Shown piece after piece: positions 1 to 43,266 of a stretch of DNA of 43,266 nt; positions within the stretch are counted from its first letter, which is position 1; each line of letters begins with the position of its first letter. The notes beneath the pieces are model-generated. The model did not search any database. It had not been told where the DNA came from and saw only the letters and a program-made list of their open reading frames with translations. Origin of the DNA: an uncultured Candidatus Saccharibacteria bacterium (lineage in GTDB: Bacteria; Patescibacteriota; Minisyncoccia; Minisyncoccales; RBG-13-42-11); NCBI GenBank assembly GCA_964481125.1, contig CAYZSL010000004.1, positions 1-43,266 on the forward strand. Direction: 5' to 3'. The position numbers and the translations under genes are program-made.

Positions 1-312
<312 letters not shown>

Positions 313-555
313 AAAAAAAAATAAATTCGGGACAACTTCAAATAACTGACTCTTTTAACTGACTTTTTTAATTGACTCTTTTCGTTATTCAATTTTTAAG
401 GTTCTTCCTTCCGGCATTCAGGATATAAAAAACCAGGAAGAGATTCCTGATTCCAACGAATTCTCTTTGTCTGCGGCTTTCCTTAGCCGCAGCAACAATC
501 TGATTTTTTCTTCTTTTTCTTTTTAGCCATATGTTTGTCTTTCTTTCTGTTTCTA

Positions 556-583
556 ATTCTACTTTTTTAAAACTTCTTGTCAA
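556..583 (-). promoter_or_regulatory. Candidate rRNA promoter (TTGACA-16 nt-TAGAAT)
   Basis: Minus strand reads TTGACA (583-578), a 16-nt spacer, then TAGAAT (561-556), about 240 nt upstream of the mature 16S 5' end. A perfect 8-bp hairpin CTGCGGCT/AGCCGCAG lies in the leader at 470-491. Confidence 0.55.
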
Positions 584-606
584 GGGCATTATTCTAAAAA
601 TTCATA

Positions 607-1395
607 CTATGGACTATTTTTATATTCCCAATTTTTAATAAAATGTGAATACTCCTTTTCTAGCTTTAAATAATCTTTCTTTAATAATAGTATTAAATCT
701 ATATTTGGATAGATTTTTCTAAATTTTTTGTCTCTTATTTTTGAATATTTCCAAAGAAAATTTTTGACCTCTATGTAAATATCGTAATCTTGAAGATAAA
801 AATCGGGGGTATAATTTTGTGTTCCTAAATTAAATATTTTTGGTTGGTGTAACCATCTAATACCCAAATAATTAAACAGACGAGCAATATTGGCCTCCCA
901 ACGACTGTAAAAATAAACTGTTTTATCAAGATCTTTGCGAATGCCTGCTTTTCCACGAGCAGCTCTAGGAGAAGTTGGCTTCCCACCAATAACCTCCATA
1001 GCACATTTATTGCTACAAAATTTTCTATTTACCCATGGCTCTCTTAGAAATACTTTTCTGCAACAAGGATTTGCGCATACAGTTCTTACTCTAGATACCT
1101 TTATAATTCCTTTAAACAAATTCCTTCTTCCTTTTAGTGATTTTGCTATTTTTAATTTTGTTTCTTTGGAAGGAGGTCTTCTTTTAGAATTATTATCCTT
1201 AGCAGCGCAACTTTGGCTACAATAAATTTTAGGACTACTTGGAACAACCGTAAAAATTTTCCTACATTCCTTTCTAACACATAATCTTTTCTTTTTCTTA
1301 TAATGAAAATTAAAAAGGCCTTTTCTCCAGTTCTTTTTCGTTATCGCGCTCTGTTTTTCTTTATATTCTTGGTTTTTATAAAAATCATAAACCAT
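607..1395 (-). CDS. NUMOD3/zinc-ribbon PD-(D/E)XK endonuclease (homing-endonuclease-like)
   Basis: 262 aa. Two NUMOD3-like motifs (KQSAITKKNWRKG; SKETKLKIAKSLKGR), two Cys4 repeats (CVRKEC..YCSQSC; CANPCC..FCSNKC), and a C-terminal YTPDF...IYIEVK nuclease core. Confidence 0.6.
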   Translation of the reverse strand: MVYDFYKNQEYKEKQSAITKKNWRKGLFNFHYKKKKRLCVRKECRKIFTVVPSSPKIYCSQSCAAKDNNSKRRPPSKETKLKIAKSLKGRRNLFKGIIKVSRVRTVCANPCCRKVFLREPWVNRKFCSNKCAMEVIGGKPTSPRAARGKAGIRKDLDKTVYFYSRWEANIARLFNYLGIRWLHQPKIFNLGTQNYTPDFYLQDYDIYIEVKNFLWKYSKIRDKKFRKIYPNIDLILLLKKDYLKLEKEYSHFIKNWEYKNSP

Positions 1396-1401
1396 TAATC
1401 T

Positions 1402-1410
1402 ATTATATCA
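1402..1410 (-). promoter_or_regulatory. Extended -10 (TGaTATAAT) 6 nt before the ATG; predicted leaderless
   Basis: Minus strand reads TGATATAAT-AGATTA-ATG, with no SD. Confidence 0.5.
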
Positions 1411-1467
1411 ATAAAAAGAGCCGGGTAAAATAGTCGAGCCTATTAACTACTTTTAAACGTCTATTAT

Positions 1468-1538
1468 AGCCTCCTGTCAGAATCGAACTGACGTCTGCGG
1501 TTTACAAAACCGCTGCTTCACCACTAAGCTAAGGAGGC
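1468..1538 (-). tRNA. tRNA-Thr (anticodon UGU)
   Basis: Folds by hand: acceptor GCCTCCT/AGGAGGC, D stem GCTT/AAGC, anticodon stem GCGGT/ACCGC with loop TTTGTAA, T arm GTCAG-TTCGATT-CTGAC. 71 nt, no encoded CCA. Confidence 0.9.
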
Positions 1539-1572
1539 AAAGTTTTAACAGAACAAGGAAAGCACAAAAACA

Positions 1573-1908
1573 CTATTTCCTAGTGTGGTTCTTTATCTCT
1601 TGCCAGTAGTTATCTTCTTCGTCAAATTTCTTTTTCTGTCCCCTTTCCCTCAGTTTCTGCAGCCAGTTTGAAGTTTTATTGTCCGTTTTTAAGGTCAAAA
1701 CCCTTACCCTGGAAAGTATTTTCTGCAGAAAGATTTCAAAAGAAAAGTTACCAGCAGGAAATAAATCCTTAACCCCTGTCAGCCATTCTTTCCAATTGAA
1801 GGGCGCTGTCTCCGGCAACTGTAAAAGCAAGGGTATTTTCTTTAATATGATCACCGCCAAAACGATTAAGCTTAAAAGAAAAACGATGAAAACGATTATT
1901 GACATCAT
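1573..1908 (-). CDS. Small membrane protein, unknown function
   Basis: 111-aa ORF 5 nt downstream of tsf with an N-terminal hydrophobic helix (IIVFIVFLLSLIVLAVIIL). No recognisable family. Confidence 0.5.
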   Translation of the reverse strand: MMSIIVFIVFLLSLIVLAVIILKKIPLLLQLPETAPFNWKEWLTGVKDLFPAGNFSFEIFLQKILSRVRVLTLKTDNKTSNWLQKLRERGQKKKFDEEDNYWQEIKNHTRK

Positions 1909-1913
1909 AATTT

Positions 1914-2357
1914 TTAAATTTCGTACCTGGTAAAGTTTTTGACAACGATGTTTTCGCCTGTTCTTGCGATGTAATCGTCAATCAAATCCTTTACTACTTT
2001 TGCCTGGTCTTTTACCCAGGGCTGTTCCAGTAAAGGAATCTCCTCCCTGCTGGCAGCGACCTGCAAGCATAATTCGTGAGCCAGATTCTGGAAGTCCTGG
2101 CCCTTGGCGACAAAATCCGTTTCGCAGTTCAGTTCCAATAAAACTCCTATCTTTTTATTGGGATGGATGTAGCTGGCGATAATTCCCTGTTCCGCTCCCC
2201 TGCCTGCTTTTTTACCTGCAAAATCTTTTCCCCATTTTTTCAAAATATCCTTTGCCTTGGACAAATCTCCCTTTGCTTCCTCGAGCGCTTTTTTGCAGTC
2301 GGAAACAGCAGCCGCCGTCTCCTCCCTTAATTGTTTTATCTGGTCGATTGAAACCAT
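1914..2357 (-). CDS. tsf: Elongation factor Ts (very short form, 147 aa)
   Basis: UBA-like N-terminus [29 protein letters not shown] and core [13 protein letters not shown]. Lies immediately downstream of rpsB. Confidence 0.85.
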
Positions 2358-2358
2358 G

Positions 2359-3090
2359 TTATTTCTTGGGTTTGGCTTTTGATTTCTTATCCAGTATCGC
2401 CTTTTTCACTTTTTCCAAAATATACTTTATTGAACTGACGGCATCGTCATTAGCCGGTATGGGATAATCAGCCAAAGTCGGATCGCAATTAGTATCAACT
2501 ACGGCAATGACAGTCACCCCTTTTCTTTTTGACTCTTTTATGGCTAAAGTGTCTTTCTGCATGTCCAGCACAAAAACAGCGTCGGGAATTCTGGTTAATT
2601 CCTTTATTCCTCCCACTTTCGCCTCAAGGGTTCTCAACTCCTTGTCTACCATTGATCTCTCTTTCTTGGTGTATTTTTCCAGCTCTCCTGAAGATTTTTT
2701 CTCTTCCAAATCCTTAAAGTAATCAATTCGTTTTTTAATCGTTTCAAAGTTGGTGAAAGTGCCGCCCAGCCATCTTTCAGAGACAAAAGACAAACCGCAC
2801 TCTTTGGCAACAGACTTTACCATCTCTTTCATCTGGATTTTCGTGCCGACAAGCAGTAATATCTTCTCTTCTGAAATCAGCTGCTGGATGAAGTTCAAAG
2901 CTTCCTTCAATTTTTCAGCTGTTTTTTCCAAATCAAAAACATGAACGGCGTTCCTGGCACCGAATAAATACGGCTTTATCTTCGGGTGGACGCTCGAAGC
3001 TTTATGCCCGAAATGAACTCCGGCCTGAGCCATTTCCTCAACGTCTATGCCGAAATCCGATTGTTTTGTTTTCTTTTTTGTTTCTGTCAT
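2359..3090 (-). CDS. rpsB: 30S ribosomal protein S2
   Basis: [38 protein letters not shown]. Conserved rpsB-tsf synteny. Confidence 0.95.
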
Positions 3091-3192
3091 AAAAAATATT
3101 CACTTTTGAATATAACACGGATAAAAATTAATATCAAGACAAAGGGTTGATTTTTTTTCCAGCCTTGCTAAGATATTAAAGAACAATTAAAA

Positions 3193-3198
3193 TATTAT
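3193..3198 (+). promoter_or_regulatory. -10 box TATTAT 5 nt before the rpmE ATG
   Basis: TATTAT-CACAT-ATG with no SD. An alternative upstream promoter is TTGATT-16-TAAGAT at about 3138-3165. Confidence 0.4.
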
Positions 3199-3203
3199 CA
3201 CAT

Positions 3204-3434
3204 ATGAAAAAAGATATCCATCCCAAATACCACGAGAACGCCCAAGTCCGCTGCGCCTGCGGAAACGTTTTTACCGTTGGCTCGACAAAAGAATTGATTG
3301 AAGTGGAAGTCTGTTCTTCCTGTCATCCCTTTTACACCGGCAAGGAAAAGAGCATGGACGCCATGGGACAGGTTCAGAAATTCAGAAAAAGACTGGCCAG
3401 GAAAGAAGAGCTGAAAGGAAAAAAGAAAAAGTGA
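3204..3434 (+). CDS. rpmE: 50S ribosomal protein L31
   Basis: MKKDIHPKY..., CxC...[11 protein letters not shown] zinc motif. Confidence 0.95.
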
Positions 3435-3435
3435 A

Positions 3436-4488
3436 ATGTTGGACCTTGAAAAGGTGAAAACAGAATATCAAGAACTCTTAGAGCAGCTCAGCGACCCTGA
3501 GCTAATTTCAAATTGGGATAAATTTGAAGAACTGAACAAAAGAAAAATCTTTCTTGAAAAAATCATTGAAAAAGAAAAAGAAATTGAAGACTTAAAGAAT
3601 AAAATAGAGGAAAACAAATCAATACTGAATTCCCAGGAAGACAGAGAGCTTTTCTCTCTGGCGGAAACAGAAATAGGACAACTAAATGAAAAATTAAAGA
3701 ATATTGAACAGGAAATCCAAAAACTATCAACAGAAGAAACAAAATCTTCAAAAAACGCTGACTTGGCAAAAGCGGCTATCATCGAGATAAGGGCTGGCAC
3801 CGGAGGCGAAGAAGCAGCTCTTTTTGCCGCAGATCTATTCAGAATGTATTCAAGATACGCTCAATTAAAAGGATGGAAACAGAAAGTCCTGGACTCAAGG
3901 CCGAGCGAAATAGGCGGTTTCAAAGAAATAGTTTTTGAAATTAAAGACGGTGAAATATGGCCTGCCATGAAAAACGAGGCAGGCGTTCACCGGGTACAAA
4001 GAATTCCAACCACCGAAAAATCAGGCAGGGTCCACACTTCAACTGCTTCAGTAGCTGTTCTGGCTAAACCGAAAAAAGGAAAAGTGGTCATTAACCCCAA
4101 AGACCTGAAACTCGATACATATAAAGCGTCAGGTCCCGGAGGCCAATACGTCAATAAAAGAGAAACAGCTGTCAGAATCACCCACTTGCCGACAAACACC
4201 GTTGTCACCTCGCAAACAGAAAGAAACCTGCAGCAGAACAAGGACAACGCATTGGCTATTTTGGAAGCGAGAATACTGGAAAAAACAGTCAAAGAAGAAG
4301 AAAAGAAACTGAAAGACGCAAGGAAAACGCAGATAGGCAAAGCGGAAAGATCAGAAAAGATAAGAACCTACAACTTCCCCCAAAACAGGGTGACCGACCA
4401 CAGAATAAAAAAAAGCTTCCATAATATTGAAAAAATCATGGAAGGAAACTTGGACCCGATAATCGACTCTCTAAAAGAAAACCTCTAA
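3436..4488 (+). CDS. prfA: Peptide chain release factor 1
   Basis: GGQ motif SGPGGQYVNK and an RF1-type recognition region RIPTTEKSGRVHTS. Start is 1 nt after the rpmE stop. Confidence 0.9.
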   Translation: MLDLEKVKTEYQELLEQLSDPELISNWDKFEELNKRKIFLEKIIEKEKEIEDLKNKIEENKSILNSQEDRELFSLAETEIGQLNEKLKNIEQEIQKLSTEETKSSKNADLAKAAIIEIRAGTGGEEAALFAADLFRMYSRYAQLKGWKQKVLDSRPSEIGGFKEIVFEIKDGEIWPAMKNEAGVHRVQRIPTTEKSGRVHTSTASVAVLAKPKKGKVVINPKDLKLDTYKASGPGGQYVNKRETAVRITHLPTNTVVTSQTERNLQQNKDNALAILEARILEKTVKEEEKKLKDARKTQIGKAERSEKIRTYNFPQNRVTDHRIKKSFHNIEKIMEGNLDPIIDSLKENL

Positions 4489-5850
4489 TTATTTGCTTGC
4501 TTCAAGTATTTTAATATCGTCTGCAAAGCCGTCAGCTATCTTTAACACGCTGTTAGCGTAAAAAGAGTATTTAGAATTAAGCGAACCTGCAAAATAGTAC
4601 ATGGCTGCTGCCCATTCAGCATCCCTGGTTTGTTTTGCCGCTCCGTATCTTACAAGATAAAGTCCGGAAGCCAGGAAAGCGTCCTGGATATTCCAGGGAT
4701 TGGCAGGTCTGCCGAGAATCTTTGCTAAATCGCTCTTGTAAATCATCCAAGTTGTCGGGATAAACTGGGCAGGCCCCATTGCTCCTCCATATCCAAAGCT
4801 CATCGGGCAGGAAACCGGAGTTTTATAAGGATCCATTCCTAGTTCTTTGGTTATTGTCAGAAAGGCTTCAACATCTCCTTTTCTGCCGGAAAGTCCCATC
4901 GGCTTCATAACGCTCTTGATCGAAACTCCGCTATTGATATTAACCCCGGCTCCCGTCGAAGCATTGGACAAATAGCATTGCCCAACATTCTTGCCGATGG
5001 CTGATTCCTGCTGCAAAACTGCCAGTAAAAATGCCGGCCTGACGCCTGTCAAACCTTCAACCCATTTGGCTATTGAATAGGCTTCTCCGAAAGTAGGAGC
5101 TTTGGTTATGCCTACCACTTCAAAAATCCTGGCTCTGATTTCAGCTGCTTTTGCCTCTGTCGCCTGCTTTTCTTTCAGATACTGCTGGTATTGGGTTTCT
5201 GTCAGCTGCAAAAAATACTCCTGCTGTTTTTGCACATTCTGGCTTTCCTGTTTTTGCAGAGTCTGCATTTTAAGGGTGCTTTCCAAATCGCCTTTTTCAG
5301 TATCCAAGGATTCTTTTTGGCCCTCCAAAGAAGTTTTCAAACCTTTAATCTCCTGCAGAAAGTCATGGCTTTTTTCATCCAAAGTTTCCAGGGCCATCAG
5401 ATTTTCGAAAAACTCTGATATGTCAACGCCTGAAAGCAAAATCTCAACAAGCGAGGTCTGGTCTTCCTCATAAATGATCTGCAAGATAGCTGCTAATTGA
5501 TTCCTCATGTTTCCGATTTGCGAAGACGTCTGATATATCGAGCCTTCGGTATCTTTTATCTGATAGCTGATGTCTTTTATCATGACGCTGCTTTGCTGTA
5601 TCTGCAAATCTATTTTCTTAACTTTTGATTTTAAAGTGCTGATTTGATTTTGGAGATTTTTTTTCTCCTGTTCTGTTTTTCCGATAACCTGCTCCAATTT
5701 TGCAATCTCGTCCTCATACTGCTGTAGCAAAGCCTCGCATTCTTCTTTGGTTTTGCAATCTTCCTGGGCAGAAACATATAAGCTGGGCGACATTAAACCA
5801 AAAACCAAACAAATCAATAAAATTGGCTTTAACAAATTGGAGATTTTCAT
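4489..5850 (-). CDS. Secreted coiled-coil peptidoglycan lytic transglycosylase (MltB/SLT_2-like C-terminal domain)
   Basis: Signal peptide, about 230 aa of heptad-rich coiled coil, and a C-terminal LLAVLQQES...GGAMGPAQFIPTTW. ATGA overlap with the rplY stop. Confidence 0.7.
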   Translation of the reverse strand: MKISNLLKPILLICLVFGLMSPSLYVSAQEDCKTKEECEALLQQYEDEIAKLEQVIGKTEQEKKNLQNQISTLKSKVKKIDLQIQQSSVMIKDISYQIKDTEGSIYQTSSQIGNMRNQLAAILQIIYEEDQTSLVEILLSGVDISEFFENLMALETLDEKSHDFLQEIKGLKTSLEGQKESLDTEKGDLESTLKMQTLQKQESQNVQKQQEYFLQLTETQYQQYLKEKQATEAKAAEIRARIFEVVGITKAPTFGEAYSIAKWVEGLTGVRPAFLLAVLQQESAIGKNVGQCYLSNASTGAGVNINSGVSIKSVMKPMGLSGRKGDVEAFLTITKELGMDPYKTPVSCPMSFGYGGAMGPAQFIPTTWMIYKSDLAKILGRPANPWNIQDAFLASGLYLVRYGAAKQTRDAEWAAAMYYFAGSLNSKYSFYANSVLKIADGFADDIKILEASK

Positions 5851-6539
5851 TTTCCCTCAGGTTTTTCCTCTTTTTTTTCTTCTTTTTCTTGAGGCTCTTC
5901 TTCAGCAGCTTCTGGTTCTTTTTCGCCCTCAACTGGCACTTCTTCTGCTGCTTTTTCTTCTTCTAGAGGCTTGGCTAATTCTTCTTCCACTTTTTCTGGT
6001 TCAGCAACAAAAATAACTGTTTCTCCCGGATCCTTGAGAATCTTCACCTCTTTCGGCACAAGCAAATCCTTAACCAGAATATTGTCTTCAAACGTTTTCA
6101 GTTTGCCGATATCAACCTTAATTTCATGGGGAAGATTCTGGGGCAGAGCTTTCACTTCCAACTCATGGATATTTTTAACTAAAGTGCCTCCAAGATTCTT
6201 TATCGCTTCCGATTCCCCTTCAAAAACCAAAGGAATGTGGGCGGTAATTTCCTCGTCCAGTCTCGGCTGGTAAAAATCAATATGAAGCGGCTTTCGAGAA
6301 AGGCAATCAATTTCAACGGCATTAATCAAAACCAAAAACTTTTCCTGACCGACCGAAAGCTGCAGCAAAGAGCTTTCGCCAGATGCTTTGTAAGCTTTTT
6401 CAAATTCCCTCAAATCAACCTCTAATGAGGCGTTCTTTATTTTGGGGCCGTATAAAACCGCGGGAATAATCCCTTTTTGCCTTATCTTTTTTACTTTTTT
6501 GCCAAAATCTTTCCTGACTTTGGCCGAAAGATTAATCAT
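5847..6539 (-). CDS. rplY: 50S ribosomal protein L25/Ctc with acidic C-terminal tail
   Basis: RQKGIIPAVLYGPK..., HIDFYQ, and an E/K-rich tail. Start is placed at MINLSAK (6539) because the 14 upstream codons of the ORF lie inside fba. Confidence 0.8.
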   Translation of the reverse strand: MINLSAKVRKDFGKKVKKIRQKGIIPAVLYGPKIKNASLEVDLREFEKAYKASGESSLLQLSVGQEKFLVLINAVEIDCLSRKPLHIDFYQPRLDEEITAHIPLVFEGESEAIKNLGGTLVKNIHELEVKALPQNLPHEIKVDIGKLKTFEDNILVKDLLVPKEVKILKDPGETVIFVAEPEKVEEELAKPLEEEKAAEEVPVEGEKEPEAAEEEPQEKEEKKEEKPEGK

Positions 6540-7308
6540 GTATTTTATTATTCGAACCGAATAAATTAATTTTCTTCTCAACTACCCGCTGAACAGCTTT
6601 CAAACCTTTTGTCTTATAAGCTATTTGCAGTTCGGTATTGATATTAATTTTGACAACGCCTGATTTAACAGCGGCTTTAATATCTTTATCCGGAGTACCA
6701 GATCCCCCGTGAAGCACTAAAGGCATTTTGCCTGTTTTCTTTTTTATCTCTCTTAATCTTTTTAAAGATATCGGCGGATTTTTCTTTCCTAGTTTAACTA
6801 TGCCGTGAATGGTGCCGACGCTGACCGCCAAAGTATCTACGCCGGTTTCTTTGATGAATCTTTTAGCGTCTTTGGGCTCAGTCAACTCTCCGCCGATTAC
6901 GCCGACCTCTCCCTCAACCAAAACATTCTTTTTATTGGCGTATCTGACAACTTGCCTGGCAATGCTGATATTTTTTAAAAGAGGTAAATCAGAACCGTCA
7001 AAATGCACTGCGTCATATCCTGCATCTATCGCCTTTTTAATATATATGAAAGATTTGCCGTGGTCAAGATTTAAAAAAACAGGAAAGCTGTTTTCTTCTC
7101 TCAGCTTTCTGACCAAGGAAATCGCCTTTTTCAATCCCAGGCGCTTGCTCCTTCTTTCCGACATCCCGATAATCACCGGACTTTTCAGCTTTTTCGCTGC
7201 CTGGAAAATCGGTATTAACATTTTAAAATCGGAAATGTTGAAATGGCCGATAGCCCATTTCCCTTTCTGGGCTTTATTAAATAATTTTTCCAATTGGCTT
7301 ACAGGCAT
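6532..7308 (-). CDS. fba: Class II fructose/tagatose-bisphosphate aldolase family protein
   Basis: HFNISD, SPVIIGMSE, LDHGKS, HFDGS, VLHGGSG. 258 aa, a short form. Confidence 0.85.
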   Translation of the reverse strand: MPVSQLEKLFNKAQKGKWAIGHFNISDFKMLIPIFQAAKKLKSPVIIGMSERRSKRLGLKKAISLVRKLREENSFPVFLNLDHGKSFIYIKKAIDAGYDAVHFDGSDLPLLKNISIARQVVRYANKKNVLVEGEVGVIGGELTEPKDAKRFIKETGVDTLAVSVGTIHGIVKLGKKNPPISLKRLREIKKKTGKMPLVLHGGSGTPDKDIKAAVKSGVVKININTELQIAYKTKGLKAVQRVVEKKINLFGSNNKIHD

Positions 7309-8282
7309 TTTCCTTTTTGCACTTTTACCTTTTCAAATTTTTGATTGACAGCTAGTAAACCGTTTTTCGCCCCCAATTCCTTTAAACAAGCAGATGAATT
7401 AGCAACCCCCAATTGAATTGCCTGGACAATATCCCCTTTTTTCTTGATTAAGCCTGAAATGAAGCCTGAAGCAAAAGCATCGCCTGCTCCGGTTCGGTCG
7501 ATTGTCTTAACCTTCAAAGAGCTTGCTTTATAAAGGCATTTTCCGTCAGAAACCAATACTCCCAATGGCCCTTTGGTCATTACGGCGATTCCTGGACAAA
7601 GATCGTCAATCTTCCTGAAAATATCTTTTTCCCTGTTAAAAGGAATTTTAGACAAAAAACAAGCTTCTTCCTGGTTCAAAATCAAAACATCTACTTTATT
7701 CAGAATCCTGGTCAAAGTTTTTCTGGGCAGAGAAAGCTGGGTATGGCCGGGGTTCAAAGCGATTTTAATTTTGTTTTTCCAGGCAAAGTTCACTAATTTT
7801 TCAAAAACATTGCAAAGCTTTCCGGAAAGAGGAGCTAAATACAGCCACTTTGCCTTGATTTTCGGCCAAGGAATGTCTTTAACAGCCAATTCGCTGGAAG
7901 CTCCGCAATAAACCAAAATAGTTCTTTCCTGGTTGTTGGAAGAAAGAACGACAGAATGGTTGGTCGGCTTCTTGTTGGTTCTTTTAATCAATTGGGTGAT
8001 AACGCCGTTCTTTGCCAATTCTTTAATCATTTCCTGTCCGCTAGAATCTGCGCCAACCATGCCACAAAAAGCAGTTTTAAATCCCTGTTTGGCAAAAGCA
8101 ACAGCCGTATTAGTCCCCCCTCCGCCGCTCAGAAAATTAATGTCTTTGACCTGGATCTTGGAACCCAAGGAAAGGCAAATCCCTTTGCCAGTGATGAATC
8201 TCTTTTCCTCGACTATCTTAAAGCTTTTGGGCTGCAAAAAAATGTCTTGAGTGGCTGAACCAAAAGTAATTATGTCAAACAT
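7299..8282 (-). CDS. PfkB-family carbohydrate kinase
   Basis: GGGGTNTA and DRTGAGDAFASGF signatures. Overlaps ppsA by 8 nt and fba by 10 nt. Confidence 0.8.
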   Translation of the reverse strand: MFDIITFGSATQDIFLQPKSFKIVEEKRFITGKGICLSLGSKIQVKDINFLSGGGGTNTAVAFAKQGFKTAFCGMVGADSSGQEMIKELAKNGVITQLIKRTNKKPTNHSVVLSSNNQERTILVYCGASSELAVKDIPWPKIKAKWLYLAPLSGKLCNVFEKLVNFAWKNKIKIALNPGHTQLSLPRKTLTRILNKVDVLILNQEEACFLSKIPFNREKDIFRKIDDLCPGIAVMTKGPLGVLVSDGKCLYKASSLKVKTIDRTGAGDAFASGFISGLIKKKGDIVQAIQLGVANSSACLKELGAKNGLLAVNQKFEKVKVQKGKCL

Positions 8283-10662
8283 GTTTTTCTTTTTTAGCGA
8301 CGATTAAAGTTGTTTTAATGACCGTATCAGGATTCAATGACATTGATTCTATTCCCTGGTCAACCAGGAATTCGGCAAATTCCGGAAAATAGCTTGGCGC
8401 TTCCCCGCATATTCCGCAGTATTTTTTCCTTTTTTTACAAACAGCAATTACCGTTTTTAACATCTCTTTTACAGCTTCGTTTCTTTCATCGCCCACAAAA
8501 GAAATCAAAGCAGAATCCCTGTCCAATCCCAAAACCAGCTGGGTTAAATCATTGCTGCCTATGCTCATTCCGTCAAAAACATCCAGAAACTTATCAGCTA
8601 AAATAACATTGGAAGGAATCTCGCACATAACGTAAACTTCCAAACCGTCCTTTTTCCTTTCCAAACCGAATCTTTTCATCAATGATATGACTTTCTTGCC
8701 TTCTTCCACCGTCCGGCAGAAAGGAACCATCACCTTAACATTTTTCAAACCGAATTTTTCTCTGACTCTTTTTATCGCCTGGCATTCCATCTGGAAAGCC
8801 GGCAAGAAACCTTGATCATAATATCTAGAGGCTCCCCTCCAGCCGATCATCGGATTAGATTCTTCAGGTTCAAAAACATCCCCTCCCAGCAATTGGGCGT
8901 ATTCGTTAGATTTGAAATCGGAAAACCTGACGATTACGGGCTTGGGATACATACCAGAGGCAATCTTGCCGATTCCTTGGGAAAGTTTGTCAATAAAATA
9001 TTCTTTCTTGTCAGAATATCCAACAGTCAATTTATCGATTTTCCTTTTTAATCCTAAATTCTTCAATTTGTTGAAGTTATAGAGGGCTAAAGGATGAATT
9101 TTAATTTGGGAAGCAATAATGAATTCTTCCCTGGCCAGCCCCACTCCAGAGCTCGGCAAAAATGAATTCAAAAACGCAATATCGGGATGGCTAGTGTTAA
9201 TCATTATCTTAGTCCTAGTTTTCGGAATTTTCTTCAAATTATATTTTCTGATTTCAAATTTCAGCTGGCCTTCAAAAATCCTGGCTGTCTGACCCAAAGA
9301 ACAGTCAACCGTAATCATTCTGCCTGTTTTTAAAACCTTAGTCGCTTTATCAGCGCCAACAATGCAAGGAATACCCAATTCGCGGGAAACGATTGCTGCA
9401 TGGCAGGTCCTCCCGCCCTGTTCGGTAATAATTGCTTTTGCCTGCTTCATAATGCTCGTCCAGTCAGGATCTGTCATTTCAGTCACTAGGATTTCTCCGG
9501 GCCTAAAATTCTTTATTTGGGCAATGTTGGGAATAACTTTTGCTTTTCCGGAAGCGATTTTAGAGCCAATCGCCTCCCCTTCCAAAAGCAATTTCCCTTT
9601 TTGTTTTAAAAAGTATTGATTGTAGCTTTGGCCAATTTTTGAAGCATGAATTGTTTCCGGCCTTGCCTGAACAATGAACAATTCTCCTGTTTTCCCGTCT
9701 TTCGCCCATTCAATATCCATGGGAAATCCGTAATGATCTTCGATCTGGCAAGCCCATTTGGCAATCTGCAAAACTTCTTTATCGCTTAAAACAAACATAT
9801 TTTGCCGACTTTTAGAAACCGCCATTTCTTCTGTTGACTTACTCCCCTTGTTGGCATAAATAAGCTTTCTTCTTTTCGTGCCTAAAACTCTTGAGATAAT
9901 CGGCGAAAACCCTTTTTTCAGGGTCGGCTTGTGCACTAAAAATTCGTCAGGCACCACTCTTCCCTTTACCACCATTTCTCCCAATCCCCAGGAGCCGTTA
10001 ATTAAAACAACGTCTCTGAACCCGGTTTCCGTGTCTAAAGTAAAAATTACTCCGGCTGAACTTACGTCTGACCTGACCATTTTCATCACGCCGACTGACA
10101 AAGCAACTTTAAAGTGGTTGAATCCTTTTTCCGCCCTATAGGAAATCGCTCTGTCCAAAAATAAAGAAACAATGCAATTTTTAACTGCTATCAGCACTTC
10201 TTTCTCTCCTCTCACGTTTAAATACGTTTCGTGCTGACCGGCAAAAGAGGCTGTGGGCAGATCTTCAGCAGTGGCTGAACTTCTGGCAGCTATGCTCAGA
10301 TTAGTTGTCTTACATTTTTGAGATAAAATCCTGTATGCTTTTAATATTTCTTCTTTCAAATCTCCGGGAAATTCAGCTCTAATAATAAGGTTTCTGGCTT
10401 CTTTGCCTGCTTTCTGCAGTTTCCCGATATTTCTCGCATCCAGATTCTTAAAAATCTTTTTTAATTTCGGCAAAAGCTTATTGGCCTCCAAAAAATACCA
10501 ATAAGCTGAACTGGTCGTGGCAAAACCGTCGGGAACCCTAATCCCCTTTTTATTCAATTGGGAAAACATCTCTCCCAAAGAAGCATTTTTCCCGCCGACC
10601 AAAATAACGTCTTTTTTGGAAATTTCTTTGAACCAAAGAATGTATTTTTTTTGTTCAGCCAT
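8275..10662 (-). CDS. ppsA: Phosphoenolpyruvate synthase
   Basis: 795 aa with the phosphohistidine motif GGRTCHAAIVSRELGIPCIVG and N-terminal ATP-grasp-like region GGKNASLGEM. Confidence 0.9.
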   Translation of the reverse strand: MAEQKKYILWFKEISKKDVILVGGKNASLGEMFSQLNKKGIRVPDGFATTSSAYWYFLEANKLLPKLKKIFKNLDARNIGKLQKAGKEARNLIIRAEFPGDLKEEILKAYRILSQKCKTTNLSIAARSSATAEDLPTASFAGQHETYLNVRGEKEVLIAVKNCIVSLFLDRAISYRAEKGFNHFKVALSVGVMKMVRSDVSSAGVIFTLDTETGFRDVVLINGSWGLGEMVVKGRVVPDEFLVHKPTLKKGFSPIISRVLGTKRRKLIYANKGSKSTEEMAVSKSRQNMFVLSDKEVLQIAKWACQIEDHYGFPMDIEWAKDGKTGELFIVQARPETIHASKIGQSYNQYFLKQKGKLLLEGEAIGSKIASGKAKVIPNIAQIKNFRPGEILVTEMTDPDWTSIMKQAKAIITEQGGRTCHAAIVSRELGIPCIVGADKATKVLKTGRMITVDCSLGQTARIFEGQLKFEIRKYNLKKIPKTRTKIMINTSHPDIAFLNSFLPSSGVGLAREEFIIASQIKIHPLALYNFNKLKNLGLKRKIDKLTVGYSDKKEYFIDKLSQGIGKIASGMYPKPVIVRFSDFKSNEYAQLLGGDVFEPEESNPMIGWRGASRYYDQGFLPAFQMECQAIKRVREKFGLKNVKVMVPFCRTVEEGKKVISLMKRFGLERKKDGLEVYVMCEIPSNVILADKFLDVFDGMSIGSNDLTQLVLGLDRDSALISFVGDERNEAVKEMLKTVIAVCKKRKKYCGICGEAPSYFPEFAEFLVDQGIESMSLNPDTVIKTTLIVAKKEKHV

Positions 10663-12574
10663 TTTGAATTATTGTTTTAATAGTTTCAACTGTTTCCGGA
10701 TTTGCCAAAGTGGACAAATCCCCCAATTCTTCTCCGCTGAACAACTTCCTTAAAATTCTCCTCATTATCTTTCCTGATCTGGTCTTTGGCAGATCTTCAA
10801 CCAGATAAATTTCCTTAGGCATGGCAATCGGCCCTATTTCCTGCTTAATATGCCCTATCACTTCCTCTTTTACCTGGTCAGCCGGTTTCTGTCCCTTGTA
10901 AGCCACGAAAGCCAAAGGCACCTCGCCCTTTATCTCGTCAGGCACCCCGATAACAGCGCATTCGGTAATGTCAGGATGCTGGTTGATAGCTGCTTCCAGT
11001 TCTCCAGTAGAAACCCTGTGGCCTGCCACTTTAATAACATCATCAACCCTGCCGACAATCCTGATCAACCCGTTCTCATCCTTGAAAGCGCCATCTGAAG
11101 TGAAATATATTTCCTTTCCGTACTGGCTCCAGTAAGTATCCAGGTATTTTTCAGGATTTTTGTAAACTCCCCTCAATAATCCGGGGGCAAAAGGCGGGAA
11201 TAAAACCAAGTTTCCCTTTTCATTGACAGAACAAGTTTTCCCCTCTTTATTCAAAATATCAAACTTCAATCCAGGAAAAGGCAAACCAGTAAAGGCTGAC
11301 TTAAAAGGACCAATTCCCGGCAAAGAAGTAATCAATATTCCGCCTGTTTCTGTCTGCCACCAGGTATCAACGATCGGACACTTTTCCTTGCCGATTTCTC
11401 TGAAATACCAAAGCCAAGCAGACTCGTCTATCGGCTCCCCGACCGAACCTAAAAGCCGTAAAGTGTCCAATTTGCAACTTTTAAAAACTTCTGCTCCGTT
11501 CTTCTCAAACATCCTGATGGCTGTGGGAGCGGTGTAAAAAACAGTCACTTTATAATCGTCAATCATCTTTGCCCATCTGTCAGGACTAGGAGAAATTATC
11601 AACCCTTCAAAAATAACAAAGGTTGCCCCACACAATAAAGGCCCGTAGCAGCTGTAAGTATGGCCGGTAATCCAGCCGACATCAGCTGTTGACCAGAAAA
11701 TATCATTATCATGTAAATCAAATATCCATTTTGAAGTGGCATAGGCCTGAACAGCATAGCCTCCAGTAACATGCAAACAGCCTTTGGGTTTACCTGTTGA
11801 ACCAGAAGTGTAAAGGATGAATAAAGGATCTTCTGCATCCATTGATTCAGCCTCGCAGGAATCTTTTTCGTCTTTAACCAATTCATGCCACCATAAATCC
11901 CTGCTTTCCTGCCAATTCACCTCATTGCCAGCTCTTTTAACCACCACTGTTTTTTTAACAGCCGTATCTTTCAATGATTTGTCAGCGCCATTCTTCAAAT
12001 TAATCAATTTACCGCTTCTGTAATATCCATCAGCCGTAATCAGGATTTTTGCTTCAGAATCAATCAAGCGGCTCTGGAGTGAACTTGCTGAAAAAGCAGA
12101 AAACACAACTGCATGGACAGCTCCTATTCTAGCGCAGGCTAACATTGAAATTATCACCTCCGGAATCATCGGCATGTATATGCCTACCTTATCGCCCTTT
12201 CCTATCCCTAGTTTTTTCAAGGCATTGGCAAACTTATTCACTTCCCAAAATAATTCCTGGTAAGTAAATGTTTTTGCTTTTTCTTCGGTCGGCTCCGGCT
12301 GCCAAACCAAAGCTACTTTGTCCTTTTTATCCTTTAAATGCCTGTCCAAACAGTTTTCAACGATATTGATTTTGCCGTCTAAAAACCACTTGAAATACGG
12401 CGCCTGGTGTTCAAAAGCTTTTCCCCATTTTTTCTGCCATTGCAATTCTCCAGCCAGCTTTTCCCAGAATTTAGTCTGGTCTTTTGCCGCTTCTCTGTAA
12501 ACCTTATCGTTATTCACCCAGGCTTTTTTCTTGAAATCTTCAGTCGGATAGTATATGTCTCCTTTTTTAATCAT
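10655..12574 (-). CDS. acs: Acetyl-CoA synthetase (AMP-forming)
   Basis: 639 aa with YTSGSTGKPKG, WWQTETGG, PKTRSGKIMRR. Confidence 0.95.
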   Translation of the reverse strand: MIKKGDIYYPTEDFKKKAWVNNDKVYREAAKDQTKFWEKLAGELQWQKKWGKAFEHQAPYFKWFLDGKINIVENCLDRHLKDKKDKVALVWQPEPTEEKAKTFTYQELFWEVNKFANALKKLGIGKGDKVGIYMPMIPEVIISMLACARIGAVHAVVFSAFSASSLQSRLIDSEAKILITADGYYRSGKLINLKNGADKSLKDTAVKKTVVVKRAGNEVNWQESRDLWWHELVKDEKDSCEAESMDAEDPLFILYTSGSTGKPKGCLHVTGGYAVQAYATSKWIFDLHDNDIFWSTADVGWITGHTYSCYGPLLCGATFVIFEGLIISPSPDRWAKMIDDYKVTVFYTAPTAIRMFEKNGAEVFKSCKLDTLRLLGSVGEPIDESAWLWYFREIGKEKCPIVDTWWQTETGGILITSLPGIGPFKSAFTGLPFPGLKFDILNKEGKTCSVNEKGNLVLFPPFAPGLLRGVYKNPEKYLDTYWSQYGKEIYFTSDGAFKDENGLIRIVGRVDDVIKVAGHRVSTGELEAAINQHPDITECAVIGVPDEIKGEVPLAFVAYKGQKPADQVKEEVIGHIKQEIGPIAMPKEIYLVEDLPKTRSGKIMRRILRKLFSGEELGDLSTLANPETVETIKTIIQNG

Positions 12575-12580
12575 TGTTCT

Positions 12581-12586
12581 ATTATA
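12581..12586 (-). promoter_or_regulatory. -10 box TATAAT 6 nt before the acs ATG; predicted leaderless operon start
   Basis: Minus strand reads TATAAT-AGAACA-ATG, with no SD. Confidence 0.55.
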
Positions 12587-12602
12587 ACGTAAATCTTTTA
12601 AA

Positions 12603-12631
12603 CAAAAAAGAGGATAATGGAAAACCCTCTT
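12603..12631 (-). terminator. Intrinsic terminator after the 12664..13026 gene
   Basis: Minus strand stem AAGAGG/CCTCTT followed by TTTTTG. Confidence 0.55.
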
Positions 12632-12632
12632 G

Positions 12633-12655
12633 TTGAACGATATTAAAACCTATTT
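12633..12655 (-). repeat. Inter-cassette element, degenerate copy M
   Basis: Plus strand TTGAACGATATTAAAACCTATTT matches the GAACGATGTTAGAACCTGTTTT core. Confidence 0.4.
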
Positions 12656-12663
12656 GGAAAAAT

Positions 12664-13026
12664 TTATTCTCCAGACTTCTTCTTTTGAAGCCAGTTTACA
12701 AAGAAAAGAATTCCAACGATAAAGGATGGGCCCGATATAAAAGCATACCAGGTCCAGGGACGACCAAGTCCAGCCGCATAAATATAGAAAACGGCAAAAG
12801 CGAAAAAAACAATTGCCCCCACTAAATCATATTTCCAGGAAATTGCAACAACTGCCAGTAAAACAAGCGAAGGCATAAGATGCATAAAAAGCGCAAAAAC
12901 TAAATCCCAGCCAGAATATTCCGTAAAAACATCTAAGGCGAACAAAGATAAGAATAAAACAAATGCTATACTTAAAATTCTTGGCAGCCAATGGATAACT
13001 TTTCTTTTATTTATGGATATATTCAT
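12664..13026 (-). CDS. Integral membrane protein (4 predicted TM), unknown function
   Basis: 120-aa hydrophobic ORF with its own TGGTAGAAT promoter and terminator. Confidence 0.6.
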   Translation of the reverse strand: MNISINKRKVIHWLPRILSIAFVLFLSLFALDVFTEYSGWDLVFALFMHLMPSLVLLAVVAISWKYDLVGAIVFFAFAVFYIYAAGLGRPWTWYAFISGPSFIVGILFFVNWLQKKKSGE

Positions 13027-13032
13027 ATTCTC

Positions 13033-13041
13033 ATTCTACCA
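13033..13041 (-). promoter_or_regulatory. Extended -10 TGGTAGAAT 6 nt before the ATG
   Basis: Minus strand reads GGCAGTTTTTTGGTAGAAT-GAGAAT-ATG. Confidence 0.55.
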
Positions 13042-13071
13042 AAAAACTGCCCAAAACAATAGACGGAATAA

Positions 13072-13113
13072 TTGGCTCCTCTGGGGTTATGGGACGATAT
13101 TGAAACCTGTTTT
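13072..13113 (-). repeat. Inter-cassette element, copy A
   Basis: Plus strand TTGGCTCCTCTGGGGTTATGGGACGATATTGAAACCTGTTTT. Part of an 81-nt block (13033-13113) nearly identical to 15021-15101. Confidence 0.8.
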
Positions 13114-13117
13114 GGGT

Positions 13118-13162
13118 AAAAAAAATACCGCCTCAACTAACTGAATTAGTATATTGGCGGTA
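13118..13162 (-). terminator. Terminator after 13169..13546
   Basis: Stem TACCGCC/GGCGGTA with a large loop, followed by T8 on the minus strand. Confidence 0.5.
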
Positions 13163-13168
13163 ATTATT

Positions 13169-13546
13169 CTAGTTTAAGAGATTAAGAGCGACCAATCCTA
13201 TCACCAACAGATGTAGAAGTTGGTCTATACCGAAAACGATAAGATGAATAAAGTTGTCTTTTTCCTTTTTACCTGTCGCAATCCTAAACTTTATACTTTT
13301 TTTTGCCACCCAAGCAAGAAATTCCCATGTCCAGGGCAAATCAATAAACCAATGGGAAATATAGATAAAAAGGAGCCATGATAAATCAAGCTGGAAATAT
13401 AAAAATTGAGGGATGAAAAAGAGTGTATAAAGAAAGCAATGCAGGAAGAACAACTTTCCCTCTCTAAATCTATGTGTAAGAAAATCTCCTAAACCATGTG
13501 CTATTACACCGAAGAAAATGAACACAGCTACCTCGCAATAATCCAC
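13169..13546 (-). CDS. Membrane protein (possibly DUF3307-like), GTG start
   Basis: 125 aa with HGLGDFLTH and SHWFIDL histidine/aspartate motifs in TM helices. AGGAGG lies 9 nt upstream of the GTG. Confidence 0.5.
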   Translation of the reverse strand: MDYCEVAVFIFFGVIAHGLGDFLTHRFREGKLFFLHCFLYTLFFIPQFLYFQLDLSWLLFIYISHWFIDLPWTWEFLAWVAKKSIKFRIATGKKEKDNFIHLIVFGIDQLLHLLVIGLVALNLLN

Positions 13547-13579
13547 TCCTTATGACCTCCTTTCTTTTGTGCTAATAAA

Positions 13580-13608
13580 ATAATAACACATCTCTGTGTT
13601 ATTGTCAA
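13580..13608 (-). promoter_or_regulatory. TTGACA-17-TATTAT promoter with a palindromic spacer
   Basis: The spacer contains the perfect 8-bp inverted repeat ATAACACA/TGTGTTAT (13583-13602). Confidence 0.5.
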
Positions 13609-13613
13609 AGTAT

Positions 13614-13654
13614 CAGCTCTCCCGGGGCTATGGGGCGACGTTAGAACCTGTTTA
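13614..13654 (-). repeat. Inter-cassette element, copy B
   Basis: Plus strand CAGCTCTCCCGGGGCTATGGGGCGACGTTAGAACCTGTTTA. Confidence 0.75.
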
Positions 13655-13676
13655 ATAAAAACTGTCTAATTAGCGA

Positions 13677-13721
13677 TTAAAAATAGAACGAGGGCAATCC
13701 AATTCATATTGAACTGCCCTC
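13677..13721 (-). terminator. Terminator after 13745..14212
   Basis: Stem GAGGGCA/TGCCCTC, then GTTCTATTTTT on the minus strand. Confidence 0.5.
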
Positions 13722-13744
13722 TTTGGTCGTAGCCTATTACAAAG

Positions 13745-14212
13745 CTATAGCTGCATTTGTTTTGCTGTGATCCTCCCATCAACTTCCAAATGGGCCAGCA
13801 TGACGATGACGTCAATGAGCATTATGGCTATTGCCTCATCTACCCAGCCGAAAGCACCAGACACTCCAACCGCAATGCCATCCCGGTAAGCTCCGCCGGA
13901 ATATAGATAATCCCCTTTTCGCAAGATCCATGGCCTAGCCGCTACGATAGCGCTAGTATTGGTTCTTCCTCGTTCGGCTTCTGCCCGTTTACGCTGTGCG
14001 ATCTTAGCAAAGTTCTTGATCTCGCCCCATTTTGGATTCCATTTTACCATTGTTCCAAAACGGAATTTACTCGCTGGCAAACCATTAATCCTTATGTTTC
14101 CCTCCACGTACTTTGGCCCCCATGTCAGTCCTTGGGTTCTGAGCATTGTTTGAGCTGTTGGTTTAATAAATGCAATAGCCTTCAGAATCATTCCCTCTGT
14201 TATGATTGCCAT
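13745..14212 (-). CDS. GlcG/DUF336-like (heme-degrading-like) protein
   Basis: 155 aa. The C-terminal SGGAYRDGIAVGVSGAFGWVDEAIA resembles the DUF336 GG...G.IGVSG...D..A signature. AAGGAGG lies 6 nt upstream of the ATG. Confidence 0.45.
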   Translation of the reverse strand: MAIITEGMILKAIAFIKPTAQTMLRTQGLTWGPKYVEGNIRINGLPASKFRFGTMVKWNPKWGEIKNFAKIAQRKRAEAERGRTNTSAIVAARPWILRKGDYLYSGGAYRDGIAVGVSGAFGWVDEAIAIMLIDVIVMLAHLEVDGRITAKQMQL

Positions 14213-14249
14213 TTTGAACCTCCTTTTTCAATCTTTGATTTATAACAAA

Positions 14250-14278
14250 ACAATGCCATAAAAATATGGTATTGTCAA
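14250..14278 (-). promoter_or_regulatory. TTGACA-17-CATTGT promoter with a palindromic spacer
   Basis: Inverted repeat CAATACCATA/TATGGCATTG spans 14251-14274. Confidence 0.45.
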
Positions 14279-14282
14279 TAAT

Positions 14283-14319
14283 TTGGCTGGGGCTATGGGG
14301 CGATGTTAGAACCTGTTTT
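14283..14319 (-). repeat. Inter-cassette element, copy C
   Basis: Plus strand TTGGCTGGGGCTATGGGGCGATGTTAGAACCTGTTTT. With the adjacent terminator it forms a ~90-nt block nearly identical to 15071-15155. Confidence 0.8.
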
Positions 14320-14324
14320 GTAAC

Positions 14325-14345
14325 AAAAAACCAGCTAATAGGCTG
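14325..14345 (-). terminator. Terminator after the HAD gene
   Basis: Minus strand CAGCctattaGCTG followed by TTTTTT. Confidence 0.6.
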
Positions 14346-14381
14346 ATTTCTTGTCCTAAATAAATCTTTTTTTAGCCAACG

Positions 14382-15014
14382 CTATTTCCTATCTAAATAT
14401 TCAGAAACGATGGAATCAAGCTCTCTAGGTTTCTCGGCAATACGAAACGGATTGCCTTTTAAAAGATTTTCTTTTTTTTGGAATCCCCAAGTGACTCCTA
14501 TTGATTTTACTTTCATAGTGGCCGCTTCTCTTATATCGCCCAATGTATCTGTAATAAGAATACAATCATCAGGTTTTATCTTATATTCGTCGAAAATCAT
14601 CCTAATCTTTTCACACTTGCTGTTATGAACATCATTGCCCATAATTTTATTAAAAAATAAAGAAAGATTATGCCGATCCATAAAATCACGAATGGGACTG
14701 CTGATAGTAGAAGAAATAATAACAAGTATATATTTTTTTCCGAGTTCCCTTATAACGGTTTTAATTCCCCTTATTGTTTTTATCTTTTTCATTAGAGGAT
14801 CATATAGCTTAAAAAATTCTGTATCAATTCGACGTGTTTCTTCTTCGGAGAGCTTAGTTCTTTTTTTCCAATCATTTATATTTCCGTCAAAAAGTCTTCG
14901 GAAATCATCTTCGGTAACAATCTTAGGGTCGATTATTTTATTTATTTCAAGGGCGATATCGAAAGAATCTGCAATAACTCCATCAAAATCAAAAAGTATA
15001 ATTTTCTTTTTCAT
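14382..15014 (-). CDS. HAD-superfamily hydrolase (phosphatase)
   Basis: Motif I FDFDGVIADS, motif II VIISST, motif IV-like ITDTLGDI. Confidence 0.85.
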   Translation of the reverse strand: MKKKIILFDFDGVIADSFDIALEINKIIDPKIVTEDDFRRLFDGNINDWKKRTKLSEEETRRIDTEFFKLYDPLMKKIKTIRGIKTVIRELGKKYILVIISSTISSPIRDFMDRHNLSLFFNKIMGNDVHNSKCEKIRMIFDEYKIKPDDCILITDTLGDIREAATMKVKSIGVTWGFQKKENLLKGNPFRIAEKPRELDSIVSEYLDRK

Positions 15015-15020
15015 TTTTAA

Positions 15021-15029
15021 ATTCTACCA
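15021..15029 (-). promoter_or_regulatory. Extended -10 TGGTAGAAT 6 nt before the ATG
   Basis: Minus strand reads GGCGGTTTTTTGGTAGAAT-TTAAAA-ATG. Confidence 0.55.
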
Positions 15030-15059
15030 AAAAACCGCCCAAAACAATAGACGGAATAA

Positions 15060-15101
15060 TTGGCTCCTCTGGGGCTATGGGATGATGTTGAAACCTGTTT
15101 T
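15060..15101 (-). repeat. Inter-cassette element, copy D
   Basis: Plus strand TTGGCTCCTCTGGGGCTATGGGATGATGTTGAAACCTGTTTT. Confidence 0.8.
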
Positions 15102-15106
15102 GTAAC

Positions 15107-15128
15107 AAAAAAACCAGCTAATAGGCTG
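15107..15128 (-). terminator. Terminator, duplicate of 14325-14345
   Basis: Minus strand CAGCctattaGCTG followed by TTTTTTT. Confidence 0.6.
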
Positions 15129-15220
15129 ATTTCTTGCCCTAAATAAATCTTCTTTTGAACACTTACTTCGGTATTGGTGGCGGAAAATAATAAGTAAGTA
15201 TCATTGAGACTTCCTTATTA

Positions 15221-15535
15221 TTACGCCACCTTAACTATTTGCAAGTCATTAAGTTTAAACTCTCCTCTATCAATCGGAGAATCATACCGGGCACAACCAT
15301 TAACGTCTCGCTTTATAAATTCTCTGATTACAACAGGAACAGTTAATTTTTTTCCAACTAGCTGATTCCAGTTGGGACTCGGCTCTACCCGAAGAATTCT
15401 TATTGCGGTTTTTCTACCACTAAAATTCCCGCCAAGATGGCCAATTATTTTGCCATCTCTACGGACAAATTCGTGATACTCTTTTACCGCAAATTTCCGC
15501 TCATTTTCTCTTAATTCTAAAATATATTCTGGCAA
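15221..15535 (-). CDS. Hypothetical protein (104 aa from a TTG start; the ORF track begins at 15559)
   Basis: AGGAGG (15542-15547) lies 6 nt upstream of the TTG at 15535, giving (M)PEYILELRENE... No recognisable family. Confidence 0.5.
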   Translation of the reverse strand: MPEYILELRENERKFAVKEYHEFVRRDGKIIGHLGGNFSGRKTAIRILRVEPSPNWNQLVGKKLTVPVVIREFIKRDVNGCARYDSPIDRGEFKLNDLQIVKVA

Positions 15536-15572
15536 AATAATCCTCCTTTCATTTTTCAATTGTTAATAATAA

Positions 15573-15601
15573 ACAATACCACATTTTTTTGGTATTGTCA
15601 A
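15573..15601 (-). promoter_or_regulatory. TTGACA-17-TATTGT promoter with a palindromic spacer
   Basis: Inverted repeat CAATACCA/TGGTATTG spans 15574-15597. Confidence 0.5.
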
Positions 15602-15605
15602 TATG

Positions 15606-15637
15606 CCCCCCCCGGGCTATGGGGCGATGTTGGAACC
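15606..15637 (-). repeat. Inter-cassette element, copy E (preceded by a C8 tract)
   Basis: Plus strand CCCCCCCCGGGCTATGGGGCGATGTTGGAACC. Confidence 0.65.
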
Positions 15638-15681
15638 AAGATTCAACAATCTGGTGGGTTTCACGTGCCAGTCTTGGAAAA

Positions 15682-16068
15682 CTATTTCATATAATCTTTT
15701 TTAGCTTCTTCTGATTCCCCAAGCAAGTTATAGTCAATGGTTATTTCTTCACCTGCTTTAATGTCTTTCAAAGCATAGTAATCGTAATTTTTATGATAAG
15801 CATTAGGTGTTTTAGAATGGTTGAGATACCAACCAATTTCCATACAGCCAAAATCTTTAGGGCAACGCAACATTTCGTCCCTATCTATGCAGTATTCTTG
15901 AAAAAAATTAGGAACGCTTTTCTTTTCTCTTAAACCAGATACTTCTACGGTTTCGTCTCCAAACAATCTAAGATATGTTCCCGCCTTAATGTCGTGAACT
16001 GCAAAAACACCCACGCCGTGTTCGGCAGGTTTAATAATAAAAGAAAACTCTGTTGTCTTGTTTTCCAT
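15682..16068 (-). CDS. SET-domain protein (putative protein-lysine methyltransferase)
   Basis: 128 aa with the SET signatures NHSKTPNA and GEEITIDY. Confidence 0.8.
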   Translation of the reverse strand: MENKTTEFSFIIKPAEHGVGVFAVHDIKAGTYLRLFGDETVEVSGLREKKSVPNFFQEYCIDRDEMLRCPKDFGCMEIGWYLNHSKTPNAYHKNYDYYALKDIKAGEEITIDYNLLGESEEAKKDYMK

Positions 16069-16074
16069 ATTTTT

Positions 16075-16083
16075 ATTCTACCA
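16075..16083 (-). promoter_or_regulatory. Extended -10 TGGTAGAAT 6 nt before the ATG
   Basis: Minus strand reads GGCGGTTTTTTGGTAGAAT-AAAAAT-ATG. Confidence 0.55.
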
Positions 16084-16110
16084 AAAAACCGCCTTATTGA
16101 GAAAGCGGTT
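16083..16110 (-). terminator. Hairpin plus T-run directly abutting the SET promoter
   Basis: Stem AACCGC/GCGGTT followed by TTTTT, which runs into the TGG of the -10. Confidence 0.55.
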
Positions 16111-16114
16111 GGAA

Positions 16115-16146
16115 TTAGCTCGCCAAGTCGGACTTGAACCTGCAAG
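16115..16146 (-). pseudogene. Orphan tRNA 3' fragment (T-loop to acceptor end)
   Basis: Minus strand GGTTCAAGTCCGACTTGGCGAGCTA has a canonical T-loop and 3' acceptor strand. There is no matching 5' half within 300 nt. Confidence 0.6.
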
Positions 16147-16265
16147 TTAAGAGGAAATTTGGGTCATTTGGGGAATGGTACACCCACGCGTCTCGGTCAG
16201 GATATTTTAAGCTAAAATGTAACAAATGTTACACTAGAAAGGGTATGTCGAAATGTCTCATTTTA

Positions 16266-16286
16266 GGACGATGTTAGAATGGGTTT
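16266..16286 (-). repeat. Inter-cassette element, truncated copy F
   Basis: Plus strand GGACGATGTTAGAATGGGTTT retains only the core half. Confidence 0.4.
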
Positions 16287-16289
16287 GCA

Positions 16290-16323
16290 AAAATAAAAGC
16301 TGCTGGGCGAAACCATACAGCTT
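16290..16323 (-). terminator. Terminator after 16354..17013
   Basis: Stem AGCTG/CAGCT followed by TTTTATTTTT on the minus strand. Confidence 0.5.
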
Positions 16324-16353
16324 TTTTGGTTTACTGCGTTAAATTATAGATAA

Positions 16354-17013
16354 CTAACCCACTCTCTCCCAACAAGACGGAGTTCCCCACAAAGATTCAT
16401 GGCAATCGTCGATGAATTCTTTACCTAACCGAGGAGTACAGCCAAAACTTGTTAACCATATGGTTGGTATTTTATTTTCTTTCTCCCATCTACTTCCTGC
16501 CGCCCACAGATAATGCCTTGAGAGAACATCCGTTTGTATGCAAAGAGATATGCTTTCTGCCACGGTTAAAGGAGATCTCCCACTCAAAAGAATCTTTCTG
16601 CAGGCCTTCCTCGTATCGACTCCTTTAGTACGCGTGCCATCTTCAATATTAATGGCATAATAAGGATCAAAATACGTTCGTAAAAAGGGCTGTGAGCCAA
16701 CGGCTTCTATAATAGGGTATCTATCTGACATTATTTGAGGATACACATCGCCTTTTTCCTTTCCGTTTCTTACCATTGTCATAAGCACATCCACGCTGCA
16801 ATGGGCGGGAGTTATAACTGGGATAAATGGAATCCTATTAGGATGAAGCTTAATTTGAAGACAAGCCCCTATCACCCTATCTTGCAGTGATCTTTGTCGC
16901 AAAATATCAATTACTTTTTTAGGACAACCAAGATTTTTAAGGATTTCTATTTGGTTATCAAAGAGCTGAGACAACCTATGTATCTTTTCCATTCCTTTTT
17001 TATTGCTTCTCAC
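16354..17013 (-). CDS. Hypothetical protein, 219 aa, GTG start
   Basis: AGGAGG lies 7 nt upstream of the GTG. No family recognised by eye. Cys/Trp-rich C-terminus (GTPSCWERVG). Confidence 0.55.
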   Translation of the reverse strand: MRSNKKGMEKIHRLSQLFDNQIEILKNLGCPKKVIDILRQRSLQDRVIGACLQIKLHPNRIPFIPVITPAHCSVDVLMTMVRNGKEKGDVYPQIMSDRYPIIEAVGSQPFLRTYFDPYYAINIEDGTRTKGVDTRKACRKILLSGRSPLTVAESISLCIQTDVLSRHYLWAAGSRWEKENKIPTIWLTSFGCTPRLGKEFIDDCHESLWGTPSCWERVG

Positions 17014-17077
17014 GTGTGCACCTCCTTTTTCTATTATTTATAAACTATCATTACACGTAAAAAAAATCAAGTCTTAC

Positions 17078-17098
17078 TAAAAACCGCCCAATGGCGGT
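17078..17098 (-). terminator. Hairpin ACCGCC-attg-GGCGGT plus T5
   Basis: Perfect 6-bp GC stem with a T-run on the minus strand, located between element G and the promoter of 16354..17013. Confidence 0.6.
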
Positions 17099-17118
17099 AA
17101 TTTATTATCCACAAGTAA

Positions 17119-17155
17119 TAGCTCCTCCTGGCCGAGTGATATTAGAACTTATTTT
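17119..17155 (-). repeat. Inter-cassette element, divergent copy G
   Basis: Plus strand TAGCTCCTCCTGGCCGAGTGATATTAGAACTTATTTT. The flank TTATTATCCACAAGT is shared with copy I. Confidence 0.5.
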
Positions 17156-17168
17156 CTGATTAACCAAC

Positions 17169-17193
17169 GAAAAACCCCTTAAAGGGGTTTTTC
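17169..17193 (-). terminator. Terminator after the RRM gene
   Basis: Stem AACCCCTT/AAGGGGTT, T-run on both strands. Confidence 0.7.
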
Positions 17194-17199
17194 AATTTC

Positions 17200-17523
17200 T
17201 TACCAGCGATCTCTGTTACCTCTATCAGATCCTCTGTCACCGCGGTTGAATCCGCCTTGTCTGGGAGCTCTCGGCTCCATAGGACGGGCTTCATTCACCG
17301 TAACGTTCCTGCCATCAATCTCTTTGCCGTTGAACATTTCAATCGCTTTTTGTGCCTCTTCGTCAGTAGACATTTCTACAAAGCCGAATCCTTTTGAACG
17401 GTTGCTCATCCTGTCTATAATGACGGCTGCCGATTCAACTGTTCCAGCTGCGGAAAAAGTTTCCTTTAAAGTGGCATCGGTGGTGTTATAAGATAACCCA
17501 CCTACATATAATTTTTTAGCCAT
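17200..17523 (-). CDS. RRM-type glycine/arginine-rich RNA-binding protein
   Basis: RNP-2 LYVGGL, RNP-1 KGFGFVEM, and an RG-rich tail. Confidence 0.9.
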   Translation of the reverse strand: MAKKLYVGGLSYNTTDATLKETFSAAGTVESAAVIIDRMSNRSKGFGFVEMSTDEEAQKAIEMFNGKEIDGRNVTVNEARPMEPRAPRQGGFNRGDRGSDRGNRDRW

Positions 17524-17635
17524 GTTTATTTTTTATTAATTTTATTATCAGTAAGCCGACCAACTATCTTATTTCTATTCTACGGCTTACTTTTAATAAA
17601 ACCTCAAAAGAAATGCAATAGATACTTACATCATC

Positions 17636-17664
17636 ATAATAGCTTATTCTTAATAAAAAGTCAA
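17636..17664 (-). promoter_or_regulatory. TTGACT-17-TATTAT promoter of the RRM gene, giving a ~105-nt 5' UTR
   Basis: Canonical hexamers. The UTR carries an 8-bp hairpin GTAAGCCG/CGGCTTAC (17551-17590). Confidence 0.55.
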
Positions 17665-17799
17665 GGGGTTATTTTTTACTCCTGTGTTTTTTCTTTAAGC
17701 CGATTTTTCGGCGATGCTTTAAAACGAACTTTCTGTGAAGCCGTCTGTTTCTGTTTTTGTTCGGATTGCGTGAATTTTTCATACAGTTTAATCAATTTT

Positions 17800-18072
17800 C
17801 TATCCTTCCTTAATGCTTTCTTTTTCTTTCAATACCGAAGAAGTAAGCCATAAGACAAACGGTCTCCTGAGCTTATCTATGGACCAATTATCGTCCTTAA
17901 AAAGCGAGGCTTTTTCCGTTTTAAAGCGGGAAAGTAAAGAAATAGTGGCTCTCAAATTTGCGGGAGATAATCTGTTATGCTCTTCTAAAAACTCCTCTTT
18001 CTTTAAGTGTTGGTTTATAACTTTTTGAACTTTTTTGAATCTTGGAATCATAGTTTTAAAAATAAAAAACAA
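17800..18072 (-). CDS. Hypothetical protein (start uncertain: TTG at 18072 or ATG at 18051)
   Basis: 90-aa ORF with a plausible composition (KKEEFLEEHNRLSPANLRATISLLSRF). No family recognised. Confidence 0.4.
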   Translation of the reverse strand: MFFIFKTMIPRFKKVQKVINQHLKKEEFLEEHNRLSPANLRATISLLSRFKTEKASLFKDDNWSIDKLRRPFVLWLTSSVLKEKESIKEG

Positions 18073-18221
18073 CTCCTAATAACGGTGAGTCGCAAATAGT
18101 ACTATTAAGTGTTTTTTAATGATAATCTAATAACTATTTGTAGTTCAAAACTCTCAAAACCTATGTTTTTATTATATACCCTTTCTTATAAAAAAGCAAG
18201 CTTTTAGAATTTGAAGAATTA

Positions 18222-18259
18222 TTGGCTCCCCTAGTTGAACGATGTTATAACCTGTTTTT
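18222..18259 (-). repeat. Inter-cassette element, copy H
   Basis: Plus strand TTGGCTCCCCTAGTTGAACGATGTTATAACCTGTTTTT. Confidence 0.65.
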
Positions 18260-18284
18260 ATCAGAAACCGCCTGATCGGCGATT

Positions 18285-18614
18285 TCAATAATTATAAATA
18301 TTTATAGAGTTTAATGTTTGATTGATTGAATCTACCAGCCTTTCAGTAGACCAAATCGTAACGATTATAGATATTATTGTCAAAATTAAAGCGGCAATAC
18401 CAACTCTTTTTAATTTGCCGTCTTTCTGTTTTAAATATTTCCACACATACCAAAGTCCGAACGGCGGCAAAAACAAACTGACTGCATATACGGCTATCTG
18501 CGTTGGCAACGAGACTGAGGGAGGCCTGTCTCTTTGCGGCTTTCCGCAATTGGGGCATGCCAAAGCTTCATCAGATATTTCGTGCCCGCACTCTTTACAT
18601 TTTACTAATGCCAT
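18285..18614 (-). CDS. Zinc-ribbon membrane protein
   Basis: N-terminal CKECGHEISDEALACPNCG zinc ribbon followed by two TM helices. Confidence 0.6.
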   Translation of the reverse strand: MALVKCKECGHEISDEALACPNCGKPQRDRPPSVSLPTQIAVYAVSLFLPPFGLWYVWKYLKQKDGKLKRVGIAALILTIISIIVTIWSTERLVDSINQTLNSINIYNY

Positions 18615-18619
18615 AAATT

Positions 18620-18919
18620 TTAACCCTTTTTGTCTAATTTATCTAATTTCAGCAATTTAACGCCAAAATAAACGACAAAGGCAATTACTAAAAAATCAAT
18701 AAGAACGCTGAGGAAATCTCCCCATAATATTTTTACTTGCCCAATAGCCAAGCTGGCATTTTCCAAACCTTCAACCCTGCCGAGAAAAATACTGAGAGTT
18801 GGGTTTATAATATCCCCGACCAACGCTGACACTAATTTGGAAATAGCGCCGCCCAAAATAAAACCGACTGCCAAACCGACGACTCCCTGTTTCCTTATAA
18901 AATTAATAAAGCCCGACAT
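18620..18919 (-). CDS. mscL: Large-conductance mechanosensitive channel
   Basis: GVVGLAVGFILGGAISKLVSALVGDIINP and DFLVIAFVVYFGVK align with the E. coli MscL TM1/TM2 pattern. Confidence 0.8.
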   Translation of the reverse strand: MSGFINFIRKQGVVGLAVGFILGGAISKLVSALVGDIINPTLSIFLGRVEGLENASLAIGQVKILWGDFLSVLIDFLVIAFVVYFGVKLLKLDKLDKKG

Positions 18920-18952
18920 ATTTTAAAAGCTAATTAATATTAATTCTTTGTT

Positions 18953-19318
18953 TTATCCTCCCAAACACCCTTTTGCCTTGAAAAAATCAATGGGACCAGG
19001 GGAAGCGCCTCCCATTATTTCTTGTACCCGCTCTGCACCCAATGTCTCTGTAAAACACTTTTCCATTTCAGGGGTTATTTGTGCGGGCAAACTGCCAACG
19101 TCGACACCGATTGTTTCCAATAATCTTTCTTGCTCATCGCTAAGCAAAGGATGCTTGTCGCCTTCTCCAGTAGTAATTGGAGTATTGGTTTGGAAGCCAG
19201 TCAATAAATTAGACAAAAGTGGCTTTAAATTAAACGGGTCAAGAGCAATAAAGATAGCAATGGCGATAATAAGAACAAGGAAAATAATGCCCAATGTTAT
19301 AAAGATAGTTTTCAACAT
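18953..19318 (-). CDS. Membrane-anchored hypothetical protein
   Basis: 121 aa with an N-terminal TM helix (IFITLGIIFLVLIIAIAIFIAL). A TGGTAGAAT box sits at 19352-19360, about 33 nt upstream. Confidence 0.5.
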   Translation of the reverse strand: MLKTIFITLGIIFLVLIIAIAIFIALDPFNLKPLLSNLLTGFQTNTPITTGEGDKHPLLSDEQERLLETIGVDVGSLPAQITPEMEKCFTETLGAERVQEIMGGASPGPIDFFKAKGCLGG

Positions 19319-19400
19319 ATTTTTAATAATTTATTTTTTGACCTTTACCCTATTCTACCAAAAAACCGCCACAACAATAAGGCATTATTATCCACAAGTT

Positions 19401-19434
19401 AATTCCTACCCTGATTGAACGATACTAGAATTTT
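19401..19434 (-). repeat. Inter-cassette element, divergent copy I
   Basis: Plus strand AATTCCTACCCTGATTGAACGATACTAGAATTTT. Confidence 0.4.
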
Positions 19435-19438
19435 ATCT

Positions 19439-21337
19439 TTACGGTTTAATATGTTTGAATTTGAAAAGCCGCAAGGAATTTAAAGGAGGAAAGAAATCGG
19501 TCAAAAAGTTATAAGCGGCAGCGGCGCTCGGCCCCAAAAAACCCGCAAAAACCAAAGCTAAACCGACAAAATTGATAACCCCCCACAAAATTAAGTTCTG
19601 GTTTACAATTTTCATTGTTTTCCGGCTCATCTGGATTGAATCAATTATATTTTTCAGATCATCCTTCATTAAAGCAATGTCTGCTGCTTCGATGCTTGCG
19701 TCAGAGCCTATCGCCCCCATAGCAAAACTGACATCCGCTAGAGCCAGGGAGGCTGCGTCATTTACCCCGTCACCGAGCATACCAACCTTATATTTTTTAT
19801 TAAGAGAATTTCTTACGAAATTAACCTTATCCTGGGGTAAAAGATTAGCCCGAAATTCGGCAATGCCAAGTTCTTCTGCTACTCGCTTGGCCACTATTTC
19901 GTTGTCACCGGTTAAAATAACCGTTCTTTCTATACCAAGTTTTTTAAGCTCATTAATAACGTGGTGAGCGTACGGACGAACCGAATCTGAAAGAGCCACA
20001 AACCCAACTAAAAAGCCATCCATTCCGAGGGACACCAACATATGGCCCGAAGATTTTTCCTTTTGAATGGCAGAAATCTCTGCGTCCGAAAAAACAATGC
20101 CGTTATTTTCCAAGAATTTTGTATTTCCCGCCAATACCCTTTTGCTATCTATAACTCCCCCTATCCCATATCCTGCTTCTTCGTGAATTTGGTTTATATC
20201 AGCAATTTTAATGTTTTTATCTTTTAAAAATTTATAAATTGCTTTAGCCGTAGGATGGTTTGATTGCACGAGCAATCCTCCCAATATGCTTAAAAACTTT
20301 TCTTCGGAATAGTTTTTAGAAACAAATATCTGCTTCACTTTTGGCCTGCCTTCGGTAAGCGTTCCGGTTTTGTCGAAAATCATCAGTTTCAGTTTGGTTA
20401 ATCCCTCAATAAAGCTCGCTCCTTTAATAATTATTCCTTTTTTTGCTGCCGTACCGATGGTAGCGACAAAAGCCAAAGGAATGGCTATGGCTATATCGTC
20501 AGCGCAGGTAACAAGCAAAACCGCCAACACCAAAGACAAATTGTGAGTTGCAAAGTAAAGCAAAATACTCCCCAAAAGCGTAAAAAGAATGTAAAAGTTT
20601 GCGAACTTTTCAGTTATCGAAGTAATGGGGGTTTTTTCTTCTTGGGACTTTTCAATCAGTTTCAGAATTTTAGCGAAGGTGGTATCTCGGCCGACTTTTG
20701 TCGTTTTAACTAATAAAGAACCGGAAGCATTCAGGGTTGAACTGAAAACTTCGTCGCCAACAGTTTTGGCTACCGGTTCAGACTCTCCTGTTAATGACGA
20801 CTGGTCAATACTGGCATTCCCCTCTGTGATAATCCCATCGACAGCAATTCTTTCCCCAGACTCCACAACCACCAAATCATCAACTTTTACTTCTTCAATC
20901 GGTTTCTCAATAATCCCCTGTCCGGTTTTGATTAAAACTTTCTTCGGCCTCAACTTCAATAAACTCTGAATGGCTCGCCTTGTTCTGCCTTCAGTAAAGT
21001 AAGTAAGAAACCTTGCCGAGGCAAGCATTAAACTGATAAAAACTGCTGAGTGCAATTCTCCGCTTAATAAGGCAAAAATTAAAGCAATGCTGGCCAAAAG
21101 GTCTATGGTTAATCTCCGATGGATTAAGGCGCGAATGGCGCTGAATAGAACTGGCAAAAGCCCGATTATACTTACCCCTAAAAAAATTACAGTACTTAAG
21201 TTTCCGATAAGAATATGGAAAAGATTTGCAATTAAAACAAAAATAGATAGAACTACTATAAAGACATCAAGCCAAAAATAAAAAGGATTACCAGTTAGCG
21301 CGAATGTAGATATTTTATGATGTTTCCTTTTTAACAT
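19439..21337 (-). CDS. P-type cation-transporting ATPase (P1B-like, no N-terminal metal-binding domain)
   Basis: TGESEP, FDKTGTLTEG, GDGVNDAASLALADV. The TM motif reads VTCADDIAIAIP where P1B pumps have CPC. Confidence 0.85.
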   Translation of the reverse strand: MLKRKHHKISTFALTGNPFYFWLDVFIVVLSIFVLIANLFHILIGNLSTVIFLGVSIIGLLPVLFSAIRALIHRRLTIDLLASIALIFALLSGELHSAVFISLMLASARFLTYFTEGRTRRAIQSLLKLRPKKVLIKTGQGIIEKPIEEVKVDDLVVVESGERIAVDGIITEGNASIDQSSLTGESEPVAKTVGDEVFSSTLNASGSLLVKTTKVGRDTTFAKILKLIEKSQEEKTPITSITEKFANFYILFTLLGSILLYFATHNLSLVLAVLLVTCADDIAIAIPLAFVATIGTAAKKGIIIKGASFIEGLTKLKLMIFDKTGTLTEGRPKVKQIFVSKNYSEEKFLSILGGLLVQSNHPTAKAIYKFLKDKNIKIADINQIHEEAGYGIGGVIDSKRVLAGNTKFLENNGIVFSDAEISAIQKEKSSGHMLVSLGMDGFLVGFVALSDSVRPYAHHVINELKKLGIERTVILTGDNEIVAKRVAEELGIAEFRANLLPQDKVNFVRNSLNKKYKVGMLGDGVNDAASLALADVSFAMGAIGSDASIEAADIALMKDDLKNIIDSIQMSRKTMKIVNQNLILWGVINFVGLALVFAGFLGPSAAAAYNFLTDFFPPLNSLRLFKFKHIKP

Positions 21338-21389
21338 TTTATTAATATTATCTTACCAAAAACCGCCTTTTGTACAAAGCGGCCGAACT

Positions 21390-21415
21390 TGGCTCCGGAG
21401 GTAGGATTCGAACCT
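21390..21415 (-). pseudogene. Orphan tRNA 3' fragment ending in GCCA
   Basis: Minus strand AGGTTCGAATCCTACCTCCGGAGCCA has a canonical T-loop, T-stem 3' strand, acceptor strand and CCA. The 5' part is absent; the gap stop lies 8 nt away. Confidence 0.65.
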
Positions 21416-21423
21416 CTCAAATT

Positions 21424-22437
21424 CTACATCTTTTTACTAACATATTCAGCCATCTCAGCCAAACGACAGGCATAAGCCCATTCATTGTCGTACCAAGCAA
21501 CCACCTTAACTAGATTATCGTTCGCCATGGTCAAAGAAGCATCAACAATGGCAGAAAAACAGTTTCCTTTGTAATCGGAAGAAACCAAGATAGCGTCCTC
21601 CACTCCCAAAATAGTATCTAAACTCTTTTCCCGGGAAGCTTTTTTAAAAACATAGTTCACTTCTTCAGCAGTCGTGCTTTTTTCAACTTCGCAAATCAGA
21701 TCCAATATCGAAACCACGGCTGTCGGCACCCTTAAGGCAATACCATCCAGCTTGCCTTTTAATTCCGGCATAACGTTTCCAATGGCTTTGGCAGCGCCAG
21801 TGGTTGTCGGAATAATGTTCATGGCAGCTGCCCTGGCTCGTCTTAAATCATTATGGGGCAGGTCAAGAATCCTTTGGTCATTGGTATAGCTGTGAACCGT
21901 AGTCATAAAGCCTTTAACTATCTTGAAGTTATCGTTCAAGACTTTAGCCACAGGAGCCAAACAATTGGTAGTACAAGAACCCATATCTATCACTTTGTCT
22001 TTTTTTGCGTCAAACTTTTCCTCGTTCACTCCAAGAATGTATGAAGGTATTTTGTCCTGGTCTTTGGAAGGCGCAGAAATTATAACTTTTTTTGCACCGG
22101 CAGCAATATGTTTTAAAGCTCCATTATAATCAGTAAAAACACCTGAGCACTCCAGAACAACATCAACACCCAATTCCTTCCAAGGAAGCTTTGCCGGATC
22201 CTTCTCAGCCAATACTTTTATCTGCTTGCCGTCAATAACCAAAGCAGAACCAGCAGCCTTAACCGACTTATTATAAATGCCGTACAAAGAATCGTATTTC
22301 AAAAGATGGACTAAGGTAGCAGCGTCTGTCAAATCATTAATAGCTACCACTTCCAAATCACGGTGCTTTTCTAAAAGCCTTCTGAGTGTCGGCCGGCCAA
22401 TCCGGCCAAAACCGTTGATTGCGATTTTTACAGCCAT
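21424..22437 (-). CDS. gap: Glyceraldehyde-3-phosphate dehydrogenase
   Basis: INGFGRIGR and the active site SCTTNCLAP. Confidence 0.95.
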   Translation of the reverse strand: MAVKIAINGFGRIGRPTLRRLLEKHRDLEVVAINDLTDAATLVHLLKYDSLYGIYNKSVKAAGSALVIDGKQIKVLAEKDPAKLPWKELGVDVVLECSGVFTDYNGALKHIAAGAKKVIISAPSKDQDKIPSYILGVNEEKFDAKKDKVIDMGSCTTNCLAPVAKVLNDNFKIVKGFMTTVHSYTNDQRILDLPHNDLRRARAAAMNIIPTTTGAAKAIGNVMPELKGKLDGIALRVPTAVVSILDLICEVEKSTTAEEVNYVFKKASREKSLDTILGVEDAILVSSDYKGNCFSAIVDASLTMANDNLVKVVAWYDNEWAYACRLAEMAEYVSKKM

Positions 22438-22439
22438 AT

Positions 22440-22673
22440 TTAGTCTTTGATTTTCAATAATTTAACGATTCTTTCCCTGTCAAATCCGGCAATAACCTCT
22501 CCCTCTATATCGATTACCGGCACCTCCATCTTGCCTGTTTTTTCAATGATGAAATCGCGCGATTTGGCATCCTGGGAAACGTCTATCTCCTCAAAAGCCA
22601 CATTATGCTCTTTTAAAAACTCTTTTAAGGTATAACAGTAAGGACAGATTGGGGTGGTAAAAAGTCTAACCAT
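22440..22673 (-). CDS. Glutaredoxin-like protein (NrdH/YruB type)
   Basis: 77 aa with a CPYC active site and VPVIDIEG. Confidence 0.8.
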   Translation of the reverse strand: MVRLFTTPICPYCYTLKEFLKEHNVAFEEIDVSQDAKSRDFIIEKTGKMEVPVIDIEGEVIAGFDRERIVKLLKIKD

Positions 22674-22676
22674 ATA

Positions 22677-23633
22677 TTAACCGCAGGTATTATCGCTGGA
22701 AGAGCCAGTTCCTCCGCCAAATCCCGGGGCAGGAGATTCTTCAGAAAGTGTCTGGGAACATTCATCGGGCTGGGAATTGAAAGATTGGCAAATAATCTGC
22801 TTGAAGTTTTCCGGAGTTCTCGGACTGACGTTGGCCACTTTACTATTAATAACAACTGTCGGTGAACCGGAGACCCCGTATTCTTCGTTCAAGTCGGCTT
22901 GCACGCCAAACTTGGGATAGGTACCGTTCAGCCAAGTGCTTTTGTCGTTATAAAGCGAAGTGATGTTAAACTCTTGGTCAGTCTGTGAAACACAACTATT
23001 AACCTTTTCTGTATCTATCCCAGCTTCAGAAAGACAGGCAACAGAATCTCCGGATACGACAAAACAGCTGAGATATGAAGCATATTTTTCATTTTGTTCT
23101 TTCTGAATGCAATACTGGCTCAAGTTCTCATCGATCTCCTTTTTATCATGCATGATGTAGTCAACGAAATATATTCCCATGTCAGCCTTGTCTTTTAACA
23201 AATCGTAAACGGGCAGAAACATCTTTTCAGCCTGCAAACCGTAAGGACAATAGCTCATGACAAAAAGCTTAACGTCCGGCCTGTCGCTCTTTGCTGAAGC
23301 CTTTACTTCCTCTTTCATCCTGTAACCTTCGGGAAACAAAAACACTCCATCTTTGGTAACGTAAGAATCGTATTCCTGATTTCCTATTTGCAGACTAAGC
23401 TTATAAACTCCCATTTCTTCGGAAACAGAATTCAAAGAAGCAACATTGCCTTCGGCTAAAAGATTTTCGTTAATATATTTGACCGTGTTTTCAGCAACCA
23501 AATCAGCTGGCAATTGTTTTCCCAAAAGCTGGTTTATCATTTCGTAACCTAAATAAACGCTGGCTGAAGCAACAACAGCTCCTGCCAAAAAAATAGCGAC
23601 TAAAATTATTATTTTCTTTACTTTTTTCGTCAT
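22677..23633 (-). CDS. Membrane-anchored DsbA-like thioredoxin-fold protein
   Basis: N-terminal TM helix, CPYG redox motif (FVMSYCPYGLQ), and GVSGSPTVVINSK near the C-terminus. Confidence 0.6.
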   Translation of the reverse strand: MTKKVKKIIILVAIFLAGAVVASASVYLGYEMINQLLGKQLPADLVAENTVKYINENLLAEGNVASLNSVSEEMGVYKLSLQIGNQEYDSYVTKDGVFLFPEGYRMKEEVKASAKSDRPDVKLFVMSYCPYGLQAEKMFLPVYDLLKDKADMGIYFVDYIMHDKKEIDENLSQYCIQKEQNEKYASYLSCFVVSGDSVACLSEAGIDTEKVNSCVSQTDQEFNITSLYNDKSTWLNGTYPKFGVQADLNEEYGVSGSPTVVINSKVANVSPRTPENFKQIICQSFNSQPDECSQTLSEESPAPGFGGGTGSSSDNTCG

Positions 23634-23639
23634 ATATTT

Positions 23640-23648
23640 AATATATCA
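23640..23648 (-). promoter_or_regulatory. Extended -10 TGaTATATT 6 nt before the ATG
   Basis: Minus strand reads TGATATATT-AAATAT-ATG. Confidence 0.45.
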
Positions 23649-23654
23649 CAAATA

Positions 23655-23864
23655 TTATTTTTTAATAACTTCGTTCAACTCTTTTAAAAGCTTTTTATCG
23701 TCAATGCCGTACATTTTACAGACATTGCCGATTTTCAGGCCCTTTACTTCATACTGGGCAAAAGGGCAGCTTAAACAAGGAAAATTGTATTTTGCCAAGA
23801 TTCCCTTAAACTTGGGTTCGTCGAAAACTTCCGATAATGCTGTTTCTTCGGTAATTTCCTGCAT
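23655..23864 (-). CDS. DUF1858-like redox disulfide protein
   Basis: PCLSCPFAQYE...MYGID pattern. Start is moved to MQEITEE (23864) because the upstream codons overlap the SDR gene. Confidence 0.6.
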   Translation of the reverse strand: MQEITEETALSEVFDEPKFKGILAKYNFPCLSCPFAQYEVKGLKIGNVCKMYGIDDKKLLKELNEVIKK

Positions 23865-23868
23865 CAAA

Positions 23869-24630
23869 TTAAGCAGCCAGCCAGCCGCCGTCAACCACAA
23901 TAACGGACCCGGTAATATACGATGAATCCTCGGAAACCAAAAATAAAACAGTATTGGAAATTTCTTCTGGTTTGCCCATCCTATGGAGCGGAATCATTGC
24001 CAAGGCTTGCTCTAATATTTTCGGATCGTCTTTGGTCGAGGCAGACATTGGAGTATCAATAGCGCCAGGAGCAATGGCATTAACCCTAATATTATAAGGA
24101 GCCAACTCAACAGCCAAGGTTTTGGTCAAAGCGGCAATTCCTCCCTTTGAGGCCGAATAATGCGCTAAGCCAGCCATACCCTTGCCAATTTGTCCCATCA
24201 CTATGGAAGCAATATTGACGATGACACCGGATTTCTGCTTTGCCATTTCCTTGGCTGCTGTCTGGGCGCAAAGGAAATATCCTTTCAAGTTTATGTCAAT
24301 GGTTTTTTGCCATTCCTCTTCAACCATTTCCAAAAAAGGCTTAAACTGGCAAATGCCGGCATTATTGACTAAGATATCAACCTTTCCCCATTTATCAACC
24401 GCTGCTTTTATCATTTTCTCCACTTCTTCTTTTTTTGAAACATCGCATTTTACAGCTATAGCTTCGCCTCCCGCCTTTTCGATTTCATCAACCACCAGCT
24501 GGCATTCTTCCTGGGAAATATCGGAAAGCAAAACTTTGGCTCCAGATTTAGCCAAAAGCAAAGAATGGGATTTTCCCATTCCCCTCCTGGCTCCGGTAAC
24601 AACGGCTACTTTGTTTTTCAAATCGAACAT
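23869..24630 (-). CDS. Short-chain dehydrogenase/reductase (FabG-like)
   Basis: TGARRGMGKS cofactor motif, NNAG, and the catalytic YSASK. Confidence 0.9.
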   Translation of the reverse strand: MFDLKNKVAVVTGARRGMGKSHSLLLAKSGAKVLLSDISQEECQLVVDEIEKAGGEAIAVKCDVSKKEEVEKMIKAAVDKWGKVDILVNNAGICQFKPFLEMVEEEWQKTIDINLKGYFLCAQTAAKEMAKQKSGVIVNIASIVMGQIGKGMAGLAHYSASKGGIAALTKTLAVELAPYNIRVNAIAPGAIDTPMSASTKDDPKILEQALAMIPLHRMGKPEEISNTVLFLVSEDSSYITGSVIVVDGGWLAA

Positions 24631-24673
24631 ATTTTAAAAGTTTTGAAATTAAAGTTTTCGACCTTATATATAT

Positions 24674-25273
24674 TTATTTTATTACGTTTTTGACAAACAG
24701 TCCACAAAGGCACTTGCCGTCCTTCTTAAGTTCTTCAAGATGGTAAGCACAAAGACAGACAATCTTCTTGTTCTCTTCTGCATCATCCGTTACTCTCCGA
24801 CAAGGGCAATATTTAGCCCCCAAATTCTTTTCTTTTTCCAGCAAGCTTTTAACGATCGCCTCCACCACTTTTTTATTAGGACTCAGGAAAAAGCCGTTAT
24901 TTTTGGCATATTCTTCGTATTCTTTAATCAGCTTGCTGACTTTTTCATCCTGCTGGGCTAAATTCTCTTCCAGCCAGACCCGTATATTTTCTTCTAGCAT
25001 CATACCAACGAACCCGCCAACAGGCTCTCCGTTTTTGAAAAGAATTACTGTCGGCGCTGCATTAACCCCGTATTTCTGGACAGTTAAAGGAGCGGCATGA
25101 AGATCAACTTTGGCAAAAGATATTTCTTCTTTTAATTCCTCGGCCAGCTTTTCCAGAATCGGTATAATCAAAACGCAGGGAGCACAACCCTCCATCCAAA
25201 AATCAACTAAAAATGGCTTTTTAGCTCCGGAGATTTCCTTTTCAAAATTTTCATCGTTTAAAACAACGGCCAT
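24674..25273 (-). CDS. Thioredoxin fused to a ferredoxin:thioredoxin-reductase catalytic-subunit-like domain
   Basis: N-terminal half WMEGCAPC (thioredoxin). C-terminal half YCPC-x15-CLC-x13-CLC (FTR-beta-like Cys pattern). Start at MAVVLND gives an ATGA overlap with the ZIP stop. Confidence 0.65.
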   Translation of the reverse strand: MAVVLNDENFEKEISGAKKPFLVDFWMEGCAPCVLIIPILEKLAEELKEEISFAKVDLHAAPLTVQKYGVNAAPTVILFKNGEPVGGFVGMMLEENIRVWLEENLAQQDEKVSKLIKEYEEYAKNNGFFLSPNKKVVEAIVKSLLEKEKNLGAKYCPCRRVTDDAEENKKIVCLCAYHLEELKKDGKCLCGLFVKNVIK

Positions 25274-26025
25274 CAGATTAGTTTTGCTAAAAACATTATA
25301 CCTATTCCCAGTAAAAATACAAAAAAATGGATTAATGCTTTTTGTGGACCGACTTTGTGCTTTATTTCTGGAATTAAATCGGAACAAGCTATGTAAATGA
25401 AAGTGCCGGCGGCAAAAGGCAGAAGAAAAACAATGGAATTGCCTATTTTTTCCGACAGAAAGAATCCGACAAGTCCGCCAAAAATTACGCTTATTGCCGA
25501 CAGAAAATTCAAAAACAGCGCCCTAATTCTCTTGAATCCACTGTAAACTAAAATCCCGAAATCGCCGATTTCCTGAGGAATTTCATGCAGGGCAATCGCC
25601 AGAACAGTGGTAAAACCCAAAGGGATAGATACGACAAATGCTCCGGCTATGACCAAACCGTCAATAAAATTATGGACGCCGTCTGAAATTAATATTAAAT
25701 AAGAAAAAGATTTTATTTCGGGATGGTCTTTGGCATGGTGGTGATGCCAGTTGATAAAGTTTTCCAGAATGAAAAAAGAACAGAAACCGAAAATCAAATA
25801 GAGAAATGTCTTTATTAAAGACGAACCCTCAATGCCCACTTTTTCAATGGCTTCCGGCATCAGGTGCAAAAAAGCGCCGCCGATCAAAGCGCCAGCAGCA
25901 AAAGAAACCAAAATTAAAAGAATTCTATCCAAAAATTCTTCTTTCAAAAAGAAAAATATGAATCCTTCAAAAGCAATCAAGCTTATCAGAAACGTGCTGA
26001 TTAAAATGTAAGATAAAACATCCAT
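25273..26025 (-). CDS. ZIP-family divalent metal transporter
   Basis: HEIPQEIGDF, the His-rich loop WHHHHAKDH, and multiple TM helices. Confidence 0.85.
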   Translation of the reverse strand: MDVLSYILISTFLISLIAFEGFIFFFLKEEFLDRILLILVSFAAGALIGGAFLHLMPEAIEKVGIEGSSLIKTFLYLIFGFCSFFILENFINWHHHHAKDHPEIKSFSYLILISDGVHNFIDGLVIAGAFVVSIPLGFTTVLAIALHEIPQEIGDFGILVYSGFKRIRALFLNFLSAISVIFGGLVGFFLSEKIGNSIVFLLPFAAGTFIYIACSDLIPEIKHKVGPQKALIHFFVFLLGIGIMFLAKLI

Positions 26026-26026
26026 T

Positions 26027-27061
26027 TTAATAAATTATTCCTCCGCCTAAAAGATCCTGACCTTGGTAAAAAACAGCTGACTGGCCAGGAGTAACTGCTC
26101 TTTGCGGCCTCTTGAGTTTCAGGCGCAGAGTTCCGGGTTTCAATCCGTTAACGATAACTGCCGGAACCGCCAAATGGCGGTATCGTATCTTTACTGTCAC
26201 GCCCAAGGGAAACTTTGGCTTTTTCCCGGAAATCCAATTTGCCTTTTTAACAATCAATTCTTCTTTATACAGGTTTTTCTCGTTTTTATCAACAATTAAA
26301 AGATTATTTTTTAAATCTTTTTCCAAAACGTAATAAGGACCGCCGGAAAATCCGATCCCTTTTCTCTGCCCGATGGTATAAAACCACAAGCCCTGGTGTT
26401 CGCCCAATATTTTTCCTTTCAAATCAACAATCTTGCCTGGTTTTACGCCCAATTGCTTCTTTAAAAATACTTCAAACTTGCCCTTAATAAAGCAAATCTC
26501 CTGGGATTTCGGAACATTAACCAAAAATGGCAATTTGAATTTTCTCGCCAGCTTCTCAACTTCTTTTTTAACATAATCTCCGATCGGCAGCAAAACCTTT
26601 TTCAATTGCTTCTGATTCAACCGCCACAAAAAATAGCTTTGGTCTTTTTCCTTGTCTTTGCCTTTGCACAGTTTGAAAACTCGAGAGCGATCTTGAACAA
26701 TCTTAGCATAGTGGCCGGTAGCGACATAATCAGCTTTCAGTTTCAAGGCTTTTCCCAGGAATAAACCGAATTTAATTTCTTTATTGCAAATAATACAAGG
26801 ATTGGGAGTTAGTCCCCCTTTGTTTTCTTTCAAAAAGCAATCTATCACTCTTTTTTTAAACTCTTTTTCCAAATTAAAAATGTGAAAGGGAATCTTTAAA
26901 ATCTTTGCTACTTTCCTCGCCCTTGCTTCTGAAATCTTGTTTTTTGCCCCGGGAAAAAGTTTCATAAAAACACCTTCAACCTCAAAACCCTCTCCTTTTA
27001 AAAGAGCGGCTGCCACAGCACTGTCTATTCCTCCCGAAAGCGCAACAATTACTTTTTTCAT
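26027..27061 (-). CDS. mnmA: tRNA 2-thiouridine(34) synthase
   Basis: PP-loop SGGIDSAV, NPCIICN, and KDQSYFL. Confidence 0.9.
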   Translation of the reverse strand: MKKVIVALSGGIDSAVAAALLKGEGFEVEGVFMKLFPGAKNKISEARARKVAKILKIPFHIFNLEKEFKKRVIDCFLKENKGGLTPNPCIICNKEIKFGLFLGKALKLKADYVATGHYAKIVQDRSRVFKLCKGKDKEKDQSYFLWRLNQKQLKKVLLPIGDYVKKEVEKLARKFKLPFLVNVPKSQEICFIKGKFEVFLKKQLGVKPGKIVDLKGKILGEHQGLWFYTIGQRKGIGFSGGPYYVLEKDLKNNLLIVDKNEKNLYKEELIVKKANWISGKKPKFPLGVTVKIRYRHLAVPAVIVNGLKPGTLRLKLKRPQRAVTPGQSAVFYQGQDLLGGGIIY

Positions 27062-27966
27062 TGTTTTAAAAATCCGCTGACGATCAAATCAATTGCTTCC
27101 TTTTCGCTTAACCCCCTCATCCTCAAATAATTCAGTTCTTCTTCCGATATTTTGCCGATGGAAGCCTCGTGCGTCAATTGAGCTTTTTTATTATGGCAGA
27201 TCAATTCGGGCATCAAAGAAATCTTTGAGCCCTTGTCTACCAGCAATCCCTGGCAATCCAAATGCCCTTTGCCGGCAGCTTTAGCCATAATAGAGCTCTT
27301 AGCTGAAATCTGGCTTTTTTCTTTGCCGACCAGCCTTAATTTAACTATTCCCTGGGAATTCTCTCCCTCAAGATGCAAAACATCATATATATCTATCTTG
27401 GAATTGTTTCTTCCCTGAAAAACAAAATTCATATTAACAGAAGCGTTCTCGCCAGCATGAATCGTTGTTTTCAAAGAAACCTGTTTTGGCGGAAGCAGAT
27501 TCTGATAATTATAAACCAAAGAAGAGTCTTTTCCGAGAATGAATTCGTAATCAGGGCTGACAAAATCTTTCTGTCCCCACTTGTGAAAATGATCGTATTC
27601 CAAACTGGCTCCTTCTTTAAGAATAAGCTTGCCTTGGGCCCTATGGCTGCCGTATAAATTGTTTTTAGCTGCATTGCAAATAACATTGGCTTTGGCTTTT
27701 ATATTCTTTTCAATAACCATGAGGTTGGTCAAATTCTGGGAAACTTTGGGTGAAGCAATAGTTAAACAAGTAGCCAAAGGAAAATCAGTCTGCTTTTTAA
27801 CCCAGACAAAATATCCTTCTTTTGGCTTCTTGGTAAAATAAGGCCTTGTCCAGGCGAACTTCAACCAGGCCTGGAGACTTGGCAGGACAATAACCCCTTC
27901 CAATCCGAAAATATTCTTTACCTTGTGGTCAATTTGAAGATAATTTGCATTTTTTGCATTTATCAT
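27058..27966 (-). CDS. SufB/SufD-family Fe-S assembly protein (short, 302 aa)
   Basis: C-terminal LTHEASIGKISEEELNYLRMRGLSEKEAIDLIV is typical of SufB/D. Start overlaps the sufC 3' end by 38 nt. Confidence 0.8.
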   Translation of the reverse strand: MINAKNANYLQIDHKVKNIFGLEGVIVLPSLQAWLKFAWTRPYFTKKPKEGYFVWVKKQTDFPLATCLTIASPKVSQNLTNLMVIEKNIKAKANVICNAAKNNLYGSHRAQGKLILKEGASLEYDHFHKWGQKDFVSPDYEFILGKDSSLVYNYQNLLPPKQVSLKTTIHAGENASVNMNFVFQGRNNSKIDIYDVLHLEGENSQGIVKLRLVGKEKSQISAKSSIMAKAAGKGHLDCQGLLVDKGSKISLMPELICHNKKAQLTHEASIGKISEEELNYLRMRGLSEKEAIDLIVSGFLKQ

Positions 27967-28639
27967 AGCCGTATCTCTTAATGCTTCTTAAAACTTTCCT
28001 GAAATCTTTTTCCTGACAAATAACCCTGCCATCAACTATTACGTTGGTGATGTCGGGCTTTAAAAAATTCAAAATTGTCCCAGAATGGGTTATCAGCAGC
28101 ACGGAAACTTTTCTATCTAATAATAGTTTTTTAATGGTTTTGGCAACGGTTTCTGTCTTCTTCAAATCCAAGCCGGAATCAATTTCATCGAAAATAACGA
28201 GTTTGGGATTCAAAGCCAGAATCTGAGCGAGCTCAGCTGCTTTTTTTTCCCCTCCCGAAAAATCAAGATTGACCTCTCTATCCAACAAATGTTCTATCAT
28301 TTCAGTATTGTTTCGGTTTTTTGAAATCTTTTCCAAAAGCCTTGAAAGCTTAACTCCCTTAATCGCTGGAGGAGACTGCCAAGATAAAGCCAAACCCAGT
28401 TTTACTCTTTTTTCCGGAGAAAGCCTTTTGATTTCTTTTCCGCAAAACAGAATACTGCCTTTGGTTACTTTATATTTTGAATTGCCTAAAATCGCCTGGG
28501 CTAAAGTGCTTTTACCGGAAGCATTAGGCCCCAAAAGCGCCTGGATTTGACCCCTTTCCATTTCCAAATCAAAACCTTTTAATATTTCTTTACCGTTTCC
28601 CTTAACGTGCAGGTTTTTAATCTTTAATAATTTGCTCAT
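27929..28639 (-). CDS. sufC: Fe-S cluster assembly ATPase SufC
   Basis: Walker A GPNASGKST, signature FSGGEKK, Walker B LVIFDEIDSG, plus an extra C-terminal tail ...DKCKKCKLSSN. Confidence 0.9.
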   Translation of the reverse strand: MSKLLKIKNLHVKGNGKEILKGFDLEMERGQIQALLGPNASGKSTLAQAILGNSKYKVTKGSILFCGKEIKRLSPEKRVKLGLALSWQSPPAIKGVKLSRLLEKISKNRNNTEMIEHLLDREVNLDFSGGEKKAAELAQILALNPKLVIFDEIDSGLDLKKTETVAKTIKKLLLDRKVSVLLITHSGTILNFLKPDITNVIVDGRVICQEKDFRKVLRSIKRYGYDKCKKCKLSSN

Positions 28640-29034
28640 TTTTTTATTAAATCAGCCAAGGTTATTGAATTTAAAGCAGAATCCAAAGTTTTTTGGATTT
28701 TAAACCAAAAACTTTTAGCCAAACATTTCCTTGCCATAGGGCATTTACCTTTGGCCGTGCATTTAACTAGACCTTTGCTGTCTTCCAACGAATTAAGTAT
28801 TTCGCTGATTCTTATTTTTGAAGGCTTCTTAGCTAAAAAGTATCCACCCTGGACTCCTTTTTTCGCCATAACTAATCCAGTTTTTTCCAATCTAGAAAGT
28901 ATTTTCTCCAGATAATCGAAAGAAATCCCTTCTTCTTTTGAAATAAATTTCAAGGGACAAATATCTTTTTTGCATTTTGCCAAATAAACCATCGCTCTAA
29001 GTCCGTATTGTGATTTAGTGGATATTTTAAACAT
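28636..29034 (-). CDS. Rrf2-family transcriptional regulator (IscR/SufR-like)
   Basis: N-terminal wHTH STKSQYGLRAMVYLA and three Cys (C92, C98, C104) in the C-terminal half. Confidence 0.85.
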   Translation of the reverse strand: MFKISTKSQYGLRAMVYLAKCKKDICPLKFISKEEGISFDYLEKILSRLEKTGLVMAKKGVQGGYFLAKKPSKIRISEILNSLEDSKGLVKCTAKGKCPMARKCLAKSFWFKIQKTLDSALNSITLADLIKK

Positions 29035-29060
29035 AAAAGCCGACTAATTCAGTCGGTTTT
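29035..29060 (-). terminator. Hairpin CCGACT-gaatt-AGTCGG plus CTTTT, ending at the rrf2 ATG
   Basis: Minus strand reads AAAACCGACTGAATTAGTCGGCTTTT-ATG. Confidence 0.5.
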
Positions 29061-29089
29061 ATTGTATCTCTGCCAAGAACCTCTGTCAA
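29061..29089 (-). promoter_or_regulatory. TTGACA-17-TACAAT promoter for the rrf2-suf operon
   Basis: The -35 overlaps the gpm stop codon. The predicted start site (~29053-29055) falls inside the 5' arm of the hairpin. Confidence 0.5.
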
Positions 29090-29661
29090 GTCACTATGTC
29101 ATATTCTTTCAAGCCGCCCGTCGGTATTTCAAAATTGATGATCTGTTCGTCAGGAATATTCTCAAGATGTTTCACTAAAGCCCTCAAACTGTTATGGCTG
29201 GCCACCACCAGAACGTTTTTCCCTGATTTTAAATCTTTTTCAATGTGTTCTTCGTAAAACGGCACCACTCTGTTATATACGTCTTTCAGGCTTTCTCCTT
29301 CTGGCGGCGCATCATTCCATCCTCTTCTCCACAATCGGACCTGTTCTTCGCCATATTGCCTTTTAATATCGTTTTTATTCAATCCTTGCAGCCTTCCGTA
29401 ATTCCTTTCGTCCAACGCTTTGTCGACAACAACAGGCAAATCTTTTTTGCCAAGACTCTCCAAAATTAAAGAAACAGTTCCCCTGTTTCTAATCAAAGGC
29501 GAGGTATAAACTTTATCAATTTGAAAACCAGCCATTTTCCCAGCAACCTCTTTTGCACTCTCAATTCCCTCTTCACTCAAAGGAATATCGGTCCAGCCGG
29601 TAAAGCGATTTTCCTTATTCCACTGCGATTGTAAATGCCTTAATAAAAGCAATTTAGCCAT
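29086..29661 (-). CDS. Histidine-phosphatase family protein (dPGM-like phosphoglycerate mutase, short)
   Basis: LLRHLQSQWNKENRFTGWTDIPLSEEG matches the dPGM N-terminal pattern. 191 aa. Confidence 0.75.
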   Translation of the reverse strand: MAKLLLLRHLQSQWNKENRFTGWTDIPLSEEGIESAKEVAGKMAGFQIDKVYTSPLIRNRGTVSLILESLGKKDLPVVVDKALDERNYGRLQGLNKNDIKRQYGEEQVRLWRRGWNDAPPEGESLKDVYNRVVPFYEEHIEKDLKSGKNVLVVASHNSLRALVKHLENIPDEQIINFEIPTGGLKEYDIVT

Positions 29662-30841
29662 GAATTTCTTTTTCGATTTTTAATAATCTGCTATATTTTG
29701 CCATTCTTTCCGGTTTTGAGGGAGCGCCGGATTTTATAAAATCAGCTCCGATACCGACAGCCAGATCAGCGATGAAATCATCCATGGTTTCTCCCGAACG
29801 GTGGGAAACGATTATTTTCCATCCGTATGATTTTGCCAGCTTGGAAGCTGTAATCGCTTCAGAAACCGTACCGATCTGATTGGGTTTTATAATTACGGCA
29901 TTGCAGGCTTTTCTCTTTTTGGCCAGCTTGATTCTGCCGGGATTAGTGACAGTCAAATCATCTCCGACAATCAAAAGTTTTTTAAACTTTAAATTCATTA
30001 ATTTCCACCCCTGCCAATCTTCTTCAGAAAAAGGATCCTCTATAGCGATTATAGCAGAATATTTTTTAAGAAGGCCAACATAGAAATCAAGCATTTCTTT
30101 TCTGTTCCTTTTTTCTCCCTCGAAGAAATATTTCCCTTTTTTAAAAAATGAAGAGGCAGCAGCATCTAAAACAATTCTTGCCTTATTTTTTAAACCGGCT
30201 TCTTCTACAGATTCAATTATTCTATCAAGAGCTTCTTCTGTTTTTTTGGCAGTTGCCACAAAAGCACCTTCTAGACCCAAAATCGCAGCTGATCTGCCGT
30301 ACTTTTTAATTAAATTCTTCCCTAAAAGACCATATACTTTCTTGCTTTGAAAAAAACTTTCCTTGAAAGAACTTTTAGGAAAAACCACCATAAACTCCTG
30401 GATGTTCAGCTTATTTTTGGCGTGAAGCCCGCCTTCAATCTGCAAAACCAAAGGATAAGGAATTCTCGGCTTTGTACCGGCAATTGCAGAAATCCATTTC
30501 CAAAGAGGCAGTTTTTTGCTTCTGGCTCCTGCCCTTAAAACAGCGATGGAAGCAGCTAAAGTGGCATTTGCCCCAAAGCGGGACTTGTTTCTGGATAACC
30601 ATGCATCTATCTGCTTTTGAGAAATAGCATCTATTCCAATAAGCTTTTTGCAAATAACTGAATTAATACTTTTAATAGCTGTTTTTACATCCTTGGTTTT
30701 TGCTTCAAATCTGCCTTTTGACGTGCCAGCAGGTACTGAAGCTGAAAACCTGCCAGAGTCAGTAATAACTTGGGCGGCTACTGTCAGATTACCCTTTGAA
30801 TCAAGAATACTTTTTGCTTTGATTCCTTTAATTTCAGCCAT
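29654..30841 (-). CDS. eno: Enolase
   Basis: ILDSKGNLTV, SVPAGTSKG, IKPNQIGT, SHRSGET. Confidence 0.9.
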   Translation of the reverse strand: MAEIKGIKAKSILDSKGNLTVAAQVITDSGRFSASVPAGTSKGRFEAKTKDVKTAIKSINSVICKKLIGIDAISQKQIDAWLSRNKSRFGANATLAASIAVLRAGARSKKLPLWKWISAIAGTKPRIPYPLVLQIEGGLHAKNKLNIQEFMVVFPKSSFKESFFQSKKVYGLLGKNLIKKYGRSAAILGLEGAFVATAKKTEEALDRIIESVEEAGLKNKARIVLDAAASSFFKKGKYFFEGEKRNRKEMLDFYVGLLKKYSAIIAIEDPFSEEDWQGWKLMNLKFKKLLIVGDDLTVTNPGRIKLAKKRKACNAVIIKPNQIGTVSEAITASKLAKSYGWKIIVSHRSGETMDDFIADLAVGIGADFIKSGAPSKPERMAKYSRLLKIEKEIHG

Positions 30842-31778
30842 TTTTTTGGAGATAATTTGAAACGGCTAAAAGCGCTTTGGTCCCTTCGCCGGCAGCCACA
30901 ACTATCTGCTTGAAGATAACATCGCTGACATCTCCTGCGGCAAAAAGCCCTGGAGTTTTTGTTTGCATTGTTTTATGGTCAATAACTATTTCATCCTTTT
31001 CACTGAAATCAACCAAGCCTTTGACAAAAGAAGTGGCAGGCTGAGATCCTATTTCAACGAAAATGCCTCCGACTTTCAAAGAAACTATCTTTTTCGTTTC
31101 ATTATCCTGGTAAACCAAAGATTCAACAAAGTTCTTCCCTTCCACCTTTTTCAAAGCAGCTGAAGTTATCACTTTGATTTTTCCTGTTTTCCTGGCTTTT
31201 TGCTGTATTGATTCCTCGGCCATGATTTTTGAAGAATATTCCAGGATATATAATTTTCTGGCCCAACCGGCCAGAAACAGAGCTGCTTCAAACCCGGAAT
31301 TTCCTCCTCCGACAACTGCCACGTCTTTTCCTGCATATAAAGGAGCATCGCAGGCTGTACAGTAAGAAACACCTTTGCCGATGAATTTCTTTTCCCCTAG
31401 CGCTTCCAAGGGCCTAGGATCAGCGCCGGAAGCAATAAGAATTGTCTTGCTCCTGAATTCTTTTTTCTTTCCGGTTAAAACCGAAAAAATCTTTCCTGCT
31501 TTTTTAATTTTTGAAACCAACGCAAGCTCGATTTTAATTTGGCCTTTATTGAGCTGTCCAGAAGTGAATTTCCTTAGGTGTTTTTCGAACTTTTTAATCA
31601 AATCAAGTCCGGATATTTCCTCAAACCCGGGATAATTCTCAATAGCTACCGCTTTCCTGGCCATTTGCCCGCCAAAGCTCTTGGTTATTAAAAGCGCGTT
31701 TAAGCGCTGCCTGGAAGCATAAATGCCGGCAGCAACGCCGGCAGGTCCGCCACCAATTATTATGACGTCGTAAATCAT
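30834..31778 (-). CDS. trxB: Thioredoxin-disulfide reductase
   Basis: IIGGGPAG, redox CTAC, GGGNSG, FAAGDV. Confidence 0.85.
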   Translation of the reverse strand: MIYDVIIIGGGPAGVAAGIYASRQRLNALLITKSFGGQMARKAVAIENYPGFEEISGLDLIKKFEKHLRKFTSGQLNKGQIKIELALVSKIKKAGKIFSVLTGKKKEFRSKTILIASGADPRPLEALGEKKFIGKGVSYCTACDAPLYAGKDVAVVGGGNSGFEAALFLAGWARKLYILEYSSKIMAEESIQQKARKTGKIKVITSAALKKVEGKNFVESLVYQDNETKKIVSLKVGGIFVEIGSQPATSFVKGLVDFSEKDEIVIDHKTMQTKTPGLFAAGDVSDVIFKQIVVAAGEGTKALLAVSNYLQKNG

Positions 31779-31784
31779 ATATAT

Positions 31785-33149
31785 TTATCCTTTTTCTGTT
31801 TTCTTTCTCAAAAAAGCAGGAGATTCCCAGATCTTTTCCTTCTCCGCCATTTCTTTTTCAATATTGTCCGCTTCCTGCCTTATTTGCAAAGCGTTTTTCC
31901 TTACTTTGTCGTTCTCGGAATTCGGAACCTCTTCTTGCTTGGTTTCTGGTTCTACTTTTACTTGCTTTCTCTTTTTTCTGACTTTGATTTTCTTTTTAGG
32001 AACGGTTCTTTTCTTTTTTGCAATAGTTTTTGGTTTTTCAATCTTTTGCTCTTTTGGCTTTCTTCTAACTTTTCTCTTAACCGGTTTTGTGGGCCTAGCT
32101 TTTCTCTTCTTGGAAGAACCGATTTTCATTCCGCAGCCTGTCGCTAAAAGAATTGTTTTTATAACATTGGAATATTTCTTGTTCTGGGCAATGCCGAAAA
32201 TGATCTTAGCTTCAGGGTTAGCCAAATCTGAAATCGCCCTTGATATCTGGTTAACGTCAGAAAGCGAAAGATTCCTTTCTCCGGCAATATTAAATAAAAT
32301 TCCTTTGGCTCCCCGAATAGTGTAAGGATACAAAGGAGAACTGAGGACCTTGGCGGCAATGTCTTTCATTGCGCCTTCTTTTCTTTCTACTTCAACCGTA
32401 TTCAAATAAGCCAATCTTCCCCTGCCCTCGAGAATCGTCCTGAAATCGGCAAAATCAATATTGATTAAACCTGGCTCGTAAATCGTTTCAATCAATCCGC
32501 CCAGGCTTTCCGACAAAAACTTATTAATAACGGATAAGGCATCTCTCAAAGGAGTGTCTTTATTGATAATCTGGAAAACTTTTTCATTGGGAATAATAGC
32601 AACTGCATTCAAATAATTCTTCACTTCCTTCAAAGAATTGATAGCTATTTCCATTTTCTTTTCGCCTTCAAATTTAAAAGGCAGAGTGAATATTCCAAAA
32701 GTAAGATTGCCAAGGTTTTTGGAAAGCCTGGCAAAAGTCGAGATGGCTCCGGATCCCGTACCGCCGCCTAAACAAGCAACCAGAATACACAAATCATTAT
32801 CTTCCAAAAGTTTCTTGATTCTTTCTTTTTCGCTTAGAGCTGCTTCTCTCCCTAATTCTACATTCATACCAGTCCCCAATCCATGAGTTAAACTCTGGCC
32901 AAATTGGAATTTTGCCACTTTCCTGCTGCAGCCCTTCAGAGATTTAGTGTCGGTATTAGCTACGACAAAACTAGCCTTAGATATTTTCGAGGAAATTTCA
33001 GAAACAATATTGCCGCCCCCTCCGCCAATACCAATAACCCTGATCTTGGTTCTTTTTATCTGTTCAGCTTTATCTTTTTGGTCCATTTTCTCAGGCTTTA
33101 CGGGCTTTGGAGCAGCCTTTTTTGAGGTTTTTTTAGATTTTTTAGCCAT
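31785..33149 (-). CDS. ftsZ: Cell division protein FtsZ with a long Lys/Arg-rich linker
   Basis: GIGGGGGN, GGGTGSGA, and the C-terminal peptide SPAFLRKK. Confidence 0.95.
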   Translation of the reverse strand: MAKKSKKTSKKAAPKPVKPEKMDQKDKAEQIKRTKIRVIGIGGGGGNIVSEISSKISKASFVVANTDTKSLKGCSRKVAKFQFGQSLTHGLGTGMNVELGREAALSEKERIKKLLEDNDLCILVACLGGGTGSGAISTFARLSKNLGNLTFGIFTLPFKFEGEKKMEIAINSLKEVKNYLNAVAIIPNEKVFQIINKDTPLRDALSVINKFLSESLGGLIETIYEPGLINIDFADFRTILEGRGRLAYLNTVEVERKEGAMKDIAAKVLSSPLYPYTIRGAKGILFNIAGERNLSLSDVNQISRAISDLANPEAKIIFGIAQNKKYSNVIKTILLATGCGMKIGSSKKRKARPTKPVKRKVRRKPKEQKIEKPKTIAKKKRTVPKKKIKVRKKRKQVKVEPETKQEEVPNSENDKVRKNALQIRQEADNIEKEMAEKEKIWESPAFLRKKTEKG

Positions 33150-33155
33150 TGATTT

Positions 33156-33161
33156 AATATA
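33156..33161 (-). promoter_or_regulatory. -10 box TATATT 6 nt before the ftsZ ATG
   Basis: Minus strand reads TATATT-AAATCA-ATG. Confidence 0.4.
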
Positions 33162-33234
33162 CCTTTCCTCTATTTTTTTTCAACCTCCGCTTTTAACTCT
33201 TTCTATTTTACCCTTTAAAAAAACTGTGTGCAAG

Positions 33235-33822
33235 TTAAAAACTTTTGAACCCCCTACAGATAATATAGAATTCCTTGCTCGTGCTGATAACTGCTTTCGG
33301 CCTGAACCTTTTGGCAAAATCAAAATGTTCTTCCACTCTTTTAAAAAACTCGCTGCTTGATTCATTCTCAAAAACCTTGCAGACGAAATTTCCGCCAGGT
33401 ATTAAAATTGATCTTGCGATTTCAAAAGATTTTTCCGCCAATTCCAAAGATTTCTCAGCATCAAGAAATTTCACCCCGGAAGTTTTGGGCGCCAAGTCAG
33501 AAACCACTACCTGGAACTTTTCTTCGAAATCATATTCTTTCAAATCAAAGATGTTTTTTTTAATAAATGAAATATTTGGCTTATTAATTATTTCAATATC
33601 TTCTGTATCAACGCCCACTGCTTTACCTTTGTTTCCTACTTTTTGAGAAATGTACAAAAGCCAGGAACCGGGGACAGAGCCCAAGTCCAAAACACTATCT
33701 CCTTTCCTGATAATCTTATACTTTTCGTTTATTTCCTTTAATTTATAGACCGACCTGGCCGGATATCCTTGTTTTTGGGCCAAGATCGTATAAGGATCCT
33801 GTTTTCTGTCTTTTCTGTACAT
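33235..33822 (-). CDS. rlmE: 23S rRNA 2'-O-methyltransferase RlmE (FtsJ)
   Basis: RSVYKLKEINEKY, DLGSVPGSW, VVSDLAPK. Confidence 0.9.
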   Translation of the reverse strand: MYRKDRKQDPYTILAQKQGYPARSVYKLKEINEKYKIIRKGDSVLDLGSVPGSWLLYISQKVGNKGKAVGVDTEDIEIINKPNISFIKKNIFDLKEYDFEEKFQVVVSDLAPKTSGVKFLDAEKSLELAEKSFEIARSILIPGGNFVCKVFENESSSEFFKRVEEHFDFAKRFRPKAVISTSKEFYIICRGFKSF

Positions 33823-33832
33823 TATTATAAAA

Positions 33833-34489
33833 TTATCTTTTACTGATCAATTCCCTAATGGCGTCAGTAGCAACCCACTGGGCTGCTTTTGAATCAATCT
33901 TTTGTATTTCTTTTGCAAGCTTAATTGATTTCTCCCGTAAAACAGCATTCCTCTTTCCTATCTGCCTTAATGCCCAGTTGACTGCTTTTTTAACGAAATT
34001 CCTCTCGTCAATCGAATATTTTTTAATAATTGGAAAGAATTTAACGAAATCTTCGTTTTTCGCTTTTTTGTCGTGAACAGCCAAAGAAGCCATTAAAGCA
34101 AAACCGGCCCTTCTGACGAATTCTTCTTTCCTTTTTGTCCATTCAATAGCTTTTTTCCGACCAAAAGGCGTTTTGTCAAAAAGGTTCATACAGCACTGAT
34201 CACACAAGTCCCAGGAATTGAATTCTTTCACCCATGATTCCATCTGCTTTTCAGTCACCCTATCAGGACTATCAATTATGGAAGCCAGTATTCTGACCTC
34301 ATGAATCTTGCTCCTCCACAAATCCTGAGCCAATTTATGATCTTTGCCGATTTTTCTGGCCAAATCCCTTAAAACAGGAACACGAACGCCCAAAGCGTAT
34401 TTCGGATTAATACCGAACCTGGCCATGCCTGCCACGTTCTTGGCATTGGAAAAAGATTTCAGTTTTTTAATAATTTCTTTGCTGTTCAT
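33833..34489 (-). CDS. DNA alkylation repair protein (AlkD-like HEAT repeats)
   Basis: NVAGMARFGI, LRDLARKIGKDHKLAQDLW, HEVRILA, and WDLCDQC match the family pattern. Confidence 0.8.
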   Translation of the reverse strand: MNSKEIIKKLKSFSNAKNVAGMARFGINPKYALGVRVPVLRDLARKIGKDHKLAQDLWRSKIHEVRILASIIDSPDRVTEKQMESWVKEFNSWDLCDQCCMNLFDKTPFGRKKAIEWTKRKEEFVRRAGFALMASLAVHDKKAKNEDFVKFFPIIKKYSIDERNFVKKAVNWALRQIGKRNAVLREKSIKLAKEIQKIDSKAAQWVATDAIRELISKR

Positions 34490-34495
34490 TCTGTT

Positions 34496-34504
34496 ATTCT
34501 ACCA
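34496..34504 (-). promoter_or_regulatory. Extended -10 TGGTAGAAT 6 nt before the ATG
   Basis: Minus strand reads GGGCGGTTTTTTGGTAGAAT-AACAGA-ATG. Confidence 0.55.
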
Positions 34505-34547
34505 AAAAACCGCCCTTAAGGCGATTCCAATGATTTAACCAATATAG

Positions 34548-34553
34548 TAGAAT
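34548..34553 (+). promoter_or_regulatory. -10 box TAGAAT 6 nt before the ATG (divergent partner)
   Basis: Plus strand reads TAGTAGAAT-AAAAGC-ATG. Confidence 0.5.
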
Positions 34554-34559
34554 AAAAGC

Positions 34560-35438
34560 ATGAAATTCAAAATATCCTTTCTCTTATTTCTCATACTGAT
34601 ATTTGTTTTTTTACCTTTTACTTCAAAGGCAGCTGAGCAAACAACAATAGCAAAATTAATCCAGCAGATAGAAATAATCAAGTTTGAGATTGCTGTTTTC
34701 CAATCTTTAATTTCGAATCTCCAACTGAATCAAGGAATTACCGCTAAATCTTATTTGGCAGTAGATCTTTCCAATAATTCAGTTCTTCTGCAGAAAAACT
34801 CAAACCAAACATATATCCCGGCTTCCATTACTAAGTTAATGACAGCCGTCATTACTCTTGAGAATACTAACGAAAACCAAACAATAACTTTAACTGAAAA
34901 AATGCTTGAACCCGCAGGCCAAAGCCCTTGTCTTTTTCTCGGATTGAACATCAGCGCAAAAAACCTTCTCAAAGCCAGCCTTACCCAGTCAGCTAATGAC
35001 GCTGCTGAAGCTTTATCGTATTTCACAGGAAAAGAAAAATTCATCGGACTGATGAATCAAAAAGCAAAAGAGCTTAACATGTTAAATACCGTCTTTCACG
35101 ACGTGCACGGGCTGAATCCGGCAAATAAAACCACAGCTTCAGATTTATTAAAGCTTTTAAGCTACATTCAAAAGAATCATCCAGAAATATTAAGCACGAG
35201 CAAAGAAAACGACTTCTGGCTTCCAGATGCATCAGGAACCCTGCTTAAATTCCAGAATGTGAACAATTTCTATCCTCTTCCCGAATTTATCGGAGGAAAA
35301 ACAGGCTATTTGCCAGAAGCCAAACAAACCTTAGCTTCAATGTTTAATGTTAACGGAAAACAAATCGCTATAATTCTATTGTATTCTAGCAACCGCCAGG
35401 CTGACGCTTTTGCTATTATCAAGCAGATTAGAAAGTAA
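34560..35438 (+). CDS. D-alanyl-D-alanine carboxypeptidase (S11 PBP)
   Basis: Signal peptide plus SITK (SxxK), SAND (SxN) and KTGY (KTG). Confidence 0.85.
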   Translation: MKFKISFLLFLILIFVFLPFTSKAAEQTTIAKLIQQIEIIKFEIAVFQSLISNLQLNQGITAKSYLAVDLSNNSVLLQKNSNQTYIPASITKLMTAVITLENTNENQTITLTEKMLEPAGQSPCLFLGLNISAKNLLKASLTQSANDAAEALSYFTGKEKFIGLMNQKAKELNMLNTVFHDVHGLNPANKTTASDLLKLLSYIQKNHPEILSTSKENDFWLPDASGTLLKFQNVNNFYPLPEFIGGKTGYLPEAKQTLASMFNVNGKQIAIILLYSSNRQADAFAIIKQIRK

Positions 35439-35473
35439 AAAACCGCCTCTTTGACGATTTTTTAAAATTCGGG

Positions 35474-36112
35474 CTAAATTCTGATTCTGCTTAACTTCAG
35501 TAAGTCTTTAGCGTTTTTCTTAATAAGTTTTTCCGACGTCAATTTAGGATAATTCTTTCGTATTTGACGTACGAGATATGTTCCTATTTTATATCCTAGC
35601 CGTTTCGGCTTTTTCCCCTGCCCCAAAAACCATTCATCGTAAGAAAAACGAGAAGTTGTTAAATTTTCTTTCTTAAATATCGGAAGCCATTTCTTAATAA
35701 ATTTATTTGTATATTTTGAGGATTCGGGAATTCTTTCCGGTACTTGTTCTAGTTCAAAAACAGTTGCCAGGCCTTCTGCGAATAGGGCTTCCAAGAAAGA
35801 AATCTTCTTTTCCGCATAGCCGCAAAAGCCTCGTTTAACATGATTCATTTCGTGACAGACAATGGCTTTTAGTTCGTTTTTATCAAATTTTTTTTGAGGA
35901 ATGGCAACTCTAATCCAATCTTCGGCTTGAGTGTATGCCCAGATATGTTTCTTGCTAAAACGATAAACCGTAAAATTAACAATATGTTCTTTCCCCAATT
36001 TTAAAAGCTTGGCAGCGTGAGTCGCGCTATTTTTAATGATATTTTCTATTTCTTTCTTTTCCTTTTCAGTAAAAGCCTTCTTTGATTTTAAAAATATAAT
36101 ATTTAGCTTCAT
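35474..36112 (-). CDS. Putative Zn-dependent protease (DUF2268-like)
   Basis: HEMNH zinc motif. 212 aa. Confidence 0.5.
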   Translation of the reverse strand: MKLNIIFLKSKKAFTEKEKKEIENIIKNSATHAAKLLKLGKEHIVNFTVYRFSKKHIWAYTQAEDWIRVAIPQKKFDKNELKAIVCHEMNHVKRGFCGYAEKKISFLEALFAEGLATVFELEQVPERIPESSKYTNKFIKKWLPIFKKENLTTSRFSYDEWFLGQGKKPKRLGYKIGTYLVRQIRKNYPKLTSEKLIKKNAKDLLKLSRIRI

Positions 36113-36218
36113 AGACCAAATGAGAATCTATTTAAAATATAAATTACTAATAAGATAAAAGCTATCCCCCAATAAATTTTCCAAATTGATTAAAAATAGA
36201 TTTAACACCGTTTTTTCA

Positions 36219-36473
36219 CTATGTTATGCCTTCTTGATATTCTTGCCCGTTTATTTTGGGAAATACAGGATAAATTTTTTGAACTCTGCCGACCTGCCCA
36301 TCCCTTAGCCGCACTTTAATCCCACGATGATGAGAAGTAGAACTCGTCAAAATTCCCGCCACTATTCCGCGGGTAAGCTTTCCAGTTTTCTGATCTTCTT
36401 TAAGCACAATTTCCACTTCCGAACCGATTTTTACATTTTCCCTCTTTTGCCCGTCCATAATTTTATTATTCAA
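36219..36473 (-). CDS. YwbE-family protein
   Basis: GSEVEIVLKEDQKTGKLTRGIV...HHRGIKVRLRDGQVGRV matches the YwbE (DUF2196) pattern. Confidence 0.7.
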   Translation of the reverse strand: MNNKIMDGQKRENVKIGSEVEIVLKEDQKTGKLTRGIVAGILTSSTSHHRGIKVRLRDGQVGRVQKIYPVFPKINGQEYQEGIT

Positions 36474-37113
36474 ATTTTTTAAATTCGCCAGGCCCTATAA
36501 ACCGTACTTCGCCATTATCAACTAATATCGCTTGAGAATCAGTTAAGGCAAAAATTGGACAAGAAGCCTTATTTTTATTTTCATTAATAATCGCTTCGTG
36601 CTCTGGAACATAATGGGGAGAAATTAAAAAGTCGACTAATCCCAACCCTCGTAAATCTTTTAATCCTACTGTATTCACGTCTTCAAGGTGTTTCCACTGA
36701 GCCCCCGAAATATCAGGCCCGGCAATGTAACTTCCCGCGCTAACTCCTAAATAAATTCCTCCTTTATTTAAAAACGGCTTCAATAATCTATCGAATCCAC
36801 TCTCTCTTATATATTTCATTAAATAAAAAGTGCTACCGCCAGTAACAAAAATTACGTCAAAATTTTTAATTTTTTCTTTTAAGGATTCTTCGTTTTCCTT
36901 TCTTAAATCTATTTCTATTATCATTTTAAAACCCAGCTCTATTAATCGCTCTCTATCCTTTTTTACGTAAAAGGCATCTCCTTCGGGATGGTGGTCGAAA
37001 GAAGCGGTAGGAATAAAACAAATCCTTGTCTCTTCCGGTTTTTTATTCAATAATTTTAGGAATTCTTCAGTTGTCTCTGGCGGTAATCCCGCCGATGTTA
37101 AGAATAGCTTCAT
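36466..37113 (-). CDS. Peptidase E (S51 family)
   Basis: FVTGGSTFYL and the GVSAGS nucleophile region. Confidence 0.75.
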   Translation of the reverse strand: MKLFLTSAGLPPETTEEFLKLLNKKPEETRICFIPTASFDHHPEGDAFYVKKDRERLIELGFKMIIEIDLRKENEESLKEKIKNFDVIFVTGGSTFYLMKYIRESGFDRLLKPFLNKGGIYLGVSAGSYIAGPDISGAQWKHLEDVNTVGLKDLRGLGLVDFLISPHYVPEHEAIINENKNKASCPIFALTDSQAILVDNGEVRFIGPGEFKKFE

Positions 37114-37130
37114 TTTAGATTAACGTTTGA

Positions 37131-37451
37131 TTATTTTTGGTCTTCTCGCAACTGCTTAAAAGCGCCCTTTTCTCCTTTATATCGCCGTTGTTCGTTCTTC
37201 TCGATTTTTTTCATAATTTCTTCGTACCCGTCTTCGCCCAACATTTCAAGCAAACCTAAAGAATAAATTATTAAATCTACTATCTCTTCTGCTAGTTCAT
37301 CTTTATTGTCCTTGCGATAAGCCCTGACCGCTTCACCTAACTCTTCAGTAAGATATAAAAACTCCTTACTAATATCAGTAGTATTAAACCCTTTTTTTAC
37401 TTTATTATCCCAAATCCGTTTTTGAATTTCTCTTAATGTTAATTCTTTCAT
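37131..37451 (-). CDS. MazG-like nucleotide pyrophosphohydrolase
   Basis: LTEELGEAVRAY and EEIVDLIIYSL (EExxE/D metal-binding helices). Confidence 0.7.
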   Translation of the reverse strand: MKELTLREIQKRIWDNKVKKGFNTTDISKEFLYLTEELGEAVRAYRKDNKDELAEEIVDLIIYSLGLLEMLGEDGYEEIMKKIEKNEQRRYKGEKGAFKQLREDQK

Positions 37452-37458
37452 TTTTGGC

Positions 37459-37542
37459 TTAAATTTTGATTATTTTTGATTTAGCTTTTTTAATTTCATC
37501 GAAACTATTAACTTTTGCCCTGATTTCCACTTCTATGTTCAT
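37459..37542 (-). pseudogene. 27-codon remnant resembling a CYTH/CyaB N-terminus
   Basis: Hand translation gives MNIEVEIRAKVNSFDEIKKAKSKIIKI*. The ExExK-type beta-strand opening is typical of CYTH, and the ORF is truncated just before mazG. Confidence 0.25.
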
Positions 37543-37597
37543 ATATTCAAATCTTAACAGAAAACTACTTTCTTGGCGACTAAAAATGAAAGGCCGC

Positions 37598-38116
37598 TTA
37601 TTCAGCGACCTTATTATTGACTTCTAACACCTCCTCTTCAGAAATTACTTCATCAATATGGTGAATTTCCCAGCCAAACGCCGTACGAGCTTTTTCCAGG
37701 CGTGAAAATTCCACTGCATCTTCTTTATGAATGAAATAAAAATAAGCCATGTGGGCTCTAGGGTTAAGACCGATTGGCCCGTAAGTCACAACTTCCCAGT
37801 TTCCTTTTGCCTCACGAGAAAGAATCCCGAGATTAACTAAAATGGAATGGAAACTCTCTTTCTGGTCATGGAATCTTCCCATTTTAAAGTGCTTACTGTA
37901 TTCCGGCCAATCCACCTTCAGCTTACCGCTGACCACGCTGATAAAATCTTCGGCGTTTCTCTTAAAGTTATCTATCCACTCATTTTTGACGCATTCGATA
38001 CAAAACCCACCGATGTTACAGACGTTTACCTCCATCATCTGAAAGACAAAGGAAGTCATGTGGCCCGGCTTGCCAGCCCGGTTCTTCTTGCAGTTATAAC
38101 ATAGATTGTCACTCAT
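37598..38116 (-). CDS. Hypothetical Cys-rich protein
   Basis: 172 aa with N-terminal CYNC...CIEC. AGGAGG lies 8 nt upstream of the ATG. Confidence 0.5.
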   Translation of the reverse strand: MSDNLCYNCKKNRAGKPGHMTSFVFQMMEVNVCNIGGFCIECVKNEWIDNFKRNAEDFISVVSGKLKVDWPEYSKHFKMGRFHDQKESFHSILVNLGILSREAKGNWEVVTYGPIGLNPRAHMAYFYFIHKEDAVEFSRLEKARTAFGWEIHHIDEVISEEEVLEVNNKVAE

Positions 38117-38139
38117 TTCTTATACCTCCTACAAAAAAC

Positions 38140-38166
38140 TAAAATAGCCTGATATACAGGCTGTTT
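38140..38166 (-). terminator. Terminator after 38193..38429
   Basis: Stem AGCCTG/CAGGCT followed by ATTTT on the minus strand. Confidence 0.5.
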
Positions 38167-38192
38167 TAAGATAACACTTTAAACAGTAAAAG

Positions 38193-38429
38193 TCAATTAG
38201 TGGTTATTTTTGATTTGGCTTTTTTAATTTCAGCTGGTTTCTCCAATAATTTCCCTTTATGTAATTTATATAAAAGCGGGATTACGCCGCAATCTTTGCA
38301 TTTCCCCCAGCCGCACTTACCTTTGTTCTTTTTAAATAACATTCTGCAAATGGCGATTTCCTTATCAAAAATCGCTTTCTTAATGATGTTTTTCTTTAAT
38401 CCGGTTTTATAGGTTAATTTATTTTTCAT
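38193..38429 (-). CDS. Small basic Cys-containing hypothetical protein
   Basis: 78 aa with CGWGKCKDCG. Confidence 0.45.
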   Translation of the reverse strand: MKNKLTYKTGLKKNIIKKAIFDKEIAICRMLFKKNKGKCGWGKCKDCGVIPLLYKLHKGKLLEKPAEIKKAKSKITTN

Positions 38430-38478
38430 ATATTTCTTCTTCTACTCTACCCTATTTTACCGAAATTCAACAATTGAT

Positions 38479-38508
38479 AAAAAAGGAAGGGCCAGAAGAT
38501 TTCCTTCC
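38479..38508 (-). terminator. Terminator after 38579..39067
   Basis: Stem GGAAGG/CCTTCC followed by TTTTTT on the minus strand. Confidence 0.6.
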
Positions 38509-38578
38509 AGCCCCATTTGCCCTATTGAAATGAGAATTTGATTTATCAGCGTAGGGATTTGAGTCCAAAATTTCCGGG

Positions 38579-39067
38579 TCACCTTGCTATTGCAAGATTG
38601 TGATCGTGCGGCCCATAAGGGCGCTTCTTTTTTCCCTCTTTCTTCTTTTTCTTGGATGGAGGCGGATCTACCTGCTCGAGATCCTTTTCGTCGAAGCTTA
38701 CGATATCGGTGATTTTACCTTTCCCGTCCACCGGCGGTTGGATTCCATAACGGTCACCTGCGTGCATATGTTTTACGCGCAACACGATGATACCCGTCAA
38801 ACCAGTGAGTATATCCTTCACCTTGACGCCAAGCTTAAGGGCATTTGGAGTCTCGATTGCCGGCGACAGATTGGCGCTGGGCGGAGCAACAATTTCTAGA
38901 TCAGGCCCATCTATATAGTGGAGGTCGGGCAACTGCCCCTCCTTATCCACTGCAGGCTGAACCCCATAACGGATACACTTGTGCATATGTTCCACCCGAG
39001 AAGCCACAAACCCCTGGAAACCAGTAATTTTGTCTTGCACCAAAGAACCAAACGGAATGATTTTCAC
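38579..39067 (-). CDS. Tandem-domain hypothetical protein with a basic tail (GTG start)
   Basis: Two ~60-aa repeats share G..V.D..TG..G....RV.HMH...RYG.QP.VD..G...D....D..DLE.V. AGGAGGG lies upstream. Visibly GC-richer than its surroundings. Confidence 0.55.
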   Translation of the reverse strand: MKIIPFGSLVQDKITGFQGFVASRVEHMHKCIRYGVQPAVDKEGQLPDLHYIDGPDLEIVAPPSANLSPAIETPNALKLGVKVKDILTGLTGIIVLRVKHMHAGDRYGIQPPVDGKGKITDIVSFDEKDLEQVDPPPSKKKKKEGKKKRPYGPHDHNLAIAR

Positions 39068-39225
39068 AATTCCCTCCTATAGAATGTTTGCTTCGCTGAA
39101 TTTCACAGTCGAAGTGTCTTCAGACTAATAAAAAGAACTAATTTTTACATTCGATTCTCCTTTTTTTTTATTTATTGATAATCAGAATCATAACATCTCA
39201 ACGAGAAAAGTCAAGAGACCGCAGC

Positions 39226-39253
39226 TTGACAAATAAATGAAGTAATTTATTAT
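39226..39253 (+). promoter_or_regulatory. TTGACA-16-TATTAT promoter of the CYTH fusion gene
   Basis: Canonical hexamers. AAGGAGG (39287-39293) lies 4 nt before the ATG. Confidence 0.55.
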
Positions 39254-39297
39254 CTAAACGGAGAGAAAAAATATTTGAACCTTAAAAAGGAGGAATA

Positions 39298-40404
39298 ATG
39301 GCTATTGAGAATGAAGTCAGATTTCTGGTGACCAAGATGCATCCGAATTTTCCCTTGGACGCAAAACCACCCTGGCAGATCAAGCAGGGATACTTTGACC
39401 TGATCAATCCCAACAAGCATTTAAGGGTCCGCATCATAAACGGCCAAAGAGCGTTTCTCTGCACAAAAGAAGGTACAGGATATTCACGCGAGGAAGAAGA
39501 GGAAAGAATCGGTGTTCGGCCTGCTAGTTTCCTATTCAATCAGTGCTCCAGTTATTTGGAAAAAACCCGCTATTTTCCGAAATACCGTACAGAAGGCGGC
39601 GAATGGACGATTGATTTCTTCAAGGATCCTTTGGGCGGAATTGTCATAGCTGAATTCGAATACCAATTGCCAGGAGTAGAGGCTATCTTACCACCTTGGA
39701 TTCTGGAAGCAAAAGACGTTACCGATTCTGTCTCAAATGTGCACTTGGCCAGGCTAGCCACAGAGCTTAGGGAAACAGGAGAAATAAAAACCCCTGTAGC
39801 TCTCTATAGCGAGATTGTACCCAAAATCATCCCGCGGATAGTCACAACCGGCCCCCCTTGCGCAGGAAAATCAAAAATGTTGAGGGTTGTTAAGGAGAAA
39901 ATGGGCAATTTCATCCATTGCGTGCCAGAAACTGCCACCATAATGATAACGCTGGTTGGTTTAAACCCAAAGCTTAATGCGCGCCGCTTTAATAGCAGCC
40001 TTTATCGGGTACAAGCCATTTTTGAAGCAACATCCGCAGAACAGGCGGTTGATGAAAAGAAAAAAGCCATGCTGCTTGACCGGGGCACGATAGACAATGC
40101 AGCCTACATGAAGGGACTTTTAACGGATTTCTCAGCCTTAATTAAGACAACTGCAGACTACGAATATTCCAAATACCAGCTAGTCATCTGCCTGGAAATG
40201 CCGCCAAAGCACGTTTATGAGCAACACCGGTATAATAATCCTGCTCGTAAAGAGAGTTACGAGGAAGCTTTTCTGCTCGGCGAAAAAATAAAAGAAGTCT
40301 GGAAAGGACATCCTAATCTCCATCTCGTTTCTGGCGAGAACACCTGGGAAGAAAAGGAGAAAACGGTTCTGTACATCATACGCAAATTCCTTGACGGAAA
40401 GTAA
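39298..40404 (+). CDS. CYTH (triphosphate tunnel metalloenzyme) domain fused to a P-loop NTPase/kinase (AAA_28/NadR-like)
   Basis: N-terminal half ENEVRFLV, LRVRI, IAEFEY (CYTH strands). C-terminal half Walker A TGPPCAGKS, PETA, LLDRGTIDNAAY. Confidence 0.7.
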   Translation: MAIENEVRFLVTKMHPNFPLDAKPPWQIKQGYFDLINPNKHLRVRIINGQRAFLCTKEGTGYSREEEEERIGVRPASFLFNQCSSYLEKTRYFPKYRTEGGEWTIDFFKDPLGGIVIAEFEYQLPGVEAILPPWILEAKDVTDSVSNVHLARLATELRETGEIKTPVALYSEIVPKIIPRIVTTGPPCAGKSKMLRVVKEKMGNFIHCVPETATIMITLVGLNPKLNARRFNSSLYRVQAIFEATSAEQAVDEKKKAMLLDRGTIDNAAYMKGLLTDFSALIKTTADYEYSKYQLVICLEMPPKHVYEQHRYNNPARKESYEEAFLLGEKIKEVWKGHPNLHLVSGENTWEEKEKTVLYIIRKFLDGK

Positions 40405-40427
40405 ATAGCCAAAGTCTTTCAAAGACA

Positions 40428-40462
40428 AAACGCCATCTGAGTTAATCTCGGGTGGCGTTTTA
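40428..40462 (+). terminator. Terminator of the CYTH fusion gene
   Basis: Stem ACGCCA/TGGCGT followed by TTTT. Confidence 0.6.
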
Positions 40463-40531
40463 ATGCTTTAAAAGAATAGGTATATTAGAATAAGTTGCTT
40501 ATTTTGATAGTAGCTTTTTAAACAAAAAAAT

Positions 40532-40566
40532 CAAGCTCCGCGTCGTGAACGACGTTCGAACCTGTT
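40532..40566 (-). repeat. Inter-cassette element, outlying copy J
   Basis: Plus strand CAAGCTCCGCGTCGTGAACGACGTTCGAACCTGTT, with an internal CGTCG/CGACG hairpin. Confidence 0.5.
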
Positions 40567-40574
40567 ATAAATAA

Positions 40575-40613
40575 AAAATGAAAAACCCCGCTCCAATAGC
40601 ATGGCAGCGGGGT
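40575..40613 (-). terminator. Terminator after 40632..41120
   Basis: Stem CCCCGCT/AGCGGGG followed by TTTTTCATTTTTT on the minus strand. Confidence 0.7.
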
Positions 40614-40631
40614 TCACTTATGATCGTTCGA

Positions 40632-41120
40632 CTAAACCAGAACCTTTGTGTAATTAAGCACAGACCCTACGGCTTCTTTGATTTCTTCCTTTAGCTCAAT
40701 TGAAACGTTTGGGTCGCCATCATGACCAGTTCCAGGACACGGAATGTTTAGATATTTCTGATAGCGGATGAATTTACCCTGGGATGCAACAGTCCCTCCA
40801 TACTGGTCAATAAGCCAATCACTTCCTTGGACAACATAATCATTGTTCAGGCCGAATGCGGCAGCTAACTCTGAATAACTCATCATGACCCTGCCATCTG
40901 TCTGCTCTTTGATGGGGAAGCAATTTACCACCCGCCACTCAACAAACCAGCCGACAATCCGATCTATATTGACCCTATCAATTGTAACCTTAGCCGCGCT
41001 TCCCTCGATGACAATATGCTTTCTGTTCTCATCGCATTCTTTCAAATGCATTTTTAGCCCGCGGGTATGCCACCATACTGGACCGGAACCAAACTTCCTA
41101 AATACTGGTTCTTTTTTCAA
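40632..41120 (-). CDS. Hypothetical protein (TTG start)
   Basis: 162 aa. AGGAGG lies 6 nt upstream of the TTG. GC-richer codon usage. No family recognised. Confidence 0.5.
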   Translation of the reverse strand: MKKEPVFRKFGSGPVWWHTRGLKMHLKECDENRKHIVIEGSAAKVTIDRVNIDRIVGWFVEWRVVNCFPIKEQTDGRVMMSYSELAAAFGLNNDYVVQGSDWLIDQYGGTVASQGKFIRYQKYLNIPCPGTGHDGDPNVSIELKEEIKEAVGSVLNYTKVLV

Positions 41121-41153
41121 CTTAAACCTCCTTATAATAAAGTCTCTGAAATT

Positions 41154-41181
41154 ACTATACTATTTTCTACAAAAAAATCAA
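41154..41181 (-). promoter_or_regulatory. TTGATT-16-TATAGT promoter
   Basis: The hexamers lie within the 16-nt direct repeat ACAAAAAAATCAAGCT region. Confidence 0.5.
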
Positions 41182-41196
41182 GCTTTAGTTGTTTTT

Positions 41197-41721
41197 TTAT
41201 AAAGTATACTCCCAATAAGGCTGCCATTTGAACGGCACAGATAAGCAATCTTGGATAGTTTTATTACCGACTAAAGTATCTAAACCGTATTGAGTGGCTC
41301 GGTGACCGACGACTAAAACAGCTTTATCAGGATATTTCTCTTTTAATTCCTTATAAAAGCCCTGAACTCTGGCCACTGCGCTTTCATAGCTCTCGCCGTT
41401 AGGAAAAGGTTCTTTGATGCGTTCCTTTTTCATTGATTCCACGATCTTGCTCGGCTGGCCGCTAAAGTCGCCGTAATTAAGCTCTCTGAGACGTTCATCG
41501 GAAATAACCGGATATTCGTCTCCAAAAGCTATCTTGACCGTATCAAGGGCTCTCTTTAAGTCAGAACAGCAGATTAAATCAATCTTTACGTCTTTGAAAT
41601 GCTCTTTCATTTCCCCGGCCTGTTTTTTGCCCAATTCCGACAAACCGACATCTTTCCAGCCGGAAGCGATTCCCTCTTCGTTATCCGTGGTGGTAGCGTG
41701 AGCTGCAAAGTATATTTTCAT
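41197..41721 (-). CDS. Histidine-phosphatase family protein (variant AHA in place of RHG)
   Basis: IYFAAHATTTDNE...GWKDVGLSELGKKQA and VVGHRATQ. The catalytic His is kept and the motif Arg is replaced. Confidence 0.7.
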   Translation of the reverse strand: MKIYFAAHATTTDNEEGIASGWKDVGLSELGKKQAGEMKEHFKDVKIDLICCSDLKRALDTVKIAFGDEYPVISDERLRELNYGDFSGQPSKIVESMKKERIKEPFPNGESYESAVARVQGFYKELKEKYPDKAVLVVGHRATQYGLDTLVGNKTIQDCLSVPFKWQPYWEYTL

Positions 41722-41727
41722 ATTACG

Positions 41728-41733
41728 ATTATG
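41728..41733 (-). promoter_or_regulatory. -10 box CATAAT 6 nt before the ATG
   Basis: Minus strand reads CATAAT-CGTAAT-ATG. Confidence 0.4.
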
Positions 41734-41814
41734 ATTTTCTAGTTTGAAAAACGCTTGCTTTATATGACGTAGAATATACCTTGTGCGACATTTTTCTTCA
41801 ATTTAGACTATATT

Positions 41815-43266
41815 TTAGTTATTTTTTAATATGTAATCTTTCAAATATGCGGTTGCCTTACAATCTTCTTCATTATATTTTAATATTTTTTCCTTCATTC
41901 CCTTCTCTCCATTAATAAATCTAGAAAACCATTCAATTGAATTCGCACCACCAGCATCTTTGGCAGACCATTTAAATCCTGTAAATTTACATATAGATTT
42001 TAATCCATAACTAGTTAACGGCCAGTCAGAATCACGTTGTATTATTTTATATAAATCTACAGAATTTTTTTCAAAATCTCCTACAATTTCTTGATCTAAA
42101 TTATATTTCTTTTGCAATCTTCTAAGGATAGATATTTCGTGAGCGGAATAATGATAAACTGGAACATTTTTATTTTTTTTAAGAAAATCCCATAATTTCT
42201 TTGCTATGCCCTCTTCTCCATCTATGCCATCAGCCATTAAGCATTCGTAATGGTCACGACTGCTTGATAAGTCTCTCATCCAAAATCCAAATAAATAAGT
42301 GATATCTTGAGTTGGATCGTCTTCTATATCAAAATGTATTTCTTTTTGCGATTCCGGAAAGTTTATTTTCGAATAAAAAACCTCTTTCCCTTTCTCGTGG
42401 ACCTGTGCTCTTTTGTATAGATTTGAAAAACTTTTTTCAGCAAAACCATTAAAGTGACCTTGTTTTTTTAGAGCTGGTAATTCTTTTAGCCATTCTACTA
42501 ATGGTTTAGCGAGTAAGTCTTTAATCTCTTTAATTCCATATTTTTGCAATTCGTATTTATTTTCTCCCACATAGAATAGTAATGATAAATCTTTTTTCTT
42601 TTTTGCCCAATCATTACAGTAAGTCTGCCATCTACATAAATCGCATTTCCCACCAATCGTTGGCTGATATACCTCTCTTCCTTTTACCATTAATATTATT
42701 TCCTCTTTTATTCTAGAAAATTTATCACTATTAAAATCTGTTTTGTAATCCAATTCTTCTTGACTAATATTAATTATTTTACCAAATTCAGGATTAAACT
42801 CTTGTATTTTACTTAAAAGAAAATTATAAAAATTTAATTGAAATAAATAAGATTCTTTGATTTTTCCATCGTCAAAATTATCTCCTTCATATCCCCTTCC
42901 GGCCTTGATATCTACGGGTATATAATAGTAATTTCCAAATTTTGATTTACCGCTTATCCGCTCTAATAAATCTGGCCTACCGATAAAATCATTTACTATT
43001 AAAACCCCTTGATATATATAATCTTTTCCTTCTTTCATCAATTTAAGTGTTTCATTAAAAGTTTCTGTCCCGGCTGGTTTGTCTCTACTTACTTCTATAA
43101 AAGACTTTCCTTTTCTTTTTATATATGACTCTATGATCTTTTCTTCGTGCTGTGCCCCTCTATCCCATAAAAGTTTCACAAAATCAGATATCTTGTCCCT
43201 TAAATTTAGGTCACCATTTTTATTTAAAAAAACACAATACTTACATTTAGTATAATCGTAAAAATC
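41815..43266 (-). CDS. TM0106-family RecB-like nuclease (Cas4-like PD-(D/E)XK plus RNase H-like exonuclease domain), N-terminus outside the window
   Basis: The frame stays open to the window edge (DFYDYTKCKYCVFLNK...). Cys cluster GGKCDLCRWQTYC, and an RNase H-like IHFDIEDDP...YHYSAHE...YNEEDC. Confidence 0.8.
   Translation of the reverse strand, partial: DFYDYTKCKYCVFLNKNGDLNLRDKISDFVKLLWDRGAQHEEKIIESYIKRKGKSFIEVSRDKPAGTETFNETLKLMKEGKDYIYQGVLIVNDFIGRPDLLERISGKSKFGNYYYIPVDIKAGRGYEGDNFDDGKIKESYLFQLNFYNFLLSKIQEFNPEFGKIINISQEELDYKTDFNSDKFSRIKEEIILMVKGREVYQPTIGGKCDLCRWQTYCNDWAKKKKDLSLLFYVGENKYELQKYGIKEIKDLLAKPLVEWLKELPALKKQGHFNGFAEKSFSNLYKRAQVHEKGKEVFYSKINFPESQKEIHFDIEDDPTQDITYLFGFWMRDLSSSRDHYECLMADGIDGEEGIAKKLWDFLKKNKNVPVYHYSAHEISILRRLQKKYNLDQEIVGDFEKNSVDLYKIIQRDSDWPLTSYGLKSICKFTGFKWSAKDAGGANSIEWFSRFINGEKGMKEKILKYNEEDCKATAYLKDYILKNN

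Follow-up and report, generated by a model that had tools for sequence, protein, structure and literature searches.

A 9-kb stretch of a Patescibacteria (CPR) genome is a variable array of about 10 co-oriented units, most of them a single gene, that end in copies of a ~30-40 nt element derived from the 3' end of tRNA-Gln. The same repeat marks similar arrays, usually starting at a tRNA-Gln gene, across many CPR phyla. The array therefore looks like a tRNA-seeded gene-capture island with an integron-like layout and no visible recombinase. It lies between gap and acs in the window, by which we mean the whole 43,266-nt stretch analysed (uncultured Candidatus Saccharibacteria bacterium, GCA_964481125.1, contig CAYZSL010000004.1). 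Loci from other genomes are designated by L numbers.

A repeated element separates single-gene units between gap and acs

An initial annotation, made from the sequence alone, described an array of thirteen small, functionally unrelated ORFs in about 11 co-oriented units, with one copy of a conserved element at almost every junction. To confirm this we searched the window with the consensus AAAACAGGTTCTAACATCG. This gave 6 matches on the minus strand at up to 3 mismatches (13113, 13654, 14319, 15101, 18258 and 40568), against 0.01 in shuffled sequence. An nhmmer profile built from unrelated genomes recovered the copies at 13107, 13648, 14313, 15095 and 15637 strongly (E 1e-7 to 1e-13) and those at 12650, 16279, 18252 and 40562 weakly, whereas the copies at 17147 and 19430 are degenerate and visible only by eye and in a loose motif search. 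The annotated observation is thus confirmed. Pfam searches likewise confirmed DUF7670, DUF3307, HAD, SET, DUF5701, RRM, zinc ribbon, MscL and a P-type ATPase, plus unknowns, but gave no hit for the 155-aa ORF annotated as GlcG-like. The parts of the array, all on the minus strand and listed from gap towards acs, are as follows, with the copy outside it listed last.

21385..21414 (-): unmodified tRNA-Gln-type 3' fragment (GGTTCGAATCCTACCTCCGGAGCCA) directly after the gap stop codon, read as the proximal pseudo-att site of the array. No full tRNA is present here. The fragment is conserved in relatives L031 and L035, and homology to them ends right after GGAGCC.
19401..21384 (-): unit 1, with a hairpin, T-run and GGTAAGAT promoter, a P-type ATPase ORF (19439-21337) and degenerate element E10 (19401-19434). 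It is absent from L031 and L035, and homology breaks at 21377 and 19360.
18222..19365 (-): unit 2, with a 121-aa ORF, MscL and a zinc-ribbon protein (18953-19318, 18620-18919, 18285-18614), then a terminator and element E9 (18222-18259). It is shared at 93-95% with L031 and L033; L031 carries a DUF7379 gene plus a different element copy in place of E9.
17119..18221 (-): unit 3, with a 90-aa ORF and an RRM protein (17800-18072, 17200-17523), then a terminator and element variant E8 (17119-17155). It is shared by all four relatives.
16266..17118 (-): unit 4, with a DUF5701 ORF (16354-17013), then a terminator and the 5' half of the element (E7, TTCTAACATCGTCC, 16266-16286). It is present only in the window genome.
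16105..16265 (-): a 'long-type' junction element, with a long hairpin, then CCTGACCGAGA..., then a T-arm-like GGTTCAAGTCC, 7 nt, G and CTA. It is a second class of tRNA-3'-like junction site, placed where the 3' half of E7 would be. It is conserved in L031, L033, L007, L027, L006 and L037 (three copies) and has no Rfam hit.
15606..16104 (-): unit 5, with a GGTAGAAT promoter, a SET-domain ORF (15682-16068) and element E6 (15606-15637).
15060..15605 (-): unit 6, with a TTGACA-N17-TATTGT promoter, a 112-aa ORF (15221-15559) and element E5 (15060-15101).
14283..15059 (-): unit 7, with a GGTAGAAT promoter, a HAD hydrolase ORF (14382-15014) and element E4 (14283-14319), which matches the consensus of the initial annotation exactly.
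13614..14282 (-): unit 8, with a TTGACA promoter, the 155-aa ORF (13745-14212), a terminator and element E3 (13614-13654).
13072..13613 (-): unit 9, with a TTGACA promoter, a DUF3307 ORF (13169-13546), a terminator and element E2 (13072-13113).
12628..13071 (-): unit 10, with a GGTAGAAT promoter, a DUF7670 ORF (12664-13026) and degenerate element E1 (12628-12658), followed by the acs promoter. It is shared with L031 and L033.
40530..40568 (-): element copy E12 in a second island, after the terminator of the co-oriented ORF 40632-41120. The next gene is convergent, and so this copy does not precede a co-oriented promoter.

Several details of the initial annotation required correction. The ATPase is 632 aa and so is not small. 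The 121-aa, MscL and zinc-ribbon genes form one unit, and the 90-aa and RRM genes another, giving 10 units. The junction at 16.1-16.3 kb holds only the 5' half of the element, followed by the different ~160-nt element. The annotated GTTnnAAC quasi-palindrome is the remnant of a tRNA T-loop (GGTTCGAA), and the GGAGCC(A) end is a tRNA-Gln acceptor 3' strand plus discriminator plus CCA. Terminator-like hairpins are enriched (18 against 8.0 +/- 3.5). Generic promoter-like matches are not (28 against 26), but specific strong ones sit at the junctions.

We next looked for an enzyme that might act on these sites. No integrase or transposase was found in the window, either by Pfam on 40 ORFs (including all 14 in the gap-acs interval and 16 of the 18 large ORFs between 22.6 and 43.2 kb) or by motif scan; the ORFs at 1573-8282 and 23869-24630 were left out of this search but match precomputed housekeeping Pfam annotations in the relatives. 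A crude motif search of the roughly 0.8 Mb of element-bearing loci returned only one Xer-like gene, which is no more than chance, and no integrase remnants.

The element derives from the 3' end of tRNA-Gln

Comparison with tRNA genes revealed the origin of the repeat. It corresponds to the 3' end of tRNA-Gln from the T-loop to the discriminator base, with a hallmark 5-nt insertion (CATCG) in the T-loop. The copy at L051+1738 matches 23 of 26 positions of the local tRNA-Gln 3' end, with a single 5-nt gap (CATCG) in the T-loop, and the canonical element aligns in the same way. The window fragment at 21414 matches 21 of 26 positions, without gaps, against the 3' end of a real CPR tRNA-Gln (L025). 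Consistent with this, the last bases of the element track the local tRNA-Gln acceptor end (CCCCAAC in L022, CCCGAAC in L029).

We then asked where the element occurs in other genomes. In 109 loci retrieved only by the element pattern, 19 of 46 distinct tRNAs are tRNA-Gln (binomial p=2.6e-14). In those loci 34 of 35 element copies are on the tRNA's strand, and the first copy lies a median of 774 nt downstream of the tRNA. The single genes between the tRNA and the first element are unrelated to each other (HIT, MazG-like, DUF2726-like), even though the upstream genes are orthologous. The element lies a median of 40 nt after the stop codon of a co-oriented ORF, and the modified version is conserved almost base for base in Saccharibacteria, Paceibacteria, Moranbacteria, Jorgensenbacteria and others. 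It was not found in phage contigs.

Further features are signs of a DNA-level rather than an RNA-level element. There is no excess fold stability (z from -1.0 to +1.0, none significant) and no match to an Rfam family. In this genome a terminator often precedes the element. Its orientation follows the array even where a unit holds a reversed gene (patatin in L014, GT2 in L037), and in two cases unrelated ORFs run into the element and use its stop codon.

Cassette content varies between relatives with breakpoints at the element

To evaluate the variability of the locus we compared it with close relatives. The gap and acs flanks are syntenic in L031, L033/L034 and L035 (Acs 96%, 96% and 88% identical), but the cassettes differ. 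After the RRM unit, three genomes share the whole element variant E8, diverge exactly after its 3' end and continue into three different downstream cassettes. Two cassettes recur with different neighbours, with homology running from element to element. The DUF3307 unit is 86% identical to L031 7086..7656, where the neighbours differ on both sides. The stretch 14289..13640, carrying the 155-aa ORF, is 94.6% identical to L037 8448..9097, a different locus with different neighbours; here homology starts right after the upstream junction element and ends inside E3. Units with canonical elements (SET, 112 aa, HAD, 155 aa) are the strain-specific ones, whereas units with degenerate elements (RRM, the MscL block, DUF7670) are shared by relatives.

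Breakpoints are not all at one position, however. Some lie right after the element, some at the T-run/GGTAGAAT box, and one appears to lie inside the element. The DUF7379 difference between L031 and the window is a replacement, not a clean insertion flanked by two copies, and the near-identical strain pairs (L031/L032, L033/L034) show no cassette differences, so that recent activity is not demonstrated.

The initial annotation had named in advance an outcome that would count against it, namely that the element follows most terminators regardless of gene conservation and that gene order is invariant. This was not observed. Element copies are confined to the arrays and absent from about 12 kb of conserved flank in each relative, and SET homologues in other Parcubacteria, which lie inside operons, lack the element.

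A proposed model of tandem accretion at tRNA-Gln-type sites

These data allow us to propose, with moderate confidence, that the junction element is a DNA-level attachment-type site and that the gap-acs interval is an additive island built by repeated insertion, replacement and loss of small units, each consisting of a promoter, an ORF, an optional terminator and the element. In this model insertions occur at tRNA-Gln-type sites, so that every unit would carry one copy at its 3' end and all units would share one orientation. In many other CPR genomes the array would be seeded by an intact tRNA-Gln gene, whereas in this genus the seed would be the bare tRNA-Gln 3' fragment after gap. The tRNA-Gln origin of the element, the anchoring at tRNA-Gln, the polarity of the array and the variability between relatives with breakpoints at the element are all established by our analysis. 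We infer that a site-specific recombinase acting in trans, probably a tyrosine integrase of the tRNA-targeting kind, does the joining; that cassettes pass through a circular or otherwise transferable form; and that the strong cross-phylum conservation of the modified site reflects recognition by that enzyme. Against this model stand the lack of a detectable recombinase, the spread of breakpoints and the absence from the element of clear dyad symmetry of the 11-6-11 kind.

The interpretation offered in the initial annotation is thus partly supported. The region is a real array of cassette-like units bounded by a conserved site, the site is not an attC, and of the two analogies that were drawn, with integron cassette arrays (CALINs) and with tandem accretion at an att site, our data favour the latter. 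That a dedicated cassette-capture platform exists, as was suggested, is not shown; no recombinase, circular intermediate or empty site was seen.

Other explanations are possible but appear less likely. The conserved junction modules (the element, and the hairpin/T-run/GGTAGAAT box) could act only as short portable homology, with no dedicated enzyme, cassettes being exchanged by RecA-type recombination or gene conversion, for example after natural transformation, which CPR bacteria are thought to use, and lost by deletion between direct repeats. The several breakpoint positions and the fact that no recombinase is found nearby fit this view, as do the mosaic junctions, in which the left side of the 15.1-kb junction matches the 14.3-kb junction and its right side the 13.1-kb junction. 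We consider it unlikely, although the least so of the alternatives, because the shared segments are only about 14-40 nt long and the RRM unit's element variant shares fewer than 10 consecutive bases with canonical copies, yet three different cassettes are joined exactly at its end. Homology alone also does not explain why a tRNA-Gln-derived sequence with the same 5-nt insertion is kept nearly invariant across phyla, or why arrays start at tRNA-Gln. Somewhat more doubtful is that the copies are inert scars, partial tRNAs left by ordinary integrase-carrying islands or prophages that integrated at tRNA-Gln and decayed to single genes, as in a classic tycheposon-like additive island, with nothing special about the repeat. 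Partial tRNAs scattered through tRNA-seeded islands of streamlined genomes are described for Prochlorococcus (bioRxiv 10.1101/2020.12.28.424599), the arrays here are anchored at tRNA-Gln, and some copies are degenerate. Scars should, however, match the local tRNA and then decay at random, whereas here one modified version is conserved across phyla, units are regularly one gene long with the repeat close after the stop codon, and no integrase remnants were detected by the motif scan in about 0.8 Mb.

A role in RNA, as a 3'-UTR or processing signal for stand-alone genes (a tRNA-like decoy, a C-rich Rho-loading site or a protein-binding site), is similarly doubtful; in this view the element would travel with these genes because it is useful to them, and array variability would come from unrelated gene turnover. 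The element is always co-oriented with the upstream ORF and close to its stop codon, in most other genomes a terminator-like hairpin follows it (38 of 66) rather than precedes it (23 of 66), it is unstructured, C-rich and G-poor, and its variable positions mimic third-codon positions in the frame G-S-N-I-V-P-stop. In the window, however, strong terminators usually come before the element, and its orientation follows the array, not the nearest gene. As genes of the same family lack it when they sit in operons, unrelated genes must in any case acquire it through a DNA event. Insertions of 24, 28, 32 and 56 nt inside the element do not preserve any reading frame, and it matches no known RNA family. 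It is still less likely that the element is itself a tiny tRNA-derived, REP/MITE-like mobile repeat that inserts downstream of genes in regions that tolerate it. It has many copies, lies in intergenic 3' positions and has variants carrying nested 24-56 nt inserts, but it is not palindromic, has no terminal repeats, and the only Y1 transposase seen was in a locus without the element. Such a model also does not explain the cassette differences between relatives or the tRNA-Gln anchoring. A classical integron or CALIN, meaning attC sites without an integrase, shares the array layout but is effectively refuted, as there is no R''/L''-L'/R' hairpin, sequence rather than structure is conserved, each cassette has its own promoter, no intI is present and the site is homologous to a tRNA.

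Comparison with known systems

The closest known systems are the tRNA-seeded additive genomic islands with scattered partial tRNAs (Prochlorococcus islands/tycheposons; bioRxiv 10.1101/2020.12.28.424599) and, more generally, tandem accretion of integrative elements at tRNA genes (Williams 2002, cited therein). Both occur in streamlined genomes, and in both the island begins at a specific tRNA gene, copies of the tRNA 3' part recur through the island in one orientation, content is highly variable between close relatives and the cargo consists of small accessory genes. In contrast, units here are single genes of 0.45-1.9 kb, each with one repeat, rather than multi-kb elements, and the repeat is a modified tRNA end conserved across phyla, not a copy of the local tRNA. 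No integrase or its remnants were found in or near about 110 arrays, and in the window lineage there is no tRNA gene at all, only the 3' fragment after gap.

Integron cassette arrays and CALINs are likewise arrays of co-oriented, mostly single-gene cassettes of unrelated function, with a recombination-site-like repeat at the 3' end of each cassette, an ORF that occasionally ends inside the site and content that varies between strains. The site here is instead a ~30-nt conserved, unstructured, tRNA-derived sequence, not a structure-conserved attC hairpin; cassettes carry their own promoters, and there is no intI, attI or Pc. Xer-dependent modules (IMEX elements at dif; pdif modules of Acinetobacter plasmids) also involve small gene modules bounded by copies of a ~28-nt site and moved by recombinases encoded elsewhere in the genome, a mode of movement that is only inferred for the present array. 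The element shows no dif-like 11-6-11 dyad or ATAA/TTAT core, all copies are direct repeats whereas pdif sites alternate in orientation, and the array is not at a skew switch. Finally, REP/BIME-type intergenic repeats are also short repeats located after genes, but REPs are palindromic, species-specific and genome-wide, whereas this element is non-palindromic, shared across phyla and confined to variable arrays.

A variable gene array between gap and acs

The window is a Patescibacteria (Paceibacteria/Nealsonbacteria-like) contig, the Acs protein of which is 96% identical to proteins annotated as Candidatus Pacebacteria and Nealsonbacteria. Nearly all genes are on the minus strand, and the features to which we refer below are as follows.

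21424-22437, gap, at the head of the array
10655-12574, acs, at the other end of the array
21414-21385, unmodified tRNA-Gln-type 3' fragment directly after gap (GGTTCGAATCCTACCTCCGGAGCCA)
17147 and 19430, degenerate copies of the element
16105-16265, minus strand, ~160-nt 'long-type' junction element
13033-13060, 15021-15054, 16075-16110, 19352-19385, 21350-21380 and 34496-34530, minus strand, promoter-like module
13580-13608, 14250-14278 and 15573-15601, minus strand, second promoter type
~17095-17115 and ~19385-19398, minus strand, sequence resembling a DnaA box
38579-39078, minus strand, 162-aa ORF of the second island
41815-43179, minus strand, 454-aa protein with PD-(D/E)XK nuclease and RNase_H_2 domains, next to the second island
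1-318, minus strand, 5' end of a 16S rRNA gene, cut by the window edge
1468-1538, minus strand, tRNA-Thr(TGT)

Between gap and acs lie 14 ORFs in 10 units. Searches against Pfam identified a P-type ATPase, MscL, a zinc-ribbon protein, RRM, DUF5701, SET, HAD, DUF3307 and DUF7670, whereas five ORFs had no hit. To confirm that the element described in the initial annotation is real, we compared its 19-mer consensus with the window and obtained 6 matches at up to 3 mismatches, against 0.01 expected. A profile built from other genomes recovered five strong and four weak copies, and two further copies (17147, 19430) are degenerate. The observation of an array of genes separated by a recurrent element therefore held. 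Pfam on 40 of the window's ORFs and a motif scan of all ORFs of 90 aa or more identified no integrase or transposase, and the ORFs outside the Pfam search correspond to housekeeping genes already annotated in the syntenic relatives.

Each unit has its own strong promoter-like module. One such module, shared by distant CPR phyla, consists of a GC hairpin (CGCC..GGCGG), T5-6, GGTAGAAT and 6-8 nt before ATG, which would give leaderless-type mRNA; it is also found in L012, L027 and L028 (here and below, L numbers denote retrieved loci). At 34.5 kb this module sits in a divergent intergenic region without any element, so the hairpin is not simply the terminator of the previous gene. A second promoter type, TTGACA-N17-TATTGT/TATTAT, has a spacer and -10 box that form a palindrome (ACAATAcc...ggTATTGT), which could be an operator, and it also occurs in L003, L031, L033 and L037.

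The element is widespread in Patescibacteria and lies at gene 3' ends

To evaluate the distribution of the element, we scanned one genome per species (GTDB) for GGTTNNAAYRTCRYCCCATARCC. This returned 29 loci, most of which are Patescibacteria of many lineages (Saccharibacteria, Paceibacterota, Moran-, Jorgensen- and Wildermuthbacteria). Two are Acidimicrobiia, at least three (L016, L019, L030) look like chance or coding matches, and a few others carry non-Patescibacteria or unassigned labels. A metagenome scan added 84 loci. A profile search found 241 copies in the 109 non-redundant loci, often 4-9 per 8 kb (L012, L021, L015), and the core GGTTCYAACATCGTCCCATAGCCCCAGC is almost invariant across these phyla. 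In contrast, a scan of viral contigs gave a single hit, inside a gene, which is a chance match; we therefore rejected a phage att site. In the two Acidimicrobiia loci (L010 2013-2165; L026 1861-2010), a conserved non-coding stretch of about 150 nt contains two element-like copies (GGGGTTCGAAYRTMGTCCCAT...) with the same T-loop insertion but a different acceptor-like end (CCTCCACC), and there are no cassettes around it.

The element lies a median of 40 nt after the stop codon of a co-oriented ORF. A terminator-like hairpin follows it in 38 of 66 cases and precedes it in 23, and in two cases unrelated ORFs run into it and use its TAG.

The element is a modified tRNA-Gln 3' end

Analysis of the retrieved loci with ARAGORN showed a striking excess of tRNA-Gln, with 19 of 46 distinct tRNAs being tRNA-Gln (binomial p=2.6e-14 against 2/45). 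In those loci, 34 of 35 element copies are on the strand of the tRNA, and the first copy lies a median of 774 nt downstream of its 3' end. This same-strand arrangement is found in 17 related loci; the window has only a 3' fragment after gap.

Alignment shows why. One copy (L051+1738) matches the local tRNA-Gln 3' end at 23 of 26 positions with a single 5-nt gap, GGTTCTAA[CATCG]TCCAGGCCCCGCAAC against GGTTCGAA-TCCAAGCCCCGCAGC, and the canonical element aligns the same way with two further small indels. All copies carry the 5-nt T-loop insertion, so they are modified copies of the tRNA 3' part. The end of the canonical element, AGCCCCA-G-C, is a tRNA-Gln-type acceptor strand (A72, G73), and the last bases follow the local tRNA (CCCCAAC in L022, CCCGAAC in L029). 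In the window, the sequence directly after gap (21414-21385) is an unmodified tRNA-Gln-type 3' fragment, which aligns without gaps to the tRNA-Gln of L025, but no tRNA gene is present. The window-genus variant '...CCCCAG(A/G)GGAGCCA' looks like the canonical element fused to the acceptor end of this lineage.

The genes between tRNA-Gln and the first element are single and unrelated (HIT, MazG-like, DUF2726-like, a nucleotidyltransferase), although the genes upstream of the tRNA are orthologous, either prfB-ftsE-ftsX or a 373-aa protein. We looked for cross-phylum sharing of cassettes by an all-against-all BLASTP of ORFs from the loci, which showed mainly shared housekeeping genes upstream of tRNA-Gln and no clearly transferred cassettes. 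A sequence resembling a DnaA box (TTGTGGATAA) lies in a small AT hairpin that follows some element copies (window ~17095-17115 and ~19385-19398, minus strand; L031_7618; L037 ~9690) and also follows genuine tRNA-Gln genes (L004 and L013). This suggests that those copies carry the original downstream flank of the tRNA.

Two further sequence types are associated with the junctions. Inserts of 24-56 nt (for example CCTTCGATGCGACTCAGGGCRGGC and ACTACGACTCGCTTCGCTCGCTCAGTGCAGGC) sit inside the element between GGTTCTAAC and ATCGTCC, that is, inside the former T-loop (L037 9079-9145, 11081-11176, 13252-13303; L031 2787; L021 3126, 4359, 5838). Related versions occur in different phyla, and similar sequence also follows the gap fragment in L031. 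The ~160-nt 'long-type' junction element (window 16105-16265, minus strand; L031 2040-2215; L033 1-145; L007, L027, L006; three copies in L037) has a long hairpin (AAATGAGACA..TGTCTCATTT), then CCCCGACCGAGA...GAGACAC..., then a well-formed T-arm, 7 nt, G and CCA. It occupies the same niche as the short element and matches no Rfam family, and could be a second att-type site or an unknown small RNA.

Array content varies between relatives, with breakpoints at the element

Contigs encoding the closest Acs proteins gave four relatives with the same flanks, namely glutaredoxin followed by gap on one side and acs, ppdk, pfkB, fba, L25 and onward on the other. The interiors differ, as listed here with units separated by semicolons.

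Window: ATPase; 121-MscL-Zn; 90-RRM; DUF5701; SET; 112; HAD; 155; DUF3307; DUF7670
L031: 241; 196; LDcluster4; 121-MscL-Zn; DUF7379; 83-RRM; NADAR; V4R; DUF3307; 153; NYN; DUF7670
L033: ...97; 121-MscL-Zn; 83-RRM; 121; 62; 111; DUF7670
L035: 86; RRM; 152

We then located the breakpoints by BLASTN and direct alignment of the junctions. After gap, homology ends right after GGAGCC. After RRM, three genomes share the whole (atypical) element variant and then diverge exactly at its 3' end into three different cassettes. The DUF3307 unit is homologous from element to element (86%) but has different neighbours. The 155-aa unit is 94.6% identical to a stretch of L037, a different locus in the same sample as relative L032, and homology begins right after the upstream junction element and ends inside the downstream one. 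Other left boundaries, however, fall at the T-run/GGTAGAAT box, and one difference (DUF7379) is a replacement rather than a clean insertion. Related genomes thus show presence/absence polymorphism of units with boundaries at the repeats.

Element copies occur only inside the arrays and are absent from the conserved flanks of the relatives. SET homologues that lie inside operons in other Parcubacteria have no element. Units with canonical elements are the strain-specific ones, whereas units with degenerate elements are shared. In addition, the 162-aa ORF of the window's second island (38579-39078, minus strand) is 82% identical in DNA to an ORF in the L037 array (5894-6393), where it is followed by an element copy; in the window it is not.

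Evidence for a DNA-level site

Four observations favour a DNA-level site with array polarity. Eight element variants fold no better than shuffles (z -1.0 to +1.0, none significant), and no element matches Rfam (Rfam 15), where only the 16S rRNA and tRNA-Thr reach the gathering threshold and nothing overlaps any element at E up to 10. In this genome strong terminators usually precede the element. Its orientation follows the array even where a unit contains a reversed gene (patatin in L014, GT2 in L037). Finally, the copy at 40.5 kb is followed by a convergent gene.

Other identities for the element were evaluated and rejected. Variable positions mimic synonymous sites of G-S-N-I-V-P-stop, including TAG/TAA, which suggested a coding function. 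However, most copies have no upstream ORF or start codon, the inserts of 24, 28, 32 and 56 nt ignore any reading frame, and the T-loop and acceptor origin explains the pattern well enough. An antisense promoter was considered because the reverse complement reads TTGCTG-N17-TAGAAC, but about 40% of copies have G at the critical -10 position 2. A structured RNA or attC-like hairpin was rejected on the folding and Rfam results, and a dif/Xer site, LexA box, DnaA box or uptake sequence does not fit the consensus, the copy number or the distribution.

Candidate mobilising enzymes

A motif scan, of limited sensitivity, of all ORFs in about 0.8 Mb of loci gave one Xer-like gene (L124), which is consistent with chance, and no serine recombinase. 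Small stand-alone GIY-YIG nuclease genes lie directly after an element copy in L002 (6498-6737) and L037/L038 (6526-6780) and directly upstream of a tRNA-Gln gene in L013 (152-514), while the copy in L054 (6663-7046) is about 1.2 kb from the nearest element. With only 4 in 0.8 Mb, these are too few to call an association, and a GIY-YIG nuclease as mobiliser was rejected. The only Y1_Tnp gene seen is in L041, a locus that has no element.

Model for array formation

The simplest account of these data is tandem accretion at tRNA-Gln-type att sites. In this view, a unit carrying the element recombines with the tRNA-Gln 3' end, or with another element copy, such that each unit would end in one copy and all units would share one direction. 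Given that no integrase appears in the window or, beyond one Xer-like gene, in about 0.8 Mb of arrays, the enzyme must act in trans, or the arrays are maintained by other means. The alternatives are short-homology recombination, inert scars, an RNA function or a mobile mini-repeat. Weighed against these, we consider the site-specific model about as likely as not. The tRNA-Gln origin, the spread across the CPR and the variability of the arrays are solid, whereas the recombination mechanism is an inference. The interpretation in the initial annotation, which likened the array to integron cassettes or to tandem accretion at an att site and raised the possibility of an undescribed cassette-capture platform, is partly supported.

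A broader hypothesis, which we regard as possible but less likely than not, is that Patescibacteria share an undescribed gene-cassette system. Ordinary single genes would become mobile by carrying a modified tRNA-Gln 3' end as their recombination site, and a recombinase encoded elsewhere would insert them in tandem downstream of tRNA-Gln or of pseudo-sites. This would be a functional analogue of integrons, invented from a tRNA att site and operating across a whole superphylum of reduced genomes.

CPR bacteria have tiny genomes and few recognised mobile elements, yet they exchange genes. Here a single ~30-nt sequence tag marks the variable, single-gene part of their genomes in many phyla and ties that variability to one tRNA gene. 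If the tag is an active recombination site, it would explain how these organisms gain and lose accessory genes, and would provide a second, independent example of integron-like cassette organisation, one whose origin from a tRNA att site is still readable. That bears on how cassette sites and genes first become associated. In practice, the tag is a simple probe for finding the flexible gene pool of CPR genomes in metagenomes, and a candidate landing site for genetic tools.

Comparison with known systems

We found no description of this arrangement in the searchable literature, either by the sequence itself or by the topic of CPR together with integrons or cassettes. The array is not an integron. 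An attC site is an imperfect palindrome (R''-L''...L'-R') that folds as a single-strand hairpin, with structure conserved rather than sequence, whereas the element shows no excess fold stability and its sequence is conserved almost base for base. The head of an integron carries the tyrosine recombinase intI with attI and Pc (absent in CALINs), but here gap lies at the head of the array and Pfam on 40 window ORFs and a motif scan found no recombinase. Integron cassettes are co-oriented, mostly promoterless single genes, each followed by one site; the layout here fits, although each unit has its own strong promoter-like module. A Xer/dif-type site has two ~11-bp inverted arms around a 6-8 bp spacer. 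In a manual comparison with dif sequences, the consensus of the element has at best 6 of 11 symmetric positions and no ATAA/TTAT inner arms. REP/RAYT repeats are palindromic ~35-nt units with an associated Y1 (RAYT) transposase and genome-wide intergenic spread, whereas the element is not palindromic and is confined to arrays.

The arrangement is best placed with tRNA-seeded additive islands, with an integron-like cassette organisation. As in such islands, direct repeats derived from the tRNA 3' part lie at unit boundaries, and units show presence/absence polymorphism between related genomes; the integrase (tyrosine or serine recombinase) that the inserted units or their remnants carry in such islands did not appear here. 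Tandem accretion is the model proposed for the tRNA-seeded islands of Prochlorococcus, where partial tRNAs separate and litter the inserted material (bioRxiv 10.1101/2020.12.28.424599). Three things differ here: no integrase appears in the window or, beyond one Xer-like gene, in about 0.8 Mb of arrays, the units are single genes, and the repeat is one modified version of the tRNA-Gln 3' end kept across phyla.
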